The position numbers and the translations under genes are program-made. From positions 29,090-93,089 of the forward strand of contig JAAZXA010000068.1 in assembly GCA_014240385.1 (NCBI GenBank): a stretch of 64,000 nucleotides of DNA, given 5' to 3'. A model generated the notes under the pieces. The model was given only the letters and a program-made list of their open reading frames with translations. It was not told where the DNA came from and ran no database searches. Numbering within the stretch: the first letter of the stretch is position 1; each line of letters opens with the position of its first letter. The DNA is from Methanobacteriota archaeon (GTDB lineage: Archaea > Thermoplasmatota > Poseidoniia > Poseidoniales > Poseidoniaceae). Positions 1-64,000 of the stretch are shown here, in pieces.

Positions 1-152
1 TTTCCAGTTATGGTCGGTAGGTCTACTCGTTCCAACGGAGTCCATTCTGGTTTCCTGCGCTGTAATTCATTGATGAGGTGTTCATCTGAGTATCTTTTCA
101 ATCTCTTCCGGTCACCCTGACTGAGACCTCTAATTTTGTGCTGTTTAGTCAT
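1..152 (-). CDS. hypothetical protein, N-terminal part only (C-terminus lies beyond window start)
   Basis: PM-ATG at 150-152; frame MTKQHKIRGLSQGDRKRLKRY... stays open to position 1. Confidence 0.6.
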   Translation of the reverse strand, partial: MTKQHKIRGLSQGDRKRLKRYSDEHLINELQRRKPEWTPLERVDLPTITG

Positions 153-163
153 GAGCGGTTCAA

Positions 164-379
164 TCATTCAGGGGAGATGGTCTTTGCCCAGCGGATTAGT
201 GCAAGTTCTCTTGCAACTTTGTCGCTGAGTAACATGCACCCAATGTATTGGTCTAGGGCTTGAAATTCCTCTTTTGCTTTTTCACAAAATAATTCATTTT
301 CCTTATTGCCTGCACAGATCGTTCTTATTTTGTGTAGGCTGTAGCGTAAATCAATCACTTCTTCCTCGATTTCCTTCAT
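164..379 (-). CDS. hypothetical protein (71 aa)
   Basis: track ORF 164..625 trimmed to PM-ATG at 379. Confidence 0.7.
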   Translation of the reverse strand: MKEIEEEVIDLRYSLHKIRTICAGNKENELFCEKAKEEFQALDQYIGCMLLSDKVARELALIRWAKTISPE

Positions 380-387
380 GAGCGGTT

Positions 388-1104
388 TCAATTGGGTTTC
401 ATTTGAATCCAATTGTAGAGTCTCAAGAACTCGTACATCACATTTCCAGTTGGGTTTTCTGGATCGTGTGTTGAGGTTCCTTTGATTCCAAAATATTTCT
501 TCACATCCTTCACCCTCCAATTTGAGTTTGGTTGGATATGTGGCCCACCTGGACGGATTTCCTCCGTTTTGGGGTCGTAGCCAGTCCATAGGGACAGGTC
601 TCGGTGACTGATTATGAGGTTCCACATGGCTCCCCCCATTGGGTTGCCATTGACGGAAAGGATGTCTTCGCCGTTTTGACGGGCTATCATTTCCTTTTCG
701 AACTGTTCCATGAAAGGGCTTACGCGCATTTCATGGGTTAGGGGTGTTGCATCATCTTCTTCTCGGGGATCTTTCCCGTTAAAGTGATATTCAATGTGTT
801 CATCCGTTAGTTCGTCGTAGAAATCGTAGGTTCTCCATGTTGCTGTAATTACCAGCCCCATGAACCACCCATCTTTTTCGTCATCATAACATTCATGTTC
901 CCACCAAGTAATGAGATTCTTCCGATACAGACAACTTAGAATTGTGTCCATCTGTTCTTCGGTTTTGTTCATATTGGTAGGCATATCGTGACCGAAGACA
1001 TCGGAGTAATAGGGTTCTCCGATGCCCCAGTTGTACCATCCTGTCTCCTTGAGCCAATCTAGTGTTTCTTTTTCTGCTTCCGTAAGGTGCATTTTGTTTT
1101 TCAT
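388..1104 (-). CDS. hypothetical protein (238 aa)
   Basis: track ORF 388..1329 trimmed to PM-ATG at 1104 (MKNKMHLTEAEKE...). Confidence 0.75.
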   Translation of the reverse strand: MKNKMHLTEAEKETLDWLKETGWYNWGIGEPYYSDVFGHDMPTNMNKTEEQMDTILSCLYRKNLITWWEHECYDDEKDGWFMGLVITATWRTYDFYDELTDEHIEYHFNGKDPREEDDATPLTHEMRVSPFMEQFEKEMIARQNGEDILSVNGNPMGGAMWNLIISHRDLSLWTGYDPKTEEIRPGGPHIQPNSNWRVKDVKKYFGIKGTSTHDPENPTGNVMYEFLRLYNWIQMKPN

Positions 1105-1231
1105 GAGCGGTTTGTTGATAGACCGGCTACCTTTGTTGAAGGTTGCCGGATATAATGTCACCTCCAAGTGAAGGGGGGCAGGGGGATTTCCGGTGAGGCT
1201 TGGGTGGCCTCCCTCTACCCCCTGTCTCCAC

Positions 1232-1429
1232 TTATTCTTCATAGCGTTCTTCATAATCATGAATCTTCCAAGAGCCAACGGTATTTCCGTTGATATCTTT
1301 GATTCTTCCTTCCCCGTGTCCGTTGGCAATCATATCGCAGATGTCTGCGAAAATGCGCCTTGTCTCTGGTAAAGGGGTTTCATTGAACGCTGCGTTGTCT
1401 ATGTTGTATTCGATTTCAATTTTCGACAT
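1232..1429 (-). CDS. hypothetical protein (65 aa)
   Basis: track ORF; PM-ATG at 1429. Confidence 0.7.
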   Translation of the reverse strand: MSKIEIEYNIDNAAFNETPLPETRRIFADICDMIANGHGEGRIKDINGNTVGSWKIHDYEERYEE

Positions 1430-1601
1430 GAGCGGTGGATGGTGTGTAGGTCTGACATGAAGACAAATGTTCCCATACTATCTTCAATATTTTGATTTTC
1501 ATTTCTTTCCTGATGGATCTGTTATTCTGGACATAGTCTCGAATCTCATCCCATCTGCTTTCGTTTTTCCCTAGTTTGTTTCTAGCGTGTTGTTCTAGCA
1601 T
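1416..1601 (-). CDS. hypothetical protein (61 aa)
   Basis: track ORF 1416..1667 trimmed to PM-ATG at 1601 (variant CATGAGCGGA). Confidence 0.65.
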   Translation of the reverse strand: MLEQHARNKLGKNESRWDEIRDYVQNNRSIRKEMKIKILKIVWEHLSSCQTYTPSTAHVEN

Positions 1602-1608
1602 GAGCGGA

Positions 1609-1773
1609 TTAGACATCCCAACAAAGGGGCGTTCGGTTCTCCTTTGCAATTCTCCTGCAAGTTGCACAGGGGATTTTTCCCCCGTCTTTGACTATCTTTC
1701 GTTCCTTCTTGCTAAGATATGAAGTAAACGGTTTCTCTCTGTTGCATATTGAACAGTTGTACCATCGTGGCAT
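1609..1773 (-). CDS. zinc-ribbon protein (54 aa), below track cutoff
   Basis: PM-ATG at 1773; MPRWYNCSICNREKPF...CATCRRIAKENRTPLCWDV; two CxxC pairs; stop abuts next PM. Confidence 0.6.
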   Translation of the reverse strand: MPRWYNCSICNREKPFTSYLSKKERKIVKDGGKIPCATCRRIAKENRTPLCWDV

Positions 1774-2011
1774 GAGCGGTAATGATGGATCGACTTGTCA
1801 TGAAGGAGATCGCAGCGTTTAAGGGTTGCAGACTATCCGATTGTCATAGGCTTCTCGAATAGTCGAGAGCGAATCATCTTCTTGGCCCTCCTTTCCTTGA
1901 CTTAATATCCTGCATCTTACCCAGCTACTAATTACTGAGATTACTCGCTTTGGTGTCGTCCAAGGATTGGACACCTATTGCTTCAATCCGTTCATATTCG
2001 CTGTGAGCGGT
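1774..2011 (-). ncRNA. non-coding island A (candidate structured RNA or operon boundary)
   Basis: no ORF; opens with TGA-ACACCGCTCACAG (2003-2011), conserved hairpin at 1952-1975, closes with PM-ATG at 1773. Confidence 0.4.
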
Positions 2012-2013
2012 GT

Positions 2014-2382
2014 TCAGATGTAGTCATCTGAACCTTCTTCTCTGATGCCCCATCGACCAACTTCAATCTTAATTGAAGGTAGGTAATGTTCATGGCAATT
2101 CTGTATCTCGAATGCAAGCATTCCATCGGGTTCGGAATCATAAGCACCATATTTGCGCCAGACAGACAATAATGCTCGCATTTGTGTCTGTAGGCTCTTT
2201 GCAAGAAGTATTGCATTCTCTGTGTCGATATCATATCCCAAGTTGGTGGTTGCCTCGCTGTAGGTGTCCTTCGCCATGATGGTGAAAGATTCACTCAACA
2301 TTGCTCCTACTGTTTCACAATCCATGCTTGCAGTATACAGTTGCCATGTTTGGGCATCTAGTTTACACTTGTAGTGTTTCAT
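2014..2382 (-). CDS. hypothetical protein (122 aa)
   Basis: track ORF; PM-ATG at 2382. Confidence 0.75.
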   Translation of the reverse strand: MKHYKCKLDAQTWQLYTASMDCETVGAMLSESFTIMAKDTYSEATTNLGYDIDTENAILLAKSLQTQMRALLSVWRKYGAYDSEPDGMLAFEIQNCHEHYLPSIKIEVGRWGIREEGSDDYI

Positions 2383-2393
2383 GAGCGGTGTTG

Positions 2394-2900
2394 TTATGGT
2401 CCTTCCACATCAACTGTGTCGTTCCAAGTGCAACTGGTAATGTGGTCCCATTCAACTCTTTCAGCGTCTTCACCATCAACATTCCAGGTATGCTCCGTTA
2501 GAGCATTTCTGAAATCGTAGGATGCATACGATAGAGCGTTGTAAGCTTCTTCGGTAGCATCGCTGTTGGCTTTCACGCCTTTGGCGTTCGCATCTCCACT
2601 GCAGTACAGGCGACTTAACGCCCTGAATAGTAAGATTTCCAACGGTGATGGTGTCCAACTCATTGCTCGTTGGATCTCTTCTTCTATCTCTAACTCTGCT
2701 TCGTTGCGGCTGTGCGGTGAGCCTGTTTCGTTGTGGGCGACATGCAGTTGCCAGTCGTTGAGCGCCTCTAGCGCATCAGCGGGTCTATCTTTTTCTCCTA
2801 AGATGTCGCTTAATCTGTTCAAGGCCTCAGTCAAACTTGGAATCGTATGATTCGCAAGATGTTGTCCTGCCCTTGTGTTTAACCAATTTCTATTAGTCAT
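2394..2900 (-). CDS. hypothetical protein (168 aa)
   Basis: track ORF 2394..2957 trimmed to PM-ATG at 2900. Confidence 0.75.
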   Translation of the reverse strand: MTNRNWLNTRAGQHLANHTIPSLTEALNRLSDILGEKDRPADALEALNDWQLHVAHNETGSPHSRNEAELEIEEEIQRAMSWTPSPLEILLFRALSRLYCSGDANAKGVKANSDATEEAYNALSYASYDFRNALTEHTWNVDGEDAERVEWDHITSCTWNDTVDVEGP

Positions 2901-2908
2901 GAGCGGTT

Positions 2909-3856
2909 TCATGTGGGTCCATTGGATTCTCCGTATGCGCCACTTGGTAGAGTCCATCCTCCCCTGGAACGAATCAATTGTCTTTCTTCAATCCATGCCT
3001 CGACGAGGTATGTGACGCCTTCGTATGGTGTTCCTTTCTCTACCAATTCTCGGACACTCACGCCTTGCTTGATTGTAAAACCGAATTCTTCTTCGTATTT
3101 CGCAATCTTCTCCACCATTGCTGGATAGAGTTCGGCGGCTGATGCCCATTGATTCGCATTTCCGAATATGCAGGTAATGCATGACAGTCTGCCCCATCCT
3201 AGCCAGTATGCTGGATGAGCCATGATTCTGTGTTTTTCCATGATTTCCCACACTTGTTTTTCTGTCCAATCGTGAATTGGCCTCCAATGATGCACCGTTC
3301 TCAATTTTCCATGACAACGGTGATTCTCGAAGGTGTTGTAGTTGGATCGTGATTTGCTTTCTCCTGCTCTCTCACCAGTCACAACAAGGGTCTTCTTGCC
3401 CTTGAATCGTTCTTGGTTGTTGATTGCTGCGCTCATCACATCGATTTTCAAATAGGCACTGCACCATCTTACCCGCAGATCTGCGGAGACTTGTGGAAAC
3501 TTGCGCCTTGTACCATCAGGGCCTTTACCCCCTGATGAATCGATTGTTCCGTCTGGGTTCTCCCAGAACACCTTGCCTGTCGGGCTGTTATCTCGTAGCA
3601 TCTCTTGCTCGAATCCGCCATCTCTCCAACTGAAGTAGATGGGAACATTGAATTCCTTTGCGAATTCCCGACAGTAATCTTCTGTTATCGGCCAATCCAT
3701 GAATGGATCGCTTCCTGGCGCACCATCAATGAGATGGTGCCACAGTTCTATTTTCTCTTTGTCAACACCGTTGTCTAGCAGGTCAAGGAAACAAGCTGTT
3801 GAGTCCTTTCCTCCGCTAAAGGCAACGATGATGTAATCGTATTCATTTAGGTTCAT
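2909..3856 (-). CDS. PAPS reductase-family PP-loop ATPase
   Basis: PM-ATG; N-terminal PP-loop IIVAFSGGKDSTACFL; C-terminal Cys pair LSCITCIFG typical of the phage PAPS-reductase-like family. Confidence 0.75.
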   Translation of the reverse strand: MNLNEYDYIIVAFSGGKDSTACFLDLLDNGVDKEKIELWHHLIDGAPGSDPFMDWPITEDYCREFAKEFNVPIYFSWRDGGFEQEMLRDNSPTGKVFWENPDGTIDSSGGKGPDGTRRKFPQVSADLRVRWCSAYLKIDVMSAAINNQERFKGKKTLVVTGERAGESKSRSNYNTFENHRCHGKLRTVHHWRPIHDWTEKQVWEIMEKHRIMAHPAYWLGWGRLSCITCIFGNANQWASAAELYPAMVEKIAKYEEEFGFTIKQGVSVRELVEKGTPYEGVTYLVEAWIEERQLIRSRGGWTLPSGAYGESNGPT

Positions 3857-3892
3857 GAGCGGTTCATTCCGACAAGGGAATTTCCTTGTTGG

Positions 3893-4126
3893 TTATTGTA
3901 GTTGTGAAACTGTTGTTACTGCGCGTTCGCCTTTAATCACCTTCTGTAAAGCATGAAGGCTGATTACAAGGGGGATGTAGGTTTGCCCATCCCCTGTTGT
4001 GTATGTTTCACAGTTTCCCATTTCGTTTACATTGATGGAGATCTTGATTGCTCCACCTTGGTTGCTTCTTCGGGCGTAGCCCACTAGCCTAGCGGGTGCC
4101 GTATCATCTTTTTCTTCAATAGACAT
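3893..4126 (-). CDS. hypothetical protein (77 aa)
   Basis: track ORF 3893..4165 trimmed to PM-ATG at 4126. Confidence 0.7.
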   Translation of the reverse strand: MSIEEKDDTAPARLVGYARRSNQGGAIKISINVNEMGNCETYTTGDGQTYIPLVISLHALQKVIKGERAVTTVSQLQ

Positions 4127-4136
4127 GAGCGGTAAA

Positions 4137-4586
4137 TCACATTTCGAATTTAGTGATGCCATCATCTTCCGATAATCTCACTTTACGGCCAATCATTGTA
4201 GCCTGTTTTCGAAGTGCTTTGATTTTAGCGTGTTGTTCTAGCAGTCCTTCTCCATCTAGCATTGCTATGATTTGGAAGGCTTTTTTGTGCGAACGAATAC
4301 TATCCAGAATATCGTCAATCTTCGACAATAGTTCCCACATCTCGGGGCTTATCGTCATCTTGACTGCAGTTCTGTAATCGTCTGCACAGAATCCCTTTCC
4401 ATTAGTTTCTCTTCCTTTGACGAAGTGTCCGTGGCCGATGTGACCGGGGACTGGGAGTTTCGCAAAAATATTCTCTCTAAGGGTTGAGTCGTTTCTGCAT
4501 ATACAGAGGGGATTAGCCCTCATTCTCTCTCTCCCGCCAATACTCCAAGAAGCGGGGGAGAACTGTAGTGTAAATTCAGTTTTCAT
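4137..4586 (-). CDS. hypothetical protein (149 aa)
   Basis: track ORF; PM-ATG at 4586. Confidence 0.75.
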   Translation of the reverse strand: MKTEFTLQFSPASWSIGGRERMRANPLCICRNDSTLRENIFAKLPVPGHIGHGHFVKGRETNGKGFCADDYRTAVKMTISPEMWELLSKIDDILDSIRSHKKAFQIIAMLDGEGLLEQHAKIKALRKQATMIGRKVRLSEDDGITKFEM

Positions 4587-4597
4587 GAGCGGTCCCT

Positions 4598-4849
4598 TTA
4601 GGCTAGGGGATTTAATCCTTCTTTCCTGATTATTTCAGTCACTTGAAATTGGTGCCGGTGTTTGGTACAGGTTTCGTTAAGAAGGGGTTCCCAATGGGGT
4701 GCTAAAAGGGCGTTTTTGTTTCCTGGACATACTCCAGTATGTCCTTTGGTAATATTCTCTAATTCTTCCTCTGTTGCCCAGCCTTCTTCGGGCCAGGTGT
4801 GCTCTGCTTTACAGAACTTGCATCGGAAGATTGCTTTTATCTCTGCCAT
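4598..4849 (-). CDS. Cys-containing small protein (83 aa)
   Basis: track ORF; PM-ATG at 4849; CKFCKAEH...CPGN. Confidence 0.7.
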   Translation of the reverse strand: MAEIKAIFRCKFCKAEHTWPEEGWATEEELENITKGHTGVCPGNKNALLAPHWEPLLNETCTKHRHQFQVTEIIRKEGLNPLA

Positions 4850-4856
4850 GAGCGGT

Positions 4857-5087
4857 TCAATTTGTTACTTGCCAAATTGATTCTTTCCATCGTCGGCCTC
4901 TGTCGTAACATCTCTTTGTTTCGACCTTGACGAACTCTGGGTTCTTTCCCAAGACATTGTTCAATGTTTGGATTGAGGTTCCTTCTTTGGTATTCATATT
5001 GATGTGCTCAAGTATCTCATGTGTTGAGGCATTTCCTTTCTCTTGCACATACTCTATTGCCATTTTCTTGATTCTAATGGAGACCAT
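4857..5087 (-). CDS. putative winged-helix DNA-binding protein (76 aa)
   Basis: track ORF 4857..5156 trimmed to PM-ATG at 5087; wHTH call is pattern-level only. Confidence 0.6.
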   Translation of the reverse strand: MVSIRIKKMAIEYVQEKGNASTHEILEHINMNTKEGTSIQTLNNVLGKNPEFVKVETKRCYDRGRRWKESIWQVTN

Positions 5088-5095
5088 GAGCGGTT

Positions 5096-5251
5096 CTATT
5101 CGGGCTGTAGAATTTTGTATTGTAACAGGCCCACTTTCAGGAAGTGCCTGATACAATCTGATCTAGATAACCCGTGCGTATCTGCGATTTCATCAATTTG
5201 TTTCAATTGACCTTTGCTTATTCTGAGACTCACCATCCCTTTTGTTGTCAT
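5096..5251 (-). CDS. ribbon-helix-helix (CopG/Arc-like) protein (51 aa), below track cutoff
   Basis: PM-ATG at 5251; MTTKGMVSLRISKGQLKQIDEIADTHGLSRSDCIRHFLKVGL fits a strand-helix-helix pattern. Confidence 0.55.
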   Translation of the reverse strand: MTTKGMVSLRISKGQLKQIDEIADTHGLSRSDCIRHFLKVGLLQYKILQPE

Positions 5252-5260
5252 GAGCGGTGT

Positions 5261-5470
5261 TCAGGAAAAGTCTGCTCCGCAATTGTAGCATTGATCTATT
5301 CCTGTGTTTGCATGGTGGTCGCAACATTTCGGGCAGATTTCATTTTCTGCACAAGGGCAACCGTTCAAGATTCTTCGCATCTCTTTAATCCAGCAATTTA
5401 CCAAATAGCGTTGGGTTTCTGTAGTAAAGGTGTCGATGTTGTTTTCCATGTCTTCAAGTATTGTTTCCAT
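5261..5470 (-). CDS. Cys-rich zinc-finger protein (69 aa)
   Basis: track ORF 5261..5494 trimmed to PM-ATG at 5470; CPCAENEICPKCCDHH...CYNCG. Confidence 0.7.
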   Translation of the reverse strand: METILEDMENNIDTFTTETQRYLVNCWIKEMRRILNGCPCAENEICPKCCDHHANTGIDQCYNCGADFS

Positions 5471-5478
5471 GAGCGGTT

Positions 5479-6354
5479 TCAAACTGGAACCCATAGTTTC
5501 CTGCCATTAGATGAACAGGCTCGGACTAGAGAGGCTGCAGCACTTGGAGAATTGAAGGTCACATCTCGAGTAAATCGTAAATGTTTGCCGTCTTCAATTA
5601 TTGCTCCTTTTTCAAGGAGTTCTTTTCTCCATCTTTGCTCGCTTAACCTCCATGAGTCTCGGGGTTGCTTGTTTGCTGTAGATCCACGAAATACCACGAA
5701 CTTCTCGTTGCGGTATTGGCCTGTTGCTTCAACACCATTTGTTAGTGCAAGCTTCAGCATATCGTTGTCCCAGTATTCTTCTGATAGCCAGTTTCCCTTG
5801 TTATCCATGCATAGAACCTGCTTACCGCCGGCTCCTTCCCATGGACTGTTTGAAAATACGACTGATACTGACGGCCATCTTGACGCTCCGCCCTTAACAT
5901 GTGCAGGGCCGGTGAAGTCAAGTCTCCCTTTGAAGAAAACCAAATGCGAAGCATGAGGAAAAATCCAATTATGCCACATCAGGGTTTCACAGTTGGTAGG
6001 TCGGATTAGCAAGACGACGATTTCTGCATCGCCATTCTGCACAGAATCAAATGCCTTCTTTACGAACGGTTTGATTCCGTGGCTTGTTTTGCTGGAGTAT
6101 GGCGGGTTGCACCATACTATTCCTTCCCACTTCTGTTCTAGGGAGTCCATCTCAATATCGTAGTAATTCTCGCATAGGGCGTTTTCTTCGCTTGCAGCCG
6201 CATCCAATGTGAATGGGCCGAATCTGGCATTTAGAGAATCGAATATTGCTGTCGGAGTGCGCATGTCGTTTTCATCGCTATTCTTCTGCTTTCGATTCTT
6301 ATGCCAGGAGCGAACTTCCTCTGGCGTCATTTCAATTGATATCTTTTCAGACAT
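5479..6354 (-). CDS. DNA N6-adenine methyltransferase (phage Dam family) with extra C-terminal domain
   Basis: PM-ATG; FTLDAAASEENALCENYY...VWCNPPYS signature; C-terminal FNSPSAAASLVRACSSNGRKLW resembles a DUF4357-type domain (from memory). Confidence 0.8.
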   Translation of the reverse strand: MSEKISIEMTPEEVRSWHKNRKQKNSDENDMRTPTAIFDSLNARFGPFTLDAAASEENALCENYYDIEMDSLEQKWEGIVWCNPPYSSKTSHGIKPFVKKAFDSVQNGDAEIVVLLIRPTNCETLMWHNWIFPHASHLVFFKGRLDFTGPAHVKGGASRWPSVSVVFSNSPWEGAGGKQVLCMDNKGNWLSEEYWDNDMLKLALTNGVEATGQYRNEKFVVFRGSTANKQPRDSWRLSEQRWRKELLEKGAIIEDGKHLRFTRDVTFNSPSAAASLVRACSSNGRKLWVPV

Positions 6355-6361
6355 GAGCGGT

Positions 6362-6652
6362 TCAAGGAGGGGAAGGCCATGTTGGGCAATGTTCTCTCAA
6401 CATTGCTGCCAATATCTCAGTAGCCTCTGAAGCTACTTCTCGGCTAATCCCTCGTTCAGTCCATTGGTCGTAATTGCCTTCTAGATTTTCGTAGTCCAGA
6501 AGTTTCAAGCATTCGTATGCTGCAATTGCAACGCTTTGATCATATTTGCATGTACCCTGTAATCCACAGCATGGACAACAGACGCACATTCCTTCACCAC
6601 CATTCCATGTGGCTGCTCCGCAAGTGCAGGGGTATGTTTTCTTTTTTGTCAT
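6362..6652 (-). CDS. Cys-rich protein (96 aa)
   Basis: track ORF; PM-ATG at 6652; CTCG...CVCCPCCG. Confidence 0.7.
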   Translation of the reverse strand: MTKKKTYPCTCGAATWNGGEGMCVCCPCCGLQGTCKYDQSVAIAAYECLKLLDYENLEGNYDQWTERGISREVASEATEILAAMLREHCPTWPSPP

Positions 6653-6758
6653 GAGCGGTGTCCTCGATTATGAGGATGATTTCGGTTATTTCTCCGTTGT
6701 TGTCTCTCTTTACATCATGTGGTGTGCAAAGTCCGTATTTGGGGTGCATGTAATGCAT
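6594..6758 (-). CDS. possible small protein (54 aa) reading through the next PM
   Basis: PM-ATG at 6758; frame runs across the PM at 6650 out of frame and overlaps the next gene by 59 nt. Confidence 0.35.
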   Translation of the reverse strand: MHYMHPKYGLCTPHDVKRDNNGEITEIILIIEDTAHDKKENIPLHLRSSHMEWW

Positions 6759-6766
6759 GAGCGGTT

Positions 6767-7237
6767 TCATTCATCGAATGAAAGTTTGTCAAAACCGAAG
6801 TTCATCGTGTAGTAGTAACCATCATAAATCTCACCATATCCCTCGATGACAACTATGTCACCAATGGACATTGATGTGTGTCCGACTTCGTTTTCACTCA
6901 TCCAGTTCTGTCCGAATCTTGGATTATCTGGTTCGAGCGGTATTGCGTTGTCGAACTCGTCATAGCAGTTAATCCTGCCTTTGCCGTCCCAATTACGATA
7001 TTCTTCTGCAAGTGGGTTTGTTGCGTATGAGTTCATTCTTCGGAAGATGGCTTCAAGGGTGATTTTTGGTTCGTTATCCTGTGAAGGAACCAAGCACAAG
7101 CCGTCTTCCTCAAGGTTGAATACGACCCAACTGGGCAACTCAGCCCATTGTTCTTCGATTTCTTGCTTTGTTTGTAGTTTCCTGTCTCGGAACATAAATT
7201 CACAGTTCCTCTTTCCGTACAAGATCTTAATCTTCAT
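6767..7237 (-). CDS. hypothetical protein (156 aa)
   Basis: track ORF; PM-ATG at 7237. Confidence 0.75.
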   Translation of the reverse strand: MKIKILYGKRNCEFMFRDRKLQTKQEIEEQWAELPSWVVFNLEEDGLCLVPSQDNEPKITLEAIFRRMNSYATNPLAEEYRNWDGKGRINCYDEFDNAIPLEPDNPRFGQNWMSENEVGHTSMSIGDIVVIEGYGEIYDGYYYTMNFGFDKLSFDE

Positions 7238-7246
7238 GAGCGGTAT

Positions 7247-8152
7247 TCAGTCTCGGTAATTCGGGAACTTGTAGTACATAAGCCACCATGTTCCTCTAAT
7301 CTCATCGCCACAATTACTGCAGCATTGAGCCTTGCCGATACTTTTCTTCGTTTGTGTTCCGTAACAGTAATCGATTGGTTCTCCTGCTTCGCTACGGAAT
7401 AGTTTCTCGATAACTGACTTTGGAATATCATTTTCAGCCCATTTGAACACAAGTGTTCCATTGGTTTTCAATAATCTCCATAGTTCTCGGAATCCCTTAG
7501 CGAGGTTTTCTTGCCAATCATGTCCTAGATACCCATACTTCATTGTGATGAATCCTGTGCCTTTCTTTTTCACATGGGGTGGATCCCATACGATGTGATT
7601 GAAGGTCTCGTCATCAAATTGAGGTAAGTAGGTGAAGTCCCCCAGAATATCTGGTTTGCATTCCCATCCGGGTTGGGATGGTATAGGCACACCGTCTGGG
7701 TCTTTTCGAGGCATCATTACTCCTTGAGAGCCTTCGCCTTTGACTTCTATCCTTTGATCTAGGAACAATACATTCGGATTGTTTTTGTGGTTTTTGTGCC
7801 AAATCGACCTTGAACCTGCTGTTGCATCGAGGATCAATAATTCATTGGCAGTTGGTATAATGGTTGAGTTGATGGTGATTCTCCACCATCCTCTGTCTAA
7901 ACCATCTTTTTCCACATCTCCTTTTCCTTTCAAGGAACCAAGTGCTGTTCTTACTCGGTGTTTCCATTCGGGTTGATTAGTTCCACATGTGCAGCATTGG
8001 CTGCAGAGATAATCGTCATCGCATAGGTGAGGGAAAGAATCCTTCACATATTCGTAAATGACGGTTATTTTGTGGATTCCCTCTGGAACCACTTTCGTTA
8101 TTCCACCGTCCATTAGTTCCTTTTGCAATTTTCTGTGTTGCAATTGTTGCAT
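7247..8152 (-). CDS. DNA methyltransferase (N6-A/N4-C type) with Cys-rich N-terminal domain
   Basis: track ORF 7247..8209 trimmed to PM-ATG at 8152; motif I ILDATAGSRS and motif IV VWDPPH. Confidence 0.7.
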   Translation of the reverse strand: MQQLQHRKLQKELMDGGITKVVPEGIHKITVIYEYVKDSFPHLCDDDYLCSQCCTCGTNQPEWKHRVRTALGSLKGKGDVEKDGLDRGWWRITINSTIIPTANELLILDATAGSRSIWHKNHKNNPNVLFLDQRIEVKGEGSQGVMMPRKDPDGVPIPSQPGWECKPDILGDFTYLPQFDDETFNHIVWDPPHVKKKGTGFITMKYGYLGHDWQENLAKGFRELWRLLKTNGTLVFKWAENDIPKSVIEKLFRSEAGEPIDYCYGTQTKKSIGKAQCCSNCGDEIRGTWWLMYYKFPNYRD

Positions 8153-8162
8153 GAGCGGTTCC

Positions 8163-9002
8163 TCAGTTCCATCGCATTGCAAACCTGATAAGGTACTTGC
8201 GTTTTGCACATGAGGTCCTTATTGTAACAAACATAGTTCCATATCCGTTAGGATGGCCGTCGTTGACGGTTAGGTCTGTTGGACAATAGATTTCGATTCG
8301 GGCATTGTTCAATACCCAATTCGGCATTTTTGCTAATTGATCTAAGCGGTAAGCTTCTAGCGTCCCCGACATCTTAATTCCCCCTGGGTTATCAATGGGA
8401 ATAATGACGGTGTTGCTTTCCGATTCGCCTGCGGTTCTGCTTAATTTGAATTCGTTCTCATCAATTGCAAATTGTGTTTGCTGGAATGATTGTGCCAATG
8501 ATTTCAATTTCATCTTCAAGTTTTTGTCTTGGATAGTGAAATTCCTATTAGGCCCCCTCATCCTCTCGAGTTTGGGGTTCATCAAGGATTGAGATGAAAA
8601 ATCGTTGCGGGAATTTTTCCATTTGGAGTTGTTTCCCCAACGCATGGTGAATTCACCATCTTCATCTTCTAATTCAACGGTTGATTTGCCTGCAATTGAG
8701 GCTCCACTCATTCCTTTGAATGTTTTCCATTGCGTCTTGGAGAAATTTCTTCCAACTTCTCCATTGGCAATTTCGTGATTAGAATAGTCAATCCGGTTCA
8801 AACTGAGAAGTGGCATTATCTCTTCATTGCCTATACTCCACCATTCATGCTCCTGTGAATTGGGGTCAATTACAGGTGCCGTTGATGAAAGGAGGAGGCC
8901 TTGTTCACAAAATCCGATTCTAATCGAATCCTCGTTTCCAATTAAGCGATTGGCTATGCCAATTATCTGTCTATTTGCTGTAGCATCTAGTGTTGCTTTC
9001 AT
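8163..9002 (-). CDS. hypothetical protein (279 aa)
   Basis: track ORF; PM-ATG at 9002. Confidence 0.75.
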   Translation of the reverse strand: MKATLDATANRQIIGIANRLIGNEDSIRIGFCEQGLLLSSTAPVIDPNSQEHEWWSIGNEEIMPLLSLNRIDYSNHEIANGEVGRNFSKTQWKTFKGMSGASIAGKSTVELEDEDGEFTMRWGNNSKWKNSRNDFSSQSLMNPKLERMRGPNRNFTIQDKNLKMKLKSLAQSFQQTQFAIDENEFKLSRTAGESESNTVIIPIDNPGGIKMSGTLEAYRLDQLAKMPNWVLNNARIEIYCPTDLTVNDGHPNGYGTMFVTIRTSCAKRKYLIRFAMRWN

Positions 9003-9008
9003 GAGCGG

Positions 9009-9107
9009 TCAAATGATTTTTCCACATTTCTGACAAGACTGGGGGTGAACCCCTGAATGTCTAGGACATGGGTTTTCGCAAATACAATCTTCTGATTCAT
9101 CAGTCAT
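9009..9107 (-). CDS. Cys-rich micro-protein (32 aa)
   Basis: PM-ATG at 9107; MTDESEDCICENPCPRHSGVHPQSCQKCGKII; stop TGA directly precedes the next PM. Confidence 0.5.
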   Translation of the reverse strand: MTDESEDCICENPCPRHSGVHPQSCQKCGKII

Positions 9108-9133
9108 GAGCGGTTTAGGATTACGAGTGTATT

Positions 9134-9376
9134 TCAACTCTTGGGGCGAAAATGTGCCTCGACTCCAGCCCAAATCCATACGGTTTCATGATCTCCATAA
9201 GTGACGATTACTATGTCTTGGGGTTTGTACCCGTCTTGCAATAAATGCTCAATGTTTTCGTCTGGTCCGCTTGAGGCGAACATTTTGAATCCAGGGTAGG
9301 GTGGATCTAGTTCATCTCTTGCGTTCCATAAGACGGTTTCACAAAACCAGCCTTCTACTCTATCTATTTCGGTCAT
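9134..9376 (-). CDS. hypothetical protein (80 aa)
   Basis: track ORF; PM-ATG at 9376. Confidence 0.7.
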   Translation of the reverse strand: MTEIDRVEGWFCETVLWNARDELDPPYPGFKMFASSGPDENIEHLLQDGYKPQDIVIVTYGDHETVWIWAGVEAHFRPKS

Positions 9377-9384
9377 GAGCGGTC

Positions 9385-9951
9385 CTATTGTTCAATCCAA
9401 TGCCCATCAGAATCGTATTCCTTTGGGTCAATGGTTGTCTTTTCATAGGCTTTGTGTGGGTTGATGTACCAGAATGATTCTTTGTTGATGTAAATCACGG
9501 CTTGTTCTAGTTGCCTTCCTTTCTCAGAGTTTCCTCGTAAGATTTCTTCCGGCCTCCAGGTATGTCCATGTTCATCAACCATAGAATCATCACCATGTTT
9601 CGAACGGTGGTCTGAAAGTAAATGGTAGCTTAGGTTCACGGCAAATTGCATTTCACTATGCCAACCTGCAGCGTTTGTGCTCCATCCTGCTTCTTTCATT
9701 CTTTCAATCAATTCGATGGTGACGAATTCTGGTAGTTTCTGTCCTTCACCAAAAGTTGGTGATTCCTTATCGTAATCTTTGTTGAAGTTAGGCCAAACAA
9801 TCTTGAGTCTGTTCAAAAACACAAGAGGGTCTCGGCAGTCCCCGCAACCTGTTACTGCACTGACGCTTCCAAGAGTATATCCGCAAGCGAATCCAATTTC
9901 TTCGTCAGTAAAGTTTTCTTTATCCATATAGTATCCTACTAGTAGTGGCAT
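9385..9951 (-). CDS. hypothetical protein (188 aa)
   Basis: track ORF; PM-ATG at 9951. Confidence 0.75.
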   Translation of the reverse strand: MPLLVGYYMDKENFTDEEIGFACGYTLGSVSAVTGCGDCRDPLVFLNRLKIVWPNFNKDYDKESPTFGEGQKLPEFVTIELIERMKEAGWSTNAAGWHSEMQFAVNLSYHLLSDHRSKHGDDSMVDEHGHTWRPEEILRGNSEKGRQLEQAVIYINKESFWYINPHKAYEKTTIDPKEYDSDGHWIEQ

Positions 9952-9958
9952 GAGCGGT

Positions 9959-10222
9959 TTATTCGTGGATCCAGAATACCCTGATTATGTGCGTTTCTGC
10001 ACTTGTTTCATCTGGTTCAAGGTGTATCTTGGTTATTGTCCTCATTCTTTTGGTTCTCTTTGCTCCTGAATATGTTTCAAGTGACTTTTCTTCCATGTGA
10101 ATAATTTTCCAACGGGAATAGATGTCGAGAAGCCCGTGCTTCTTGCTGCTCATCTTTTTCCTTAGAGTGCTTGAAGCTACCTTTCCTCCAATTTTGGGGT
10201 TTTTCAGTGGTTCAATCTTCAT
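9959..10222 (-). CDS. hypothetical basic protein (87 aa)
   Basis: track ORF; PM-ATG at 10222. Confidence 0.7.
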   Translation of the reverse strand: MKIEPLKNPKIGGKVASSTLRKKMSSKKHGLLDIYSRWKIIHMEEKSLETYSGAKRTKRMRTITKIHLEPDETSAETHIIRVFWIHE

Positions 10223-10409
10223 GAGCGGTTTCTCCTAAATCTATTATTCCAAGTTCGACTGCAGCAAGTTCAATTGCCACATCTAGCGGCAGTATGTTGC
10301 CGCCTACGCAGTGTCTGTTGTGTTCCATGTAAATGGAGACAACTCGTGAACTGAATTCTGGGGTGTGATTTTCTTCAACTAATTTTCTTGCTTTTGTTGC
10401 TAAATCCAT
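10212..10409 (-). CDS. hypothetical protein (65 aa)
   Basis: track ORF 10212..10475 trimmed to PM-ATG at 10409. Confidence 0.65.
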   Translation of the reverse strand: MDLATKARKLVEENHTPEFSSRVVSIYMEHNRHCVGGNILPLDVAIELAAVELGIIDLGETAHED

Positions 10410-10422
10410 GAGCGGTTTCTTT

Positions 10423-10593
10423 TCAGTAGTCCCAATACCACCTATCATTGCCTGCCGCCAGATATTCTGCGCCACGCACAGCCGTATCGAACTTTCGTTC
10501 TAATTCGATTATCCGTTCTTCTAGTTTTTGGATTAAGGCGAGTAATTGGGTTTCTCTATCAATATCTTGCTTTTCAGCATGTTTTGATTTCAT
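10423..10593 (-). CDS. hypothetical coiled-coil protein (56 aa)
   Basis: track ORF 10423..10608 trimmed to PM-ATG at 10593. Confidence 0.65.
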   Translation of the reverse strand: MKSKHAEKQDIDRETQLLALIQKLEERIIELERKFDTAVRGAEYLAAGNDRWYWDY

Positions 10594-10600
10594 GAGCGGT

Positions 10601-10807
10601 TTATTCACTTCGGACGAAGGAGTCGCCTCCCATGATGCCGAATACCCATTTGGGTGGACACCACGAACCGTTTTCTTCTGATTCTGGCTTCAATAGCAAA
10701 TACATCTGCATTGCGCCTACAAGGAAATCGGCTTCACTAACAAGTGAGCCGTTCTTGTGCCTTGCAGACAATACTTCGATGATTTTTTCTTGTATTTCTT
10801 GTTCCAT
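10601..10807 (-). CDS. hypothetical protein (68 aa)
   Basis: track ORF 10601..10825 trimmed to PM-ATG at 10807. Confidence 0.65.
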   Translation of the reverse strand: MEQEIQEKIIEVLSARHKNGSLVSEADFLVGAMQMYLLLKPESEENGSWCPPKWVFGIMGGDSFVRSE

Positions 10808-10814
10808 GAGCGGT

Positions 10815-11144
10815 TCATTCCGCATTCCAAAGATGGGGGTTTCCTGAACGAATTATCGTCAGTATTTCCCACCTTTGGAATGTTATGTCGTTAATTGTTA
10901 GTTGTTCGGGTATCTTCTTCATGTCTGGCCTGTATGTAGGAACAGTTCCATTTTCCAACCTTGTCCGAGTCATTAGATCTCCAAAGTGTTCTTCTGCGAA
11001 ATTCTTCCTAATCGCACCGTTCCTTGCGGAACGATAGTATAGGGTTTCGTCTGAATCTCGCATTTTTCCCATTAGAGTTGTCCAATATTCAGGATCGTTC
11101 CAGACTTCAATGTCCATTCCGAGTTCTCTGTTAATTAGAGTCAT
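10815..11144 (-). CDS. hypothetical protein (109 aa)
   Basis: track ORF; PM-ATG at 11144. Confidence 0.75.
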   Translation of the reverse strand: MTLINRELGMDIEVWNDPEYWTTLMGKMRDSDETLYYRSARNGAIRKNFAEEHFGDLMTRTRLENGTVPTYRPDMKKIPEQLTINDITFQRWEILTIIRSGNPHLWNAE

Positions 11145-11389
11145 GAGCGGTTAGGCCATTTACATCTCTTCCTTCTGTCCATGTTTCTCTGAACTCAAAC
11201 TCCTACCATCAGGTCGTCCGAACTGCGGATTTGCTCCTGTCTCGTTCAATGTAGGTTCTCAAGCAAAGGCCATTTTGGACTAGGTAATTATGTTCCATTG
11301 GCCGTCCCCCGGCTACTTGTTGACTTTGCGTTGGTGCCGTCCAAGGATAGGACACCTTTTGCTTATCGTCGTATTGAGCCGTGAGCGGT
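11145..11389 (-). ncRNA. non-coding island B
   Basis: opens with ACCGCTCACGG (11381-11389), conserved hairpin at 11333-11356, closes with PM-ATG at 11144; only shadow ORFs. Confidence 0.4.
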
Positions 11390-11405
11390 TGGCCGAAGTT
11401 GATAT

Positions 11406-11702
11406 TCAAGCCATAGGTGGCGAGACAATCTTGTTGCACTTCGCCGGTATCTTCGTGCAGCGCAAAAAGTCAACATTCTTCTCGGGCATCATAAAGGGGG
11501 CTGTCGTATATGTTGTGCGCTTGTATTCCTTCACGCCATCATGTCCGATGATTAATGCTCCCTCTTCGTTCTTATGCTTCTCAAACCATTCTTTGCATTT
11601 TGCTTCCAATGTCTTGATGTCTTCTTCCATTGCTTTCTTAGCTTCTTTCATTTTTGCCAAATGTACGAATTTATCTCGTATTCTTTTAGGTGCTTTTGCC
11701 AT
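11406..11702 (-). CDS. hypothetical Lys-rich protein (98 aa)
   Basis: track ORF 11406..11789 trimmed to variant PM ACCCCTC-ATG at 11702 (MAKAPKRIRDKF...). Confidence 0.65.
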   Translation of the reverse strand: MAKAPKRIRDKFVHLAKMKEAKKAMEEDIKTLEAKCKEWFEKHKNEEGALIIGHDGVKEYKRTTYTTAPFMMPEKNVDFLRCTKIPAKCNKIVSPPMA

Positions 11703-11780
11703 GAGGGGTGGGAGACAGGTGGATCCTATAGGGATGGGATGCCAACAGGAGGTTGTGAACACCTGTCCCCCGTGAGCGGT
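11703..11780 (-). promoter_or_regulatory. structured leader (long stem-loop between ACCGCTCAC and the start codon)
   Basis: GGGAGACAGGTG (11710-11721) pairs with CACCTGTCCCCC (11760-11771), one mismatch, 38-nt loop; the stem abuts the start codon. Confidence 0.5.
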
Positions 11781-11785
11781 TTCTA

Positions 11786-12142
11786 TCACAACTTCATCAA
11801 CTTTCCCCGAAGGGATTCGAATTTGATGATCCTTTTGATAGCGTTTTGAAATTCCTTGTTCAGTTTTTCATCATCTGATTCAGATAGATGGAATTCAGGG
11901 TTTTTCATATTCAGTAATTTGTATCTCATCACAGAATTGACGAGGAATTTCTGTTCTTCTTCACTCAATTCAGACCTTGGGCGGTTGATTTTGTAATTGT
12001 TAATCAGCCGTTCCAGAACAAACATTTGTTCTCTATGGTCGTATGAGCATGTTTCAAGCCATTGTTTTGCTTCGATTCGTAATTGCTTTCGAAGATCAAT
12101 AACCCTTTCAGTTTTTTTCCTCAAGTGGGTTAGGTTCGTCAT
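11786..12142 (-). CDS. hypothetical protein (118 aa)
   Basis: track ORF; variant PM ACCACTC-ATG at 12142. Confidence 0.7.
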   Translation of the reverse strand: MTNLTHLRKKTERVIDLRKQLRIEAKQWLETCSYDHREQMFVLERLINNYKINRPRSELSEEEQKFLVNSVMRYKLLNMKNPEFHLSESDDEKLNKEFQNAIKRIIKFESLRGKLMKL

Positions 12143-12419
12143 GAGTGGTTAAGTCCCATACGCACACTTGATATCCACCTGATAGGATTCCTCCTCTAAA
12201 GGCGGAACCAACCTTCTTGAAACGCTTGTCTTTGGACAAACAGTTGCCGAGTTGTTGGCTTGTCGTCCCGTGCCTCATGGTTTCATTGATGTAATCTTGA
12301 ATTGCATAAGTTGGCTGGGGGCCGTTATCTTCTAGGTACTGGACTATCTTGATTCGTATTCTTTGTGTCTTCATGGAAATCACCCTACGGGGGTTCCCTT
12401 GATGAAGTCTTTGCTTCAT
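12108..12419 (-). CDS. putative winged-helix protein (103 aa)
   Basis: track ORF 12108..12473 trimmed to PM-ATG at 12419; IVQYLEDNGPQPTYAIQDYINE-type helix pattern. Confidence 0.6.
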   Translation of the reverse strand: MKQRLHQGNPRRVISMKTQRIRIKIVQYLEDNGPQPTYAIQDYINETMRHGTTSQQLGNCLSKDKRFKKVGSAFRGGILSGGYQVCVWDLTTHDEPNPLEEKN

Positions 12420-12429
12420 GAGCGGTAAT

Positions 12430-12684
12430 TTATGCCAGCATTCCTCCCAGCATCTTATCGAGTTCCATATCATCTTTCACAGTAACCCAATGGGCTGATT
12501 CTGTGCAGTATCTCTTGAGTACATTGGTTGGATAGCCGATTATGTCTACAATCTTCCATTTCGGTCCATCAAAATTTACCCAGAATAGAGCTTCTTCCGC
12601 ATCTATTCTGGTTTTGATGGCTTTTCCCGAAGGGAGTGTGTAGATCATTTGGTTTCCATTTGAGATTGCATACTTTGCTTTCAT
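12430..12684 (-). CDS. hypothetical protein (84 aa)
   Basis: track ORF; PM-ATG at 12684. Confidence 0.7.
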   Translation of the reverse strand: MKAKYAISNGNQMIYTLPSGKAIKTRIDAEEALFWVNFDGPKWKIVDIIGYPTNVLKRYCTESAHWVTVKDDMELDKMLGGMLA

Positions 12685-13075
12685 GAGCGGTGTTTTTTAC
12701 CTCATGGTAATAGATGATGTAATGCTCTGCGTAAAGCATCAATTCACCTTTCTTCCAAGACTCGTATTCATCTTTTGTTGGCTCCATCCATCCTCCGTTT
12801 TGGGCTTCGGAATGGTCTGCAACTGTTTTTGTTGTCTGTAAAGTCCAGCGTTCGAATTCGTCGTCTTCCTTTTGTTTATCTTGATGATAGTCTACGAGTT
12901 CATCGGACAAGTTGTGGTGTGCTTTCAGATATGTAAGCATCGTTGGGATGTTGGGGAAATTTCTCCCAATTGCCCAAGTTGCTCCGCATCCCGTGTACTT
13001 TCCTTCTCCTTCTTCCCATGTGTCTTCGTAAATTTCAGACATTATGCTAGTGCAATGAAATAATTTCTTTTCCAT
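12569..13075 (-). CDS. hypothetical protein (168 aa) reading through the next PM
   Basis: track ORF 12569..13111 trimmed to PM-ATG at 13075; no stop before the PM at 12682, overlaps the next gene by 116 nt. Confidence 0.6.
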   Translation of the reverse strand: MEKKLFHCTSIMSEIYEDTWEEGEGKYTGCGATWAIGRNFPNIPTMLTYLKAHHNLSDELVDYHQDKQKEDDEFERWTLQTTKTVADHSEAQNGGWMEPTKDEYESWKKGELMLYAEHYIIYYHEVKNTAHESKVCNLKWKPNDLHTPFGKSHQNQNRCGRSSILGKF

Positions 13076-13082
13076 GAGCGGT

Positions 13083-13268
13083 TTAATCGTATTCAAGTTC
13101 GTAATAGCCATGTTCTTTGATCTTCTCGAAGATGATTTTCAACTTCTTGACTTCTCTGCGAACATCGTGATAATCTTGTTTGGATAGAATACGACCATAG
13201 TACATTCTTGCTACTACTTCGAAGAGTATCTCAAAAGCCTCTTCTTCCGTAGGTATTTCTTCATCCAT
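13083..13268 (-). CDS. hypothetical protein (61 aa)
   Basis: track ORF; PM-ATG at 13268. Confidence 0.7.
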   Translation of the reverse strand: MDEEIPTEEEAFEILFEVVARMYYGRILSKQDYHDVRREVKKLKIIFEKIKEHGYYELEYD

Positions 13269-13280
13269 GAGCGGTTCCCA

Positions 13281-13733
13281 TCAAATGTGGGGGGACTGTG
13301 TATCTCCATCGATTGGCATCGGTTGAATGCTAATCCATTTCTCAGTCCTGTAATGCATGTGGTCGTATAGCCATTCTTTCAATGGCGTAATACCTTTGCC
13401 GTAGACTGAAAGGGAATATTGTTGCAAGATAAATCGCTTGCGTTCCTCTGCAGCCTTGAGGTCTGGCAGTAATTCGTTCCAGTAGCCAGCCTTCGCATCA
13501 CCCCATTCGAGGATGTAACCTCCAAATGGTTTGTCGATACGCCAGGCTACAATTCGAGTCCACATATTCCCAAATTCATGTTCGTTGTTTTCAATAGTAA
13601 ATATCACTGGACCCTCGACATCGTGGCCTCCTTCTCTTAGTGTTCGAAGTTCTGTATCTCGCAGATTGAGGTTTTCGTCTGGTGTTCCTGTGTATTCGTT
13701 TATTTCCATCGGTTTATTTGGTCTTTTAACCAT
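13281..13733 (-). CDS. hypothetical protein (150 aa)
   Basis: track ORF; PM-ATG at 13733. Confidence 0.75.
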   Translation of the reverse strand: MVKRPNKPMEINEYTGTPDENLNLRDTELRTLREGGHDVEGPVIFTIENNEHEFGNMWTRIVAWRIDKPFGGYILEWGDAKAGYWNELLPDLKAAEERKRFILQQYSLSVYGKGITPLKEWLYDHMHYRTEKWISIQPMPIDGDTQSPHI

Positions 13734-13740
13734 GAGCGGT

Positions 13741-13923
13741 TCAATAACATCTACATATAATGCATGTAGTTGAAAAATATTCGACTACTGGGCATTCAGG
13801 TAAGCATCTTTGCTCATCTGCGTTTAGATTGCCCCAGCAGTGTTCTTCTGCATATTCTAGGACTGTTTCGTAGTCATATCCCTCATCTCCATTAATGATG
13901 AGCCAGTCGTCTTTGTTTTGCAT
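13741..13923 (-). CDS. hypothetical Cys-containing protein (60 aa)
   Basis: track ORF 13741..13953 trimmed to PM-ATG at 13923. Confidence 0.65.
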   Translation of the reverse strand: MQNKDDWLIINGDEGYDYETVLEYAEEHCWGNLNADEQRCLPECPVVEYFSTTCIICRCY

Positions 13924-13931
13924 GAGCGGTT

Positions 13932-14006
13932 TCATTCGTAGGCACAATCGCATGTAGGATATCCTTCATCGTCGTACTCTTCTTCGCAGATTAGGCACCA
14001 GACCAT
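13932..14006 (-). CDS. Cys-rich micro-protein (24 aa)
   Basis: PM-ATG at 14006; MVWCLICEEEYDDEGYPTCDCAYE; stop TGA abuts the next PM. Confidence 0.45.
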   Translation of the reverse strand: MVWCLICEEEYDDEGYPTCDCAYE

Positions 14007-14015
14007 GAGCGGTGT

Positions 14016-15149
14016 TCAACTTGTCGAGACCCGATGAAAATTGGTAATCAGTCCTGCTTGAGAACTCCCTGTTCGAGCGTTCCAAGCCTTCTCTAATATC
14101 TTCTTATTCATTGAATGGTGGTAACTTGTCCTGTTCCATTGTTTCATGATGTGCTTGTAAAGCCCATCCGGGTCGTCATTGTAAGTTGAGAGTTCAAGAG
14201 CATCTTGATCCTGTTCCCAGACATTGTGTAATCCCCTGGCACTAGTTCCCCCAGCACCATCGGAACGAAGTAAATCCATCATTTCCTTGAAGGTAAATCC
14301 TGCAGCCTTACTGAATGGGTATGAATCTGTATTCCAGACCTTCTTCATGTGGTTTGCTGCCCAAGGCTTGTGTAGGTTGTTTTTCTTTCCAACTTTGATA
14401 AATCTTCCAGATTCACAATCCATAAGTTGCCGTAGCATGGCATTGAGTCTCCAACTAGTTGCATCTACGCATTTAGCACCAAGCATTGATGCTACCTTGG
14501 TTGCGTTCATTCCACCTGCGCCAAGAAGGAAGAAGTCTTTGTCTGCTTCTCTTAATTCTTGACTGGTGTTTAGAACGACATTCCAAAGTTTCGCCTTTGA
14601 GACGATGGTAGTTTCATTCTTGATGTCGGCATTTCCAATGCGATCCATTACTCTAAAAGTTGATTGAGCCAAATTACTACCGTAGCCAACCATAATGTCG
14701 TTGTCTATGTCGTATTGGTTCAAATGATGGATTGCTTCTTCTGCGTTCCTTCCGTGAATTACGGGTATTGTCTGCGGAATCTCTTCGTGCATCTCGCTAA
14801 ACCAGTCGCAACTTGTCTGTTGCCGTTCCACTACCTCATTTTCGGTGAGGCCTGTGAATCTCGGTATCGGGAAATCTGCTGCAATGATGATGTCATTGTC
14901 TTTGATTCCGATTCTCCTATGGTTTGCGACTAGATCTTCAACTTTGAATGTTGAAGCTAGTTCGGGATTCTGTAGGAAATTGAATCCTCCTGAATCCTTA
15001 GCGACTTGATGCTTTGTTGTGAACTCTTGATGGCTAAAGCCATCTCCGATTCTATCATTTATTGTGATGAGCATACTGTCGGTCAATTCCCTAACATCGT
15101 AGGGTCGTTTACCGATGTATTCTGCGTTTTCACTTGTAAAATTCTGCAT
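14016..15149 (-). CDS. tRNA-guanine transglycosylase-fold protein (DpdA-like, candidate DNA 7-deazaguanine transglycosylase)
   Basis: PM-ATG; FFLLGAGGMNATKVASMLGAKCVDATSWRLNA aligns by eye to the TGT motif LMGVGKPEDL..GIDMFDCV.PTRNA; IPVIHGRNAEEAI matches the TGT I.QG pattern. Confidence 0.55.
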   Translation of the reverse strand: MQNFTSENAEYIGKRPYDVRELTDSMLITINDRIGDGFSHQEFTTKHQVAKDSGGFNFLQNPELASTFKVEDLVANHRRIGIKDNDIIIAADFPIPRFTGLTENEVVERQQTSCDWFSEMHEEIPQTIPVIHGRNAEEAIHHLNQYDIDNDIMVGYGSNLAQSTFRVMDRIGNADIKNETTIVSKAKLWNVVLNTSQELREADKDFFLLGAGGMNATKVASMLGAKCVDATSWRLNAMLRQLMDCESGRFIKVGKKNNLHKPWAANHMKKVWNTDSYPFSKAAGFTFKEMMDLLRSDGAGGTSARGLHNVWEQDQDALELSTYNDDPDGLYKHIMKQWNRTSYHHSMNKKILEKAWNARTGSSQAGLITNFHRVSTS

Positions 15150-15157
15150 GAGCGGTA

Positions 15158-15550
15158 TTATTGTTCATACACGATCCATTCGTTCTGTTCTGTAGACCAA
15201 ACCCAATACTGGCCGTAGCCCTGCATGTGCCATTGCCCTGAACCGGGCGGCATTTCAAAGGGTTCCCCCCAACCTGTCTGTCCAACTGTCGAAGGTTGTT
15301 CGAACTGTTGCGCAGGTGCAGGGGTTAGATCTACTGTTCTTCGGCTTGGTATTGTTACTAGTACTGGTAGCCAGCACCAGACCGTTATCAACAGGTAAAC
15401 TCCGTAGAATACAGGAGAATGAACCCATTGGGGTAGGTCGAATTGTGGTATGTTGTAATTTTGTGTGTTTGCATAGTAGTATGCAATTCCGAGCAACACC
15501 AATATGATGCCCGATATTCTGCGAACTGCCATTCCAATTATGTTCGTCAT
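15158..15550 (-). CDS. membrane protein (130 aa, 2-3 TM)
   Basis: track ORF; PM-ATG at 15550; hydrophobic ILVLLGIAYYYA and VFYGVYLLITVWCWLPVLV segments. Confidence 0.7.
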   Translation of the reverse strand: MTNIIGMAVRRISGIILVLLGIAYYYANTQNYNIPQFDLPQWVHSPVFYGVYLLITVWCWLPVLVTIPSRRTVDLTPAPAQQFEQPSTVGQTGWGEPFEMPPGSGQWHMQGYGQYWVWSTEQNEWIVYEQ

Positions 15551-15576
15551 GAGCGGTGCGGGGTGGTTCGACTACT

Positions 15577-15912
15577 TCAAACCCCTGCGATTGCTTCTTG
15601 TATCAACTCCATTCTTTCAGCGAGGAGTTCTCTTGCGTCTATATCCACAATTGCTGATACATCGACCTTGCCACCTTCAACTATTGTTAATCTGGTTCTC
15701 GGTTTGATGTACAGTTTTTCGTCATCGTTTATTTCAACATGGAAATCACCTGATGTCGTCAATAATGCAATTGCTTGTTTCTTGTTATTCGCTAGGTCTT
15801 CAAACTCAAAGCGGATGTCGGTTCCGCAAGTAGATAGAAGGTATTCTTGCAGTTCCCTTTCGGAACCGTTCCATTCAATGATTTCGTCTCCTTCGATGTA
15901 TTTCAAGTCCAT
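15577..15912 (-). CDS. hypothetical protein (111 aa)
   Basis: track ORF 15577..15963 trimmed to PM-ATG at 15912. Confidence 0.7.
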   Translation of the reverse strand: MDLKYIEGDEIIEWNGSERELQEYLLSTCGTDIRFEFEDLANNKKQAIALLTTSGDFHVEINDDEKLYIKPRTRLTIVEGGKVDVSAIVDIDARELLAERMELIQEAIAGV

Positions 15913-15919
15913 GAGCGGT

Positions 15920-17191
15920 TCATTCCAGTATTTTCTGCATCTCCTTTTCGAGCAAAGCATCATTTCTTCGTGCTATGTGCTCTTTCATGGAGTATCGCAG
16001 ACCGTCATACTTGAGGCTGTTCAGCGTAGCCTTGCCAAGATTGGCAACAGGCTTACGCTCATACCAGTCTTTTCGCTTCATCATCTCGCCTGTAACGGGA
16101 TGAGGAACGATTTCATTTCCTTCTGGGCTTTCAGCGAGTTTCAACCATTGGAAGGGCATCAATTTCCATGCGCCTATCTTCTCAGTATATGGCTTGAATT
16201 CTTTCTTGTAGCCCGAAAGTCCTGATTTCTTATCGGGTTCTGGTGTCATCTTGTAAACATGAGTACAGTTAGGATCTTCGCACCATCCACTAGCCATAGG
16301 AGTCCTATGGTAGCCTCGGTTGCATCTACCTCCCTTGTTGAGAGGCATTCCATCTCTGTGCCATTTCTCATGCTTGTCTTCTGAGTAGAAGCGTTCTTCG
16401 ATTCCTAGAGCTTCTTGCAGCCCTATACCATCAGCGTCAATCAAACGGTCAACTTCCCATTCTTTGCAGAATGGACACCACATGCATGAACTCTTCTGGA
16501 CTGGGGAGCCATCTCCCCTGTAATCCCATCCAAGTATCTGCAACATGGCGAGGCATTCTTTCCTATTCATGTCCAATTCCTGGAGAGGATAGGAGTATTC
16601 ATGCCCTTTGACTTTGTTTTGACCGTGGTTTGCTGTGAATCTGTCAGTTCTTCCACCTTCGTTGGCTTCGATGCCAAGCATCCACCATTTTTCCGATACA
16701 GTATGGTCTCCAAAGGTTTCTTCTGCCCATTTCTGTTGGACATTTCCCTTGAATCTCATGCTGCAGGTATGTTGTTGTCCTCCAATTACTGGAAGCATTC
16801 CTCCATCCATCAACCATTCATAGATCTTGTAGACCTTTTCTCCCTTGGTGTAATCATCCTTCTCTGATTTGGGCAAACTTCTCCATTCTTCATAGCGGAG
16901 TTCTTCGCCTGTATCATTGTGATGATAAACGGGGATTGTGTGTCTAACGGTAACTACTGGCAAGCCTACTTCTGCGCATCGCTTCTCTGCGTATGCAAGG
17001 TTTTCGTAGGTTTCAGGCCATTCGCTACCGGGATCCGAGAATACGGCTGCAACGAATGGAGGAAACTTTTCGTCTAGTTCTTGTCGAGTTATCCCCAACG
17101 CTTCGGCTGAGGTGTCTCTGTCTAAGTGCATGGCTAGAAGGGCTGTTGAATCAACCCCTACGCCAAATGATAACAAGTCTATTCGTTTCAT
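15920..17191 (-). CDS. PAPS reductase-like protein with degenerate PP-loop (423 aa)
   Basis: track ORF trimmed to PM-ATG at 17191; LLSFGVGVDSTALL in place of SGGKDS; SSCMWCPFC Cys cluster as in phage PAPS-reductase/DndC-like proteins. Confidence 0.55.
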   Translation of the reverse strand: MKRIDLLSFGVGVDSTALLAMHLDRDTSAEALGITRQELDEKFPPFVAAVFSDPGSEWPETYENLAYAEKRCAEVGLPVVTVRHTIPVYHHNDTGEELRYEEWRSLPKSEKDDYTKGEKVYKIYEWLMDGGMLPVIGGQQHTCSMRFKGNVQQKWAEETFGDHTVSEKWWMLGIEANEGGRTDRFTANHGQNKVKGHEYSYPLQELDMNRKECLAMLQILGWDYRGDGSPVQKSSCMWCPFCKEWEVDRLIDADGIGLQEALGIEERFYSEDKHEKWHRDGMPLNKGGRCNRGYHRTPMASGWCEDPNCTHVYKMTPEPDKKSGLSGYKKEFKPYTEKIGAWKLMPFQWLKLAESPEGNEIVPHPVTGEMMKRKDWYERKPVANLGKATLNSLKYDGLRYSMKEHIARRNDALLEKEMQKILE

Positions 17192-17198
17192 GAGCGGT

Positions 17199-17954
17199 TT
17201 ATTCCATAGATGCAATCTTTTGCTCTATGGCTGTGTGCTTTCGAAAGATGCTTAGGCATCTAATTCGTGTGTTTGGGCCACAGGTGATTGATACCACACC
17301 ACATCTTGTTGCCCCTTTGGGCTGAATGTAAACCAAATGGTGTAAGGCGAGGAGATATCCTCCTGGCTTTAGCACCCTGATGGCTTCTTTGACCCATGAA
17401 TAGGGCTTGATGTATTCTGTTTTCCATAACTTGTCGGAGTAATCTATCTTGACTCCGTCTGTTGTTTGCATGTCGTAAGGTGGATCTGCAATAACCATGT
17501 CGTATGAATCAGTTTCAATAGGGAACTGTTGTCTGGCATCAGCTACGAATGTAGGATTATTCGCTTCGCTAATGTCCATTGTGTCTTCATTCTCCCTTCC
17601 TTGGATGCTTCCCGAGAATAGGTGTAATACCTTGGTTTCATCGGTGACTTCCATTAGGGCGTCTACTCTACGAAGGAACCCATTTGGGTAGGCTCCCTTG
17701 TATTTCGCCATTGGTCGGCCACAAGCCCACCCTAGACGGAGTGATTTTTCCGTCATGTGGGTCAATGAGGCGTCTTTCTGTTTCAATTTGTTGTAATGCC
17801 TAGCGATTCGATGAATCGTCCCTTTCGAAACTGTTTCACCAATCCTATCGCCTGCCATCTTAGCAGCATCGTCATACGAGTTATTGCTAAGATCGTTGAT
17901 TACTTGCATATGGTCTAGCAATTCAACCTTTCTTCCTTTCAATGTTAAGGACAT
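17199..17954 (-). CDS. DNA methyltransferase (N6-A/N4-C type) with N-terminal HTH
   Basis: PM-ATG; motif I VLHLFSGS, motif IV MVIADPPYD. Confidence 0.75.
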   Translation of the reverse strand: MSLTLKGRKVELLDHMQVINDLSNNSYDDAAKMAGDRIGETVSKGTIHRIARHYNKLKQKDASLTHMTEKSLRLGWACGRPMAKYKGAYPNGFLRRVDALMEVTDETKVLHLFSGSIQGRENEDTMDISEANNPTFVADARQQFPIETDSYDMVIADPPYDMQTTDGVKIDYSDKLWKTEYIKPYSWVKEAIRVLKPGGYLLALHHLVYIQPKGATRCGVVSITCGPNTRIRCLSIFRKHTAIEQKIASME

Positions 17955-17961
17955 GAGCGGT

Positions 17962-18249
17962 TCAGTCTTTCATATCTTCGACTGCTGCTATCATTTGATA
18001 GAAGCGAGCATTCCTTTGATTGGGGCTCCCCATACCATACTCGTGTCCGTAGATTAGAGGGGTACAGGCCTTGTGCGTATCAGTTAGATGTTTTTCAATT
18101 TCATCAAGAGATACCCCTGCTTCCAATAGGAACTCGGTCCAGTTGCTAAATCTTTCATAACCATCGTGCTTTCTCAACATTCTCAATGATTGTTTCCATC
18201 GTTTCAGATCTGCTTCTTTGTCATCTGTCGTCATTTCTATTTCTGCCAT
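17962..18249 (-). CDS. hypothetical protein (95 aa)
   Basis: track ORF; PM-ATG at 18249. Confidence 0.7.
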   Translation of the reverse strand: MAEIEMTTDDKEADLKRWKQSLRMLRKHDGYERFSNWTEFLLEAGVSLDEIEKHLTDTHKACTPLIYGHEYGMGSPNQRNARFYQMIAAVEDMKD

Positions 18250-18256
18250 GAGCGGT

Positions 18257-18532
18257 TCAGTAATATTTTCTGTTTTGTATCAACCATTCCCATACGAGGG
18301 GTATTCTTTCCCTCATTTGTGGGTTTTTGCCGAATTTAGCGAGGTATTCAATGTATTCTTCAAGGTATGGGATTAGGTCGCTTCTTTCAATCCCTGCGTC
18401 TTGTAGAAGTTCCTCTACTCCTTCCAATATTGTGATTAGTGATTTGTAGCATCCCACTTGTTTCAAGTAGGTAATTGCCTTCTTTGTCTCACCAACCGGT
18501 TTAATGGTTGCTGCGGTCATAAATTCTGCCAT
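18257..18532 (-). CDS. hypothetical protein (91 aa)
   Basis: track ORF 18257..18679 trimmed to PM-ATG at 18532. Confidence 0.7.
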   Translation of the reverse strand: MAEFMTAATIKPVGETKKAITYLKQVGCYKSLITILEGVEELLQDAGIERSDLIPYLEEYIEYLAKFGKNPQMRERIPLVWEWLIQNRKYY

Positions 18533-18543
18533 GAGCGGTGGGG

Positions 18544-19476
18544 TTATTCTGTTCCACATTGGTTCGGGCATACCCCGCAAGTTGTTACGCATCCGATAGC
18601 CCATGAGTCCTTCTCTCGATAGGGATCCCCATGGAAATACAATGCTCCTGCGGTTTCTTTCCGACTTTTCTTGCTCCAATCCGCATAACTGTGGGCCTTA
18701 TCGTAGGCAGTTTTGTCTACATACGGCCATCTTGGGTCATTAGGTTCCATCTTCCATGGTGTTTCAATAATTCTCCAATTGTTCTTCTTTGCGGTGTCTG
18801 CAAAATATTCCTGTGCTTCCCAGAGTAGCCTTCCTTCTTCTTGATTTGCATCGAATAAGAAGGTACACAATCTAATGAAAGTGTTTTCGTGTTTTGTCAT
18901 TCGATTGAACTTCTGCAGTGTCTGGATAATTCGCCTTGATCTCGATGAGACTTCGGGGTGTTCATCATATCCAGGAATGACCGACCAGTGTATTTTTACA
19001 CCTGCGATAGCCATTCGTGTCAATGTTTCTTCCGAGGGTATTTTCCAAAATTTTGTGATTACAACGGGAGTTAACCCAGTCTCGGCAATTATTTCTGCCG
19101 TTGCTGCGGTCAAGTCCCAATCAAATGATGGATCACCCATTACCCCGATTCTAACCCATCGGATTTTCGGTTCGTTCCAAATTAACTGCATACAATCCCA
19201 TCGAAGTAAGGCGGGATTCAGGATTTGCGATACTGGTATGTCGAAATCAATTCTCCCGAACATTACTCCTTGAGAATTCTTTGCGTAACAACCAGAACAT
19301 CTTCCTGCGCATCCCTTAACCGTATCACAGATGTTGGCATCTGTCTTTGTGTTGCCCCCAAGTCTGATTTCCTTTGCTTCATAGGGCCGTAGTGGCGCTC
19401 CTGTTGAAGTGTGGGTTTTTCTTGGACTGAGGGCAATTTTCGGTCCAAATCTTCGTTTGGTTTTCTGTATAGCCAT
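18544..19476 (-). CDS. CxxxCxxC (radical-SAM-like) enzyme (310 aa)
   Basis: PM-ATG; VKGCAGRCSGCYAKN carries C-x3-C-x2-C; family assignment not verifiable here. Confidence 0.45.
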   Translation of the reverse strand: MAIQKTKRRFGPKIALSPRKTHTSTGAPLRPYEAKEIRLGGNTKTDANICDTVKGCAGRCSGCYAKNSQGVMFGRIDFDIPVSQILNPALLRWDCMQLIWNEPKIRWVRIGVMGDPSFDWDLTAATAEIIAETGLTPVVITKFWKIPSEETLTRMAIAGVKIHWSVIPGYDEHPEVSSRSRRIIQTLQKFNRMTKHENTFIRLCTFLFDANQEEGRLLWEAQEYFADTAKKNNWRIIETPWKMEPNDPRWPYVDKTAYDKAHSYADWSKKSRKETAGALYFHGDPYREKDSWAIGCVTTCGVCPNQCGTE

Positions 19477-19491
19477 GAGCGGTTTGTTGGT

Positions 19492-19716
19492 TCAGCAATG
19501 GACATAGCCCTTGCGAACCTTTTCCTCTACTTTCTTCTCGATGAAGCTGAGAGCTTCTTCTGCAGTTCCGAAGTTTCGGGGTTTGGCCTTTTGGCCTTTG
19601 CTGCCGATTCTCCCCCATGATACCCACACAATATCTTCGAGTGTGGTTTCATTGTCTGCTTGCCAGAACTTGTGGGAGTTCTCTTCTTCATCATGGTATT
19701 CCATGTATACTCGCAT
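19492..19716 (-). CDS. WGR-domain protein (74 aa)
   Basis: PM-ATG; HKFWQADNE...VWVSWGRIGSKGQKAKPRNFGTAEEALSFIEKKVEEKVRKGY matches the WGR pattern (FW...WGRIG..GQ...A...F....K..KGY). Confidence 0.6.
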   Translation of the reverse strand: MRVYMEYHDEEENSHKFWQADNETTLEDIVWVSWGRIGSKGQKAKPRNFGTAEEALSFIEKKVEEKVRKGYVHC

Positions 19717-19768
19717 GAGCGGTGTCGATTCTCATTATTACTGAGTTGCAATAGTGCCATGAGCGGGC

Positions 19769-20035
19769 TTAATCATCGTAGCCTCTATCTGAATTGTAAA
19801 TGCTAGCGAACTCGCTGAATATTCTTTCGGTATCTCCTAGATCTCCAAAGTGCATCAGCAAGTTCCATGCATTCCATACTTCACCTGAAGGAGAATTGTT
19901 GATTGCTCCCCCAATTTGTTTTACTTCGATTTCGCCATTCTCGGCTGCTTTGATGCCAGCCGCTAGAAAGTCCTCGACCAAATCAACGGCTTTCTCTAGC
20001 GAATCCTCTTCCAATTTTCCAATGTTCAATGACAT
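19769..20035 (-). CDS. hypothetical protein (88 aa)
   Basis: track ORF; PM-ATG at 20035. Confidence 0.7.
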   Translation of the reverse strand: MSLNIGKLEEDSLEKAVDLVEDFLAAGIKAAENGEIEVKQIGGAINNSPSGEVWNAWNLLMHFGDLGDTERIFSEFASIYNSDRGYDD

Positions 20036-20045
20036 GAGCGGTGAT

Positions 20046-20486
20046 TCATTTGCGAATCAGCCAGTTGAAGAATAACTTCTCGTCGTCTGCCAAGTGATAT
20101 TGGCATACGGTGAGGAATCTGTCGTGTCCTTCAAACCATCTTCGATATTGTTCTTGAATCCAAGTGTCAGAAGCGCAAGCGATAATTTCGCTTCGGTTCT
20201 GCTTTGCGTATTTCCAAAGATTCTTGGGTTTCATGTCCACGAAGTTATCGTCTGTTATCATAATCACGATTTCAGCGAATGGAAAGAGTGTTAGGGATTT
20301 AATGCTTACCATTTCCTCGAGTGTTCGTTCATCAAATCGGCAGGCTGGGTGAGTTGCATAGAACTCAGCAAAACCAGCCGAACCATTATTCATGTGCCAT
20401 TTCTCAATGAGCATTTCTAACGACTTGTAGATTACTCTGTCGAGCAGTTTTCCTGCTTCTTGTATTTGTTCAACGAATGTTGTCAT
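20046..20486 (-). CDS. hypothetical protein (146 aa)
   Basis: track ORF 20046..20516 trimmed to PM-ATG at 20486. Confidence 0.75.
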   Translation of the reverse strand: MTTFVEQIQEAGKLLDRVIYKSLEMLIEKWHMNNGSAGFAEFYATHPACRFDERTLEEMVSIKSLTLFPFAEIVIMITDDNFVDMKPKNLWKYAKQNRSEIIACASDTWIQEQYRRWFEGHDRFLTVCQYHLADDEKLFFNWLIRK

Positions 20487-20512
20487 GAGCGGTTGTTTTT
20501 GCCGAGGGTATT

Positions 20513-21271
20513 TCAAGCCTTCTTCTCAACCCAGTTAGCGAGTTCACGCATCATTTCGTTCCTAACGCTGTTCAGGGCGGCATTTACCACCCTGATTCCG
20601 GTTTTCAAACTCTTCCGGTGCGCCTCGCTGTTAAATGTGTTATCTGCAGCCTGTAGTTGAGTTTCAAGAACTCTTGATATTTGGGACTCCAAAGCCCCAT
20701 TGAGTGTTGAGTACCCTTGGGCTTCGTAAGTTGAGCCAAAGGGGTTTACTTCTTCTCGGTTTTCCCTAACACGAAATGTGGCTTCCTTACGATTTCTACT
20801 GATTTCTTGTTTGATCCAGTCTATATCGTTGTACCAAACATCTCGGTTTTGCCTGCCATTAATGAACAGGCGAGGGTACCAACGGTGGCCGTATTGTGAT
20901 ATTATTTCAACTTCACAATATTCTCGGTGGTTTTCGTTGTTTTTATCATAGCCCCACCTTTTCCATTCTTTTCGGAAATTGGGTAGGTGTCTGCTGACAC
21001 CCCCTCCAAAACCTGAGTCTTTGGTTGAATAGGATAGGCTGCTCAAATATCGTTCTTGATCCGTTCTAGCCACGCTAATTCTGGCGTAGTTAGAGCGGCC
21101 AAATGATTTTGGGTATTTGATTTCGTAAACATCCGGGTTCAGGTAAACACCATGCTTGTTGTAGGTATGGTATTTCGTATTCGTACAACCTTCCTCTTTC
21201 AAATTCTTTTCGAAAGGGCAGGTGTATGGGATTACTCCCTCAACCGGTAATTTCCATTGCATTTCTGCCAT
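20513..21271 (-). CDS. hypothetical protein (252 aa)
   Basis: track ORF; PM-ATG at 21271. Confidence 0.75.
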   Translation of the reverse strand: MAEMQWKLPVEGVIPYTCPFEKNLKEEGCTNTKYHTYNKHGVYLNPDVYEIKYPKSFGRSNYARISVARTDQERYLSSLSYSTKDSGFGGGVSRHLPNFRKEWKRWGYDKNNENHREYCEVEIISQYGHRWYPRLFINGRQNRDVWYNDIDWIKQEISRNRKEATFRVRENREEVNPFGSTYEAQGYSTLNGALESQISRVLETQLQAADNTFNSEAHRKSLKTGIRVVNAALNSVRNEMMRELANWVEKKA

Positions 21272-21280
21272 GAGCGGTGT

Positions 21281-21832
21281 TTATTCCTCTTTTGAGAGGA
21301 TTGTTGTTGTTGAGTTCACCCAGTCTTGCCAGTTGTCGTCAAAAACGACTGTTCTCTCGACTGCGTTAACACAAACATATCCGTGAACGCTTGATTCTGT
21401 AGCGAATCCTCCGTATTCAGCGTAGATTTGTTGTGCAAACAAGTTTCTAACCTCCGTGGGTTCTTCCATTTCTTCTGGTGGAATTTTTCTGTAAGAGCCA
21501 TTCTCACCGTTGAAATCGTATGTGCGAACTGCTCCGTTGTCTTCATCATAGTCATCAGTTCCAATTAGAATCACCAAGTCTTGCTTGAGTGTTGGCATTC
21601 CATCTTTCTGTTCCCATTTCTTAGTCTCGGGGTTTAGATATGTTCCTTCTCCAACGACCAAGCCCTCTTTGAAGGTCTTGTGACCTTTGCCGATTATAGC
21701 TTGGATGTCGTCACAATATCCTTCATCGTGACCTCCGTTGAAATTAACGGTTATCTGTTCGTAGCCTAATTCTGTCATTCTGTCCATTAGGGCATTCCAA
21801 TCTTCTTCTGGTATCACACTTTTTGTGTTCAT
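21281..21832 (-). CDS. hypothetical protein (183 aa)
   Basis: track ORF 21281..21856 trimmed to PM-ATG at 21832. Confidence 0.75.
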   Translation of the reverse strand: MNTKSVIPEEDWNALMDRMTELGYEQITVNFNGGHDEGYCDDIQAIIGKGHKTFKEGLVVGEGTYLNPETKKWEQKDGMPTLKQDLVILIGTDDYDEDNGAVRTYDFNGENGSYRKIPPEEMEEPTEVRNLFAQQIYAEYGGFATESSVHGYVCVNAVERTVVFDDNWQDWVNSTTTILSKEE

Positions 21833-21842
21833 GAGCGGTGTC

Positions 21843-22385
21843 TCATCCAAAGACAACTTTTCCCATTGTTATGCATTGAAGCATTACATCGGAAGTAATT
21901 GCATCGCCAGATTCGCTGACGAAATCTTCGAAGTGCCTTTGGTAACTTTCAGACATTGTTTGAAGTCCAGATTCAATGGTCTGTTGATTGACAACTCCGA
22001 GAACCTCTGCGTATATCCAGTCATCCTTCTCTTCACTCCATTCTCTCGATTCTAAGTCGTAAATGGTGATCTCGCCTCCCAAGAATGGGATTTGGTGATG
22101 GTAGATGTATCGCTTATTTTCTCTAAGCCAGTCGAAATCTTCTTCACACTTCTTTCCGTAAGGTAAGAAATTAGTTTCTTGGTGGTGTGAATTTTTATGC
22201 TCAACTAATCGTCTTGCGTTCTCCTCTTTGATTAGAGGGTCTCCATGATTGATTCGTGCGCATCCTGCGTGGTTTGTTACGCTTGATCTAGCCCAGTAAC
22301 CTGAGCCTCCTTCAAACGCACCACTAAGGCACGACCATGTATCTCTGTCTTCAACTTCTTTTTCGATAGTAACATTGTACTTCAT
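21843..22385 (-). CDS. hypothetical protein (180 aa)
   Basis: track ORF; PM-ATG at 22385. Confidence 0.75.
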   Translation of the reverse strand: MKYNVTIEKEVEDRDTWSCLSGAFEGGSGYWARSSVTNHAGCARINHGDPLIKEENARRLVEHKNSHHQETNFLPYGKKCEEDFDWLRENKRYIYHHQIPFLGGEITIYDLESREWSEEKDDWIYAEVLGVVNQQTIESGLQTMSESYQRHFEDFVSESGDAITSDVMLQCITMGKVVFG

Positions 22386-22400
22386 GAGCGGTATATGGTT

Positions 22401-22904
22401 TCATTCTGTGTTTGGTTCCCAATCGTCGAAGGTAACCTTTGTCGGTTGGCTTTCGCTCCATGATTCACCATGAACCTCAATCTTGATATCTTCAATCTTG
22501 ATATGTTCTAGGTTTGATTGGACGCACCAAACACCGTGGACTCCCATGTTCTCCGTGATACTGACTCTCCACAATTTATTGTGTAGTTTCACAATGTATT
22601 CGTAGGATTCGTGTATTGAATCTTCAACTGGGGGGAATCTGTCTGTGCTTGTGAAGCTTAGACTGCTTTCGCAGTTCCATGCGTTGTGTAGCACAAGGAA
22701 CTCTTCTTCACCGATATTATCGGATGATGAGAAGGTCCAAGGTATGAGTTCATCATATTCTTCTCCTGCCCACTCCCATTCTGGGTCATTTTTTTCATAT
22801 GGGTTGGGGCATCCCTCATACCATATCTTTCCTTCATGTCGGTAGTGGGTTCTTCCCGGGTAGTATTCGTTCAGAAGTTCTTCTTCTGCTGGTGTATATT
22901 CCAT
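22401..22904 (-). CDS. hypothetical acidic protein (167 aa)
   Basis: track ORF; PM-ATG at 22904. Confidence 0.75.
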   Translation of the reverse strand: MEYTPAEEELLNEYYPGRTHYRHEGKIWYEGCPNPYEKNDPEWEWAGEEYDELIPWTFSSSDNIGEEEFLVLHNAWNCESSLSFTSTDRFPPVEDSIHESYEYIVKLHNKLWRVSITENMGVHGVWCVQSNLEHIKIEDIKIEVHGESWSESQPTKVTFDDWEPNTE

Positions 22905-22948
22905 GAGCGGTGTTATTTGGATCAGTTATTCTAGATCTTCGGTGGTTC
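22902..22948 (-). repeat. 47-nt gene-junction repeat, copy 1
   Basis: CATGAGCGGTGTTATTTGGATCAGTTATTCTAGATCTTCGGTGGTTC; near-identical to 27797-27843. Confidence 0.85.
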
Positions 22949-23137
22949 CAGCCCGTACACTACATGAGTAATCCTGATTTGGATTTCTCCTTCACAGTTG
23001 TTGCAGAAGTAGTAGTAGGTGTCGTGTTCGACGCTCTCCGTGTCTAGATCGCCGTCATCTTTGCACCAGGGGCATTCTCCGAATCCTTGCGGATCCAGTT
23101 CTTCTCCCACTTTGATGCTAATCTCTTTTGATGTCAT
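22931..23137 (-). CDS. zinc-ribbon protein (68 aa)
   Basis: track ORF; PM-ATG at 23137; CPWC...CNNC. Confidence 0.7.
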   Translation of the reverse strand: MTSKEISIKVGEELDPQGFGECPWCKDDGDLDTESVEHDTYYYFCNNCEGEIQIRITHVVYGLEPPKI

Positions 23138-23160
23138 GAGCGGTGTTTTGAGTCTAAACT

Positions 23161-23349
23161 CTAAACAATGTAGGTGCCTAGGGCTACTGCTGCAGTAAGT
23201 ACAACGAAATTTATCGCTACCATGAGGGCGAGAAACGATCCACTTCGGGCTGTCTTCTTTTCCTCAATGTACTCATTCAATGCTGTTGTGTTTCCCTTCA
23301 CGATTAGGTTGAAGGTTTCTGTTGGCATACAAACTGTTTTGTCAGTCAT
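23161..23349 (-). CDS. small membrane protein (62 aa, C-terminal TM)
   Basis: track ORF 23161..23370 trimmed to PM-ATG at 23349; FLALMVAINFVVLTAAVALGTYIV. Confidence 0.65.
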   Translation of the reverse strand: MTDKTVCMPTETFNLIVKGNTTALNEYIEEKKTARSGSFLALMVAINFVVLTAAVALGTYIV

Positions 23350-23366
23350 GAGCGGTAGTCGTCCCG

Positions 23367-24494
23367 TCACTTGAGTTCGGTTACAGCGTGAAGGCTGACC
23401 GTGTTCAAATTTGTAGTTTCATGGTACAATATTAGTTGCTTCGATTTGAAGCCTAACCATAATTGTCCCTTTCTGTCTGTAGGGGCGATTAAATCATTCA
23501 GCGTGTCTGTACACACGGACAACGATGAAACCTTCTTTCTGATGGCAACTTCGTCGGTGTCGAATTTCAATCTGAATACTTCGCCATCCTTCTTGCTGCC
23601 ATTGTAGGCTACCATTGTAAGTTCTCCGTTTTGTGTTCCCTCGAAGTAAACCCTCGAGGTCAAGGACGCTGCTGTTTTCACATGTCCAGCAAATTCTTTC
23701 AAATCAAGGATTTCAACATTGTAATCCTCTTCGTCAAATGTTGGAATTTCAACCCTATAGCCCTTATTGGCGTAGGTTGTCGAGTAAGGTTCATATTTGA
23801 CCTTCTCTGATTCCATCGAAAAAGTGTATTCGATTCTGTCGCCGGTTTCCTCTTTGAGGTGGAATGTCAATTCCTTTGAGTTCCTGGCAGCTTCAGCAAT
23901 TTTCTTGTTGCTTGATTCTGCGCCGGTACTTAACCGGAATGGCATGTTTTCAATAACAACGGGTGTGCTATCCTCTGCCGCACATGTTAATCTCCACTCA
24001 AGTGCTGATGTGGATCTGTAGTGCGATGTCTTGGATTGCTTCCCAATGCCATTGAAGTCCATTATTGAATCTGCGGCGTATTCTCCTGCGGATAATTTCT
24101 TATCAATGATTGTGAATCGTTTAACCGATTCGGAATCGAGTGTTATTGCGAATGATTTGGTTGAATTAGGGGTCATCCCGGCACTATCCCTACGGGCGGC
24201 GGCGGGGTGTTTTGGTCTATATTCAACCGGTTCTTCGTCATCCTCTTCATCCTCTTCATCATCTTCTTCATAGATGTCTGAGTCATTGATTTGTTCCCAT
24301 TCTTCATCCGTGATTAATATTGAGTCATCTTCTTCATGTTCATCATCTTCTTCGGATAAGGAGTCATTAACTCCTGTGAATGATTCTGGATCTGTGTCCT
24401 GTTCTGTCTCTGATTCACTTGCGCCCAGTTTCTCTTCCGATACTCCTAGTGATTCGGCAAGTAATCTTCGGGTTGTTTCCCAATCTAGAGTCAT
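23367..24494 (-). CDS. hypothetical protein with poly-acidic N-terminal region (375 aa)
   Basis: track ORF 23367..24587 trimmed to PM-ATG at 24494; EEDDEEDEEDDEE run. Confidence 0.75.
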   Translation of the reverse strand: MTLDWETTRRLLAESLGVSEEKLGASESETEQDTDPESFTGVNDSLSEEDDEHEEDDSILITDEEWEQINDSDIYEEDDEEDEEDDEEPVEYRPKHPAAARRDSAGMTPNSTKSFAITLDSESVKRFTIIDKKLSAGEYAADSIMDFNGIGKQSKTSHYRSTSALEWRLTCAAEDSTPVVIENMPFRLSTGAESSNKKIAEAARNSKELTFHLKEETGDRIEYTFSMESEKVKYEPYSTTYANKGYRVEIPTFDEEDYNVEILDLKEFAGHVKTAASLTSRVYFEGTQNGELTMVAYNGSKKDGEVFRLKFDTDEVAIRKKVSSLSVCTDTLNDLIAPTDRKGQLWLGFKSKQLILYHETTNLNTVSLHAVTELK

Positions 24495-24705
24495 GAGCGG
24501 TACAGTATCTTTCCCCCGGTTGCGCAGGACATATTTCCAATTCAACCGTGTCGGTATCAAATCTGTGTTCTCTGCCACAATGTCCACATTCCAAACGCCA
24601 GTCTACATCGTAGATTTCAGCTCCCAGTATTCTTGGGTGTTTGATTTTGGATAATGGCACCCATATTGTAGGAAGTCTTGCTTGCAGGATATCTAATTTG
24701 TCCAT
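24415..24705 (-). CDS. zinc-ribbon protein (96 aa) reading through the next PM
   Basis: track ORF; PM-ATG at 24705; CGHCGREH; overlaps the next gene by 80 nt. Confidence 0.6.
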   Translation of the reverse strand: MDKLDILQARLPTIWVPLSKIKHPRILGAEIYDVDWRLECGHCGREHRFDTDTVELEICPAQPGERYCTAHDSRLGNNPKITCRITRSIGRETGRK

Positions 24706-24717
24706 GAGCGGTGCGTG

Positions 24718-25596
24718 TTAAACGCGTCTTTTGATAGCCTCATTAACTGACTTCAACCTTTCAAGGAAAGTGTCGAGGTTTTCGATTGTGTCGTCAAATT
24801 CGTTCACAATCTCGATAATTTTCCTCTCCATCTTTTTCTCCTTTACGAAGATGCTTACCATTTCAGGGGGGTCTTCACTTTGCTGGACTTGTGCTGGCAC
24901 AGGTCCTGTGGATTTCTTTCCCTTTTCTTTGCGGTGTTCAGTAAACGGTTCTATTCCGTCTTCATCTACCCAAATGGTTTCCTTCTCGGTATGCAGGATA
25001 TCCGTTTCAATGAGTCCTTCGTACATCGGCTTTTCATCGTCGTATTCTTCGATTAACTCATTTTGTAGTTCGGATTCTAATACATCCACGAAGTTTGAAT
25101 CTAATTCACGAACTTCTGTGGTTTCTTCGGTTTCCTCTGCATCTGGAACGGGTTCGGAGCAATCGAAATTACTTGAGATGTAGTCTAGCATTGCTTGTTT
25201 GGGGTCTTTCCCCTCAGCAATTGCTTTTCCTGCTACATCGAAAATATTCTCTGAATTCTCTAGTACCTGTTCGTTGTCCTTGACCCATTCCAATGCCAAT
25301 ACTTCTTGCATTAATTCTACAATGTCGGCTGGAGGGTCTTCGGGCTCTTCGGTAGTAGGTTCCTCTTCGGTTTCAGTCTCAACCTTGACTTTTGGTTCTG
25401 AAAACTTGGCTGTAAGGTAGGACGCCATTTCAAATCTCCTCTTCTGGGATGAATCGATGTCGTTAAACTGTCCTCCATCGATTGCATTGTTGAGGTAATC
25501 TTCGGCGGCTACCATGTGCCGGTCTCTCCACCCTTCGTCTGTTAGGTCGGTTAATTTGTTTATCACATAGTTCATATCATCTATGATCTCTTGCAT
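24718..25596 (-). CDS. hypothetical highly acidic protein (292 aa)
   Basis: track ORF; PM-ATG at 25596. Confidence 0.75.
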   Translation of the reverse strand: MQEIIDDMNYVINKLTDLTDEGWRDRHMVAAEDYLNNAIDGGQFNDIDSSQKRRFEMASYLTAKFSEPKVKVETETEEEPTTEEPEDPPADIVELMQEVLALEWVKDNEQVLENSENIFDVAGKAIAEGKDPKQAMLDYISSNFDCSEPVPDAEETEETTEVRELDSNFVDVLESELQNELIEEYDDEKPMYEGLIETDILHTEKETIWVDEDGIEPFTEHRKEKGKKSTGPVPAQVQQSEDPPEMVSIFVKEKKMERKIIEIVNEFDDTIENLDTFLERLKSVNEAIKRRV

Positions 25597-25606
25597 GAGC
25601 GGTTCA

Positions 25607-25813
25607 TTATTCCATTATCCTCACGAAACTTCCGAATGGTTTGCGGCATTTAGCGTGAATCCAAAGGTTCTTGGTGATGCTCAATTGGCTTCCGGGCTTA
25701 TTCTTCATTGAAATTGCCCTTTCTCCTTTTGTCATCAATTCTCCACACCATACGCAAATTTGTTGTTCTGTTTGTGAGGTTCTCCATACAATTCTGTCGT
25801 GTATTTGGGTCAT
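25607..25813 (-). CDS. zinc-finger protein (68 aa)
   Basis: track ORF 25607..25879 trimmed to PM-ATG at 25813; CVWCGE...HAKC. Confidence 0.65.
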   Translation of the reverse strand: MTQIHDRIVWRTSQTEQQICVWCGELMTKGERAISMKNKPGSQLSITKNLWIHAKCRKPFGSFVRIME

Positions 25814-25823
25814 GAGCGGTTGT

Positions 25824-26096
25824 CTATGGCAATGGTGCAACCATTTGAGCCATAGGTGGGCTTGGCGGAACAATCTCAATTAATCCTTCAATGCCTGTTG
25901 CAAGGGCTAAGAGGACCTTTCGGTGGATGGTTAAGCGGTGGATTAATTCGTCCAATACATCTGCGCCTTCCAACTCTGCTATGTTTTCCGCCAGACCATT
26001 AGTTGGATTCCACCTGTCTTGGTGCTTTTCCATTAGGTCTGCTTCGTATTTCACTAGGTCAATTCCTAGTAATTCGTGTTGATATTCTTCTAACAT
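25824..26096 (-). CDS. hypothetical protein (90 aa)
   Basis: track ORF; PM-ATG at 26096. Confidence 0.7.
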   Translation of the reverse strand: MLEEYQHELLGIDLVKYEADLMEKHQDRWNPTNGLAENIAELEGADVLDELIHRLTIHRKVLLALATGIEGLIEIVPPSPPMAQMVAPLP

Positions 26097-26340
26097 GAGC
26101 GGTTCTTTTCATTCCAGCGGGGGATGTTTCGTCACCTTGAACTTGAGCCGACCCCCATCACTTGATTCTTGCCTACAAGCAGTGGGGAGGTATCTTTCAG
26201 TGGTGGGCGAGTATCGAGCCCCTTGTTTCAAAGAACCCGGTTATATCATTGGTTGTCTCCTTTCGAGTTTCTTCGGTGTCGTCCAAGGATTGGACACCTA
26301 CTTTCTCTACTTTGGACTGCAATAAGTCCCCGTGAGCGGT
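26097..26340 (-). ncRNA. non-coding island C
   Basis: opens with TGA-ATACCGCTCACGG (26332-26340), conserved hairpin at 26275-26298, closes with PM-ATG at 26096. Confidence 0.4.
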
Positions 26341-26342
26341 AT

Positions 26343-26711
26343 TCACAAATCTCTGTCCAGCAGTAAGGACCTTAATTCACTCCAACAGTCTTGGATTGCT
26401 CCAGGGTCGGTATGTCCTTCAATTGGCCTTACTTCTGCTAAGATTGTGCTGATTAGGTCTCTTACTCGTTCATAATCTACAGTTTTGATTTCATTGTATG
26501 CATCGGCAATCTCATTTTGAATCGACTCATCGATAAACGATGATGTTGCGTCCATAGCGAGCGTTTGCAATATTATCTCTGCTGCTGATTCGGGTAAAAT
26601 CCAAATCGTTTTGGCGTGTCTTTTGCCGAGGTCGATGTAATCGACTCCTTCCTCTAGTTCATCTAGTCTTTTGGCAAATTCTTTTCCATCTACAAGATCT
26701 TCTCTTGGCAT
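26343..26711 (-). CDS. hypothetical protein (122 aa)
   Basis: track ORF 26343..26750 trimmed to PM-ATG at 26711 (CATGAGCGGA). Confidence 0.7.
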   Translation of the reverse strand: MPREDLVDGKEFAKRLDELEEGVDYIDLGKRHAKTIWILPESAAEIILQTLAMDATSSFIDESIQNEIADAYNEIKTVDYERVRDLISTILAEVRPIEGHTDPGAIQDCWSELRSLLLDRDL

Positions 26712-26753
26712 GAGCGGATTACACAAGTTAGGTGTTTCAAACTGGGGCATCGT

Positions 26754-27338
26754 TCATCCTCCACGGATGCACTCCAGTTCGCACCTTTCCCATGCTTTCT
26801 CTGAGATTCCGAGTTCCATAGCCTTCTTTCGGCTCTTTTCCTCATCCATCTCCCATTCATCTTCGTTGTGCCATACGATGTAATCTGACATGTTTCCGTC
26901 TTCTACTTCTTCTCCGTTTACCCACCAACCCCAGAAATCCATGCCGGCTTCCATAAAGGAAGCATCGACTTCGAATCCGTTGTTGTATAGGTGTTCATAG
27001 ATTGGGAAGGTAGGACTCCATGCTGAATCAAATCTGATTTCCAGTATGTTTTCGTCTGGGTCTAAATGGCAATGAGTCCGTCCGTAGTTGTTTTCGTCAA
27101 CTTCTGCGGGTATGGCCCATTTGGTTCCCCAATTGTTCACATTCCAATTTCTCCACCAAGTCGGGTCGCTATGAAGCTCCTGCTGTGATGTTTCATATTC
27201 ATCACGGTAAGCAGGTGTGTCCGGCGGTGGGATTAGGAATTGGAACAATCCAGTTTCCTTTGTTGCTTTTTCTATTTCAATTAATTTCTGTCTATCATCG
27301 TGTTTGATGATGACATGGTTGTTTGTCCAATTAGGCAT
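26754..27338 (-). CDS. DUF1281/Api92-like protein (194 aa)
   Basis: PM-ATG; MPNWTNNHVII...NWGTKWA pattern recalled from the MPNW...WGTKW plasmid/phage family (from memory). Confidence 0.55.
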   Translation of the reverse strand: MPNWTNNHVIIKHDDRQKLIEIEKATKETGLFQFLIPPPDTPAYRDEYETSQQELHSDPTWWRNWNVNNWGTKWAIPAEVDENNYGRTHCHLDPDENILEIRFDSAWSPTFPIYEHLYNNGFEVDASFMEAGMDFWGWWVNGEEVEDGNMSDYIVWHNEDEWEMDEEKSRKKAMELGISEKAWERCELECIRGG

Positions 27339-27346
27339 GAGCGGTT

Positions 27347-27799
27347 CTAAATGATGAGTTCTGCAATTTTGATAATTTCATGTTGTAAATCAACTTGATT
27401 GTTGATTTCCAAGACTTCTTCCTCGTGAATTATTCGGTCAGTCTTTGCTTTGAGGGCTTGAAGGGATTGGTCTGCTAAAACCAAACCAATCTTCAAAGCC
27501 TCAACTTCTGGGAATCCATATTCCTTCAAGTAGCCTGTAATCCAAACGACACTTCGGTTGAGGTCGTGATTTAGAGAATTGCAATAAACCATATCTGAGT
27601 ATTGTTCTAGGGATAGGTTCAAAGCTTCTCTTTTTGACAGACAGACATCTTTCATGATGAGTTCACCATCAATTATGTCATCTTCCTCTGTGTGCATGAT
27701 TTTCTCATTCCAGTAATCTTGGTAGTTTTCTTCGCCTTTTTCGTGTAAGCCGATCCAAGCGCCATACCATTCATCGATTTCTCCGGTTTCGTTTTCCAT
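27347..27799 (-). CDS. hypothetical protein (150 aa)
   Basis: track ORF; PM-ATG at 27799. Confidence 0.75.
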   Translation of the reverse strand: MENETGEIDEWYGAWIGLHEKGEENYQDYWNEKIMHTEEDDIIDGELIMKDVCLSKREALNLSLEQYSDMVYCNSLNHDLNRSVVWITGYLKEYGFPEVEALKIGLVLADQSLQALKAKTDRIIHEEEVLEINNQVDLQHEIIKIAELII

Positions 27800-27843
27800 G
27801 AGCGGTGTATTTGGATCAGTTATTCTAGATCTTCGGTTGGTTC
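27797..27843 (-). repeat. 47-nt gene-junction repeat, copy 2
   Basis: CATGAGCGGTGTATTTGGATCAGTTATTCTAGATCTTCGGTTGGTTC; covers the stop region in a different reading frame from copy 1. Confidence 0.85.
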
Positions 27844-28146
27844 GATTTCTACGATGTAGATTTCGATGCCTTTGGCCTCCAACCAGTCTAATGTGTCGTC
27901 AAAACTCCGATGGTCTTGTTTGAACTCTTCTGTCAAATCAACCATCATGCCTTGCATACATTCATGTGCAATTGCATCAGAGTTGAACGACCAATCCATA
28001 TCTCTCCAACCCATTCCGAATCCAGAACCACCATCGGTCATGTATTCGTCATATTTGTTGGCTATCTCATCCATTCGTTTGCTACGGTTGCTGAAAGTCT
28101 CGATGTTTCCATCGTCCTTCCATCTGAGCATTACTCTGTATTCCAT
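27820..28146 (-). CDS. hypothetical protein (108 aa)
   Basis: track ORF; PM-ATG at 28146. Confidence 0.75.
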   Translation of the reverse strand: MEYRVMLRWKDDGNIETFSNRSKRMDEIANKYDEYMTDGGSGFGMGWRDMDWSFNSDAIAHECMQGMMVDLTEEFKQDHRSFDDTLDWLEAKGIEIYIVEIEPTEDLE

Positions 28147-28155
28147 GAGCGGTTT

Positions 28156-28443
28156 TTAGAACTCGTTTGTAGTTCCTGTTTTGAGTAATGTGATGATTAT
28201 CCGATTAACGGCAATCATCCTATTTGTAATCGCCTTATCGTCAAAATTCTCAAAGTAAGCCATGAGCATTTCATAGTGAGGCATGTTCCATTGATGTGTC
28301 GGTAAAATAAGTTTTTCAACTGCTTCTACATCTGTTGGTTTCAAATTGTCTGATTGTCTGAGGATAGTTGAAGGGAGTTGTCCTGTTTGGTCGTTGAAAC
28401 CCCATGTTGCTTCTAACATCTTTCTAATCCATTTATCTTCCAT
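28156..28443 (-). CDS. hypothetical protein (95 aa)
   Basis: track ORF; PM-ATG at 28443. Confidence 0.7.
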   Translation of the reverse strand: MEDKWIRKMLEATWGFNDQTGQLPSTILRQSDNLKPTDVEAVEKLILPTHQWNMPHYEMLMAYFENFDDKAITNRMIAVNRIIITLLKTGTTNEF

Positions 28444-28449
28444 GAGCGG

Positions 28450-28515
28450 TTAATCCTCTTCGTATTCTTCGAAGATGTATTCTTCTGTTTCAATGCGTAA
28501 TATCAATGTCGGCAT
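28450..28515 (-). CDS. acidic micro-protein (21 aa)
   Basis: PM-ATG at 28515 (CATGAGCGGC); MPTLILRIETEEYIFEEYEED; stop TAA abuts the next PM. Confidence 0.4.
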   Translation of the reverse strand: MPTLILRIETEEYIFEEYEED

Positions 28516-28530
28516 GAGCGGCTCAAACCA

Positions 28531-28797
28531 TCAAGATGGTTTGTAGCAGTTTGATTCGTTTGTTGTTATTCTGATTGTTGAATCTGATATTGACTCGAGC
28601 AATACATCTCCATCATCCTTGACCTTAATTACTATGCAGAAATCTCCGGGCTCGATTATCTCGTCCTCGCTATTTGTTTCTGCAGCATAAAGGCTCACGA
28701 AGTCTCCGACTTCGAAGTTGTTTTGTGAAGTTGTGTAGTTCTGTTCGTATGCGTCTTCAATCAGTTTCTTTAACCGGGTTGCTACTCTTCTTCCCAT
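28531..28797 (-). CDS. hypothetical protein (88 aa)
   Basis: track ORF; PM-ATG at 28797. Confidence 0.7.
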   Translation of the reverse strand: MGRRVATRLKKLIEDAYEQNYTTSQNNFEVGDFVSLYAAETNSEDEIIEPGDFCIVIKVKDDGDVLLESISDSTIRITTNESNCYKPS

Positions 28798-28806
28798 GAG
28801 CGGTGT

Positions 28807-29073
28807 TCATTCTTCTTCAAGATCATCCCAGTGGATAAAATCTCTTTTCATTGTCCTTCTTTTGAATTTAGGGGTGTTTTCTACAAATGGGTCGGGTATT
28901 GTATTTGTCTCTTCTGGTTTGCCAAAAATATAGGCGAACCAGAAATACATCAATATCCCCATAAGAATTATCGTATAGGGGTCTTGCAGCCATTCGTAGA
29001 TGAGTGCGCATAGCAATCCTGTGCAAATTGCTGCTAGTGCGTTTCTTACATTCAATTCAATGTATTGTTCCAT
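28807..29073 (-). CDS. membrane protein (88 aa, 2 TM)
   Basis: track ORF; PM-ATG at 29073; AAICTGLLCALIY and IILMGILMYFWFAYIF. Confidence 0.7.
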   Translation of the reverse strand: MEQYIELNVRNALAAICTGLLCALIYEWLQDPYTIILMGILMYFWFAYIFGKPEETNTIPDPFVENTPKFKRRTMKRDFIHWDDLEEE

Positions 29074-29378
29074 GAGCGGTTTGTACCGGCATACTCTTGC
29101 TTAGACTGTTCGCTGGACAGTTGGCCTGTGAATCTAACTGCAACACTCCGTCTTCCCGTTTCTGTCTCCGTAGATACAATTGAGGGAAGCTGCGGGTTTG
29201 TCAATTGACTCGATGGCATCGTGGCCGAAGCCGCAGGATGCCCTAAGCAGTATCTTACCGTAGGTACTTACCCGACTCGCCAATTAGGGGTCACACCATC
29301 CATGACTGTTGGTGCCGTCCAAGGATTGGACACCGTAAGCGTATTGGTTCTGCCCCGGTTAGGTCTGTCGTGAGCGGT
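29074..29378 (-). ncRNA. non-coding island D
   Basis: opens with TAA-ACCGCTCACGA (29370-29378), conserved hairpin at 29311-29334, closes with PM-ATG at 29073. Confidence 0.4.
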
Positions 29379-29585
29379 TTAATCATTTCTAACAAGGTTG
29401 TAGACATATTCGAATAAATCTCTTCCTTGTTCTGTGAAGCCAGATGGATCATCGTCGTTTTCAACGATGTTTCCTTCTGCATCTAGGTTGTATAGTAACT
29501 TGCGTTCAATAAGTCCTTCATCAATTAAATATTCGATTACTGAATCTCCTGCATCGCAAGCTTCTCCTATGTTGTTTTCTTCCAT
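29379..29585 (-). CDS. hypothetical acidic protein (68 aa)
   Basis: track ORF; PM-ATG at 29585. Confidence 0.7.
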   Translation of the reverse strand: MEENNIGEACDAGDSVIEYLIDEGLIERKLLYNLDAEGNIVENDDDPSGFTEQGRDLFEYVYNLVRND

Positions 29586-29592
29586 GAGCGGT

Positions 29593-30459
29593 TTATGTCC
29601 AAAGACTCCTCGTCATCCTCCATATCCCTGCTTTTGCGAAGTCAGGGTGTTTTTCTATCCCTACTGCGTGTCGCCCTGTGAGCATCGCAGCCAATCCTAG
29701 GCTGTATGATCCTGCAAACGGGTCGAGCACTACATCTCCAGGATAAGTGGAGAAGCGAATAAGTTCAATCAAGAGTTCAACAGGCTTTTCTGTCTGGTGA
29801 ACCTTCTTCCTACCCATCATTCTAGAGTGGGTTTGAACATCTGCTATGCTGTTATTGATTCTTCTGCGCTTCCCTTTCGAGAAGAACAGAATTAGTTCGT
29901 GTCGTGGCCGACCATTGTAGCCAAGTGATATGACTTTCTTATCCCATACCCATTGGCTATTGAATGTGAAACCTGCGGCTTCTGCAATCTTGATTTGATT
30001 GTAGATGTAGTCGTAGGTGTCGTGCTTTGCTGCAGGCATGAAGCAAAAGAAGTGTCCATTGGGCTTCAAGACCCTAAGCATCTCCGAATACAAATCCGAA
30101 TCGATGTCTTTGGTCTCAAAATCCCATCCCTTCTTGAGATTCCTTGCTCGGGTAGTTCCCGTCTGCATTTGAGCATTCAAGATTGAATACGGAGGATCTG
30201 TGATGATAGCATCGAAGCTGTTATCTTCTAACTTTGCTAATTCATCCCAACTGTCTCCTTCAATCAAAGCGCATTGTGTGTCGCCAACTGTGGCGATGTA
30301 TATGCCTCTTGATACTCTGCGAAAGCACTTGTCTATGTTTTCATTGAGTCTTCCACGAATTGTTGTTTCCTTTTCATCAGGCAATGCTTCGTATATCTCC
30401 TTGAGATTCGATTCATTGTCTGCTAGAAATTCAACCAATCTTTCTTTCAATGTTTTCAT
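29593..30459 (-). CDS. DNA methyltransferase (beta-class N4-C/N6-A, DPPY) with N-terminal wHTH
   Basis: track ORF 29593..30480 trimmed to PM-ATG at 30459; IITDPPYS then C-terminal VVLDPFAGSYS. Confidence 0.8.
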   Translation of the reverse strand: MKTLKERLVEFLADNESNLKEIYEALPDEKETTIRGRLNENIDKCFRRVSRGIYIATVGDTQCALIEGDSWDELAKLEDNSFDAIITDPPYSILNAQMQTGTTRARNLKKGWDFETKDIDSDLYSEMLRVLKPNGHFFCFMPAAKHDTYDYIYNQIKIAEAAGFTFNSQWVWDKKVISLGYNGRPRHELILFFSKGKRRRINNSIADVQTHSRMMGRKKVHQTEKPVELLIELIRFSTYPGDVVLDPFAGSYSLGLAAMLTGRHAVGIEKHPDFAKAGIWRMTRSLWT

Positions 30460-30480
30460 GAGCGGTTCAGTTTGGGTCAA

Positions 30481-30774
30481 CTAATCTTCAGTTTGATGAG
30501 ACCAGTTTTCGGGTTGTTTGAGCCAAAGTCCAAAAAGCACCTGGGCTCCGTAGTAGGTTCCGAAAGTTTCCAAATCCGATTCCTCGTAGCCGTCTTTTGA
30601 TTCGTGAATGACATAGAACAATTGTTCCATGGTTAGATCTTCTGGTATTTTCCATTCATCTCCGTAATCGTCATTACATTCCAACAAATCGTCGTTTGCG
30701 ATTTTATCTGAGGGTGCTTCCTTAACGATTCCCGATATTGGGTTCCAGAAAGTTCCTGATATTGTTTTAGTCAT
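30481..30774 (-). CDS. hypothetical protein (97 aa)
   Basis: track ORF; PM-ATG at 30774. Confidence 0.7.
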   Translation of the reverse strand: MTKTISGTFWNPISGIVKEAPSDKIANDDLLECNDDYGDEWKIPEDLTMEQLFYVIHESKDGYEESDLETFGTYYGAQVLFGLWLKQPENWSHQTED

Positions 30775-30783
30775 GAGCGGTGT

Positions 30784-30858
30784 TCAAATTTCGTGACAAC
30801 AAGCCATGCACTTGTTTCTGCACATGGCGTATAGTCTGCATACTCTGCATTGTTCCAT
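30784..30858 (-). CDS. Cys-rich micro-protein (24 aa)
   Basis: PM-ATG at 30858; MEQCRVCRLYAMCRNKCMACCHEI; stop TGA followed by the next PM. Confidence 0.45.
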   Translation of the reverse strand: MEQCRVCRLYAMCRNKCMACCHEI

Positions 30859-30865
30859 GAGCGGT

Positions 30866-31207
30866 TTATTCACCATGATGCCATTTGAGAGCCTTTTCAT
30901 CCCAAGGCCCCCAATGCAGGTGATTTAGTACATTCTCAATTACTTCTTCATAGGTGTATTCAATAATCTCATCGGGATTGATTTTTCCTCGTCTGAAGTA
31001 AATCTCCCATGCCATCTTCACCATTCCATTTGGCCCCGATGGGTCAAAAACCCATTCGGTTAGCCATTCATCTGTGAATCTGACAAAGGCGTGGCCGTAT
31101 CGAATTCCTTCGATTTCTCCCTCGCCTGTTACTTCGGCGTGGACTAATCGGTATTCTGGATTCTCTTGAGCCAATTGAGCTGCTAATCGATAGCATTCTC
31201 CTTTCAT
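30866..31207 (-). CDS. hypothetical protein (113 aa)
   Basis: track ORF; PM-ATG at 31207. Confidence 0.75.
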   Translation of the reverse strand: MKGECYRLAAQLAQENPEYRLVHAEVTGEGEIEGIRYGHAFVRFTDEWLTEWVFDPSGPNGMVKMAWEIYFRRGKINPDEIIEYTYEEVIENVLNHLHWGPWDEKALKWHHGE

Positions 31208-31214
31208 GAGCGGT

Positions 31215-31502
31215 TCAGAATGGAAGATCTAATGCAATCTGCTTTGCGTGTTCTGGTGCATGTTTCGCTATTACTTCCCAAAATGGGCTTTCTGTAATTG
31301 CGTCTTTGCCTCCCGTATCACTCCAAGTTGGAGGAAGGGTTGTTTGGTTTCCATTCTTGTCGAGAAGCCATGCTTGAATGAAATAACTTGTTTCGCCTGT
31401 TATTCCCCCACGGTCAAATCCGTAGGCGAGGTTCCAGTTTTGCTGTTCTTCTATGTTTTTCAATACATTCAGGTTCTCTGCATATCCTAGATATCTAGTC
31501 AT
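31215..31502 (-). CDS. hypothetical protein (95 aa)
   Basis: track ORF 31215..31571 trimmed to PM-ATG at 31502. Confidence 0.7.
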   Translation of the reverse strand: MTRYLGYAENLNVLKNIEEQQNWNLAYGFDRGGITGETSYFIQAWLLDKNGNQTTLPPTWSDTGGKDAITESPFWEVIAKHAPEHAKQIALDLPF

Positions 31503-31509
31503 GAGCGGT

Positions 31510-31581
31510 TCATTGGTTCGGGCATTTGCCGCATCCATTGTCTGGACAATCGTTGCATGTCCTTGCTTCATCTTCTTCCAT
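31510..31581 (-). CDS. Cys-rich micro-protein (23 aa)
   Basis: PM-ATG at 31581; MEEDEARTCNDCPDNGCGKCPNQ; stop TGA abuts the next PM. Confidence 0.45.
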   Translation of the reverse strand: MEEDEARTCNDCPDNGCGKCPNQ

Positions 31582-31589
31582 GAGCGGTT

Positions 31590-32003
31590 TTACCAGTCAT
31601 ACACCTCAATGATGTTCTTGACTGCGTGTGATTTCATCGTTGTGAAACTGTTTGGGTCAAGATTCTCTTCAAGTGTTTCGACCAATAATCCAAGTAGTTT
31701 GTTGGTGTCCTCTCTCAACTTGTTACTGCGTCTTTTGAGAGCAATATTGATTTCGTCAATCTCATGTTGAGGGCGTGGCCTCCATGCTTGTGCCTTTCTG
31801 AGTTGTTCCTTGAGCGACTCGACTTCAACTTGTAGTTCGTAAATCGGGTTGCCTTCGTCCAACGGTTCACCGTAGTTTTGAGTTGTTAGTTTCTCTTCGA
31901 GCCTTTGCTCAGCGTCTTCAACCCAACTTGGATCTTCTTCCTTTTGGCCTAATGCATTTGCATCAGGGTTTAGTCCTTCAATCTGTTCTTTCAATGATTG
32001 CAT
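31590..32003 (-). CDS. hypothetical coiled-coil protein (137 aa)
   Basis: track ORF; PM-ATG at 32003. Confidence 0.75.
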   Translation of the reverse strand: MQSLKEQIEGLNPDANALGQKEEDPSWVEDAEQRLEEKLTTQNYGEPLDEGNPIYELQVEVESLKEQLRKAQAWRPRPQHEIDEINIALKRRSNKLREDTNKLLGLLVETLEENLDPNSFTTMKSHAVKNIIEVYDW

Positions 32004-32011
32004 GAGCGGTT

Positions 32012-32368
32012 CTAAGGCGTCAACTCTATTTTCTTTGAGAGTTTTTCTGCACCATTAGTCATCCAAGGTTCAGGTTTGACTGATTGTAGCCACTTATCGG
32101 GAGTTGGAATGAATCCAAAGTCTTCCATAAGGTGCTGTTCAACAATCAACCTCGTCAATACCTGCTTGCCGTTGCTGTTTTCGATTGTTAATCCGAATAT
32201 AGCTTCAGCGTCTCCTATCGCTAAGGTGCTGTGCCTAAATATTCTAGACACGAAATGCCATCTGTGTTCTTTGGGAGCATCTATCCATTTGTGGATATCG
32301 ATGTAATCTTCCATTTTTCCTCCGTATTTTCTTGCTGATGATTCAGCATGATGTACATAAGTTGCCAT
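32012..32368 (-). CDS. hypothetical protein (118 aa)
   Basis: track ORF 32012..32509 trimmed to PM-ATG at 32368. Confidence 0.7.
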   Translation of the reverse strand: MATYVHHAESSARKYGGKMEDYIDIHKWIDAPKEHRWHFVSRIFRHSTLAIGDAEAIFGLTIENSNGKQVLTRLIVEQHLMEDFGFIPTPDKWLQSVKPEPWMTNGAEKLSKKIELTP

Positions 32369-32726
32369 GAGCGGTAAATAGGCATTACACCATTGCGCCA
32401 GCACAAGGCCTGCACTTATCCTAGACTTTCTGAGATGTTGAGGCCAAACCGACCAGTTCATCATCGAGGGCTTTCGGGGGGGCGTGTCGACTTCCTTGCT
32501 TGGAGCCACTTTACCCTAGCCCACCGATTTGGGAACGGTATGTCCTGTTCATGCCTTTAGCCGTCCAAATGGAACTAACTGCCGATCCGTAGATGGGTCT
32601 GGGCTTTGGCAATCCTTTGGATTCCGTCATTCCACTCAGCGTGGGTCTAGTGAGAGGTAAGTTGGGGGAAACCAAAAAGAAAACCCAACCGCCGTTGCAG
32701 TTGGGTTTGTTTGATTTGTGAGCGGC
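32369..32726 (-). ncRNA. non-coding island E (terminator plus about 300 nt of unassigned sequence)
   Basis: opens with GCCGCTCACAA (32718-32726), then a terminator-like hairpin; lacks the conserved 24-nt hairpin; closes with PM-ATG at 32368. Confidence 0.35.
32669..32716. terminator. hairpin with T-rich tails on both strands
   Basis: AACCCAAC (32682-32689) pairs with GTTGGGTT (32700-32707); minus-sense tail TTTTCTTTTTGG; shares a CCCAACCGC core with the 37463 hairpin. Confidence 0.55.
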
Positions 32727-32735
32727 TCTTATGCC

Positions 32736-33203
32736 TTATGCCATTATCTCGCTTGGGTCGTCTTCCCATCGGTTACTCATCGCAATGATTCCTTCAAGAG
32801 GAACGCCATGGACATTTGACTCGAATAAGAATTGGTCTGTAATGTCGTGGCCTTGTTTCTTCCTGTATTGGTTCGTGTTGACGATTTTCACTCGATAGTC
32901 AAAGATCTTAGCGAGTTTAGCGTGATTTTCATATTCCCATCTTTGAGTGTTGGTGTTGTCTACAACGATGTATTCGTCGCCAGAGGCTAGAGCATCGATG
33001 AAGGAGCCCCAACATGATTGATGGGCCATAGGGATTTGCCAGGGGACAAAGTTGTAATTGCCGTCCTTGTCCTCGAAATAGAAATCTGCAGAATGCCAAC
33101 TGGTAGTTGCATTTGCTAGGTCTGTTTTCAAGCGCAAGTAGTGTTTAGCGTAGTAACTTTTGCCGGTTCCGGGTTTTCCCCTAAGAATTAATACTTCTTT
33201 CAT
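32736..33203 (-). CDS. P-loop kinase (AAA_33 / polynucleotide-kinase-like)
   Basis: PM-ATG; Walker A LRGKPGTGKSYYA; IVVDNTNTQRWEY motif typical of PNK-type kinases. Confidence 0.6.
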   Translation of the reverse strand: MKEVLILRGKPGTGKSYYAKHYLRLKTDLANATTSWHSADFYFEDKDGNYNFVPWQIPMAHQSCWGSFIDALASGDEYIVVDNTNTQRWEYENHAKLAKIFDYRVKIVNTNQYRKKQGHDITDQFLFESNVHGVPLEGIIAMSNRWEDDPSEIMA

Positions 33204-33228
33204 GAGCGGTTCTTATCGGGTGTTTGCA

Positions 33229-33525
33229 CTATTCGAATTGTGCAATCAAGTTGGTAAACCCATCATTCTGATCCCCATCAACAGTCCTTACGGCGTTGAT
33301 GAATCGTAGTCCACAAGATTGAGCATACCAATCCTTCAATTGTAGGAGGGCTGATTCAACACCAATAGATTCGATGCGAATCAAGGGATCATAACCGTAT
33401 GATTCCATCTGTTGATGTTGTCCTTCGTCCTGTAAGACATAGATCTTGTGACATGTATCGAATGCTATCGATACAGCGTCTTCCAATGTCTTTTCAATTG
33501 CTTTCCAAGTTTTCTTGTTTGGCAT
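33229..33525 (-). CDS. hypothetical protein (98 aa)
   Basis: track ORF 33229..33573 trimmed to PM-ATG at 33525. Confidence 0.7.
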   Translation of the reverse strand: MPNKKTWKAIEKTLEDAVSIAFDTCHKIYVLQDEGQHQQMESYGYDPLIRIESIGVESALLQLKDWYAQSCGLRFINAVRTVDGDQNDGFTNLIAQFE

Positions 33526-33535
33526 GAGCGGTAAA

Positions 33536-33910
33536 TTATATCCACGACATGTGGTTATTCTCAACCCATTCAAACAAAACCGAGTTATGCGGACCTTCTA
33601 ATCCGTCTAAGTCGGTGGCCTTTACGCCGTGTCTGATGTCGTTGATTCCAATCCAAGCCGGGGTTTTGTCATCTCGGGTCAGCATAACTGACCTGAGAAC
33701 TAGCCTGACTTGGCTATGATAGCCTCCGATGTCGATTCTGTCGGCTACGACTCGTTGCCCTATTGAAAGGGCCGCATCCAGGGGATGTGCTTCGTATACG
33801 ACTTTCTTTTGTTCCGAATCCCATCTCTTTGAGCCGGTGTAGCGGAGAGTAAATCTCCCTTCATGGCGTCCAATCTGGTGTCCGAATGCTTCTACAATGT
33901 TTGTAGTCAT
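33536..33910 (-). CDS. hypothetical protein (124 aa)
   Basis: track ORF; PM-ATG at 33910. Confidence 0.75.
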   Translation of the reverse strand: MTTNIVEAFGHQIGRHEGRFTLRYTGSKRWDSEQKKVVYEAHPLDAALSIGQRVVADRIDIGGYHSQVRLVLRSVMLTRDDKTPAWIGINDIRHGVKATDLDGLEGPHNSVLFEWVENNHMSWI

Positions 33911-33919
33911 GAGCGGTTC

Positions 33920-34651
33920 TCAGAAGTTCAACTTCGAGATTCGTCCGTGTTCATCGCATTGCTGCTTGATACGGAGCAATTCGCAGGCACCACGCCTTAT
34001 CCAAGCGTAGGCCTTCTTGCCCATACTCTCGCCATGAGGGATGTCAAGTTCACTCCACTCAGGCCAGTCCCAAGCGTCAAGTCCTTCGACTTGCGGCTTT
34101 AGGAAATCTGGTATGGTGGTTTTTCCTTGTTCATCCATAGCTGAAAGTTGGTGAGCATTCATGTGCTCCGCTACAATCCAAAGGATTGCATCGTACCCTG
34201 AAGAATCATCTCCGAGGTGTTCTAATGCTTCCTCAAGCATCTTTGCAGATGCCTTGTCGTGTCCAAATGCAGTGCTTTGTGGCGTTCCATCCGGCCATGT
34301 CTTCTTCGGGCTGTCCTTTAATGTGGACAACTTTCCAAGATCCGACCAGAAAATAGCCATCTCAAGAATGTGGTATTTACTCCACTCATTATCCATAAGG
34401 ATAACAGGCGTATCTTCCAGATGTTGAAGCATCCCGATGATGTGGTTGTAAAGCCAACCTTCCTCGTGGTGCTCGTTGTTCTGGAAACAGTAGAGCGTCT
34501 CGGTGTCAAACACCAATCCGTCAATACTTGCCTTTCCGTTCTCGAGTAAGACGATCTCAGTAGTGTGTAGGTGCTTGTTGATAGCACCAATCACTTCTTC
34601 GATTTCTGTTCTTTCAATTCTGCCCGTAGGCAGACAATTTTTTTCTAACAT
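33920..34651 (-). CDS. possible HD-type phosphohydrolase-like protein (243 aa)
   Basis: PM-ATG; TAFGHDKASAKMLEEALEHL...ILWIVAEHMNAH resembles the GHD...H helical region of HD/CCA-enzyme C-terminal domains; weak. Confidence 0.4.
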   Translation of the reverse strand: MLEKNCLPTGRIERTEIEEVIGAINKHLHTTEIVLLENGKASIDGLVFDTETLYCFQNNEHHEEGWLYNHIIGMLQHLEDTPVILMDNEWSKYHILEMAIFWSDLGKLSTLKDSPKKTWPDGTPQSTAFGHDKASAKMLEEALEHLGDDSSGYDAILWIVAEHMNAHQLSAMDEQGKTTIPDFLKPQVEGLDAWDWPEWSELDIPHGESMGKKAYAWIRRGACELLRIKQQCDEHGRISKLNF

Positions 34652-34681
34652 GAGCGGTCTTTTTGCGTAGTCCTATTTGAA

Positions 34682-34882
34682 CTATGCAAGATATCCTCGT
34701 CCCATGAAATGCTTTCTACAGCCTCGAAAGCCGCACTTGTGGCATTCGCCAGGGTCGTGGGTATCTGGCTCTTGAGTTCCTTTTGGGACGAGTGGATCAT
34801 CATCATTGTGAATTGTAATGTTCTGCGTCCCGCAATGGGGGCAGTGCATTCTTGGTGGTTCGATGAATATTATCTGATTCAT
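34682..34882 (-). CDS. zinc-ribbon protein (66 aa)
   Basis: track ORF 34682..34894 trimmed to PM-ATG at 34882; CPHCG...CHKCG. Confidence 0.7.
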   Translation of the reverse strand: MNQIIFIEPPRMHCPHCGTQNITIHNDDDPLVPKGTQEPDTHDPGECHKCGFRGCRKHFMGRGYLA

Positions 34883-34890
34883 GAGCGGTT

Positions 34891-35118
34891 TCAATTCTTG
34901 ATAGGCATCAGCTTAAATCTGCAGCCTAGCATCAATTCATACATTACACCCCAATAAGGATGGGGTCTCCGTAGAGTCCACCATATATCGCAAAAGCGTT
35001 CAACCCCGACTGATTCAAGCCACTTTATTGCGGCTTTGCTGTTCTTGAATTTCGGGGATTTGAATCGGATTCTCTTTCGATCCTTGTAAAGGTGGATTGT
35101 GTATCTCTTTTCGGGCAT
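34891..35118 (-). CDS. hypothetical basic protein (75 aa)
   Basis: track ORF; PM-ATG at 35118. Confidence 0.7.
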   Translation of the reverse strand: MPEKRYTIHLYKDRKRIRFKSPKFKNSKAAIKWLESVGVERFCDIWWTLRRPHPYWGVMYELMLGCRFKLMPIKN

Positions 35119-35126
35119 GAGCGGAT

Positions 35127-35408
35127 TTAATCCAGTGGATGTTCAGCCTTCGTGTTAAGGATCCATTCCAGCGTCTTGACTACGCCCCGAAGGGCATTGT
35201 AGTTTCGGACTGCTTCGCTGAATTTCTTCTCACGGGGGCTTACTCTCATCTCTTTCAGTTTATGGAGGTGGTTCAACCACCAATCCCTTCGTTCCTTCGC
35301 TTCGTGATACATTTCAATAATGTCATCCCAATTGCGATTAAAATCGAAGGGTGAACTTACTTGGGTCAGTCTGGGAGTTGTCATCATGGGTGGCGCATCA
35401 ATTCTCAT
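35127..35408 (-). CDS. hypothetical protein (93 aa)
   Basis: track ORF 35127..35441 trimmed to the first ATG (35408), 7 nt downstream of ACCGCTCAC (35416-35424). Confidence 0.6.
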   Translation of the reverse strand: MRIDAPPMMTTPRLTQVSSPFDFNRNWDDIIEMYHEAKERRDWWLNHLHKLKEMRVSPREKKFSEAVRNYNALRGVVKTLEWILNTKAEHPLD

Positions 35409-35428
35409 ATTTGATGTGAGCGGTGTGT

Positions 35429-35842
35429 TCACGACCAGCAATTAAACTGGTCGATGCGAACACGCTTTTGGTCCTTATCGGCTCCACGCCCGATAGAATC
35501 GGGTGTGGGGACAGTCGAAACAACAGGGTAGCCATAGGCTTCTGCTGCGACTGCTGAACCAACTACAAGTACTCCTTCGGGGACAGTTGCTAGGAAAGCA
35601 AGTCCATCCTCTCGGGGTAGCTTCGTTGGTGTTACGAAATCGACATCCACTTCAACCTCAAGGTCGAGCGGGTTCCCTCCAAAATCTGCATTCAGCATAA
35701 CTCCAGAAGGCTCTACTTCGGTTTCATCCTCAAAGATGAACGAATGCCATGTTGTGCTAAGCACTTTGACTCCGTTACTCAAGGTGTAAACCATGCTGTC
35801 GTCGTATTCGTTTGTTTTCTCCATATTATTGTCTGTTGACAT
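35429..35842 (-). CDS. hypothetical protein (137 aa)
   Basis: track ORF 35429..35896 trimmed to PM-ATG at 35842. Confidence 0.75.
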   Translation of the reverse strand: MSTDNNMEKTNEYDDSMVYTLSNGVKVLSTTWHSFIFEDETEVEPSGVMLNADFGGNPLDLEVEVDVDFVTPTKLPREDGLAFLATVPEGVLVVGSAVAAEAYGYPVVSTVPTPDSIGRGADKDQKRVRIDQFNCWS

Positions 35843-35865
35843 GAGCGGTATATTCCTTTCGGAAT

Positions 35866-36765
35866 TCAACTGAACACAGTCAAGAGTTCCTTCCACTCCT
35901 TTGGAGCACCCATTCTTAGCCGAATTGCCCTGTCGAGGGTTCGGAATGTAACGGCATCGCCATTGGCGTGAGTCTCTTTCAAATGTTTCAATACGCCCCT
36001 TTTGATGTTAATATCAACGCCAGGGTACATATTGGGTAGAATTGTGTTCATTCGTTCAAAAACCTCTGTAGTTGTAAGAACAACAGGGACCAACCAAGAC
36101 CTGTCGACCAGGGGTTGAGGCATTTCATGTTCCATCTTGTTTGTGATGAAGATTACCTGTCCCTTGAAATCGAACTTTCTCGGTAGTCCGTTGTTATCAG
36201 CCCATGAACTGTTCCATGAGATGACTCTTTGTCCATATGAGTCAAGTGCAGCCTTGCACAGTTCCATCATAGTCTCCCCAGACCAGATATCCACATCGTC
36301 TAGCACTAGCACTCCACCTTCTTGGCGGTCGTGCATAGCGGTGTAGACTCCGGTAGGAGCAATGTGTCCGGCAACCCAAGTGAATCCTTGCTTGCCTTTC
36401 TTGTCCTCTACGAGGTTCATTCGCTTGAGTGCTTCCTTTACCATGTGAGATTTTCCTAGTCCGCCTGTTCCACAGACGATTACTGAGGGACTAAATCTTC
36501 GAATTACCATCAACACAATTGATTCCATCATTTCGAATCTTTTGTTGACTGAGTGTTTGCTCATTTTATCGGTAATCGATTGGTTTCGCGCTTTCATTTC
36601 TCGGATTTTGGTATTTTCCTCGATTGATTGCGTTTCTGCTGTTGTTGCTGTACTTGCAATTGGTGTTACAACTTCGTTAGTCACACTTGAGGGGTTCGTA
36701 AAATTGATGTTCTCAAGTGTGCCGTTTTTGATATTTGTTTCTCCTTGCAAGTTATTCGTTTGCAT
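35866..36765 (-). CDS. P-loop NTPase (AAA/SF3-helicase-like)
   Basis: PM-ATG; Walker A VIVCGTGGLGKSH, Walker B GGVLVLDDVD. Confidence 0.6.
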   Translation of the reverse strand: MQTNNLQGETNIKNGTLENINFTNPSSVTNEVVTPIASTATTAETQSIEENTKIREMKARNQSITDKMSKHSVNKRFEMMESIVLMVIRRFSPSVIVCGTGGLGKSHMVKEALKRMNLVEDKKGKQGFTWVAGHIAPTGVYTAMHDRQEGGVLVLDDVDIWSGETMMELCKAALDSYGQRVISWNSSWADNNGLPRKFDFKGQVIFITNKMEHEMPQPLVDRSWLVPVVLTTTEVFERMNTILPNMYPGVDINIKRGVLKHLKETHANGDAVTFRTLDRAIRLRMGAPKEWKELLTVFS

Positions 36766-36776
36766 GAGCGGTGTGT

Positions 36777-37151
36777 TTAGAACACGGGGCAGTCATTCCA
36801 TTCTGCCCAAAAGGCAGACGATTCATCCTTTGCCAGCACAGGGCCGACTAGGACTTTGAATATCTCAAAGCGCATTCCCTCCAATTTTAATGGCAGGGTA
36901 ACATACCTGAGTATTGGAATTGCCTCACGGCCTTCATTCAGGGTATACCTTCTTTGAATAGCCATTAGTGATGATATCAACACTCGGCCTACAACCTTAG
37001 ATGCCGATTCATCGCTGGTGCTGCTTTGATGGGCAGTCCACGCTTTCCAAATCGGGATCCATAGGTAGTCATCCGTGTGTTCATCTGGTTGTATTGACCT
37101 CAACTTAGAGAAGAGGCTGTCTGCAACCGGGTCATTTGTTTGTTCTTGCAT
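36777..37151 (-). CDS. hypothetical protein (124 aa)
   Basis: track ORF 36777..37169 trimmed to PM-ATG at 37151. Confidence 0.7.
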   Translation of the reverse strand: MQEQTNDPVADSLFSKLRSIQPDEHTDDYLWIPIWKAWTAHQSSTSDESASKVVGRVLISSLMAIQRRYTLNEGREAIPILRYVTLPLKLEGMRFEIFKVLVGPVLAKDESSAFWAEWNDCPVF

Positions 37152-37162
37152 GAGCGGTTGGA

Positions 37163-37429
37163 TTAGCAAATTTCAAGCCATGCTTGTGTAGCCATTTCGG
37201 CTTCCTTTTTGCTAATCGCTATCCGGTTTCCACCCTTTGTGGTGGATGTGAGGACTGTTCCTCCTTTAGCCCATTCTTGGGCCTGTCTTTGTGCGTTTTT
37301 CTTGGCCTTTCGACCTCGTTTTCCATTTTCATGGATTTGTGTTGCTGTATCTTCGTAATATTGAGTCGTTCTGTTGAAATCTATTGAGCCTGTTTTGCGG
37401 CTGATTTTCCACGGAAAGATCCTAGACAT
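37163..37429 (-). CDS. hypothetical basic protein (88 aa)
   Basis: track ORF; variant PM ACCCCTC-ATG at 37429, first gene after a terminator. Confidence 0.65.
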   Translation of the reverse strand: MSRIFPWKISRKTGSIDFNRTTQYYEDTATQIHENGKRGRKAKKNAQRQAQEWAKGGTVLTSTTKGGNRIAISKKEAEMATQAWLEIC

Positions 37430-37447
37430 GAGGGGTGCAAAATGGGT

Positions 37448-37497
37448 AATTCAAAACAAAACGCCCAACCGCATTGTCGCGGTTGGGCTTTTTGAAT
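37448..37497. terminator. 10-bp GC-rich hairpin with T-rich tails on both strands
   Basis: GCCCAACCGC (37463-37472) pairs with GCGGTTGGGC (37479-37488); plus-sense tail TTTTTG, minus-sense tail GTTTTGTTTTG. Confidence 0.65.
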
Positions 37498-37695
37498 ATG
37501 ACTTTGCGTGGGGGGTGCTCGAGATTTTTACTAGCCGCCTGCCTGCTGTATGGCTCTCGAGGGTCCGTGAGGACACGGCTCCTAACACAACTGATTTCCT
37601 TCTTCAAGATCCAGTTGGCCTCATCCCTGAATTAGGGATTACATTCCTCATTACCTATTGAAGCCGTTTCCGGCCTCTGCTGTAATTTTTTCGTA

Positions 37696-37782
37696 CATGT
37701 GGGGTTATCGTTATGTCCATCTCGATTCATGGCTCCATTGCCGACCTCTAATAGGCGGAGCGGGATTTTTTTCGGTGTGTTG
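37696..37782 (-). repeat. 87-nt promoter/leader-like repeat, copy A
   Basis: near-identical to 40303-40390 (2 substitutions plus a 1-nt indel); ends in ACCCCACATG; contains an A7 run and CCTATTAGAGG. Confidence 0.85.
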
Positions 37783-37788
37783 AAAGGT

Positions 37789-38067
37789 TCAACGCTTTGC
37801 CTTGAGCATTTCTAGTTGCTGCAAGTGCTGGTTGTCTCTGAGTTGTTGCGCTGCATCCTTCATAACGAGTATTGTTGTCTGGGCATTTCCAATCACTCTA
37901 TCGATTGCTGCCTTTGACGCCTCGTCAATGAGAAGTTGCTCAACGCAATTACTTGCTTCCCTTGCTATCATCTTAATCTCTGATTTTTCACAGTTTTTGA
38001 TGTTTCGGGGGCGACGGTTTCGCTGGTTTCCTTTTCCTTTTCTTGGTTTTATACATTTATCGTGCAT
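37789..38067 (-). CDS. hypothetical basic protein (92 aa)
   Basis: track ORF; PM-ATG at 38067. Confidence 0.7.
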   Translation of the reverse strand: MHDKCIKPRKGKGNQRNRRPRNIKNCEKSEIKMIAREASNCVEQLLIDEASKAAIDRVIGNAQTTILVMKDAAQQLRDNQHLQQLEMLKAKR

Positions 38068-38082
38068 GAGCGGTTTGCTTTG

Positions 38083-38128
38083 GAACGGGAGCCCCGCTCA
38101 ATATCCGCAGATATTGGGCGGGGCGTTC
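38083..38128. promoter_or_regulatory. 14-bp-arm inverted repeat inside an operon
   Basis: CCCCGCTCAATATC (38092-38105) / GATATTGGGCGGGG (38110-38123), one mismatch, flanked by GAACG/CGTTC. Confidence 0.6.
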
Positions 38129-38144
38129 TAGATTTTGAACTCGT

Positions 38145-39071
38145 TCATACTCCGACGGATTTTGCTTTCTTGCTGTTTGTGATTGTTACAGCCAAGTTTG
38201 GTAATCCATCTTCATCTGTGCGTAGGTCAATGAAGTAGCCACGGATGCTTTCGTTGCAATCTAATGCTAAACGCCAGACACTTTGTTTTCCTGTTGGAGG
38301 TGCGGCAATTGGTATGCCTGCTCCCTCAACTAGGGTGTGAACAGAGTAATCAGCCTCATTCATTGGGTTTGAAGCTGCTCGTCCGGACAAGATGTAACCA
38401 GGGGTGATTCCCTGTCCATCATGGCGGGTTAGGCTCATCAAGTTGGCTGGACCGTTTAGGTCGCCAAGAAAGTTGATGAGCCCGATTCCGATTTGTCCTC
38501 GAGTAACTTTCCCATTTGATTGTGGGGTTGAGTCCTGTCCTTCCATGAAAAATGGAATAGATCTGATGCGTAGAGCACTATTGATTAGTGCAACGAATCC
38601 TTGAACCATGTTCAGACTGTTGGAGTTGTAAAGCTGCCATCTGCTGAGGCCATCCACTGATGGGGTAGGCCAGTAGTCCAATTTTTCGTGATACTCACAT
38701 TCTGCCATTCGCACGAATACCGTGTTCAGCCCGATGATTGTTGGGCTTGGTGCGGTTACGATGTCTGAGATGATTCCTGCATCTTTGAGGATGCTGAGTT
38801 CATCAACGAGGGCTTGCTTATCAAGTCCGAAGGCCAGCATGTCGCATCTGACTTCGTAGACTGGTCCGTCTCCGTCAGTATTTGGGACATAGATGAAGCG
38901 AGTTCCACCGTTTACAATGTATCGGGTGAAGTTCTTCTTTCCTTTTTGCTTGGTCTTCCTTGTGACTTCTACTCCTTCCAAGTGTTGTTCTGCTGCTTGG
39001 AGGGTATTGATTAAGTCCTCTGGGTCTATCTTTTCGTTCGTTTTGGTTTCTGTTTGCATGTTTGTTTGCAT
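38145..39071 (-). CDS. hypothetical protein (308 aa)
   Basis: track ORF; PM-ATG at 39071. Confidence 0.75.
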   Translation of the reverse strand: MQTNMQTETKTNEKIDPEDLINTLQAAEQHLEGVEVTRKTKQKGKKNFTRYIVNGGTRFIYVPNTDGDGPVYEVRCDMLAFGLDKQALVDELSILKDAGIISDIVTAPSPTIIGLNTVFVRMAECEYHEKLDYWPTPSVDGLSRWQLYNSNSLNMVQGFVALINSALRIRSIPFFMEGQDSTPQSNGKVTRGQIGIGLINFLGDLNGPANLMSLTRHDGQGITPGYILSGRAASNPMNEADYSVHTLVEGAGIPIAAPPTGKQSVWRLALDCNESIRGYFIDLRTDEDGLPNLAVTITNSKKAKSVGV

Positions 39072-39095
39072 GAGCGGTTGATAGTTGAGTTAAAC

Positions 39096-39422
39096 TCAAC
39101 GGTATGCACCATACTTCAAACCGGGGATTGGGTGGTTTCCGGCTCCACGACGCCTCATTGTGGCAATCATGGAATGAAGGACTTGGTTCGCACGGAACGC
39201 AAGTTCATTTGGTCCCTTTGAAGGATCCAAATTTCCTTTGAAGTCGAATGCACCTGCTTCTTGAATGTCTGTCTCGCATAGGAGGCAGAGCCATTCAGGA
39301 GCTTTTCCAATTGTTAGCACCTTGCGGTGTCCAACAGAGGAGAACTCCTCGCTGTTCAGGTTGCAGTTGCATATAGCGCATGTTCTTGTTATCAATTTCT
39401 GCTTCGTTTGTGTTTGTAGCAT
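39096..39422 (-). CDS. zinc-finger protein (108 aa)
   Basis: track ORF; CAICNCN...CLLCE; start context CACACCACACATG (no exact PM). Confidence 0.65.
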   Translation of the reverse strand: MLQTQTKQKLITRTCAICNCNLNSEEFSSVGHRKVLTIGKAPEWLCLLCETDIQEAGAFDFKGNLDPSKGPNELAFRANQVLHSMIATMRRRGAGNHPIPGLKYGAYR

Positions 39423-39821
39423 GTGTGGTGTGTGCGGTTTGGGTTCTGGCAGAGCATTACCTTCACCTACTACGGTCTCGATTCTCCCTTGTTTCTCAAA
39501 TCCTAACCGGAAAGTCCGGTAGTCGGGTAGGTTAAATCCACCTATGATGGTGAATTAGTCCTCTTAATTGAGAATCGGCCTGCGTGGAACTCTGCTTCCT
39601 CTACGGCCATGGGGGAGTCGGCTCTAAGCAACATCAAGTCAAAGTAAGCATCCCCGATGGATTGCTCCATCTTCGTCTGCTTAGATCATGCTATGATATC
39701 GTTCGTAGCGACGCTTTGACTTGAATCGGCTTCGAGCTATCGATTCAGTAGTTGGTGGCCTCTACCACTGCTCGCTATCCGTTAAGGATGAGCATGTGGT
39801 TTTGGCCGTTATACGAGCGGT
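39423..39821 (-). ncRNA. non-coding region F (about 400 nt, structured, unassigned)
   Basis: follows the stop of 39841..40305; opens with AACCGCTCGTA (39815-39821 core); several local hairpins, e.g. ACCGGAAAGTCCGGT; no credible ORF. Confidence 0.3.
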
Positions 39822-39840
39822 TGCGTAAACATTGGCAATC

Positions 39841-40305
39841 TCATTGAGCGACCTGCCGCTTTCGTCTTGCTAAAGGAACTGGTGTTCTTTTGGGCTTGAC
39901 GGTTTTAGCGGCAGGTTGTACTCGGCTTCTGGACGCCTGATTAAACAGGTTAGTCGCAGATGATGTTCTTGCCTTATTCTTCTGCCCCTTGAACTGGGAT
40001 TTCTTGGCATGTGGCTTTGACGCCTTTGCCTTGACAGTTTTCATGTGCTTTCTCCAAGCCTTGATGTGATTATCATAGATTGGATCTGCGAAAACTGCTT
40101 CTGGCACATACCGAGAGACCATACTTCCGATTCGATTCCAGCCACCAAAACTCAATGAATCATTCATTGCGTTTTTGATTTTGGAAACATAGGATGCTGG
40201 AGCATTCTTATTCAGTTTGCTCCAGTGTTCGGAACCCATCTTGGTAACCCAAGTTGGGATGTAGAGTTCTTGCGGGGTTTCGATGTTCTTATTTTGCATA
40301 TTCAT
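39841..40305 (-). CDS. hypothetical protein with Lys/Arg-rich C-terminal tail (154 aa)
   Basis: track ORF; start follows the 88-nt repeat copy B. Confidence 0.7.
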   Translation of the reverse strand: MNMQNKNIETPQELYIPTWVTKMGSEHWSKLNKNAPASYVSKIKNAMNDSLSFGGWNRIGSMVSRYVPEAVFADPIYDNHIKAWRKHMKTVKAKASKPHAKKSQFKGQKNKARTSSATNLFNQASRSRVQPAAKTVKPKRTPVPLARRKRQVAQ

Positions 40306-40390
40306 GGGGGGTTATCGTTATGTCCATCTCGAATCATGGCTCCATTGCCGACCTCTAATAGGCGGAGCGGGATTTTTTTCGGTAGTGTTG
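40303..40390 (-). repeat. 87/88-nt promoter/leader-like repeat, copy B
   Basis: near-identical to 37696-37782; ends at the start codon of 39841..40305. Confidence 0.85.
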
Positions 40391-40400
40391 ATGGGAGAAT

Positions 40401-40778
40401 TTAGTCCTCAGCGATTGTGGGATCTTGAAGCGAATCATTTGCTTCTGCTGTTCCCTTTGCTGGGGACAGAACTTTGGACTCATTGAAGGTCCAACCTAAT
40501 TCCATCATCATGGATAGAATCCATTCAGGTGCTTGACTCCAGTTGCCATGGAACTTGATGTTGCACATGTTGGCGAATTCAATTATCTCGCTTTCTAATG
40601 TGCTTTGTGTTTTGCCATGGGTTGCTGCTGTCGCTGCAATTGCCTGATTAATGGATGCTCCAGATGCTTCTACTTCGAGCAATACTGTGTCCCAAAGGGT
40701 CATCATTGCTGAGTATAGGCTCAGGTATATTCGTTCTGCCATCGTGCTTGTTTGCTTGCTAACTTGTGTGTGTTGCAT
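40401..40778 (-). CDS. hypothetical protein (125 aa)
   Basis: track ORF; start context ACCCCACATG preceded by hairpin GGAAGAC-AAA-GTCTTCC and repeat module copy 1. Confidence 0.7.
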   Translation of the reverse strand: MQHTQVSKQTSTMAERIYLSLYSAMMTLWDTVLLEVEASGASINQAIAATAATHGKTQSTLESEIIEFANMCNIKFHGNWSQAPEWILSMMMELGWTFNESKVLSPAKGTAEANDSLQDPTIAED

Positions 40779-40800
40779 GTGGGGTATGGGAAGACTTTGT

Positions 40801-40841
40801 CTTCCTCATTAGCATAGGTCATAGGGGCCGTAGGCCCTGAC
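40801..40841 (-). repeat. 41-nt promoter-like module, copy 1
   Basis: CTTCCTCATTAGCATAGGTCATAGGGGCCGTAGGCCCTGAC; contains the GGGCC-GTA-GGCCC hairpin and, in minus sense, CCCTATGACC. Confidence 0.8.
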
Positions 40842-41034
40842 CGTTTTAGTCATGTTTTGGTGCTAAGTTTTATTCTACCTCTCGATAGAAACGGCGCAAA
40901 GCAACCTTTGGACTCCTCCCGTAAAGGGTGGTGTGTGTGGTGTTACGGGTGTCCATGGGTCTCTCTCGCCAATAAAGCGAGTTGTAGGCGTACTCCAACG
41001 CCTCGTTGTTCGTCAATGATTTGACTACACCTCA

Positions 41035-41168
41035 TGGTGGACCGTGCTGGATTCGAACCAGCGGCCTCCTAAGACAGACAACTTCGACTCCTTCCGTCCT
41101 GCCCGGGACAGTTCGGTTTTTGTCTTATTCTGTTTCTTAGGCGCTCTTCCTGACTGAGCTAACGGCCC
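41035..41168 (-). tRNA. tRNA-like gene with a 57-nt insertion in the anticodon loop and encoded CCA; identity unresolved
   Basis: reverse complement folds as GGGCCGT/TA/GCTC-AGTCAGGAA-GAGC/G/CCTAA-[64 nt]-TTAGG/AGGCC/GCTGG-TTCGAAT-CCAGC/ACGGTCC/A/CCA. Confidence 0.75.
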
Positions 41169-41193
41169 GTAACGGTGTTTTGAGGAAGTATTT

Positions 41194-41234
41194 CTTCCTC
41201 ATTGGTATAGGTCATAGGGGCCGTAGGCCCTGAC
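41194..41234 (-). repeat. 41-nt promoter-like module, copy 2 (upstream of the tRNA)
   Basis: CTTCCTCATTGGTATAGGTCATAGGGGCCGTAGGCCCTGAC; 3 mismatches to copy 1; followed in minus sense by hairpin GAGGAAG-AAATA-CTTCCTC. Confidence 0.8.
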
Positions 41235-41376
41235 CCATTTGTGTGTGGTTTTTGTGTGTTTGTGAGCGGTTTAGCCTGATTTCCAATCCATACTGACGAA
41301 CTTCCTCGTAAACCAATTCTGGCCTTTCGGCACTCTCGGTTTGCGTAAGAGAGCGAGATCGTTCCCCGTGAGGGGC

Positions 41377-41646
41377 TTAGATCTTCGTAGCTCGCCTTCT
41401 GTTCACCTGGAACCATTGCTGGTACAGGTGCTCTCCAATAACTACTGCTGCAGGGTCGAGCATCGGGTTTCCGCTTGCTAGTGGACGGTCAAAAGACCAA
41501 TCCATGTGCTTACGGTGTTGCCGATATTGCTGTCGCCTGTAACTCAAATAGGGGTGTCCTTCACCGTCAAAGCGGTGTCGGTAACGATATTTTCTTATTT
41601 TTCCCCTCTTCCCAGCATTGGAAATCGTTTGTTGGCTAATTTGCAT
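41377..41646 (-). CDS. possible very basic protein (89 aa)
   Basis: track ORF only; Arg/Tyr/Gln-rich; no PM or SD seen. Confidence 0.4.
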   Translation of the reverse strand: MQISQQTISNAGKRGKIRKYRYRHRFDGEGHPYLSYRRQQYRQHRKHMDWSFDRPLASGNPMLDPAAVVIGEHLYQQWFQVNRRRATKI

Positions 41647-42044
41647 TTATCATACAAGCCCTGAACTACCTCATGTCCGTGGGGCTAATCCACATTGTCC
41701 TTTCGGAGCGTAGAATCACCTAAGCAGCAACCAGCCGCTTTTGCTTCGTAACATATCGGACCAACTGACTAATGCCAGTAGTGATTAAGTCACCAACGAG
41801 GTCTTTTCGTCAATGTTACGGTTTTCGGTGGACTACATGGGAAAGGAGCGATGATAGTCGCTACTTTCTCTCAATGTATATCCGTTAGCCGAGAAGAGGC
41901 ACCAAAAGGTGCGGGTATCTCTATTTCTCGACCCGGTGTCTCGGTGAAGTCCTCTTTCGAGGGATCCTCCGCCTTATCCCCTATCTCTAGGGTTTAGCAG
42001 ATACTTCGTGTAGGCCCTTGAGCCAACCGAGAGAGGGCATTCCT

Positions 42045-42084
42045 GTCCTCATTAGATGAGGTCATAGGAGCCCTAGGCCTTGCC
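42045..42084 (-). repeat. 41-nt promoter-like module, degenerate copy 3
   Basis: GTCCTCATTAGATGAGGTCATAGGAGCCCTAGGCCTTGCC; faces the ORF-free 41650-42040 stretch. Confidence 0.6.
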
Positions 42085-42097
42085 GTAGCAAGGTGGT

Positions 42098-42563
42098 GTG
42101 TGGTATAATTTCTTCGTGGTTTTAGGCCACAGGAGGTATATGAATAGGCCCTTTTACTCTCTTTCCTTTGGATCTAGAGGCCTCAAGCTGCTACTCTTGG
42201 CCTCTTTCTCTAGAAAGAGTGTATTTTGGGTATTTCTTCATGTTCTCCACTGTATTGTGCCACAGGGGGTATATGAATAGGCCACTTGCAGTCAATTTCA
42301 AGATCGCTGAAAGGGCATGATTAGCTTCTCATGCCTTCGCTTTCAATTATTGCTTCAATATGGGTATTTCTTCATGTTCTCCACTGTATTGTGCCACAGG
42401 GGGTATATGAATAGGCCATATTTCGGTAACATCTCCAGATCTCTCCTTCGAAAGCTACTCCTGGCATGGCCGTAGGCCAAACAGGGTGAAATATGGGTAT
42501 TTCTTCATGTTCTCCACTGTATTGTGCCACAGGTGTTATTTGGCAAGGCCGTTTCCGTTAACC
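42098..42563 (+). promoter_or_regulatory. four tandem promoter-like repeats at about 133-bp phasing; the last drives the TFB-like gene
   Basis: TGGGTATTTCTTCATGTTCTCCACTGTATTGTGCCACAGGGGGTATATGAATAGGCC at 42227 and 42360; degenerate copy at 42098; copy at 42493 ends GGTGTTATTTGGCAAGGCC, 28 nt before ATG 42564. Confidence 0.75.
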
Positions 42564-43694
42564 ATGGCGAGTAATGACGATACGGCCAATCAGATGGGGG
42601 CGACTGCTGATTTTTCGTCAATATCGTCTGTCCTTTGTCCTGCATTCGAACAGCCGCCTGGGTGTGCCGTCTCCCTTGCCAAGCAACAAAACTTTGATTC
42701 TTTGTCAGTCGACTCTATGACTGGGAGGGCGTATTGCGGATCATGCGGCGTGGAATTCGTTGTTGACCGTTATCAGGTTAGTCATGAGCAGAAAAAGAGT
42801 GATGATGGGATAGAAACCTACGGATCTGTTCTCTCCAAGTCTGGGAAGCAACGGAATAGGGAACAATCCTTTGACCGCCTGGGCTATCTTTGTATTAGCA
42901 AGTTGGACTTATCTCAAAGTGTGTTGGCACAAGCTACCCGCTACCTGTACGATATGATGGAAGGTGGAGCCGCTAAAGGAGGTCGGGGTTTTCCCCAACT
43001 CGAAGTGGTTGCGGCTTATGTGGCAGGTAGAATGCATAATCAATCCCTTACTCTCGAACATGTTGTTAATATCCATCGAGATTGGATTACAGAAGAAGGG
43101 GAGTTCAAATCGATAAAGGCGGCATCTATGAAATCAGTTAATCGATTGCTGCAGAATATGACTAGGGAAAACATTCTGCCTTACCCCCGCCCTTCTGCAG
43201 ATGATATCATTGGTTCTAATTCGTGGTGCTTGGCTAATCTAGATGAAGTCATTATTCAGAATGCTAAGGAGTTGTCTAATTGCGGAGTCCAAGGTTCCCC
43301 CGATTCTATTGCTGCAGCATCGGTGATGGTGGCTGCGAAGAATAAGCGTGTTGTGAAACCCGGAGATGACTTATCGCGGCCACGAACACAAATGGCCGGA
43401 GAGGAAGATGGGCAGCGTTTAACGCTCGAAGTGATTGCCAAATTGTTTCCTGGCACTACTGCTAGAACTGTAAGGCGAAGAATGAAAGAGATTAGGGATG
43501 TTTTGGAACTTAGGCTACCTCTAACACGAGAGCAAGTAGAGGTTCTTGAAAATCCTGATCCCCGCAAGGTGCGTGTCCGTAATACTGTTGAGGAAGTATT
43601 CAGTCAATTGGATTCGGAATTGGAAGGAAAGATACCATTGACTTCTAAGGATGTAGCAATTCTACGAAAATTGAAAGATTCAAACAAGAGGTAA
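42564..43694 (+). CDS. TFB/TFIIB-like transcription factor (376 aa)
   Basis: track ORF 42486..43694 trimmed to MASNDD. N-terminal Cys pairs (CPAF..GC, CGSCG). Two cyclin-like repeats: RGFPQLEVVAAYVAGRMHNQSLTLEHV and GSPDSIAAASVMVAA...LTLEVIAKLFPGTTARTVRRRMKEI. Confidence 0.7.
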   Translation: MASNDDTANQMGATADFSSISSVLCPAFEQPPGCAVSLAKQQNFDSLSVDSMTGRAYCGSCGVEFVVDRYQVSHEQKKSDDGIETYGSVLSKSGKQRNREQSFDRLGYLCISKLDLSQSVLAQATRYLYDMMEGGAAKGGRGFPQLEVVAAYVAGRMHNQSLTLEHVVNIHRDWITEEGEFKSIKAASMKSVNRLLQNMTRENILPYPRPSADDIIGSNSWCLANLDEVIIQNAKELSNCGVQGSPDSIAAASVMVAAKNKRVVKPGDDLSRPRTQMAGEEDGQRLTLEVIAKLFPGTTARTVRRRMKEIRDVLELRLPLTREQVEVLENPDPRKVRVRNTVEEVFSQLDSELEGKIPLTSKDVAILRKLKDSNKR

Positions 43695-44135
43695 TGTGAT
43701 TTCCCTTTTGGTTTTCTTGGAATCTTTTCTGTATTGCAACAGAACATAATGGATGTCTCTGCGATTGTAGCTTCCGTTTTCATCTGGTTCTGCGGACCAA
43801 CAGGCATACCTTAGTGAGCGGTTTTCTTCCTGCATTAGTTCCAACATGGTTTCAGGGCCAACGCTGTACACTTCCTTGACTTCTCTGAGAGATAATTGCT
43901 CATCTGGAACTAATCGCCAAAGTGTTCGTCTGTATTCTCCTGTTCCATCCTTTGTTCTTTCAACACCTGCTGGATCAAACCTTTCTGGGTATGATGAAAG
44001 GATCCCAGCAATTACTGATTTCCGTTCTTTACCCATTTTGTCTAGTATTCGGTCAAAAGGGAGAATTTCATCTTTGGACTCATGGAAGATTTTCTCAATC
44101 TTTGGGACAAGGCGGTTTTTTGCCTTCCTTGCCAT
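43680..44135 (-). CDS. putative winged-helix protein (151 aa)
   Basis: track ORF; GAGG-type SD upstream of ATG 44135; contains an internal sense-strand AAACCGCTCAC at 43814-43822. Confidence 0.6.
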   Translation of the reverse strand: MARKAKNRLVPKIEKIFHESKDEILPFDRILDKMGKERKSVIAGILSSYPERFDPAGVERTKDGTGEYRRTLWRLVPDEQLSLREVKEVYSVGPETMLELMQEENRSLRYACWSAEPDENGSYNRRDIHYVLLQYRKDSKKTKREITLPLV

Positions 44136-44428
44136 CAGGCCTCATCCCCCTCGTCCTTCCTAAGTTGTGTGAGTTCTTGCACCAGCCGCCAGACTATGTC
44201 GTCCATTGTCTCGCCCCTGTTGCCGAGGCTATTCAAGATTTCATGCGTTCTTTGCTTAACATTGATGTGTTTCAACTTTGAGCCGTCTGCCGCAATGTTC
44301 CCCATGAGACCAACTGTGTGTATCTGTCGTATAAGCGACTCGGAGGGATTGGGATGGGATGTGAAAGGCTGTGATACTTGGGCAAGAGGGGAGAGAGTTT
44401 ATGCACCGTGCGCTGAAAGGCGCCCATA

Positions 44429-44635
44429 ATGAAAGCAGAAGATCCTCTAGTGCAAACCTTACTCAAGACCCTGATGGAGTTAGAAAAGGTGGATGAAAAA
44501 GACTTGAGACACATGATTGAAGTTGCTGGACAACTATGTACCCAACTCGAGCGGCCGGAGAGTATTGCGGCCTTGATGTTTCAGGTGATGGATGTTTCCA
44601 AAGCGGTTGATTCCTCGATTACTGGTTATGCCTGA
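44429..44635 (+). CDS. hypothetical protein (68 aa)
   Basis: track ORF; TTTATGCACC box begins 31 nt upstream of the ATG (leaderless-type spacing). Confidence 0.6.
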   Translation: MKAEDPLVQTLLKTLMELEKVDEKDLRHMIEVAGQLCTQLERPESIAALMFQVMDVSKAVDSSITGYA

Positions 44636-44639
44636 ATCC

Positions 44640-44654
44640 TTCATACGACTGAAC
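44640..44654 (+). promoter_or_regulatory. promoter-like box P1 TTCATACGACTGAAC
   Basis: ATACGACTGAAC begins exactly 27 nt before ATG 44670. Confidence 0.6.
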
Positions 44655-44669
44655 ACCTTCGGCTCTCAC

Positions 44670-47111
44670 ATGAGAGTAGGTTTTCTCCTGTTAGGCAACG
44701 CCCCGTTTTACTTGACTGGGTATGGTACGCAATTGAAAATTCTAGGCGACAAATTAATTGAAGAGGGTTACCCTGTAGGTCATGTTGTTGACTTTGGATA
44801 TGCTGGACAACATATGGAATGGGAAGGGCGAACTGTTTACCCCCATGATAAGTTGCCAGGAACTCTGACTGCTGATACAATGAAATCGCACATCCTGTCT
44901 TTTCAACATAAACACGGTTTAGATCAAGTCGTTGTTTGGTCTTTGGGTGATACATGGAAATTGAGTAAGTTGAATCAAGCCATCAAGCACCCGTATTGGA
45001 TTTGCATGACTCCTGTTGATTCGGATAGGATGGATGGCGGTTCAATTACCGCTCACAATAATTCATGGTTGCAAGCCGCAATATCGAAACATGGTGTTGA
45101 AATTATGAGGGCTGCTGGATTAACTGGCATCAATTACCTCCCCCACATGGTCGGAGATTCCTTTGTGCCAATAAATCAAGAGTATGCTAGAGCCGCATGT
45201 GGTTTGCCTCAAGATCCCTTTGTCGTTGGTTTCTTTGGAGACATGAGTATGCGTAAATGCCCTCATGAGAATCTAGAGGCTTTTGCAATTTTCAAGCAGT
45301 CCGTACCGAACTCCCTCCTCTTCATCAAGACTAGTAACCATGTCCAACAGGTTCAATTCCATGAATTAATTCATAGGCTGGGTTTGCAGAATTCGGTTAT
45401 CACAATTCCCCCCTATGATTCCCTTCTAGGGCTAACGGATTATGAGATGGCACGAGCCCTCTCCAGTTTGGATGTGCTTCTTCATGTGAGTTCCCAAGAG
45501 GGTTTTGGAATCATACAAGTTGAAGCCCAAATGTGCGGAGTACCTGTTATCAACATGGATTTTGGTTCCCAAAGAGAGCTTCAAGGAAATCCCGAACTGT
45601 TGGTTCCTGTGGAACAGATGAATCGTGTTGATGGTGGAATGAAGGTTCCATTTGCGGCACCTGAGAAGATAGCGGAGAAGTTGATGTCTGTTTACAACCA
45701 TCTCAATAAAGTCAGCAGTCTTTCCGATGGTTTTATCGTCAAAAGGGCAATCGAACATGCAGAAACATACAGGGTTGATAAGGTGTGGGACGAGTATTAC
45801 AAGCCATTCCTCAAAGGGATGATTGGATCTATTGATGCGGTTTCTAGAGTTGTTATTCCCCCCCGTTCATTGAAGAAGGTGGGCATTGTTTCTACATTCG
45901 ATACTGAATGTGGAATTGCTACTTACACCCACATGCTTGCTACAAAATTGGTAGAGCAGGGAATGGAAGTTGTTGTCTTTTCGGAAACAGACGGTGAGTT
46001 TGAAGAAGTTCTTGAACATGAAGGTATTCGGCACCATCGATGTTGGAATCGAATGAATCCAAACACCAAATTATTCCGTGAACTTGTTGAGAGGGAGGGT
46101 TGCGATATTATCCACTTCCAGCACGAATGGCAGTTGTTCAAGAGTACGGGGTTGATTGAGGAACTTCGAGATGTACAAGTTAAGAAAGCCATCACATATC
46201 ATACCCCTCAGCCCGACCAAATGCGTAAATTGCTAAGGATTACTGATTCAACCGTTGATGCCCACATAACGCACTGGCCGGAGACTACCCAGTTGTTGCC
46301 AATGGTTTGTGAACATGGGATGTTGAATGGTGTCCAAACCATCAAACATGGTGTCCTTGAGCATTCACTTGTCCAGGACAAGTCTGTTCTGGGCATTCCT
46401 GAAAAGGTTCCAGTATTCTTCACCTTTGGTTTTGCTTCTTCAAGCAAGGGGTTGGATTATTTCATTGATGCGGCCATCCAAGCTTCTAAGAATCCAAATT
46501 GCCGGTACTTCGAAGTTGTAATTGCAATGTCCTATCATCCCGATTGGGATATGAGCGACTTGGCGAAGGAGATTAGAGCGAAGGCTGGTTCTGTTGATTT
46601 CATTACGCTTATTGAAGGATGGATGGATGATGATTCACTTGATGTTCATGCGGCTGCTAGTGACTACCTTGTTTTCCCCTACCGTTGGTACCAACAGATC
46701 CATAGTGCGTCTGGCGCAGTTAGACGCGTTTTGGGTCATGGTAAGCCCGTCTTGGTTACAGATGAGGGAAGGCTTCGAGATTTGACTGGAGGCGTACACG
46801 GTTGGAAGTTCGGCCAATACGATGTAGATGGCTTCGCTGCTGCTATTGTTGATGCGTCTTCATTACTTGGCAGTCCTCGGTATCAAAAGATGGCCCAAGC
46901 GGTCAAGGATTACTCTTCTTTGACCTCGTGGGATAATATTGCTGCGCAACACATTCAACTTTACGATAAGGTCTGTGGCTTGTGGTCGGTGGTTCCAGAG
47001 GGTATGTCACGAGCCCAAAGAGTTGAGATTGATTTACCATTCCCAGAATTACTTGATTCGGATGTTCAAGTGGATCGTTGGCATTTGCATAGGGGTGACG
47101 AAGAAGAATGA
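44670..47111 (+). CDS. large two-domain glycosyltransferase (GT-B, GT4-like; 813 aa)
   Basis: track ORF 44592..47111 trimmed to MRVGFLLLG; VSSQEGFGIIQVEAQMCGVPVI E-x7-E region; second Rossmann-like half begins KVGIVSTFDTECGIATY. Confidence 0.8.
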   Translation: MRVGFLLLGNAPFYLTGYGTQLKILGDKLIEEGYPVGHVVDFGYAGQHMEWEGRTVYPHDKLPGTLTADTMKSHILSFQHKHGLDQVVVWSLGDTWKLSKLNQAIKHPYWICMTPVDSDRMDGGSITAHNNSWLQAAISKHGVEIMRAAGLTGINYLPHMVGDSFVPINQEYARAACGLPQDPFVVGFFGDMSMRKCPHENLEAFAIFKQSVPNSLLFIKTSNHVQQVQFHELIHRLGLQNSVITIPPYDSLLGLTDYEMARALSSLDVLLHVSSQEGFGIIQVEAQMCGVPVINMDFGSQRELQGNPELLVPVEQMNRVDGGMKVPFAAPEKIAEKLMSVYNHLNKVSSLSDGFIVKRAIEHAETYRVDKVWDEYYKPFLKGMIGSIDAVSRVVIPPRSLKKVGIVSTFDTECGIATYTHMLATKLVEQGMEVVVFSETDGEFEEVLEHEGIRHHRCWNRMNPNTKLFRELVEREGCDIIHFQHEWQLFKSTGLIEELRDVQVKKAITYHTPQPDQMRKLLRITDSTVDAHITHWPETTQLLPMVCEHGMLNGVQTIKHGVLEHSLVQDKSVLGIPEKVPVFFTFGFASSSKGLDYFIDAAIQASKNPNCRYFEVVIAMSYHPDWDMSDLAKEIRAKAGSVDFITLIEGWMDDDSLDVHAAASDYLVFPYRWYQQIHSASGAVRRVLGHGKPVLVTDEGRLRDLTGGVHGWKFGQYDVDGFAAAIVDASSLLGSPRYQKMAQAVKDYSSLTSWDNIAAQHIQLYDKVCGLWSVVPEGMSRAQRVEIDLPFPELLDSDVQVDRWHLHRGDEEE

Positions 47112-47335
47112 CTGAATGGAAGAAGGAAGATGTTGGCAAGGAAACTCCCGTTTTTATCGAGGGAGTGAAGGTGATTGATATGATTGTTGAAGTAATGTTG
47201 CCAGATGGGCAGGTTATTATTGGGCCTCAATTGGCGTGTGCTCATATTTTTGCTCGTTATTCAATGGTTCCTGCAATGGAGATGGTTAGCGAAGCTACAC
47301 AGAAAACAATTGAAAGCATGGAGGGGGATGCATGA
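47108..47335 (+). CDS. hypothetical protein (75 aa)
   Basis: track ORF; ATGA overlap with the glycosyltransferase stop. Confidence 0.65.
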   Translation: MTEWKKEDVGKETPVFIEGVKVIDMIVEVMLPDGQVIIGPQLACAHIFARYSMVPAMEMVSEATQKTIESMEGDA

Positions 47336-47418
47336 CGCCAGGAGTGGTATACAAGTGTGTGAAATGTGGTGTTTGGAGTATGGGTACTCACAAATGCGTT
47401 CAAGAGGAGGAAGAGTAG
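47332..47418 (+). CDS. zinc-ribbon micro-protein (28 aa)
   Basis: MTPGVVYKCVKCGVWSMGTHKCVQEEEE; GGAGGGGGA SD; ATGA overlap upstream, stop abuts ATG 47419. Confidence 0.45.
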   Translation: MTPGVVYKCVKCGVWSMGTHKCVQEEEE

Positions 47419-48177
47419 ATGTTATCCGTAATCTGTTGTACTGCCCGTCAAGAGGCAGGTATCAAAGAGATGTTGAAGAGTTTGGAAAAGCAGACGCATA
47501 CTGATTTCGAGTTTGTTTTGGTTGATAAGGCATGGGAATCTCGCAACGGGGCTTTCATCCTGATGCTGGATAATTCGTCGGTTAATTGCAAATACATCAA
47601 AGACGAATCCAAACATGGATTTGTTTCGATTGCCTCTGCTCGGAACCTAGCAGTTGAGTCCTCCGATGGAGATTGGATCGTTTCAGTTGATGATAGGACG
47701 CTGTTCTACCCCGATACCTTGGAACTACATGCGCAAGCATTTGAGGAAGGTTGGGATGGTATGGCGGGTTTTTCTGATTTCCACCACGAAGGCGTTTTTG
47801 CTGAGAAAGAACCAGACAAAGAGGATGAGAGGGGAGATAACCCCCAGTCAGGACATGGGAAATATGCATCAAGTAATTTCTTTGGCTATCACATGGGGTT
47901 CTCGAAGAAGGCTTGGGCTAAGGTCCGGGGTTTCGATGAGAACTATGATGGTGTTTACGGGTGGGAAGATTGTGATTTTGGTTTGAGGCTCGGTAATGCG
48001 GGAGCGGTTGTGAAATTGGGAACCCAATGTCGTGTGCTGCAGATTCGAGACGCTGCACATGGCGAGGTTTTCCAGAAGGATGATGCGCCACATGCAATTA
48101 CTGGAGGTCACATCAGATGGCGTAATGACCGAATGTATAGGCTCACATTAATGAACAGGGGCAGGTGCAGGTGGTAA
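47419..48177 (+). CDS. family-2-like glycosyltransferase (252 aa)
   Basis: track ORF; LSVICCTARQEAGIKEMLKSLEKQTHTDFEFVLVD N-terminal GT-A pattern, VSVDD acidic motif; GAGGAGGAAG SD. Confidence 0.7.
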   Translation: MLSVICCTARQEAGIKEMLKSLEKQTHTDFEFVLVDKAWESRNGAFILMLDNSSVNCKYIKDESKHGFVSIASARNLAVESSDGDWIVSVDDRTLFYPDTLELHAQAFEEGWDGMAGFSDFHHEGVFAEKEPDKEDERGDNPQSGHGKYASSNFFGYHMGFSKKAWAKVRGFDENYDGVYGWEDCDFGLRLGNAGAVVKLGTQCRVLQIRDAAHGEVFQKDDAPHAITGGHIRWRNDRMYRLTLMNRGRCRW

Positions 48178-48178
48178 T

Positions 48179-48313
48179 ATGAAAACAAATGGACGCAGAT
48201 ATCGCAGATTAATGGCGGCTTGGAAGAAGAATAGAAGAGGGCGTTCGAAGCCTGTAGCTTCTAAGCGTCAAGGCCGTCCGGTAAGCAAGAAGAGAACCCC
48301 TCGGAGGAGATGA
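48179..48313 (+). CDS. highly basic micro-protein (44 aa)
   Basis: MKTNGRRYRRLMAAWKKNRRGRSKPVASKRQGRPVSKKRTPRRR fills the gap between neighbouring genes exactly. Confidence 0.45.
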   Translation: MKTNGRRYRRLMAAWKKNRRGRSKPVASKRQGRPVSKKRTPRRR

Positions 48314-48314
48314 A

Positions 48315-48950
48315 ATGGTTGATGGTCTTCTGCAGCATGATGAATATTCTGATGTTTGTCCAATCTGCAAGGAAATTGTCACCGAAGAAGAATGGCCTGT
48401 GCCGATTTCGAGAATGGAAGAACGGACAGGGCAGAAGTTTCCCCCTTGCGTAGTATGTGGTTCTGATGAAGACATCCATTACAATTACCTGACTATGCCT
48501 CAGAAGGATGGAAGAGGATTCAATCACAATCTTTTGCTGTGGTGCGAATCCTGCGGAAGTGGTACGCAACATGATGGGTTTGATGTATTGACAGGTAAGC
48601 CCAAGATCGCCCTGCGATTACCGAATGAGTTTTCCAATGATTCGATGGAGAAGGCGAAGGAACGGCTTGAAGCGGCTTTGGCCGCAGGTGAACAGGATGA
48701 AGAACTCGCCCAGGAGATCCAAGCAATGTTAGTCATGCGTGGTTTTTTCCGAGTCCACCATTACCCTTGCTTAGATGATGGTTGGGATGCGATGGGGCAT
48801 GGAGTCCGACCACTAGAAAGAAACGAGATTATGAAGAGGTTCTATGAATGGTCTAATGATGAGGCCATAGGTGTGGCCGAACTGTCTGACAATCCTTTGA
48901 CGAAGAATAAATCTCCTAGGACTCGAAAGCGTGGGAAGCGTTGGTGGTAA
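48315..48950 (+). CDS. multi-zinc-finger protein (211 aa)
   Basis: track ORF; GGAGGAG SD; CPICKE, CVVCGS, CESCGS. Confidence 0.7.
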   Translation: MVDGLLQHDEYSDVCPICKEIVTEEEWPVPISRMEERTGQKFPPCVVCGSDEDIHYNYLTMPQKDGRGFNHNLLLWCESCGSGTQHDGFDVLTGKPKIALRLPNEFSNDSMEKAKERLEAALAAGEQDEELAQEIQAMLVMRGFFRVHHYPCLDDGWDAMGHGVRPLERNEIMKRFYEWSNDEAIGVAELSDNPLTKNKSPRTRKRGKRWW

Positions 48951-48958
48951 CGAACTGA

Positions 48959-48973
48959 TTATATGACTGAACC
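48959..48973 (+). promoter_or_regulatory. promoter-like box P2 TTATATGACTGAACC
   Basis: ATATGACTGAAC begins exactly 27 nt before ATG 48988. Confidence 0.6.
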
Positions 48974-48987
48974 ACTTGAACCAAATC

Positions 48988-49146
48988 ATGCGAGACCCAA
49001 CCTACAAAATCGCCCTAGTCTTTGAAGATGCAGAAGGAAACAATGTTACTCTGGCAACAGATGTACCTGAGAACCAAGTCGGATTGGCACATGCTTCAAT
49101 GTTGAAGCTTGCTGCTGGACTCAAAGGCAAGAGCGACGACGAGTGA
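48988..49146 (+). CDS. hypothetical protein (52 aa), below track cutoff
   Basis: MRDPTYKIALVFEDAEGNNVTLATDVPENQVGLAHASMLKLAAGLKGKSDDE; start positioned by box P2. Confidence 0.5.
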   Translation: MRDPTYKIALVFEDAEGNNVTLATDVPENQVGLAHASMLKLAAGLKGKSDDE

Positions 49147-49189
49147 TTAAAAGCGTAAATGCTAAGGGGCAGAGCCTCTTCGCCTGTTC

Positions 49190-49729
49190 ATGCTCAGCCA
49201 ACCGCATTCTGCTGTAAATCACATGAATTACAGTATTCTTGGTTCACATACTGTTCAAGATGCGGCCAATAATGCGAAGAATAATTTCTCTCCTTCGCAG
49301 AGATCTAGACATGCTCGAACCGCATATCAGAATAATCATCAGAATCTAATGCAACCGGCTATTGCTAACAATCCTCATCTTGCAGATGTTTTGAGAGGTT
49401 CTCAAGATCCAATGGGCGCCTCTTGGAATACTGGCGCTTTTCTCATCGCCGCAGGCGTGGGTGGGTTATTGTCGGTGGTGTCGTCGTCGAAGGACTTGAA
49501 GAGTTTTGGGAAATCGAAGAAGACACAAAGGAGAAACATTACCATTGGTACTATGATTGCTGCTTGTGGGCTGCTTGCAGTTGGATATTCGAAGAATTCT
49601 GAATTAATTCCCGCAGGTATCGGACTTCTTTCTGGCAATGTGGTTGGCAACAACTTGTGGTCTATCGGCTCCCGCGATTCTGGATTCGACTTTACGCCTT
49701 CGAAGTCCCTATTTGAGTTGGACTACTAG
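49190..49729 (+). CDS. membrane protein (179 aa; start uncertain, alternative ATG 49223)
   Basis: track ORF; TM segments GAFLIAAGVGGLLSVV and IGTMIAACGLLAVG. Confidence 0.65.
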   Translation: MLSQPHSAVNHMNYSILGSHTVQDAANNAKNNFSPSQRSRHARTAYQNNHQNLMQPAIANNPHLADVLRGSQDPMGASWNTGAFLIAAGVGGLLSVVSSSKDLKSFGKSKKTQRRNITIGTMIAACGLLAVGYSKNSELIPAGIGLLSGNVVGNNLWSIGSRDSGFDFTPSKSLFELDY

Positions 49730-49739
49730 ATGGGAATGG

Positions 49740-49754
49740 TTCAAACGGCTGAAC
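49740..49754 (+). promoter_or_regulatory. promoter-like box P3 TTCAAACGGCTGAAC
   Basis: AAACGGCTGAAC begins exactly 27 nt before ATG 49770. Confidence 0.6.
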
Positions 49755-49769
49755 CGGCTGGCATTGTCT

Positions 49770-50195
49770 ATGTCGGCAGAAGATGACTCGCACACATTAC
49801 GCATCTTTGGGTTACTTTTCGTAAACTCATTTCTGATTGGTGCGGCAGTTGGGATCCACCAGCAGGGGCTTTGGTTCCCTGAAGAAAGTAATTGGGCTAA
49901 GATTGCAGGCCTCTATATGATGAGTGCTACATTTATTCAAATGGTTGCATTTATGATTTACAAATTGTTCTTCCAGGAGCGACTTGAAGATCAATCGTAT
50001 ATTCAAGGGCTTCATTCCTCTATGCGTCGTAGTATGAAGAAAATTAATGCGGAGACTCAACAATTCCAAGTGGGTCTCGAATTGGAAGCTAAGAGAGCCC
50101 AACAGCAGAAGCAGATGCAATTGCTACGAAATAAGGTCATGGAAGATGATGATGAGTCTGGCCTTAGCGAGAAGATGATGATTGAACTTCGGTGA
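49770..50195 (+). CDS. membrane protein with C-terminal coiled coil (141 aa)
   Basis: track ORF 49638..50195 trimmed to the ATG set by box P3; TM segments LLFVNSFLIGAAVGI and LYMMSATFIQMVAFMIY. Confidence 0.65.
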   Translation: MSAEDDSHTLRIFGLLFVNSFLIGAAVGIHQQGLWFPEESNWAKIAGLYMMSATFIQMVAFMIYKLFFQERLEDQSYIQGLHSSMRRSMKKINAETQQFQVGLELEAKRAQQQKQMQLLRNKVMEDDDESGLSEKMMIELR

Positions 50196-50204
50196 GGCTA
50201 CCTT

Positions 50205-50414
50205 ATGCGAGGGCTTCTTTTTCCAAGTGAATCTGCTCATCAAGCAGAGATAATGGCTGAGGCTTTTGCCAATAAATCGATATGGGACATGCGATGGTAC
50301 AAATTCAAACTTTGGTTCTACACTAGCGTAACTGCTTTCATCTTCATGTTCTTTACATCCCTTATTGAATGGTTCTTTGATTTCAGTCTTTTCAAGTGGA
50401 TGTTCGGGCTGTAG
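50205..50414 (+). CDS. small membrane protein (69 aa)
   Basis: track ORF; GGTGAGG SD; TM segment FYTSVTAFIFMFFTSLIEWFF. Confidence 0.65.
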   Translation: MRGLLFPSESAHQAEIMAEAFANKSIWDMRWYKFKLWFYTSVTAFIFMFFTSLIEWFFDFSLFKWMFGL

Positions 50415-50416
50415 GT

Positions 50417-50431
50417 TTCATACGGCTGAAC
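50417..50431 (+). promoter_or_regulatory. promoter-like box P4 TTCATACGGCTGAAC
   Basis: ATACGGCTGAAC begins exactly 27 nt before ATG 50447. Confidence 0.6.
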
Positions 50432-50446
50432 CGTCTCACATTGTCC

Positions 50447-51211
50447 ATGACGCTAAGCGGATTCATTGCAATGCCTCGAAAACCGGGGAAAACAAAGATT
50501 GGGCAGATCCTCAAGAATATTGGATTCAAGGATAAGGGAGCAGCAGGAAATATGTGGGTCTTTGGTAAGACTCGGTTCCGTGTAGATGTGGTTGATTTTA
50601 GGGATGATTTGAGAGATCATGACGCTGAATGGGTTGAAGAAGTTGGATGGGATGATAATTGGGCCGTCCGTATTGCTGTCAATCATTCTAACAGAACAGA
50701 TGAAAATTACATCTTGTGGCATTCGATTCTAGTCATAGCCGCTGAGTGCTTAGGCGTTAGAGAAATTTGGTTAGATGGCGGCACAGGCATTCCACAGCAA
50801 CCGTACACACTTCGAGAGTTGTTTCCTGAATTGAAATCTGATGAAGGAGAAGACTTGATTGAAGAATCCGAAGCCGCCCCTGTTCTAGTCGACAAGGCAG
50901 AAGTCTTGGAGCTTCCAGATATTGAAACACCTGCTGAGCCTGTTTTGGTTCCATCTGAGCCTGAGCCTGAGCCTGAGCCTGAACCTGTGCCTGAGCCTCA
51001 AACAGAATCGTCCGAAGAGGATTACGATTCCTGGGGATGGGATGAGGATGAGGATGAGGATGAGGATGAGGATGAGGATGAGGACGATTCATGGAATGAG
51101 GATGAGGATGAGGATGAGGATGAGGATGAGGACGAGGATGAATCCGAAGAAGAGAATGAATCCGAAGAGAATGAATCCGAAGAAGGTGTTGATGTAATCA
51201 CTGAATGGTGA
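50447..51211 (+). CDS. protein with (EP)n and (DE)n low-complexity C-terminal half (254 aa)
   Basis: track ORF 50396..51211 trimmed to the ATG set by box P4. Confidence 0.7.
   Translation: MTLSGFIAMPRKPGKTKIGQILKNIGFKDKGAAGNMWVFGKTRFRVDVVDFRDDLRDHDAEWVEEVGWDDNWAVRIAVNHSNRTDENYILWHSILVIAAECLGVREIWLDGGTGIPQQPYTLRELFPELKSDEGEDLIEESEAAPVLVDKAEVLELPDIETPAEPVLVPSEPEPEPEPEPVPEPQTESSEEDYDSWGWDEDEDEDEDEDEDEDDSWNEDEDEDEDEDEDEDESEEENESEENESEEGVDVITEW
50957..50998 (+). repeat. hexanucleotide tandem repeat (GAGCCT)x7, imperfect
   Basis: read directly; encodes EPEPEPEPEPVPEP. Confidence 0.9.
51041..51142 (+). repeat. two runs of (GATGAG)n hexanucleotide repeat
   Basis: 51041-51085 and 51096-51142; encode DEDEDE... 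tracts. Confidence 0.9.
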
Positions 51212-51948
51212 GTTCTTTGGTTGAAGGGGGTGCAATGGCGTGGGGAGGCCTCCTTTACCTCAAGCACCTTTGGGATTCTTGGAAAAGTCACCGAATAGGA
51301 ATATATGGCCTGTGGGCGTGTGGTAAGACCACCCTGAATCGTTATTTGAATACCTCTGGGGATCTCGAAGAAGATACTGCCCGTATGACTAGCACCGCTC
51401 ACCCCTATGATAAGAAGAAGAAGCAGTATGTTCCACCAAATGCAACCCGCAAGAGAATTCATGTTTTGTCCGAAGCAAATCAGTCATTCCGTAGAACCAT
51501 TCTCTCGTCTGATATTGGAGGCCAGTCCGAATATTTCAATCTCTGGGTTCGAGATTTGGTGTTGCGTGATGTTGAAGTAATCATCTATCTGGTTGATTCA
51601 AGGGATGATCCAGATGGGCTTCAAGAGGCAACATTTCGAGACTTTACGAGAATTATTGCCGAGAGAGATTTCCGTTTTACTGAACGAAAATTGAGGAAAA
51701 AGGCCAGAAATTATCAGCCGAAGGTGGTAGCCCTTGTTGCCAATAAATCGGACCTTTGGCTCAATCCAGACGAACGGGCGTATTACGAGGGGTCTGGCAT
51801 TGGCAGGCATCCAATTTTTGATGCTTACAGGCCGCACTTGGTACGGCTACAGAGAGCCGGTATTCCTACTTTGAAGCGAAGTATTTCAGCCCTCCATGGG
51901 TATGATGTGGAGCGATTAATATGGGATTGCTTGAAGGCGAAGTCGTGA
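51205..51948 (+). CDS. Arf/Arl/Sar-like small GTPase (247 aa; alternative start ATG 51235)
   Basis: G1 GLWACGKTT, G3 DIGGQSEYFNLW...IIYLVDSRD, G4 ANKSD, G5 SAL; hydrophobic N-terminal helix MAWGGLLYLKHLWDSW, as in Arf. Confidence 0.75.
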   Translation: MVSSLVEGGAMAWGGLLYLKHLWDSWKSHRIGIYGLWACGKTTLNRYLNTSGDLEEDTARMTSTAHPYDKKKKQYVPPNATRKRIHVLSEANQSFRRTILSSDIGGQSEYFNLWVRDLVLRDVEVIIYLVDSRDDPDGLQEATFRDFTRIIAERDFRFTERKLRKKARNYQPKVVALVANKSDLWLNPDERAYYEGSGIGRHPIFDAYRPHLVRLQRAGIPTLKRSISALHGYDVERLIWDCLKAKS

Positions 51949-51959
51949 TATGACTAAAC
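51945..51959 (+). promoter_or_regulatory. promoter-like box P5 GTGATATGACTAAAC
   Basis: ATATGACTAAAC begins exactly 27 nt before ATG 51975. Confidence 0.55.
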
Positions 51960-51974
51960 CACTTGGCAACTACC

Positions 51975-52748
51975 ATGTCGATGTTTGGCGATGAGGCTTC
52001 GAGTGGTCTGGAGGATTCTCATTTTATGTCGAATGTGAGGTTCACCTTCGATGACAATCCGGATCCATACAAACGAAGAAAGATAAATATGAAAAACGCG
52101 TATGGCGTTTTGAAACCAAAGCGTAGATGGAGGATTGGTTCCCCCGTCCATAACAATGCAGGACAATGTTGTGTTACTGGTATTGATTTGAGGGCTTTGG
52201 GTGCTGAAGCTTACAACAGGGCTTTACTTGACCCGCATACCCTGCAGCCTGTGGATGATGGTCGAACATTGATGACTGAGTTCTTTCTAGATCATTTGAC
52301 GGGCAAACCAGTTCAGTTTGCGGCTCAATCTGGAGTTACTACTGGTTTGCCGCTTCGTTCGTCTTATTGTCCAGGATTATTGCAGATTTATTGGTTGTAT
52401 ACTCAATGGAAATATGAAACCGATATGGAAGAACAGGGTAGGAATAGTTCATTCCTTAGAAGTAGAGGTATTGAATTAAAGCCTTTGAGAAGAAAGGATG
52501 TCAAAAAGCGCAATAGACCCTTGTTAGTCGATGAAATTGAGCCTTTTTTTGCTAAGGTCAAAATGCATGAAGGGCAGGGCATAACCATTGTTGAGTATTC
52601 TAATCCTGATGAAAATTCTAACTTCTTCGGAGAGATTGATTTAGTACACATAACATTGGATTTGCGGAAGATGCGAAGCGAGGAATTAAATAGGGAAAAG
52701 ACAAAGGGGGGCAACCCCTCCGATAATCAAAGCGAGGTTATACCATGA
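51975..52748 (+). CDS. hypothetical protein (257 aa)
   Basis: track ORF 51963..52748 (TTG) trimmed to the ATG set by box P5. Confidence 0.7.
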   Translation: MSMFGDEASSGLEDSHFMSNVRFTFDDNPDPYKRRKINMKNAYGVLKPKRRWRIGSPVHNNAGQCCVTGIDLRALGAEAYNRALLDPHTLQPVDDGRTLMTEFFLDHLTGKPVQFAAQSGVTTGLPLRSSYCPGLLQIYWLYTQWKYETDMEEQGRNSSFLRSRGIELKPLRRKDVKKRNRPLLVDEIEPFFAKVKMHEGQGITIVEYSNPDENSNFFGEIDLVHITLDLRKMRSEELNREKTKGGNPSDNQSEVIP

Positions 52749-53449
52749 GCTTCTACAATCCAAACCCCACACCACAAAATACGAACGCTAATGTCGGTAA
52801 TCCGTTCTCTAAGGCACCTCCAGTGCCAACTGGAGCACCAATGGGTATGCAGGGTATGCAGCCAATGGGACAACAAAACCCCTATGGTATGTATCAACCA
52901 ACGCCACAGGCTTTGTGGGCTCAACTTGGTTATCAAACCGAGCCCTCTTTGGTTGAACTCATTCGAGATTTAGTTGTACAGAATTCTTTGGATTCTGCGC
53001 GATTCGCCGTTGAGGGGGGTTTCTTCGCTGATATTGCAATTATGGAGCAACTGATTGATTATCGCTTGAAGGAGTTCTTCACCAATTTCCGATTAGAAAT
53101 ACACCAAGACGCTACGCAAGAAGGTGCTATGTTCATCAAACCTGCTCCAGAGCAGCCTACGGATGAAGGAAAGAGATTGGCAACCCTCACCCAAAGTGAT
53201 TTGACTGCGAAGGTTGAGGAAATCAAGGGTGCAATTCGAGATAATCTATTGCAGACTGCGGATCAGAAAATTGAGTTGCATATCCAGGCGTCTGCTTTGG
53301 CTACGCAACAAGGATTCATGGGCTCTCTTCTAGCAGAGGACGCTAATGGGCAAAGAGGCGGCATTCTTTCTGCTACTGCAGGAGTTGCAGGAGGCATTCT
53401 AAGATCTGCTGCAGGTCTTCCACCTGCGCCAAAACCACCGGGGGCTTGA
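52745..53449 (+). CDS. hypothetical protein with Q/P/M/N-rich N-terminus (234 aa)
   Basis: track ORF; GAGGT SD; ATGA overlap with the upstream stop. Confidence 0.7.
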   Translation: MSFYNPNPTPQNTNANVGNPFSKAPPVPTGAPMGMQGMQPMGQQNPYGMYQPTPQALWAQLGYQTEPSLVELIRDLVVQNSLDSARFAVEGGFFADIAIMEQLIDYRLKEFFTNFRLEIHQDATQEGAMFIKPAPEQPTDEGKRLATLTQSDLTAKVEEIKGAIRDNLLQTADQKIELHIQASALATQQGFMGSLLAEDANGQRGGILSATAGVAGGILRSAAGLPPAPKPPGA

Positions 53450-53453
53450 TTAA

Positions 53454-53753
53454 ATGAGTGTTGAAAGAGTTGATGAATTGCTAACAGAGATGGCGTCCGG
53501 TTCGAAGTCAAGAAAGAAAGAAATAGATGTTTATTCGATTATGGATGATTGGTTTCAACCTAAATCAGAATTGATGAAGCATGTGATTATTATTCAAATG
53601 ATTGCTTGTATTATCGTATCGATGTTCCTTTTGATTACTGTCGGAGATTCTCTGAGTAGTGAGGGCTTGCTCTTTGCAGTCATGGCTTTCATGTTGTTTG
53701 TTGGCGGATCCTTCCAATTTTACAATCGAATGACGGGTGGAGGGAGATACTGA
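53454..53753 (+). CDS. membrane protein (99 aa, 2 TM)
   Basis: track ORF; VIIIQMIACIIVSMFLLITV and LLFAVMAFMLFVGG. Confidence 0.65.
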   Translation: MSVERVDELLTEMASGSKSRKKEIDVYSIMDDWFQPKSELMKHVIIIQMIACIIVSMFLLITVGDSLSSEGLLFAVMAFMLFVGGSFQFYNRMTGGGRY

Positions 53754-53914
53754 TGCCTTCGGCTAACCATCCTGCATTGTTGATTCCCAAGGTTGCACCA
53801 GTAGCACCTATGAGCCTTTCACTATACTACCTCTACAAACGACCATCAGATTGGAAGGTTGCAGTATCTACGCTGATATTTTCATCGGCCTTGTTGGTTG
53901 CAGGTCTAAGGTGA
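53753..53914 (+). CDS. small membrane protein (53 aa), below track cutoff
   Basis: GGAGGGAGA SD; TGATG overlap; MPSANHPALLIPKVAPVAPMSLSLYYLY...STLIFSSALLVAGLR. Confidence 0.5.
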   Translation: MPSANHPALLIPKVAPVAPMSLSLYYLYKRPSDWKVAVSTLIFSSALLVAGLR

Positions 53915-53918
53915 GGTT

Positions 53919-54029
53919 TTGATACATTGTACCCAAGTTTGCCCTGAATGTGGCAAAGTTGCATGTGTTGGGCATATGCGATGTCATTCATGCGGGTATT
54001 TTCTTCGCGTTGAAGATCTAGTTCGGTAG
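53919..54029 (+). CDS. possible zinc-ribbon micro-protein (36 aa, TTG start)
   Basis: GGTGAGG precedes the TTG; CPECG...CHSCG; overlaps a convergent gene end; weak. Confidence 0.3.
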   Translation: MIHCTQVCPECGKVACVGHMRCHSCGYFLRVEDLVR

Positions 54030-54995
54030 TCCATATTCCAGAACTTCATCTAGAAGCTTCTCGTAATCAGCATCATACTCTTCTGCGTCTGGCCTTCCCT
54101 TTCTGCCGCTATTGACGAAATACACACCGTAAGGAACACGGCCTTGAGATACCATGTATTCTGCGACTCTGTGATTAGAGAGCAGCAAAGCAAATGAATG
54201 TGTTAAACCCGCATTGCGTCCCATCGTTTTATTGAAGCGAGGGCCTTTTGGCCGTCCCCTTGTATTTTTCTCCAACTTACGAACCCAATTTTGGTATGAA
54301 GTGTAACGAACATAGGGAATCCCTCGTTCTTTGATCTGCTCAATCACTTCCCAACAAGAGCCAAAACCATGATTTGAGACTCGGGTATCATCATAACCGT
54401 AAGTAACTGAAAAATCATTCCGCCCAGGGGCTATCTCAATGTTAGAATTCAAAACTTGACCGCCATGAGTTCTGGATTCAACTTTGACCCATTCTCCCTT
54501 AATTTGCTTTGGACGGCCATGAGCAGTCCAACACCACAACGAAAAAGGAGTCCTATGCATTTCATTGATACTTGGATCTCTTTTGTAATCCTTCCAATCC
54601 TTGAATCTGCAAAGAACGGTGATGTCGCCCCCATTGACCGCTCTATCAAACGAGTTTGCTTGAATAGAGATTAACGCCCGAGTAAATCCGAGTTCTTCTT
54701 CATATCGAGGCGTAGTTCTTGGTTCTCGATTATTGAATGGCCCCCGATTAAGTCGAACTGGGTGCTCATCAGGAAGATGGCCGATGAAATTTGATGCTTC
54801 CACATCAGGTTTGAGCAACATGGATATTGTACCCACGCGCTTGTTGATTTCCAATCTCACTTTTTCTTCGCCATCCCATGTAGGGTTGCGCTTAGGACAA
54901 CAGTAGCAAGCAACAGTGGCTCTACTCAGCCCGTCCAAACACCATTCAAATTCCCAATCGTCATTTCCTTCTAATTCACGCACTATTACTCGCAT
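54018..54995 (-). CDS. hypothetical protein (325 aa)
   Basis: track ORF; minus-sense TTTATGAGCC box (55019-55026) begins 31 nt upstream of the ATG. Confidence 0.7.
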   Translation of the reverse strand: MRVIVRELEGNDDWEFEWCLDGLSRATVACYCCPKRNPTWDGEEKVRLEINKRVGTISMLLKPDVEASNFIGHLPDEHPVRLNRGPFNNREPRTTPRYEEELGFTRALISIQANSFDRAVNGGDITVLCRFKDWKDYKRDPSINEMHRTPFSLWCWTAHGRPKQIKGEWVKVESRTHGGQVLNSNIEIAPGRNDFSVTYGYDDTRVSNHGFGSCWEVIEQIKERGIPYVRYTSYQNWVRKLEKNTRGRPKGPRFNKTMGRNAGLTHSFALLLSNHRVAEYMVSQGRVPYGVYFVNSGRKGRPDAEEYDADYEKLLDEVLEYGLPN

Positions 54996-55190
54996 AAGGA
55001 AAATAAGGGTGGTCTCGGCTCATAAACCCCACGATGGGGGAAGACTAAACCGAATGATCCCCGTAGGGCCAAGTGGACGGCAGGAGGGGCATCGGAGAGG
55101 TCGACACACGCAAATGTGCAGACTCCGATACTCCTGTCGTCCACCTGAGCATTAGAAATAAATGGCGGCGGTATATGTGATCTTCGCTGA

Positions 55191-55200
55191 CCCCCCCCCC
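55191..55200. repeat. C10 homopolymer tract in an intergenic region
   Basis: read directly (gctga cccccccccc atgaaag). Confidence 0.9.
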
Positions 55201-55297
55201 ATGAAAGTGAAAGTGTTGAATATGAATTGAGCCCCGGCGATACTGAGGGTATATGAACTATGCATAGTGGAAGAATTTCCTTGCGGCAGTAATGAAG

Positions 55298-55371
55298 CGG
55301 CCCCACGGGGATTTGAACCCCGGTTACTGGTTCCGCAAACCAGTGTGATATCCAAGCTACACTATGGGGCC
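55298..55371 (-). tRNA. tRNA-Arg (anticodon GCG), no encoded CCA
   Basis: GGCCCCA/TA/GTGT..TCAC/A/CTGGT-TTGCGGA-ACCAG/TAAC/CGGGG-TTCAAAT-CCCCG/TGGGGCC/G. Confidence 0.85.
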
Positions 55372-55839
55372 TTAATCTTCCCATTCATCTTCTCTGTAGT
55401 GGCATTCTACGGAATAGTTGTCCATTTCTATGTCGTCGATCTCCGCCTTCTCGCGTTCCTCTACCAATTTTTGCGTTAGGGCTACGGCCAATACGCCATC
55501 ATCCATAGAGAATCTCCAGAACATTGTTACAAGGCTTACCTTTCCCGGCCCTCCAACCATAGGTACAAGTTCTAGATTGTGTCCTTCGTATTGTTCTTCC
55601 CACCCTGGCACTAATTTCTGAATTTCACCCATTACAGATTCAGCATTGCCGAGGCCGTCAACTTCGAAGGTCACTTCAACCATCCAACATCTTAGGTTGG
55701 AAAGTTCCTCTTGTACAATTTCTGCTAATTCATTAGACAGTTTTTCATTATCTATCTTAATCTCGGTTGAGTCGCAGTTCGGACATTCCTTTTGTCCATC
55801 GACCCATGGTTTTCCACATATTGCACATTTCTTTTTCAT
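55372..55839 (-). CDS. protein with N-terminal zinc ribbon (155 aa)
   Basis: track ORF; CAICGK...CPNC; its stop codon (55372-55374) directly abuts the tRNA-Arg 5' end. Confidence 0.7.
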   Translation of the reverse strand: MKKKCAICGKPWVDGQKECPNCDSTEIKIDNEKLSNELAEIVQEELSNLRCWMVEVTFEVDGLGNAESVMGEIQKLVPGWEEQYEGHNLELVPMVGGPGKVSLVTMFWRFSMDDGVLAVALTQKLVEEREKAEIDDIEMDNYSVECHYREDEWED

Positions 55840-55840
55840 C

Positions 55841-55966
55841 TTAATCCGCCTCGTATTGGTGGTGTCCGCATTGGAGGCAGATTACAATTACCCCCGCCCC
55901 ACAGAACTGGTTGCTCGGAACCTCATTCATAATTACATCCATTGATTCGCACTCCCTACACCGCAT
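55841..55966 (-). CDS. zinc-ribbon micro-protein (41 aa)
   Basis: MRCRECESMDVIMNEVPSNQFCGAGVIVICLQCGHHQYEAD fills the gap between neighbouring genes exactly. Confidence 0.5.
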   Translation of the reverse strand: MRCRECESMDVIMNEVPSNQFCGAGVIVICLQCGHHQYEAD

Positions 55967-55971
55967 TGGGA

Positions 55972-56559
55972 TCACGACTTCATCAATTTCTTGATTTCTC
56001 GTACCCCATCTTCCATGTTATGAGGTTCCCAATCGCCATATTTCCATGTGAAGTCTTTCACTATGGCCCCTTGACGATTTCTCTTGTCCACCTTGACCCA
56101 GAGGATCTTAGCGAAGCAGAAGGGGTATTTTCCGTATTCTTCGAAATATTTACTGATGTACCAGAAAGCAGTCTCTGGGTCTTTGGTGATAGCTTCGATG
56201 CCGAAGTTCACGCCTTCTCTCCTGGTAGGACATTTTTTCAAATGACAATATACAGGTAGATTGTGATTGTAGACAATGAATAAATTGTCGGTTTTTCGTC
56301 TGAATATCGCTTTCCAAAACGGCATCTTTGGGGCTTCTTCCTTCATGCCATCGAGCGCATTCTGTAGTTCTCTTTTGTGAAAATCTTTGAGTTTTCGGAT
56401 TTCCCGCTCATGGCTATTTTTCATTTCTTGGTCTCTTTTTTGCAGGGCCATTTCTCTTTCGAGAGATGTTCCGTCATTCACCAATGGAAGGTTTGCCTTC
56501 GCTTTTTCGTTCATATCTCTATGTTTTTGTTTTCTGCCTTCGGAACGCTTTTCGCCCAT
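55972..56559 (-). CDS. hypothetical protein (195 aa)
   Basis: track ORF; GAGGTGA SD 5 nt upstream. Confidence 0.7.
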   Translation of the reverse strand: MGEKRSEGRKQKHRDMNEKAKANLPLVNDGTSLEREMALQKRDQEMKNSHEREIRKLKDFHKRELQNALDGMKEEAPKMPFWKAIFRRKTDNLFIVYNHNLPVYCHLKKCPTRREGVNFGIEAITKDPETAFWYISKYFEEYGKYPFCFAKILWVKVDKRNRQGAIVKDFTWKYGDWEPHNMEDGVREIKKLMKS

Positions 56560-56568
56560 TTCTTCACC

Positions 56569-56739
56569 TCATTTTCTTTGTGTTAGCAAGTCGGTTACAG
56601 TAAGAGCAACAAGGCCGAATCCGAATACCACTAGGGATCTTTGCATGATTCCTGTTTCCAACATCATGCCCAATCCTGCGCAGAGCATTCCAATTAGTGC
56701 TGCCCTTCTCTTGAATGCGTTTTCTATTGTTTCAATCAT
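56569..56739 (-). CDS. small membrane protein (56 aa, 2 TM), below track cutoff
   Basis: AGGTGGGACA-ATG SD; MIETIENAFKRRAALIGMLCAGLGMMLETGIMQRSLVVFGFGLVALTVTDLL. Confidence 0.55.
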   Translation of the reverse strand: MIETIENAFKRRAALIGMLCAGLGMMLETGIMQRSLVVFGFGLVALTVTDLLTQRK

Positions 56740-56747
56740 TGTCCCAC

Positions 56748-57239
56748 CTATTGGAATTTCTTGTCCCAGTCTCGAATCTCTACAGTCTTAACGAACTTGG
56801 TTCCTTTGCCCTTGCATACATGGCATGAGCCCTTGTAATGTTGGTGGCCTTTGCATTCAGGATAGGTTGAGCATACGAATACCTTCTTTACAGTCCACAC
56901 TGGTTCTTGGTATTCTTTGAAAGCCATGGGCAATAATAGAAATGCCCATTGGTTGCCAAAGAAATCTTTGTGTTCATCGTTAAGATCTGATGGCGGCATT
57001 GTTCGGGCGTGTGTTGAGCGTTCAAAGGGGCCGAATGCTGCCTCTTTCCGTTCTAAATGGCCCAATGTAGAGATGCCGTATGGGGTTTTCTTGCTTATTT
57101 CATCAACTATTTCTTTCATCATCTTCTCTACATTCTCTACTGTTCTTTCGTCTGAATCTTCGATGGATTTGTTCAGGTTGATGGCCCAATGCATCTTCAA
57201 CTCAGGTTTTTCCTTTTGTTGGTTTTTTCTTACAGTCAA
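56748..57239 (-). CDS. protein with C-terminal DnaJ-type CxxCxGxG zinc finger (163 aa, TTG start)
   Basis: track ORF; GAGGAGGA SD 6 nt before the TTG; CHVCKGKG. Confidence 0.65.
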   Translation of the reverse strand: MTVRKNQQKEKPELKMHWAINLNKSIEDSDERTVENVEKMMKEIVDEISKKTPYGISTLGHLERKEAAFGPFERSTHARTMPPSDLNDEHKDFFGNQWAFLLLPMAFKEYQEPVWTVKKVFVCSTYPECKGHQHYKGSCHVCKGKGTKFVKTVEIRDWDKKFQ

Positions 57240-57547
57240 GCTTCATCCTCCTCTTGGTTTAGAACTTCTGTGTCGTTAAGTGTGATTTTCCCATCTCCAT
57301 CGTTGTCTTCAAGAGATAGTATGCCTGTTGGAGACCCCATCGTTAGACGCCATATTTTCTCATTTACAATAATATCCCCAGCAATGGTTGGCCCTTCGAA
57401 TATTGTGATAACCCACCAGCCTACGGTTCCTCCGATAATTATCAGTCCTAGGTAATTTATGGGCGTTGATGGGTCAAATATGATGAAACATAGCATCGTA
57501 GCAATAATTGAAGCGAATATTGGCCTACCTAGATCTCGGTTATTCAT
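57236..57547 (-). CDS. membrane protein with EF-hand-like Ca-binding loop (103 aa)
   Basis: track ORF; 2 TM segments; DNDGDGKITLND fits DxDxDGxIxxxD/E. Confidence 0.65.
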   Translation of the reverse strand: MNNRDLGRPIFASIIATMLCFIIFDPSTPINYLGLIIIGGTVGWWVITIFEGPTIAGDIIVNEKIWRLTMGSPTGILSLEDNDGDGKITLNDTEVLNQEEDEA

Positions 57548-57563
57548 GTGCTCACCGAACCTT

Positions 57564-58385
57564 CTACTCTTCCTCAGTCGCTTGATTGTTTTGGAAAGGA
57601 ATGGTTATTTCAGGTTCGGCCACAAGGGTTGGATGTATGCCTTCTACTACCTCTCCATCAACATCCATCATGCCATAGATGTACAAATTCTTTTTCTCGA
57701 GAATGTTCTTGATTGTCTGTCTGTGCCAGACCACCTTTCCCTTCCTTGTTTTGATGGCTTTTGTTGCTAGTTCATTGATTATGTCGGATATTGTGTAGCC
57801 TTGAGTTTCCATATTGAAGATTATGTTTACTACGCTTGCTTCTTCTTCGTTTGGTACAAGCAAACCTTTCTTGGATCTCTTTCCTGTATCATCGATTTCA
57901 ATATTCATGTCATACCCATAGGGGGGTGTTCCAAGCCAAATTCCTTTCAACTTTGCACCTGCCATGCCCATTTTGACTCTTTCTTTGATTTCATTTCGCC
58001 TTAGTTCAGCCAATGCTGCGAATACTATGTAGAAGAAGCGGCCTTGAACCGTTGTAGTGTCCATTTGTTCAGAGATACATGCAATATGGCAGTTGTTTGT
58101 ATCAATTGTGTTTACAAATTCAATTGCGTTCATGGTGTTGCGATGAAACCGGTCTAGTTTGTAACCAACTACTGCGTCCCATTCTTCGCCCATGGTTTCC
58201 ATCATCGCACCATATCCAGGCCTGTTGTCTGTGAATCCACCTGATCCTGTATCTGAGTAGCTTCGAATGTAAGTCCAACCTTGCATTTCGATGTAGTTCT
58301 GGCAAAGCCTCAACTGTTCCTCTAGGCTGTGGCCTTTTGCTTCTTGCTTCTCGGTTGAAACTCTTGTGTAGATTATTGCTCGCAT
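57564..58385 (-). CDS. serine recombinase (resolvase/invertase catalytic domain plus C-terminal extension)
   Basis: MRAIIYTRVSTEKQ...GHSLEEQ...YSDTGSGG...RPGY; canonical N-terminal Ser-recombinase motifs. Confidence 0.85.
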   Translation of the reverse strand: MRAIIYTRVSTEKQEAKGHSLEEQLRLCQNYIEMQGWTYIRSYSDTGSGGFTDNRPGYGAMMETMGEEWDAVVGYKLDRFHRNTMNAIEFVNTIDTNNCHIACISEQMDTTTVQGRFFYIVFAALAELRRNEIKERVKMGMAGAKLKGIWLGTPPYGYDMNIEIDDTGKRSKKGLLVPNEEEASVVNIIFNMETQGYTISDIINELATKAIKTRKGKVVWHRQTIKNILEKKNLYIYGMMDVDGEVVEGIHPTLVAEPEITIPFQNNQATEEE

Positions 58386-58703
58386 TTACTCTTCCTCTCC
58401 CCTGTCCCAATTTTGGAAGTCAACTGGAGCACCGTTTGATTCAATAAGGGGGGTGTCGGACTCGCTCTTGAAAACTGCTTGAAGGCGTAAATGTTGCCGC
58501 CATACCCTCATTTGGTCGTTTTCGATGGGTATAGGCTCATCACATTCACATTCAGGGGCAGGCACATCCAAATAGTCTGCTGTTGCCATCACGCAATCAG
58601 CGATTAGGTCAATTTTCCCGTTGATCTGGTCGATTGATGATTTGATTATCCAGAAAAAGATTGATGCAAAAATAATTGCAACTGTCAAGTGAATTTCGTG
58701 CAT
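58386..58703 (-). CDS. hypothetical protein with N-terminal TM (105 aa)
   Basis: track ORF; its stop TAA abuts the recombinase ATG. Confidence 0.65.
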   Translation of the reverse strand: MHEIHLTVAIIFASIFFWIIKSSIDQINGKIDLIADCVMATADYLDVPAPECECDEPIPIENDQMRVWRQHLRLQAVFKSESDTPLIESNGAPVDFQNWDRGEEE

Positions 58704-59082
58704 GGTTCGTTCACCATAACCTTGGTTAATTGTCGCTATGAAGGGTCAGTCGTATTACACCTTCGCCCTGTGAACCGAATTATCACCCGTTTAACACGCT
58801 ATTCCCCCCCACATAGGGGGTATGTTGACGATGAAGGAGTTCCTTTGCGCTCAACCCCCCCACCTTCATAGTCAAAAACGGGTATTTTTCACCTCATAAC
58901 TTCTCATTGAATCGCAAGTCCTCACATCACATCTCAATTGTAAGGTTGGGGTGGAATGAACCTCATGTGGTTCTGCGCTTCTAACCTTCGTTCACAGGCA
59001 ATTCCAATTCCTATCTACACATTAGGGGTGAATTACCTACTTCGTGCAACAAGGGATCTAGATGAAACAATAGGAAACAAGG

Positions 59083-59156
59083 CGGGTCATGCAGGGTTCG
59101 AACCTGCGGCCTACTGGTTAAGAGCCAGTCGCTCTACCTGACTAAGCTAATGACCC
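59083..59156 (-). tRNA. tRNA-Lys (anticodon CUU)
   Basis: GGGTCAT/TA/GCTT-AGTCAGGTA-GAGC/G/ACTGG-CTCTTAA-CCAGT/AGGCC/GCAGG-TTCGAAC-CCTGC/ATGACCC/G. Confidence 0.9.
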
Positions 59157-59263
59157 AGTTGTTAGTGTGGTGTCCGACTTCGCAGAAGTCATAGGGTTAG
59201 TATGGTGTGAGGACCGTTGTTCGCTCCATCGGACGGACCAAGCGAAGTGTTTTAGTCGGATAA

Positions 59264-59572
59264 TCATTTCCAAGGATTTAGGCTATTTATGTTGTAATCA
59301 ACCAACAGATCAGTCTTCTTCGAAGAGGATTTGTCGTTGATGTACCAACCGAGGGCGGTGCAAGCAAAGTCTCCAAGGATGTTTAGGGCTGTGTCTTTGG
59401 AGTTATCGGGGAATACGCTGCTGAGTTTTTCCTTGAGGTAGTAATTTTCAAGCAGTTCGAAGGCAGTATGGAGAACCAATGTGGTTCCAAGAGTTAGGCC
59501 TACCCCTCTGGCGATTACGCCCATGGCAGCGTGTCCGATTGAGTATGGATCAATGAAGCCCTGGTTGCTCAT
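59264..59572 (-). CDS. hypothetical membrane-associated protein (102 aa)
   Basis: track ORF 59264..59680 trimmed to the ATG with AAGGAGGGAGATTA SD (TAATG overlap with the upstream stop). Confidence 0.65.
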   Translation of the reverse strand: MSNQGFIDPYSIGHAAMGVIARGVGLTLGTTLVLHTAFELLENYYLKEKLSSVFPDNSKDTALNILGDFACTALGWYINDKSSSKKTDLLVDYNINSLNPWK

Positions 59573-60015
59573 TAATCTCCCTCCTTGAATTTCAATAATG
59601 GTGTACCGTAGGAGCTTTCCCGGAATACATCCAGGTCTTTGTGCCTCAGTAGTGCTCCACTGCCCATCTTGGAGTACCACATTCCCTCAATCTTTCTAGA
59701 TCCATGCTTTACCGTGATGTCGCCTATGGCGTTAATTTCTCCGTATATGCAAACTGTGGCTTTATCGTCCTCAAAGGTAGGGGTATAACCGTGTTTTTTG
59801 TAAAACCTGATGAACTCTAGATAAGATGATGTTCCATCTTTGTTAAGATCTATTTCATTCCATACCCATCTGTCCTTTACACCGATGGTGAATGCTATGC
59901 AATTGTAGGCTTTGGTGTATCTATCGATTACCTCGTATTTGAGGTGTGGGAATTGGTTTCTGTAAGTTGTGAGCAACCGGGGTCGATGTGGATGAGGCCC
60001 TCTCAGTTCATGCAC
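59572..60015 (-). CDS. hypothetical protein (147 aa)
   Basis: track ORF. Confidence 0.65.
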   Translation of the reverse strand: MHELRGPHPHRPRLLTTYRNQFPHLKYEVIDRYTKAYNCIAFTIGVKDRWVWNEIDLNKDGTSSYLEFIRFYKKHGYTPTFEDDKATVCIYGEINAIGDITVKHGSRKIEGMWYSKMGSGALLRHKDLDVFRESSYGTPLLKFKEGD

Positions 60016-60026
60016 TTAGAGGCCCC

Positions 60027-60656
60027 CTAGAATCCATACGGTTGCCCTAGTAGCCCTCTCGCATTACTGTGTCCGTCTAGGTTAGTGTATCTTCGTCTCG
60101 ATATCTCAACGAATTTCAAGAATATTGTTCCTGTTGTCTGGAGGTTTTGAACCTTCAAACGGATTCTATGCCTGTATGGCCTAAGACCTCGGAACATTGC
60201 TACTTTGAGTGTGGCTGTATCTTTCTTCAAGAACCAATTTCCATACTGCTCAGGCATTCCTAAATCAGATACATCTTCAAGGATGATTCCTTGGTATGAT
60301 GATGATGATGTCGTGTCGTAATGGCTTTCCAATCCGCCTTGAGCGAATCCGTCTAATTGTAAGAAGACTGCGAGTTTCTCAGGGTTTGCAGGGGTGCTTC
60401 CGTCTGGAAGGTCGCCTGCATCTGCTGTAGCTTGAATAATCACATAGTTCAATTCCCCGGATTCTCTGTCATCGAGAATTGTTAGGGTTTCGCCAGCCGC
60501 TATTTCGATTTTGTTTCTGCGGATGGTGATGTCTCGAAGATCTTGTTGGTCTGCTCTGCCGCCATCCATACCTGCCATCGGATCTATGATTAGAGGTATT
60601 TCCATTGGCGGTGCTGAGTCAATTATATCGCTAATTCCATCTGGTTCGTGTTCCAT
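60027..60656 (-). CDS. hypothetical (probably virion-associated) protein (209 aa)
   Basis: track ORF; TGATG overlap with the upstream fibre-like gene. Confidence 0.65.
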   Translation of the reverse strand: MEHEPDGISDIIDSAPPMEIPLIIDPMAGMDGGRADQQDLRDITIRRNKIEIAAGETLTILDDRESGELNYVIIQATADAGDLPDGSTPANPEKLAVFLQLDGFAQGGLESHYDTTSSSSYQGIILEDVSDLGMPEQYGNWFLKKDTATLKVAMFRGLRPYRHRIRLKVQNLQTTGTIFLKFVEISRRRYTNLDGHSNARGLLGQPYGF

Positions 60657-63511
60657 CAGTAATCCCTCCGATGTGTTGAGCGTGGGTCTCTGCGTTGTTT
60701 ATGCCTTCTCCTGGATGTGCCGTTAAGGATTACTTCTGTCTGAGGTGTTATTTGGTTCGTGGCATTGTCGAACTCTTGTTTGTTCATTGGAGTTCCTTTG
60801 TGGTTCCTTACATGCTCATGCCAACCCTCAGCAGGTCCAGCAGGCCCAGCAGTTCCTCTACCGAGTCCTTGTTTCTTGTATGCATCTAGAGCGTGTGGGA
60901 TTACTTCGTATTTGAATCCGCCAGATCTCTTAGTCATTCGTCTGACTTCTGGGTCTGGGACTGGTCGAAGTTTGTATTTGTAGCCAACAATGGTGAGCAC
61001 AGGATCTAAGATGTCTTCATCATTACCTGCAATCTGGAATTCGGGTAGGTTCTCTTCACCAACTCCGACCCAGAGCATGTAGGTTGGGTTCGGAGCAATT
61101 GCTGGAGATTCATTGGCTGTTATCCATCCTGTTTTGTTAATCATCAGGGCATCATTGTTATCCATTCCTACATCGTCTCTGAATGCTACTCCTTGAGCCG
61201 CGAACTTTGGTACTCCTTTTGGTTGGTATACTCGAAGTCTTGCGCTTGTGTAGCCAACGAATGTTTTCTGCATTTTCCCTCGAGTTGTTGTTGGTGCAGT
61301 CCAGTCGCATTGGTAGGCTGTTCCGTTGTCTGGTAGTTTACCAAGTTGGTCTCTCATGACACCTCCGAAATGCGTTGATTTAGGACCTGTTTCGGTAGTC
61401 CCAGCATTGAGGACAGTTAATTGTTCATCAGTATCAAAAAGGTATGTTGTTGGGGAGAAGGGTACATCGCTTCGGGTAGCCTTGGCGAAACCACCTGCTG
61501 CAGTAATGAATTTGGGTGTGTGATTCAAACCAACGCCTACATGATATACGACTGACTTGTCTTTTTTGGATAAGGTGTCCAATATTGTGGCTTGGAATTT
61601 GTTTAGCATTGTTTGCGTTCCTGCGGCTTCTGAACCAGCATGTCCAGGAATGAATTGGATTCGAACAGGATCTCCTGCTACGAATCCTTGGTGAGTAAGG
61701 GCTGCTGTGGTGAAAGTACCTTGTTTGTTGCTCAATGTAACTGCCCCTGTAATTTTTGCTACCTCACGGACGGCTCCGTTTTGCCCTCCAAATATGATGT
61801 CGGTTCCTACAGGTATTACGAGGCTGTCCCATGAGCTTCCAGCAATGGCCTCATTTTCTGTTACATTGATTACAAATGATGTCATCCCTACATTCAATGA
61901 AACCAATTCTGCCTCGAGACCCACTGGGAGTGCAACCGTCAATGAATCAACGCCGGTTACCCTGTGTAACCCTGCGCCCGTCATTACCAATTGTCCTGGC
62001 ATCAACTTCTGCGGGACTCTTCCTCCTTGAGCGAGGGCGGCTCCTGCTGGTTTTGTGTTGGGTGCGGTCTTCCTCGTTACTTTGATGGTTTGGAGACCTC
62101 CTCGAGTCACTACTGCATTCTTGTTGTAGTTGTTCAATGTTGAAGTGGCTGTTGCCTTGGTTGATGAGCCACCTCCAGTGAATGTGATTGGGGGCGGGGT
62201 TCCATAACCTGCTCCGGGATTGGTAATATCAACTGATTCAACAGTTGTTGAGGTTAATGTGGCGGTCATGGTTTCTGCGGCGCCACAGTTGGCTTGACCT
62301 GCTAGGAGCGCAGTAGATGAGGCAATTGCGTATGCTCCCGTTCCGCCTGAATCTGCTGCTATGGGAAGGACTGCTGCCCCGAACTGGTCGCAGAATGGAT
62401 CTGCTGGTAATACAGTTAATGTCGGGGGTGCGGTGTAACCTGCTCCTGGCGTTGATACTGTAACTGAAGCTATTGTGGTTGGAATGAGGCTGGCGACTGC
62501 AGTGGCACCGCTTCCTGCAAACCCCGTAAGGCCTGATAAGTCGATGGTGGGTGCTGATGTGTAACTTCCACCTGCTGATGTTATGGTTACTACTGTGATT
62601 GTATTGCCTGCGACATCTACTGTTGCAGTACCAGATCCACTTACTGTAATGCTTAGGCCGGTCCCATTGGTTAGGCCTGTTCCTGCATTGGTGATTGTAA
62701 TTCTTCCTAGAGTGGTTGCGGTTAATACTGGAACACATACTGCTGCAGTTGTTGGTGTGTCGTCATTTGACGGGGTGACTACGAGTGTTGGAACCTTCGT
62801 ATACTTCGCTGTAAGGGCGCTGCCCTCAGAACGGGCTACTGCTGAACCTGCTACGGCGACTGATGCTACGCTAGTGCCTGTTAATTTGGCAACTGCGGTA
62901 GCACCGCCCCCAGTATCAATCCAAGCCTCTGCTTCTGCTGAATAGGTTGGGTCACTTTGAGCACTACTGGAACCTGTTGAATCTGTAAGGGCGACCGTAG
63001 GCGGTGTTGTATACCCACTTCCTCGAGAATTGGCATCGGTTGTATCGCCTTGAGGGAATATGATTTGTTGGATTGTACCATTGCGAATGTAAGCAAATGC
63101 TAGGGCTCCAGAACCTGCGCCTCCGGAGAAGGCGATTTTAGGCCCGATTTCATACCTGCTAGTGGTATCGGGGTTTGTACCCCATGTAGACACCGTAGCA
63201 GACTTTGTAGCGCCCGTGTAATCCGTTATTTCACGGACTTGCCCTGCGCCCGTCCCAGATTCGATGTAAATGTATGCGCCATTGTAGTAATCGTCAGCGG
63301 CATTTGCTGTTCCTGCTAGAACTATTGTAGTTCCGCTTCCGCCTGTTGCCATTCCGTTTGTGTGATTGTCATAGATGAAGCGTCCTGCACCGCTTGAACC
63401 GTCATTGAGGATGTTCAATTTGGTTATGAAGCCCGAAACAACGGCAACTGTCGGAACAGTTTCATAACTGACTCCTGCGCCCGTTATTTCGATTGATTTT
63501 ATACCTGCCAT
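60656..63511 (-). CDS. large fibre/decoration-like structural protein with repeated GxGYTxxPxV modules (951 aa)
   Basis: track ORF. At least four G(S/A)GYT(T/A/S)(P/A)PT(V/L/I) repeats. ADDYYNGAYIYIESGTGAGQVREITDYTGATKSATVS motif common in phage fibre proteins. Gly/Thr/Ala-rich. Confidence 0.6.
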   Translation of the reverse strand: MAGIKSIEITGAGVSYETVPTVAVVSGFITKLNILNDGSSGAGRFIYDNHTNGMATGGSGTTIVLAGTANAADDYYNGAYIYIESGTGAGQVREITDYTGATKSATVSTWGTNPDTTSRYEIGPKIAFSGGAGSGALAFAYIRNGTIQQIIFPQGDTTDANSRGSGYTTPPTVALTDSTGSSSAQSDPTYSAEAEAWIDTGGGATAVAKLTGTSVASVAVAGSAVARSEGSALTAKYTKVPTLVVTPSNDDTPTTAAVCVPVLTATTLGRITITNAGTGLTNGTGLSITVSGSGTATVDVAGNTITVVTITSAGGSYTSAPTIDLSGLTGFAGSGATAVASLIPTTIASVTVSTPGAGYTAPPTLTVLPADPFCDQFGAAVLPIAADSGGTGAYAIASSTALLAGQANCGAAETMTATLTSTTVESVDITNPGAGYGTPPPITFTGGGSSTKATATSTLNNYNKNAVVTRGGLQTIKVTRKTAPNTKPAGAALAQGGRVPQKLMPGQLVMTGAGLHRVTGVDSLTVALPVGLEAELVSLNVGMTSFVINVTENEAIAGSSWDSLVIPVGTDIIFGGQNGAVREVAKITGAVTLSNKQGTFTTAALTHQGFVAGDPVRIQFIPGHAGSEAAGTQTMLNKFQATILDTLSKKDKSVVYHVGVGLNHTPKFITAAGGFAKATRSDVPFSPTTYLFDTDEQLTVLNAGTTETGPKSTHFGGVMRDQLGKLPDNGTAYQCDWTAPTTTRGKMQKTFVGYTSARLRVYQPKGVPKFAAQGVAFRDDVGMDNNDALMINKTGWITANESPAIAPNPTYMLWVGVGEENLPEFQIAGNDEDILDPVLTIVGYKYKLRPVPDPEVRRMTKRSGGFKYEVIPHALDAYKKQGLGRGTAGPAGPAEGWHEHVRNHKGTPMNKQEFDNATNQITPQTEVILNGTSRRRHKQRRDPRSTHRRDY

Positions 63512-63530
63512 CTAGATCACCTTCGTGATC

Positions 63531-64000
63531 TCAGACTGCGAAATCATCTTGCATTGTTCCTGCATGAGGCAGGCCGTAGTCCGTGATGATTTTGTAGTGT
63601 AGCTTCCCGTTGTTCGATGCCCTCATTTCTTCTACCTTTGCTCTGCTTAGAGGCGTTACGCGAATTTTGTAGCCTTCGAGATAGATGACTGGGTCGTAGC
63701 AAACTTCACCCGATACATTCAAAAATCTGAAATTTGGCAAATTGCTCTCGCCTTCGGAAATCCAAATACCAAACGCAGGGTTAGGGTCGTCCTGTGGACT
63801 GTTGTTTACATCAATCCATCCTGTCTTGTCGTCTCCGGGACTCTCATCAGCGGACCATCTTGGGATTCCAGAGGGATGCTGTAGGAAGCAACGGCCTGAG
63901 ATATCTCCGACCTTCATTCTCTGTGCTGCACCTACTGTCTTCAATGCTGCAGAAAGTGTGATTTCAGTTGTGTCGTTAGGGAATCCTACTCCGTTGTAAG
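63531..64000 (-). CDS. structural protein paralog, C-terminal part only (N-terminus beyond window end)
   Basis: frame open to 64000 upstream of the track TTG start; the last ~110 aa align with the C-terminal region of the 951-aa protein. Confidence 0.6.
   Translation of the reverse strand, partial: YNGVGFPNDTTEITLSAALKTVGAAQRMKVGDISGRCFLQHPSGIPRWSADESPGDDKTGWIDVNNSPQDDPNPAFGIWISEGESNLPNFRFLNVSGEVCYDPVIYLEGYKIRVTPLSRAKVEEMRASNNGKLHYKIITDYGLPHAGTMQDDFAV

What the first reader, a model, noticed from the sequence alone, without database searches (positions are those of the whole stretch)
22902..27843. A 47-nt junction sequence duplicated at two distant gene boundaries and read in different frames
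Positions 22902-22948 and 27797-27843 are near-identical. In transcript sense they read GAACC(A)CCGAAGATCTAGAATAACTGATCCAAATA(A)CACCGCTCATG. The repeat covers the last codons of two unrelated genes, read in different frames (…EPPKI* versus …EPTEDLE*), plus the unusually long 20-26 nt spacer and the motif-ATG of two unrelated downstream genes. Conservation therefore acts on the nucleic acid, not the protein. The element includes the palindromes AGATCT and TCTAGA. It could be a binding site for a regulator or sRNA, or a recombination module-exchange point.
Basis: seen in the sequence. Interest (0 to 1): 0.5.

Follow-up and report, generated by a model that had tools for sequence, protein, structure and literature searches.

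The report
Recombination scar at two gene junctions
A 47-base stretch repeated at two gene boundaries of an uncultured marine, probably archaeal, virus is most likely a leftover of DNA exchange between the tail ends of two genes, not a regulatory signal, and it illustrates how this virus shuffles its genes.

Summary
The repeat is real. Positions 22902-22948 and 27797-27843 (minus strand) share 47 nt with two 1-nt indels and a 30-nt exact core; none is expected by chance. It is the only junction pair of 95 sharing more than 15 nt upstream.

Its last 10-12 nt are generic. ACCGCTC+ATG precedes 87 genes in the window.

The first 24 nt are ordinary coding sequence: the conserved C-terminus of the 108-aa gene family (EPTEDLE*; relatives end NPEDYE/D*). 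So site B is that part's home.

At site A the same bases form a 15-nt in-frame insertion in the tail of a Zn-ribbon gene. Relatives of that gene end RPPK[A/D]K* plus a canonical 7-nt junction.

A ~97% identical relative carries both copies, identical over 47 nt, but with a different left edge at A. More distant relatives with the same heptamer have short canonical junctions at three of the four flanking genes.

I found no RNA structure, no excess of palindromes and no antisense partner.

Best reading (0.68): a hybrid junction made by non-reciprocal recombination from B to A, in a genome where five whole-gene gains or losses break inside the heptamer. It could mediate loss or exchange of the 4.9-kb block between the copies. 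Interest is modest.

The parts
27797..27843 (-). Repeat copy B, the source context. It consists of the last 24 nt of the 108-aa gene (GAA CCA ACC GAA GAT CTA GAA TAA), a 13-nt extra spacer (CTGATCCAAATAC), the start heptamer ACCGCTC (27800-27806) and the ATG of the 150-aa gene (27797-27799).
   Evidence: Sequence. The C-terminus EPTEDLE* aligns with the family end NPEDYE/D*. Relatives show DNA homology and a canonical 7-8 nt junction.
22902..22948 (-). Repeat copy A, the derived context. The same sequence is read one frame off by the 68-aa Zn-ribbon gene (GAA CCA CCG AAG ATC TAG = EPPKI*). A 26-nt spacer, the heptamer (22905-22911) and the ATG of the 167-aa gene (22902-22904) follow.
   Evidence: Sequence. 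Zn-ribbon relatives end ...AGG CCT CCA AAG G[C/A]C AAA TAA followed directly by ACCGCTC. Relative to them, site A carries a 15-nt in-frame insertion (ATCTAGAATAACTGA), most of it identical to the 108-aa gene tail.
27820..28146 (-). 108-aa gene of unknown function. Its native 3' end supplies the 5' two-thirds of the repeat.
   Evidence: No Pfam family. Twelve homologs have a conserved C-terminus. In relatives the gene that follows it varies.
22931..23137 (-). 68-aa Zn-ribbon gene (CxxC...CxxC). Its tail has been rewritten by the repeat.
   Evidence: Weak Lar-like zinc-ribbon hit, E = 0.042. Homologs in L002 (79%), L024, L025 and L027. The stretch 22948-22970 is a divergent patch against L002, 15 of 30 identical.
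27347..27799 (-). 150-aa gene downstream of copy B. It is unrelated to the 167-aa gene.
   Evidence: Its homolog in L016 has a canonical 8-nt junction. A homolog of 81% identity sits in a contig that uses a different start heptamer.
22401..22904 (-). 167-aa gene downstream of copy A.
   Evidence: In L017 (56% identity) it has a canonical 8-nt junction, and the gene before it ends with a 108-like tail, TEEDYE*. It is absent between the Zn-ribbon and 180-aa gene homologs in L027.
22949..27796 (-). The 4.85-kb block between the two direct repeat copies. It holds about 12 heptamer-preceded genes (150-aa gene to Zn-ribbon gene) and one non-coding unit. Recombination between A and B would loop it out.
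   Evidence: Gene list. The deletion product itself was not observed; this is an inference.
27807..27831 (-). Imperfect internal tandem inside the repeat: GATCTAGAATAAC / T / GATC-CAAATA(A)C. It matches at 10 of 13 positions in the copy A and L012 version. This is one possible origin of the 13-nt extra spacer.
   Evidence: Read by eye from the sequence and recorded in note 4. No statistic was run. It is suggestive only.

Best explanation
The 47-mer is a hybrid gene junction, a recombination product rather than a dedicated cis-element.

**Anatomy.**
- The 5' two-thirds is the native 3' end of the 108-aa gene, at home at site B.
- The 3' end is the ACCGCTC+ATG start signal that every gene in this genome carries.
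- Between them lies a 13-nt spacer specific to this lineage. It arose either as a slipped tandem copy of the gene tail or from the tail of the Zn-ribbon gene.

**How the second copy arose.** A patch of the B junction was copied non-reciprocally, by gene conversion or microhomology-mediated patch repair, into the tail of the Zn-ribbon gene at site A. The likely homologies are short: CC(A)CCGAAG on the left and CCAAATAAC-ACCGCTCATGGAA on the right. There the patch is read in another frame, supplies a premature TAG, and pushes the old Zn-ribbon stop (…CC AAA TAA) into the spacer.

**Setting.** This happened in a viral early region built of small gene cassettes that are constantly gained, lost and reordered by recombination at the shared start motif.

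**What is shown.** The composition of the repeat, its homology to the native gene ends, its restriction to one lineage, the differing left edges, and the breakpoints in the motif.

**What is inferred.** The direction (B to A), the microhomology mechanism and the order of events.

**Consequence (inferred).** As the longest direct repeat in the region, it is a ready substrate for deleting or swapping the 4.85-kb block between the copies.
For: 1. **The 5' part is coding sequence at home in B.** The window's 108-aa protein ends IEIYIVEIEPTEDLE*. Twelve homologs (57-72% identity) mostly end IEIYITEINPEDYD/E*. At DNA level, CCA ACC GAA GAT CTA GAA TAA compares with CCA GAA GAT TAC GA[AC] TGA followed directly by ACCGCTCATG in L024, L026, L027, L028 and L017.

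2. **At A the same bases are an insertion.** Zn-ribbon homologs in L024, L025 and L027 end ...RPPK[AD]K* as AGG CCT CCA AAG G[CA]C AAA TAA|ACCGCTC. The window has CCA CCG AAG + ATCTAGAATAACTGA + TCC AAA TAA C|ACCGCTC. That is a 15-nt in-frame insertion.

3. **The element is restricted to one lineage.** Relatives that keep the ACCGCTC heptamer and homologs of the flanking genes have 7-8 nt junctions. This holds for the 108 family (L024-L029, L017), the 167 family (L017) and the 150 family (L016). The 29-mer and a 20-mer are absent from IMG/VR and from JGI metagenomes.

4. **Signs of recent or repeated exchange.** In the ~97% identical relative (L002 and L012, two scaffolds of one metagenome, taken to be one virus) the two copies are identical over 47 nt. 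Its copy A starts at ...CAG|CAACCGAAG, after TPPQ. The window's starts at ...CTG|GAACCA-CCGAAG and matches the window's own B (GAACCA) rather than that relative's B (GAGCCA). The left edge of copy A coincides with a divergent patch between the window and L002. An 86-nt identical run starts at 22943.

5. **The genome shuffles cassettes at junctions.** Five whole-gene presence/absence differences between the window and L002/L012 all have breakpoints inside ACCGCTCATG. One inserted gene is flanked by a 24-nt direct junction repeat. Gene order is scrambled among relatives.

6. **No independent sign of function**.
Against: - Only two genome lineages carry the element, and they are ~97% identical where they align. 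Its perfect conservation therefore says little either way about selection.
- The origin of the 13-nt spacer is ambiguous. It could be an internal tandem (10 of 13 matches) or the Zn-ribbon tail (8 of 12 matches).
- It is unresolved whether the window's GAACCA-CCGAAG at A is B-derived with a 1-nt deletion, or native Zn-ribbon PPK codons that happened to be microhomologous.
- No empty site (108-aa gene, one copy, 167-aa gene) and no deletion or circular product was found.
- A neutral scar could still have been co-opted. No expression data were available.
Confidence: 0.68

Rival explanations
1. A functional cis-regulatory element selected at both junctions. It could be an operator for a viral DNA-binding protein, an internal archaeal promoter, or an sRNA or RNA-binding-protein target controlling the 150-aa and 167-aa genes.
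For: - Four copies in two lineages show no substitution in the 29-nt core.
- The element sits immediately upstream of two start codons.
- It contains A/T-rich TAGAATAA at about -27 to -21 and A/T at -10/-11 relative to the ATG. This loosely resembles a haloarchaeal-type promoter for a leaderless mRNA. That reading comes from my own inspection and from general knowledge, and was not tested.
Against: - It is absent upstream of homologs of both downstream genes in relatives that keep the same heptamer. L017 has an 8-nt junction before the 167-family gene and L016 an 8-nt junction before the 150-family gene.
- Each part is accounted for by homology to a gene's 3' end.
- No RNA structure.
- The palindromes occur at chance frequency.
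- No antisense partner in the window.
- The 87 gene starts show no information content upstream of -12, so there is no general promoter-like layer here.
- The two carrier genomes are too similar for the conservation to be informative.
Confidence: 0.12
2. The two copies are attL/attR-like sites, or res-like sites, of a site-specific recombinase. They would flank a 4.85-kb mobile module that inserted between the 108-aa and 167-aa genes.
For: - The copies are direct repeats flanking a discrete block of about 12 genes.
- A serine recombinase is encoded in the window at 57564-58385.
- Three indirect hints suggest that the 108 and 167 families were once adjacent. In L017 they are one gene apart, and the intervening gene ends in a 108-like tail. 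In another lineage, predicted proteins of both families (P0029 and P0003) carry the same roughly 38-aa N-terminal extension, which reads through a shared upstream non-coding unit.
Against: - The block carries the same start heptamer and the same gene families as the rest of the genome. It is not kept together in more distant relatives.
- The recombinase is 30 kb away and on the other side of the divergent region.
- The repeat has no extended dyad symmetry beyond two overlapping 6-bp palindromes that occur at chance frequency.
- The left edge of copy A differs between the two lineages, which a precise site-specific event would not produce.
- Copy A retains the native Zn-ribbon stop next to the heptamer.
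- No empty site was found.
Confidence: 0.08
3. Relic of a second, paralogous 108-family gene. It once lay between the Zn-ribbon gene and the 167-aa gene and has been deleted except for its last ~24 nt and its downstream spacer.
For: In L017 the gene directly upstream of the 167-family gene (92 aa) ends ACC GAA GAG GAT TAC GAA TGA (TEEDYE*). This is nearly the same tail as the 108-family gene one position upstream. The two L017 junctions share 25 of the last 26 nt. There is also a weak local similarity, TDxxS...DWS[FY]xSD.
Against: - hhalign finds no significant relationship between the 92-aa protein and the 108 family (probability 0.8%).
- The lineage-specific 13-nt spacer is shared by A and B. 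Even under this scenario a recent exchange between the sites is needed.
- The native Zn-ribbon stop persists in frame in the spacer. That fits a short patch insertion better than a large deletion.
Confidence: 0.1

Closest known systems
PeSL (promoter-early stem-loop) mobile regulatory cassettes that mediate modular shuffling in T4-type phages (PMC2839356; PMC4122927)
   Same: A short sequence repeated at the boundaries of many small, variable early genes. Insertions, deletions and replacements between closely related genomes have their breakpoints in that repeat (5 of 5 here). Duplicated junctions arise as by-products.
   Different: - Here the shared sequence is a 7-nt motif abutting the ATG (about 10-13 nt with the ATG and stop context). 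It is not a ~50-nt promoter plus terminator stem-loop.
- No stem-loop is predicted.
- The host is probably archaeal: an intron-containing tRNA and a weak TFIIB-like hit.
- The 47-mer is not a copy of a regulatory cassette. It is a piece of one gene's coding tail pasted into another gene's tail.
- Mini-circle intermediates could not be tested.
Mosaic 'novel joints' and boundary sequences of lambdoid and other tailed phages. These are illegitimate or microhomology-mediated recombination at gene boundaries, followed by selection. This comparison rests on my general knowledge of the phage-mosaicism literature; no paper was read for it here.
   Same: Sharp transitions between identical and divergent sequence occur at gene ends. 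Short fragments of a former neighbour gene are left behind at the joint. Out-of-frame reuse of such fragments as a new C-terminus and stop codon.
   Different: Both partners of the joint are still present in the same genome, 4.9 kb apart, as a near-perfect direct repeat. The same joint shows two different left edges in two near-identical genomes, which suggests repeated conversion rather than a single old event.
Integron gene cassettes (attC/attI). This comparison rests on general knowledge.
   Same: Arrays of small promoter-less genes in one orientation, each bounded by a recombination-prone repeat. Cassette content varies between close relatives.
   Different: There is no integrase next to the array and no structured attC-like imperfect palindromes. 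The repeat abuts the start codon and is probably first of all an expression signal. Membership is not supported.

Membership tests
Recombination scar / hybrid junction (non-reciprocal transfer between gene 3' ends) | The repeated sequence is native, homologous coding sequence in one of its two contexts | tested here: met
   Site B reads EPTEDLE*, in register with the family end NPEDYE/D*. DNA homology to five relatives.
Recombination scar / hybrid junction (non-reciprocal transfer between gene 3' ends) | In the other context it is an insertion or replacement relative to that gene's family | tested here: met
   A 15-nt in-frame insertion relative to the Zn-ribbon homologs of L024, L025 and L027. 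The old stop CC AAA TAA is retained next to the heptamer.
Recombination scar / hybrid junction (non-reciprocal transfer between gene 3' ends) | Restricted to one lineage; the equivalent junctions of more distant relatives lack it | tested here: met
   Canonical 7-8 nt junctions in L016, L017 and L024-L029. No match in IMG/VR or JGI metagenomes.
Recombination scar / hybrid junction (non-reciprocal transfer between gene 3' ends) | The edges of the repeat coincide with mosaic breakpoints between close relatives | tested here: inconclusive
   Met at the left edge of copy A: a divergent patch at 22948-22970, an identical run from 22943, and a different left edge in L002. Not seen at copy B, where the window and L012 are near-identical throughout.
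PeSL-type mobile regulatory cassette | Gene gain/loss breakpoints between close relatives lie in the repeated junction sequence | tested here: met
   Five of five whole-gene differences break inside ACCGCTCATG. This holds for the heptamer, not specifically for the 47-mer.
PeSL-type mobile regulatory cassette | The repeat contains a promoter and a terminator-like stem-loop | tested here: not met
   Fold z-scores of -0.3 to +0.7. Sigma-70-like sites are fewer than in shuffles, 11 against 18.9. No terminator-like site at either junction.
PeSL-type mobile regulatory cassette | Excised circular cassette intermediates | not testable with these tools
   This needs read-level data or PCR.
Site-specific recombination site (att/res) of a serine recombinase | Dyad-symmetric core with a precise, invariant crossover point | tested here: not met
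   Only the overlapping 6-bp palindromes AGATCT and TCTAGA, which occur at chance frequency. The left boundary of copy A differs between the window and L002.
Site-specific recombination site (att/res) of a serine recombinase | An empty site with a single copy in relatives, or an excision product | not tested
   No contig showing the 108-aa gene, one copy, then the 167-aa gene was found. Contig look-ups were exhausted (12 of 12 used).
Archaeal BRE/TATA promoter | An A/T-rich TATA element about 26-30 nt upstream of a mapped transcription start, conserved upstream of orthologous genes | tested here: inconclusive
   TAGAATAA lies at about -27 to -21 from the ATG, but no start-site data exist. The orthologous genes in L016 and L017 lack any such spacer.
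Structured RNA element or sRNA target | Stable or conserved secondary structure, or a complementary partner RNA | tested here: not met
   Minimum free energy no better than shuffles. No Rfam family apart from tRNAs in the window. The longest antisense match in the window is 10 nt.

The most novel reading that the evidence does not exclude
The 47-mer is not inert. It would be the visible tip of a cassette system without a dedicated recombinase, in a group of uncultured marine, probably archaeal, viruses.

In that system a lineage-specific heptamer abutting every start codon serves both as the expression signal and as the crossover point for gene shuffling. The heptamer is ACCGCTC here, and ACTGAAC or AATCAAT in related contigs.

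The extended A/B repeat would then act as a long-homology handle. It would let a block of about 12 genes be looped out and reinserted as one super-cassette, and ongoing gene conversion would keep the two copies identical.
Probability: 0.15. Interest if true: 0.65.

Novelty: new member of a known kind. Interest (0 to 1): 0.3.

Why it matters
By itself the repeat is an ordinary by-product of phage-style mosaic evolution. Its value is as a dated, dissectable example.

- Both parent sequences of a hybrid joint are still present in one genome.
- Two near-identical genomes show different conversion edges.
- The surrounding region shows five clean cassette gains or losses with breakpoints in a 10-nt start motif.

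Together these document how the early-gene region of an uncultured marine virus group is rebuilt. They also point to the more interesting object, the lineage-specific heptamer abutting every start codon, as the real exchange and expression signal.

Tried and rejected
**Searches for other copies or relatives**
- Megablast of 20000-31000 against GenBank phages: no match.
- tblastn of two large proteins against phages: only remote PAPS-reductase-like hits, or none.
- Exact 29-mer in IMG/VR and exact 20-mer in JGI metagenomes: none.
- Close-relative searches for the 167-aa and 150-aa genes in IMG/VR: none.
- The 108 family in GTDB genomes, and the viral tRNA 5' half in GTDB genomes (for a host clue): none.

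**Annotation of the flanking genes**
- Pfam on the four flanking proteins and six neighbours: nothing beyond two sub-threshold hits, the more relevant a Lar-like zinc ribbon at E = 0.042.

**Tests of a functional reading**
- RNA folding of both sites: no structure beyond shuffles.
- Sigma-70 promoter and intrinsic-terminator scan: not enriched and not relevant to either junction.
- Antisense partner search: chance-level 10-mers only.

**Other checks**
- hhalign of the L017 92-aa protein against the 108 family, to test the paralog-relic idea: not significant.
- Literature search for the heptamer or a comparable start-adjacent motif in archaeal or marine viruses: nothing found.
- A check whether cassette breakpoints also fall in the heptamer in the ACTGAAC lineage. 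The one case examined (L006 against L010) breaks at an AGG microhomology about 10 nt upstream of the motif, so the rule is not universal.
- An ungapped junction comparison missed the A/B pair because of the 1-nt indel. It was redone with gapped blastn.

Full report
**1. Observation.**

On the minus strand the two sites read as follows.
- Site A (22948->22902): GAACCA-CCGAAGATCTAGAATAACTGATCCAAATAACACCGCTCATG.
- Site B (27843->27797): GAACCAACCGAAGATCTAGAATAACTGATCCAAATA-CACCGCTCATG.

They are identical apart from two single-base indels. The 29-nt core occurs exactly twice in the window, even allowing three mismatches, with none expected.

- The 68-aa gene ends EPPKI* (TAG), 26 nt before the next ATG.
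- The 108-aa gene ends EPTEDLE* (TAA), 20 nt before the next ATG.

The four flanking genes have no detectable relationship to each other. Both junctions are seen in independent assemblies: A in L001 and L002, B in L012. So it is not an assembly artefact.

**2. Context that changes the reading.**

The last 10-12 nt of the repeat are not specific to this pair.
- CCGCTCATG occurs 88 times in the window against 0.36 expected. Eighty-seven are on the minus strand between 150 and 39077, one per gene start.
- The typical junction is stop codon + ACCGCTC + ATG. Fifty-eight of 86 junctions have 6-12 nt between stop and ATG, and 12 have 20-45 nt.
- Across the 87 starts there is no information content upstream of position -12.

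So about 35 nt of the 47 are truly pair-specific, and the pair is a clear outlier. In a gapped all-against-all comparison of the 59 nt upstream of the heptamer at 95 junctions, A/B share 30 exact nt and the next pair shares 15.

The genome looks like an uncultured marine virus of an archaeon.
- One tRNA has a 57-nt insertion in the anticodon loop.
- There is a weak TFIIB-like hit.
- Tail-like and other virion-protein family hits, and a serine recombinase, lie in the other half of the window.
- All related contigs come from marine metagenomes such as TARA, and some exceed 100 kb.
- Nothing similar exists among GenBank phages.

**3. Relatives.**

L002 and L012 are two scaffolds of one Mediterranean metagenome, so I treat them as one relative, though that is not proven. 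L002 is 96.8% identical to the window where alignable. L012 is near-identical over most of its alignable length. Both are mosaic, with divergent patches and whole-gene gains and losses. This relative carries both copies, and there they are identical to each other over 47 nt.

More distant relatives keep the same ACCGCTC heptamer and have homologs of the flanking genes at 40-70% amino-acid identity. They lack the element.
- The 108-family gene is followed by a canonical 7-8 nt junction in L024, L026, L027, L028, L029 and L017. The gene that follows differs between several of them.
- The 167-family gene in L017 and the 150-family gene in L016 have 8-nt junctions.
- The Zn-ribbon homologs in L024, L025 and L027 have 7-nt junctions.

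The 29-mer and a 20-mer are absent from IMG/VR and JGI metagenomes.

**4. Anatomy of the 47-mer.**

At B, the first 24 nt (GAA CCA ACC GAA GAT CTA GAA TAA) encode the conserved C-terminus of the 108 family. The window has IEIYIVEIEPTEDLE*, against IEIYITEINPEDYD/E* in most of twelve homologs. The DNA homology is plain: L024 has AAT CCA GAA GAT TAC GAA TGA followed directly by ACCGCTCATG. Relative to that canonical state, B carries 13 extra nt (CTGATCCAAATAC) between the stop and the heptamer.

At A, the Zn-ribbon family normally ends ...RPPK[A/D]K*, as AGG CCT CCA AAG G[C/A]C AAA TAA|ACCGCTC. The window has CCA CCG AAG - ATC TAG AAT AAC TGA - TCC AAA TAA C|ACCGCTC. That is a 15-nt in-frame insertion. 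Most of it is identical to the 108-gene tail. It supplies a premature TAG and leaves the old stop stranded in the spacer.

So the 5' two-thirds of the repeat is at home at B and foreign at A.

The 13-nt spacer has two possible origins that I cannot separate.
- An imperfect tandem copy of the gene tail: GATCTAGAATAAC / T / GATC-CAAATAAC, 10 of 13 matches, by eye.
- The Zn-ribbon tail: CCAAATAA, 8 of 12 matches.

An independent example of how long spacers arise is L030. There a frameshift near the end of the 108-family gene creates an earlier stop and leaves the native ...DYD* TGA next to the heptamer.

**5. Evidence that recombination is the process.**

- The left edge of copy A differs between the two near-identical genomes. 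The window has ...GGG CTG|GAA CCA CCG AAG (GLEPPKI*). L002 has ...ACT CCG CCT CAG|CAA CCG AAG (TPPQQPKI*).
- The window's copy A carries GAACCA like its own copy B, whereas L012's copy B has GAGCCA.
- The stretch just upstream of copy A (22948-22970) is one of the divergent patches between the window and L002. An 86-nt identical run begins at 22943, inside the repeat.
- Five whole-gene presence/absence differences between the window and L002/L012 all have breakpoints inside the shared ACCGCTCATG. They are the 62-aa and 95-aa genes of the window, and the 39-, 147- and 97-aa genes of the relative. The empty site is always the left flank of the left junction joined to the right flank of the right junction. 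The 147-aa insert is flanked by a 24-nt direct junction repeat.
- Gene order among relatives is thoroughly scrambled. In L027 the Zn-ribbon homolog is followed directly by the homolog of the 180-aa gene (21843-22385), without a 167-family gene.
- There are hints that the 108 and 167 families were once neighbours. In L017 they are one gene apart, and the intervening 92-aa gene ends with a 108-like tail, TEEDYE*. The two L017 junctions share 25 of the last 26 nt. In another lineage, predicted proteins of both families carry the same roughly 38-aa N-terminal extension, which is a read-through of a shared upstream non-coding unit.

**6. Tests of a dedicated function.**

- RNA folding of either site is no better than shuffles, with z from -0.3 to +0.7.
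- AGATCT (27 against 26 expected) and TCTAGA (23 against 22) are not unusual in this genome, although other palindromes are strongly avoided.
- No antisense match longer than 10 nt exists in the window.
- No Rfam family other than tRNA is present.
- Bacterial promoter and terminator consensus scans are not enriched at the sites.
- The perfect conservation of the core in four copies is uninformative, because the two carrier genomes are ~97% identical anyway.

**7. Most likely mechanism.**

Shown:
- The repeat is a composite of the 108-gene tail, a lineage-specific 13-nt spacer and the generic start signal.
- It is native at B and an insertion at A.
- It is young and restricted to one lineage.
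- Its left edge at A varies.
- This genome exchanges cassettes at junction repeats.

Inferred:
- After the Zn-ribbon and 167-aa genes had come to lie side by side through a canonical junction (...CCN CCN AAG NCC AAA TAA C ACCGCTC ATG GAA), a patch of the B junction was copied into it.
- The copying was gene conversion or microhomology-mediated repair. The short homologies were CC(A)CCGAAG on the left and CCAAATAAC-ACCGCTCATGGAA on the right.
- The different left edges suggest this happened more than once, or with different tract lengths.

The result has no evident cost. Both upstream genes still terminate, and both downstream genes keep the heptamer. I therefore treat the element as a scar (confidence about 0.68).

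As a 47-nt direct repeat it should promote deletion or exchange of the 4.85-kb block between the copies. That block holds about 12 heptamer-preceded genes and one non-coding unit. I could not test this.

Rivals:
- A selected regulatory site (0.12).
- An att/res-like site of a mobile block (0.08).
- A relic of a deleted 108-family paralog (0.10). The hhalign test of the L017 92-aa protein against the family was negative.

**8. Comparison with what is known.**

The process resembles PeSL-mediated modular shuffling in T4-type phages (PMC2839356, PMC4122927), and the novel joints of mosaic tailed phages (the latter from general knowledge).

It is not a PeSL. There is no promoter-plus-stem-loop, and the shared sequence is a heptamer abutting the ATG. 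It is also not an att site or an integron attC by the features I could test.

**9. Verdict.**

The finding is an ordinary kind of thing, a recombination scar, in an unusual genome. Interest is 0.3.

The more remarkable features are the start-adjacent heptamer and its lineage-specific variants, its use in front of non-coding units, and the total absence of ACGT. They are listed under things noticed in passing.

Noticed in passing
window 150-39077, minus strand (for example 22905-22911 and 27800-27806): Almost every gene is preceded by the heptamer ACCGCTC abutting the ATG, usually straight after the previous stop codon (TGA/TAA + ACCGCTC + ATG). There are 87 copies on one strand against 0.36 expected, and no information content upstream of -12. 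No Shine-Dalgarno-like spacing is seen. No description of such a motif was found in the literature searched.
   Followed up: partly
L003, L006-L011 and L013-L015 (ACTGAAC+ATG); L005 (hairpin GAGGATtaaATCCTC + AATCAAT + ATG); L016, L017 and L024-L030 (ACCGCTC+ATG): Related contigs that share gene families with the window use different heptamers abutting the start codon. The 150-aa gene has a homolog of 81% identity in an ACTGAAC-type contig (L013). So genes cross between lineages while the heptamer is lineage-specific. That suggests a virus-encoded reader of the motif.
   Followed up: partly
window minus strand at 2010, 11388, 11779, 26339, 29377, 32725, 35423 and 41269; hairpins at 1949-1985, 11330-11366, 26272-26308 and 29308-29344: The same heptamer followed by AC[A/G] instead of ATG heads most of the larger non-coding stretches (about 240-960 nt), and one such site (41269) lies beyond the gene array. 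Four of them contain a conserved hairpin, GGTGTCCAATCCTTGGACG[A/G]CACC, about 30 nt downstream. The motif therefore marks the start of non-coding units too. That argues against a purely translational role.
   Followed up: partly
window 23161-23349 and 28156-28443; L002 1813-1932; L012 6767-7210 and 8408-8701: Five whole-gene presence/absence differences between the window and its ~97% relative have breakpoints exactly inside ACCGCTCATG. The 147-aa insert in L012 is flanked by the 24-nt direct repeat GAAGAATGAACACCGCTCATGGGA. In the ACTGAAC lineage, the one case checked breaks about 10 nt upstream of the motif at an AGG microhomology.
   Followed up: yes
whole window: ACGT never occurs in 64 kb, against about 102 expected. 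CGCG (15 against 85), AGCT (60 against 191), GATC (147 against 304) and GTAC (87 against 187) are also depleted. This is strong avoidance of palindromes, probably of restriction sites. Two PAPS-reductase-like genes and an N6/N4 DNA methylase are encoded.
   Followed up: no
window 41038-41168 (-), 55297-55371 (-) and 59081-59156 (-): Three tRNA genes. The first has a 57-nt insertion in the anticodon loop, an archaeal-type intron, and ARAGORN missed it. An exact search with its 5' half found no host genome.
   Followed up: partly
window 40800-42555: The region where gene orientation switches holds several repeat families. One is three ~95-nt units spaced 133-134 nt apart (42190-42551). Another is a set of 46-48-nt units with the GC-rich palindrome GGCCGTAGGCC (40800, 41193, 42043). 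It may be an origin or a promoter cluster.
   Followed up: no
window 57564-58385 (-): Serine recombinase of 273 aa (Resolvase plus Recombinase domains), lying between the two standard tRNA genes. Its role is unknown, and no link to the repeat was found.
   Followed up: no
L020 1-190; proteins P0003 and P0029: In another lineage, a ~110-nt unit precedes a 167-family gene. The unit is ACCGCTCAC, a GC-rich hairpin, a T-run and a variant start motif CACCACTCATG. Judging from the nearly identical N-terminal extensions of the predicted proteins, it also precedes a 108-family gene. This is a second case of a shared upstream junction involving these two families.
   Followed up: partly
L030 4300-4370: The 108-family gene of this relative has a frameshifted tail (…NPRRRNPN*). 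The native ...DYD* TGA is still present next to the heptamer in another frame. This shows how long spacers arise from displaced native stops.
   Followed up: partly
window 51025-51168 (+): A run of GATGAG/GATGAT repeats with a 12-nt period, encoding an Asp/Glu-rich stretch within a plus-strand ORF.
   Followed up: no

Follow-up and report, generated by a model that had tools for sequence, protein, structure and literature searches.

Why does the same short stretch of DNA precede two units 2.6 kb apart on one strand? In the preliminary description, a near-identical pair of elements differing by two substitutions and a 1-nt indel and ending in ATG was read as a repeated promoter or leader, and the pair itself proved to be real. 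A repeat search of the window (the whole 64-kb stretch analysed) returned a gap-free 81-nt pair (37696-37776 and 40303-40383) with 98% identity. Global alignment widened this to 88 nt (copy A) versus 89 nt (copy B), with two substitutions and one 1-nt indel, and blastn gave 96.6% identity between the copies. An 18-nt core was found twice in the window when up to three mismatches were allowed, and in none of 100 shuffles. In transcript sense (minus strand), copy A starts 5 nt and copy B 9 nt past the stop codon of the upstream ORF. Both copies end in ATG, which is the start of the 154-aa ORF in copy B and opens a 15-codon frame in copy A. Independent metagenome contigs from other samples (L005 and L006) spanned copy B with both flanks, and another independent contig (L019) did the same for copy A; L020 entered copy A from upstream and stopped within it. 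Each of these four contigs shows the variants specific to its copy, and the repeat is not an assembly artefact.

The comparison set comprised nine related contigs (within L007-L018), which originate in Tara and other marine metagenomes and amount to four or five distinct sequence versions. A search of these relatives returned one homologous module each, hereafter M, at the position of copy B, but no near-identical copy of the element in any of the nine, and the element core was not found in GTDB genomes. The left flank and 3′ half of copy B aligned with the module between the same genes in L007, L011, L012, L013, L015, L017 and L018, while copy A was not present at the corresponding position in L007, L009, L010, L011 or L015. 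Coordinates of the two copies and of their surroundings are given in Table 1.

Table 1. Features of the locus and its neighbourhood, in positions of the window; a hyphen within a sequence marks a junction.
Feature	Position	Strand	Basis or remark
Serine recombinase gene	57564-58385		
D3 palindrome/box element, upstream of 125-aa ORF	40800-40847		
125-aa ORF, upstream of copy B	40401..40778	-	start context ATACCCCAC-ATG
Copy B of M, 89 nt, ancestral locus	40303..40391	-	alignment of flanks and relatives
Copy B, A-tract	40379-40373	-	
Copy B, HP1 arms	40368-40361 and 40349-40339	-	
Copy B, loop box	40362-40352	-	CCTATTAGAGG
Copy B, HP2	40339-40324	-	
Copy B, ACATAAC	40323-40317	-	
Copy B, tail	40312-40306	-	ACCCCCC
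Copy B, ATG	40305-40303	-	
154-aa gene cassette, translocated in this genome	39841..40305	-	synteny with relatives
AACCGCTC motif, 3′ end of the 154-aa cassette	39815..39822	-	fused directly to GTATAACGG
ncR body, conserved structured non-coding RNA	39423..39814	-	covariation
108-aa ORF (39096-39422) and 308-aa ORF (38145-39071)	38145..39422	-	joined at ...ATCAACCGCTC-ATG
92-aa basic ORF	37789..38067	-	start AAACCGCTC-ATG; absent from relatives
Copy A of M, 88 nt, derived copy	37696..37783	-	without counterpart at this position in relatives
Copy A, A-tract	37772-37766	-	
Copy A, HP1 arms	37761-37754 and 37742-37732	-	
Copy A, loop box	37755-37745	-	
Copy A, HP2	37732-37717	-	
Copy A, ACATAAC	37716-37710	-	
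Copy A, tail	37705-37699	-	ACCCCAC
Copy A, ATG	37698-37696	-	
ncR2, conserved non-coding stretch behind copy A	37430..37695	-	comparison with relatives
Bidirectional hairpin and T-run terminator ending ncR2	37463-37488	both	terminator scan

Five parts make up M, in order: an A-tract; a first hairpin, HP1; a second one, HP2; ACAUAAC; and finally a C-rich tail, ACCCCMC. The tail is one form of the unit-start motif ACCNCNC found throughout the genome, and it directly adjoins the start codon that follows. The A-tract is conserved 4 nt upstream of HP1. The HP1 stem is fully different between lineages, with perfect but unrelated arms (CCGAACC/GGTTCGG, TTCAGGTC/GACCTGAA, TCAATCC/GGATTGA and, in the window, GCTCC(GCC)/(GGC)GGAGC), while the box in its loop, CTAYKAWAG (CCUAYKAWAG), is kept. 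HP2 occurs as CCGU/ACGG, UCGU/ACGA or CCAU/AUGG, i.e., with two compensatory pair changes and no mismatch, and a middle hairpin of the relatives (GCAAU/AUUGC versus GUAAU/AUUAC) shows one compensatory change. Covariation analysis counted pairs changed on both sides at five of the seven pairs of helix 3 and two of the four of helix 5, in a sample of four or five distinct lineages; MAFFT puts the HP1 arms out of register. The window copies align poorly to the relatives in the HP1 region and lack the middle hairpin, and homology there rests on position, the flanks and the 3′ half. Folding of either strand of either window copy was no better than that of shuffles (z about 0), so that the structure becomes visible through comparison with relatives alone. 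The M stems consist exclusively of Watson-Crick pairs, without G-U, and would therefore form equally well on either strand or even in single-stranded DNA. In this small sample, M appears to be a hairpin module kept at the nucleic-acid level, its base pairs preserved through two-sided changes in independent lineages. The preliminary description had already placed selection on the RNA or DNA, and the two or three hairpins that the relatives' module keeps by compensatory changes agree with that view.

The frames inside the element, 32 codons in one copy versus 11 in the other, are conserved neither between the copies nor in relatives, as expected of a non-coding element. A peptide-coding leader was ruled out on these grounds, one relative even having a loop length that shifts the frame. 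The 15-codon frame behind copy A is present as first described, but it does not lie just before a terminator, the terminator hairpin being ~160 nt past its end, and the proposal that it yields a peptide is not supported: the frame is not conserved as a peptide, and L007 has 18 unrelated codons in its place. Action as a translation enhancer for the downstream AUG was also ruled out, as M precedes a non-coding RNA in all relatives.

That RNA, ncR, is ~400-500 nt long in relatives and directly follows M, and the leader-like position originally ascribed to the element holds in this form. The gene order in all relatives is 125aa-M-ncR-108aa-154aa-308aa (blastn against L007-L018), with 125-aa homologues of 111-123 aa preceding M. 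A structure of 121 predicted pairs was obtained for ncR, with 95% of cells paired and 17 compensatory pairs, as compared to 5.5±1.7 in shuffles (0 of 500) and 1-7 in slid controls; its conserved G-U pairs are possible only on the minus-sense strand. From its position in the relatives, ncR is the original downstream partner of M. The two downstream units in the window are not equivalent, the 154-aa gene behind copy B having been inserted secondarily between M and ncR.

The junctions of this insertion were resolved to the base. All relatives have the homologue of the 154-aa gene flanked by those of the 108-aa and 308-aa genes, with AACCGCTC-ATG as its start. At the site of insertion, the window reads ...ACCCCCC-ATG(154aa)...AACCGCTC-GTATAACGG, versus ...ACCCCCCACACCACTC-GTATAACGG in relatives; GTATAACGG represents the first bases of the ncR body, which relatives join as ACACCACTC-GTATAACGG. 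At the site of excision, the window reads 108aa...AACCGCTC-ATG(308aa), versus 107aa...AACCGCTC-ATG(164aa)...ACCGCTC-ATG(316aa) in relatives. The direct join of the 108-aa and 308-aa genes is the scar of cassette removal, and excision of the 154-aa cassette (ATG...AACCGCTC) from between these genes, followed by reinsertion between M and the ncR body, is well supported by the compared sequences. Also well supported by this comparison is insertion of the 92-aa ORF and a second copy of M as a unit in front of ncR2, where the window reads AACCGCTC-ATG(92aa)...M...ACCCCAC-ATGTACGAAAAAAT versus AACCTCTC-ATGTATATGAAAAAT in L007. Both copies of M thus lie at junctions relative to the nine related contigs, one of a translocation and the other of an insertion.

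Both rearrangements fall exactly at ACCNCNC boundaries, with crossover points within the ACCNCNC tail. This 7-nt motif has about 150 copies and precedes almost every gene start; in the form ACCNCNCATG (ACCNCNC-AUG), 90 occurrences were counted for the minus strand and none for the plus strand, and no other position from -70 to -8 is conserved. ACCNCNC was also found in front of units without an initial ATG. In L011 and L018, the ATG of the 154-aa homologue is immediately preceded by non-coding inserts (about 240 and 95 nt, respectively) that are unrelated in sequence and each terminate in ACCNCNC, which makes this site a hot spot. Given the placement of both rearrangements at motif boundaries, the duplication of M can be regarded as a by-product of cassette shuffling via the short start motif, an evolutionary account that is well supported at the level of sequence. 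A young age is suggested by the copies being 97% identical while copy B is barely alignable to relatives. The element is thus a non-coding hairpin module that was duplicated recently, and the near-identity of its copies reflects this duplication, tied to the shuffling of cassettes, rather than conservation of a promoter.

As to function, we favor the reading that M is a transcribed leader or trailer RNA module, with its duplication a by-product of cassettes being shuffled through the motif, and put the probability of this reading at roughly 0.5. Transcription running on from the upstream gene would include M in a multi-gene RNA, in which M would act as an RNA-level boundary or leader element, its hairpins marking or protecting an RNA end or binding a factor via the conserved loop. 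The C-rich tail would supply the motif needed directly before the first base of every downstream unit, which would explain why M is tolerated both ahead of a protein gene, as for copy B, and ahead of non-coding units, as for copy A and in relatives. Read-through into M is plausible, as the scan predicted no terminator upstream of it and T-runs are rare on the sense strand, a run of at least five T occurring only once, within the 308-aa gene, between the D3 element (40.8 kb) and the ncR2 terminator. Covariation of the arms implies that both HP1 arms share one nucleic-acid strand, most simply that of a read-through RNA. Taken together, we infer read-through and an RNA-level action of M. The conserved A-tract is left without explanation by this account.

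The ACCNCNC motif is most likely kept for expression. A broader proposal, which we regard as rather speculative, is that ACCNCNC, fused to the unit's first base, delimits each of ~100 protein genes as well as several non-coding RNAs. The motif could then be an RNA-processing or initiation signal that gives rise to leaderless units and serves as the crossover point for shuffling, and RNA leaders such as M and the inserts of L011 and L018 would be exchangeable, each bringing its own signal. M would be a visible part of a mode of gene expression and genome plasticity, in this marine archaeal virus, that has not been described before.

The strongest competitor to the RNA-module reading is an internal archaeal-type promoter with a short leader, in which CCTATKA(GA) would be a virus-specific TATA-like element, perhaps acting with a viral TFB-like factor. 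RNA synthesis would begin about 25 nt past the box, and the remainder of M would be a 5′ leader ending in the start motif. We consider this possible, though doubtful. The box is the sole conserved part of HP1 across lineages, and CCTATGA recurs outside coding sequence, 31-43 nt ahead of tRNA-Lys (59195), a tRNA-like gene (41218) and the 125-aa gene (40825), as well as upstream of a conserved non-coding block (42068). The D3 elements of relatives also carry the box, 34 nt before ATG. Recurrence of a conserved box 31-43 nt upstream of other units is the pattern expected of a promoter element and counts against the RNA-module account. By manual count, a start 26 nt from the box centre would be the first base of the relatives' middle hairpin, and the TFB-like gene is only 2 kb distant. 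Near-identical repeated promoters are common in viruses. The TATA-like candidate originally proposed, CCTATTAGA, does lie on the conserved HP1 stretch and has similar boxes upstream of other units, but it is no canonical TATA: the box, CCTATTAG, is only partly A+T-rich and differs from TTTAWA. A promoter also leaves the covarying HP1 arms around the box unaccounted for. The 7-8 nt just before the box, where a purine-rich BRE would lie, are the variable HP1 5′ arm and show no conserved stretch of that kind; nor was there a sigma-70-type match. The box is 50 nt from the unit start in the window and 77 nt from it in relatives, versus 31-43 nt for the other boxes. The geometry of a TATA box (manual counts) fits in relatives but is awkward in the window, where a start at the usual spacing would disrupt HP2. 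The 7-mer is also only modestly enriched (nine on the minus and four on the plus strand), and three of these are paralogous D3 copies.

Copy A might alternatively be flanking DNA dragged along with the 92-aa ORF and functionless there, leaving only copy B, or neither copy, functional. The youth of the duplication (97% identity), the three differences, too few to gauge selection on copy A, and the ability of ncR2 in relatives to manage without M are all consistent with this neutral outcome. Nevertheless, it is unlikely, since assemblies of at least two or three samples show both copies fixed, each with its own variants, and since the right end of the copy is an exact junction of start motif and ATG that keeps a valid ACCCCAC-ATG context. 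In addition, the three differences between the copies (one in a loop, one in the tail, one before the A-tract) spare the stems.

Even less probable is a terminator for the opposite (plus) strand, in which the G+C-rich HP1 is followed after 4 nt by T7 (T4-T6 in relatives). Archaeal termination is signalled by oligo-T runs, a hairpin with a T-run is present in all lineages, and such a terminator would account for the covarying stem beside a conserved T-run and for the otherwise unexplained A-tract. Against it, no plus-strand gene or conserved feature runs into M, the scan makes no call, and the spacer between stem and T-run is a constant 4 nt; the conserved loop is not required of terminators, HP2, ACAUAAC and the tail are left unexplained, and the adjoining ncR has G-U pairs that exist solely on the minus-sense strand. 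A MITE-like mobile element, or attachment-site repeats of an element integrated between the copies, is scarcely credible: there are two direct repeats and a serine recombinase gene, but the repeat flanks (ACCTT-...-ATGTAC versus CTCCCA-...-ATGAAT) show neither target-site duplication nor terminal inverted repeats, there are two copies only with no close copy found in IMG/VR or GTDB genomes, the intervening 2.6 kb is native syntenic virus DNA, which contradicts this reading, and to our knowledge serine recombinases do not leave 88-bp identical repeats.

The arrangement of M is reminiscent of the promoter-early stem-loop (PeSL) regulatory cassettes of T4-type phages, which are described (Arbiol et al., 2010, PMC2839356; Comeau et al., 2014, PMC4122927) as present in many copies, each with a strong sigma-70-like promoter and an effective terminator, both experimentally tested. 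In the former of these accounts (PMC2839356), neighbouring PeSL copies recombine and release circles. Like PeSLs, M is a small composite non-coding cassette with a stem-loop, located in a variable region among small genes that often lack homologues. Single-gene modules are shuffled in either system, and the junctions of insertions, deletions and replacements between close relatives lie at repeated sequence. Circle release between neighbouring copies has been demonstrated for PeSLs, whereas for M it is a conjecture. Unlike PeSLs, M belongs to an archaeal host and has no sigma-70 promoter in either copy (the number of sites in the region does not exceed that of shuffles). HP1 and HP2 covary, but they are not followed by a sense-strand U-run, and the terminator scan makes no call there. 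There are two copies of M in 64 kb (three mismatches allowed) and one per relative, whereas PeSLs are spread through hyperplastic regions; the sequence that recurs at junctions here is the 7-nt ACCNCNC (about 150 copies), not M. Use of this ubiquitous start motif as crossover point may be the archaeal-virus counterpart of PeSL-mediated modular shuffling.

Other known systems are matched in part. M resembles archaeal BRE/TATA promoters in having a partly A+T-rich box upstream of expressed units in non-coding DNA, with similar boxes before tRNA and gene starts and a TFB-like factor encoded nearby, and differs from them in its lack of a TTTAWA-type sequence and conserved BRE and in the location of the box inside a covarying hairpin. 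An intrinsic terminator would require a T-run 0-2 nt past a G+C-rich stem, which the sense strand lacks; the plus strand has T7 4 nt past the stem, which was not called. Similar to REP/BIME-type or processing hairpins, M lies just past a stop codon in what would be a multi-gene transcript, and its stems are kept by compensation, not by sequence; such elements, however, usually occur in many copies, without a conserved loop or a start-context motif at the end. Integron cassettes are also single-gene units with a short recurring boundary signal that can be excised and reinserted in the same array. A tyrosine integrase recombines their attC sites, imperfect inverted repeats of 57-141 bp, whereas here a direct motif of 7 nt joined to the start codon forms the boundary, and no integron integrase was seen.

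The window looks like part of an uncultured marine archaeal tailed virus. A 951-aa protein matches phage structural families, and the model of the TFB-like protein, which had a weak Pfam TFIIB match, gave TFIIB/TFB chains as best matches (E 2.5e-7), including Pyrococcus TFB (1d3u_B). The window also encodes tRNA-Arg(GCG), and G34 Arg tRNAs are typical of archaea. A halophilic host was ruled out (median pI 5.3; Lys and Ile ordinary). A 131-nt tRNA match (41038-41168), considered as proof of archaeal splicing, was dropped: it has no normal anticodon loop, no ARAGORN call, and is absent from relatives. Four matches to the element core in IMG/VR were attributed to chance, sharing only a common 18-mer with unrelated flanks, as was L016, one of six metagenome matches. 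Neither a host or provirus copy of the element (GTDB genomes), nor a match to ncR patterns (IMG/VR and GTDB genomes), nor a DNA match to 36000-42000 among GenBank phages (INPHARED) was found. The 92-aa ORF had no homologue but itself among 5.8 billion cluster representatives, and Pfam, PHROGs and NCBIfam contained no family for the neighbouring ORFs (125, 154, 108, 308, 92 and 88 aa). Literature searches returned nothing relevant for the motif string, and likewise for a promoter query, which was poorly framed. An AAA-type 299-aa neighbour shares about 29% identity with uncharacterised T4-like phage proteins.

The repeat alone is a young duplication and, as such, ordinary. Its value is that it pins two recent cassette rearrangements to the base level in what is probably an uncultured marine archaeal virus, and that it presents a hairpin-embedded box as a candidate virus-specific promoter or RNA signal near a virus-encoded TFB-like factor. 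It also drew attention to non-coding DNA at 37.4-42.6 kb, in which two or more conserved stretches lack an Rfam family: M, ncR and ncR2 in the window gave no match in Rfam 15 at E≤1. In L007, three sub-threshold matches (E 0.058-0.68) fell far below gathering scores, two of them on the ncR2 terminator hairpin and one to snR97 at 9587-9723. ncR2 opens with the non-conserved 15-codon frame, aligns to relatives over its 3′ ~150 nt with no more than scattered differences (read by eye), and has no M module in front of it in relatives. Besides ncR, which is supported by covariation, and ncR2, which is conserved and ends in a terminator, a third conserved non-coding block is also present.

A repeat search of the window returned an ungapped pair of 81 nt with 98% identity, which confirms the repeat of the preliminary description. 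Global alignment lengthened copy A to 88 nt and copy B to 89 nt, and the two are separated by two substitutions and a single 1-nt indel. Its 18-nt core occurred exactly twice in the window, with three mismatches tolerated, and not at all in shuffled sequences. Long ORFs near the repeat are all on the minus strand and, read in that sense, copy A begins 5 nt and copy B 9 nt past a stop codon, and both terminate in ATG. The ATG of copy B is the start codon of the ORF encoding a 154-aa protein, whereas that of copy A opens a 15-codon frame at the head of ncR2, a conserved non-coding region; the two downstream units are not equivalent. Both copies were recovered at 99.9-100% identity, with copy-specific variants retained, in independent metagenome contigs from other samples, which excludes an assembly artefact. 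Contigs L005 and L006 cover copy B plus both flanks, L019 covers copy A plus both flanks, and L020 runs into copy A from upstream and stops inside it. The two copies are a young duplication.

Positions of the repeat and of surrounding features (window coordinates unless a contig is named)
Feature	Position	Strand	Remarks
Ungapped repeat pair	37696-37776; 40303-40383	-	
Copy A	37696-37783	-	
Copy B	40303-40391	-	
154-aa ORF	39841-40305	-	
ncR	39423-39814; L007 9151-9640	-	about 400-500 nt
ncR2	37430-37695		
L011 insert	L011 1708-1947		about 240 nt, directly before 154-aa homologue ATG; own terminal ACCNCNC
L018 insert	L018 4303-4398		about 95 nt, directly before 154-aa homologue ATG; own terminal ACCNCNC
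Paralogous non-coding units (four)	about 2010-1780, 11388-11150, 26339-26100, 29377-29080	-	200-300 nt
Look-alike terminators	37463-37488; about 32,665-32,705	-	CCCAAC...GTTGGG TTTT(G/C)TTTT
Non-coding block	41243-42150	-	~900 nt
Palindrome + box element	40800-40847, 41193-41240, 42043-42090	-	GGTCAGGGCCTACGGCCCCTATGACC...YAATGAGGA
tRNA match	41038-41168	-	48.9 bits
Tandem units	42110-42555	+	four or five of about 133 nt; shared ~55-nt core (…TTCTCCACTGTATTGTGCCACAGGGGGTATATGAATAGGCC on the + strand)
TFB/TFIIB-like ORF	42486-43694	+	402 aa; probable start 42564
Serine recombinase gene	57564-58385	-	
DNA methyltransferase-like genes (three)	29593-30480, 7247-8209, 17199-17954	-	
PAPS-reductase-like genes (two)	2909-3856, 15920-17215	-	
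Arf/small-GTPase-like ORF	51205-51948	+	weak
271-aa ORF	50396-51211	+	GATGAG (Asp-Glu) repeat tract at 51025-51168

Related contigs (L007-L015, L017, and L018, counted as nine) were found via homologues of the 154-aa protein, with 66-75% identity, and a conserved non-coding pattern; their DNA is 72-88% identical to window positions 34,000-44,600. A blastn-short search of these relatives (E<1) turned up only chance words of 11-13 nt and nothing close to identical with the 88-nt sequence; they do carry one homologous module, M, between the same genes. In the relatives, M consists of an A-tract (A4-A6), 4 nt, a hairpin (HP1), a small middle hairpin (GCAAU/AUUGC or GUAAU/AUUAC), a second hairpin (HP2), ACAUAAC, and the C-rich tail ACCCCCC(ACACCACUC), in that order. 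The stems of HP1 pair perfectly with sequences that are unrelated between lineages: CCGAACC/GGTTCGG in the L011/L013 type, TTCAGGTC/GACCTGAA in L012, TCAATCC/GGATTGA in L007, and GCTCC(GCC)/(GGC)GGAGC in the window, with a loop of CTAYKAWAG retained. HP2 is CCGU/ACGG or UCGU/ACGA, and CCAU/AUGG in the window. Both-sided changes were counted at 5 of the 7 pairs of HP1 and 2 of the 4 of HP2, in a sample of four or five lineages. The covarying arms of HP1 have to sit on a single strand, which means that M is transcribed across this stretch, unless it pairs there as single-stranded DNA; all stems are purely Watson-Crick, and the pairs therefore do not tell which strand is involved. No middle hairpin is present in the window copies; alignment of their HP1 with that of the relatives is poor, and folded singly they were no better than shuffles. 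Where copies A and B differ, at three places, the change is always outside the stems. Taken as a whole, M is an intergenic module that is conserved, non-coding, and hairpin-bearing. The earlier proposal of a non-coding, leader-like element selected as nucleic acid holds; its promoter component stays unproven.

All of the relatives share the gene order 125-aa, M, ncR (a conserved non-coding region), 108-aa, 154-aa, 308-aa, a hairpin, ncR2 with its terminator, and 88-aa, genes being named by the length of the homologous window protein. The window departs from this order in two places. First, the 154-aa gene is placed between M (copy B) and the body of ncR. At its left junction, the window has GATAACCCCCC followed by ATGAAT, compared with AACCGCTC followed by ATGAATTAC in the relatives; at its right junction, GTATAACGG is preceded by ACGCAACCGCTC in the window and by ACCCCCCACACCACTC in the relatives. 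Where this gene was removed, the 108-aa gene is now fused to the 308-aa gene at ATCAACCGCTC followed by ATG. Second, a 92-aa ORF and copy A are inserted between the 7-nt start motif (ACCNCNC) and the ATG that opens ncR2, giving AAACCGCTC, ATG (92 aa), M, ACCCCAC, and ATGTACGAAAAAAT, versus CAACCTCTC joined to ATGTATATGAAAAAT in L007. The 92-aa ORF had no homologues among 5.8 billion cluster representatives. Copy B is parental: the sequence on its left (TAAATTCTCCCATCAACACTACCGAAAAAAA) has its homologue in TAAGTTCCATCTCGCCCATACAACCGAAAAAA of L012, and its 3' half (GCAATG, HP2, ACATAAC, ACCCCCC) is alignable to all relatives. Insertions recur at the 154-aa gene start, a hot spot where L011 and L018 carry unrelated non-coding inserts, with microhomology at the ends of both (AACCGC.CA; ATGAA). 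Both window copies are at motif-bounded cassette junctions. Repeats of a mobile element or attachment site were ruled out by anatomy and synteny.

The start motif is strictly strand-specific, with 82 occurrences of ACCGCTCATG and 90 of ACCNCNCATG on the minus strand of the window and none of either on the plus strand. Within positions 1-39,100, it is fused to almost every minus-strand gene start (e.g., 39077, 38073, 37157 ... 158), and the stop codon of the previous gene often abuts it (TGA-ACCGCTC-ATG). A profile of 87 starts was fully conserved from -7 to +3; since no position from -8 back to -70 is conserved, there is no upstream TATA-like position. The motif also occurs ahead of units without an initial ATG and, among relatives, ahead of the body of ncR, and several plus-strand genes have ordinary GGAGG or GGTGA ribosome-binding sites in its place. 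Every rearrangement junction (the 154-aa move, the insertion of the 92-aa ORF plus copy A, and the L011 and L018 inserts) is at a copy of the motif. We infer that it is retained for expression and that its use as microhomology in cassette exchange is incidental. Four paralogous non-coding units begin with ACCGCTCAC(G/A) rather than with a motif ending in ATG, and carry a conserved hairpin, GGTGTCC(A/T)ATCCTTGGACG(A/G)CACC, 30-45 nt downstream of their onset. An ACC(C/T)CTC unit start was also found within about 30 nt after each of the look-alike hairpin and T-run terminators, whose T-rich stretch could also serve the following unit as its TATA region.

The closest analogue of M is the PeSL cassette of T4-type phages. 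As described in PMC2839356 and PMC4122927, PeSLs are small promoter plus stem-loop units that are sites of indels and replacements of homologue-less genes and are able to form mini-circles. Like a PeSL, M is a non-coding cassette of several parts, stem-loop included, that sits where shuffling has joined sequences. Unlike PeSLs, it has no sigma-70 promoter and is present in two copies only; no U-run follows its hairpins on the sense strand, and the terminator scan called nothing there. The recurring crossover sequence, moreover, is the start motif and not M; for these reasons, we do not count M as a member of the group.

We consider it about as probable as not (roughly 0.5) that M is an RNA-level read-through boundary or leader module. 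M would be transcribed by read-through out of the upstream gene (a scan showed no sense-strand T-run and no terminator ahead of it) and would work at the RNA level as a boundary or leader, perhaps protecting or defining an RNA end or binding a factor via the conserved loop, with its C-rich tail providing the start motif to whatever comes downstream. Such a role would account for the covariation between the arms, for the fact that a protein gene and a non-coding RNA are both tolerated downstream, and for the repeat stopping on its right exactly at ATG, but it leaves the conserved A-tract unaccounted for. That M instead carries a promoter is less likely: the box in the HP1 loop resembles the CCTATGA boxes found 31-43 nt ahead of three other units (tRNA-Lys, the tRNA-like gene, and the 125-aa gene), and a TFB-like gene is adjacent, but a conserved BRE is absent, the box is non-canonical with a spacing unlike that of the others, and the hairpin arms are left without an account. 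Copy A could have been a neutral hitch-hiker, as it differs from copy B at only three places, although we consider this improbable. A plus-strand terminator would account for the A-tract but is very unlikely, with nothing there to terminate and no call at the site in the terminator scan.

Downstream of M in the relatives, ncR is predicted to fold into multiple helices, long-range ones among them, with 95% of cells paired. It contained 17 compensatory pairs, compared with 5.5±1.7 in shuffles (0/500) and 1-7 in slid controls, its conserved G-U pairs are possible on the minus-sense strand only, and its helix tips carry lineage-specific hairpin insertions. No Rfam family matched ncR. In ncR2, the 3' ~150 nt aligned to relatives by eye with scattered differences only, ending in the one strong hairpin and T-run terminator of the region, while the opening short frame is unconserved (15 codons versus 18 unrelated codons). 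A ~900-nt non-coding block is 83-84% identical to relatives, compared with 72-76% for the flanking protein genes; this greater conservation points to a further large RNA or to a replication/regulatory region. Three copies were seen of an element made up of a palindrome and a box, the third upstream of this block; the element is multi-copy in relatives as well. Its AATGAGG ends 25-28 nt ahead of the ATG of the 125-aa gene and of the tRNA-like gene, and the element is the best promoter candidate of the region. In the tRNA match, which has an encoded CCA, a 64-nt insertion replaces the normal anticodon loop; the match was not called by ARAGORN and was not found in relatives.

Taken alone, the duplication is moderately interesting; separate attention is merited by its neighbourhood, with the start motif that is universal there, a region rich in RNA, and the TFB-like factor of the virus. 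Our reading of the window (45% G+C) is that it comes from an uncultured tailed virus of marine archaea. Short minus-strand genes, about 90 of them, occupy positions 1-39,100, and a plus-strand block begins at 42.5 kb. A 951-aa protein matches phage head-closure and baseplate families, and ARAGORN called tRNA-Arg(GCG) and tRNA-Lys; archaea use an Arg tRNA with G34 to read CGY codons. The relatives originate from Tara Oceans and other marine metagenomes, and the window proteins show no halophilic character. GenBank phages gave no DNA match to window positions 36000-42000, and IMG/VR yielded no relative by the 18-mer core (chance matches only), the 308-aa protein, or one ncR pattern. The TFB-like protein has a weak Pfam TFIIB match, a CxxC ribbon, and cyclin-like repeats, with homologues (45-76% identity) confined to this virus group. 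Its AlphaFold model (mean pLDDT 64, core about 80) gave TFIIB/TFB chains, Pyrococcus TFB among them, as top structural matches. The ~133-nt tandem units adjoin this gene on its upstream side.
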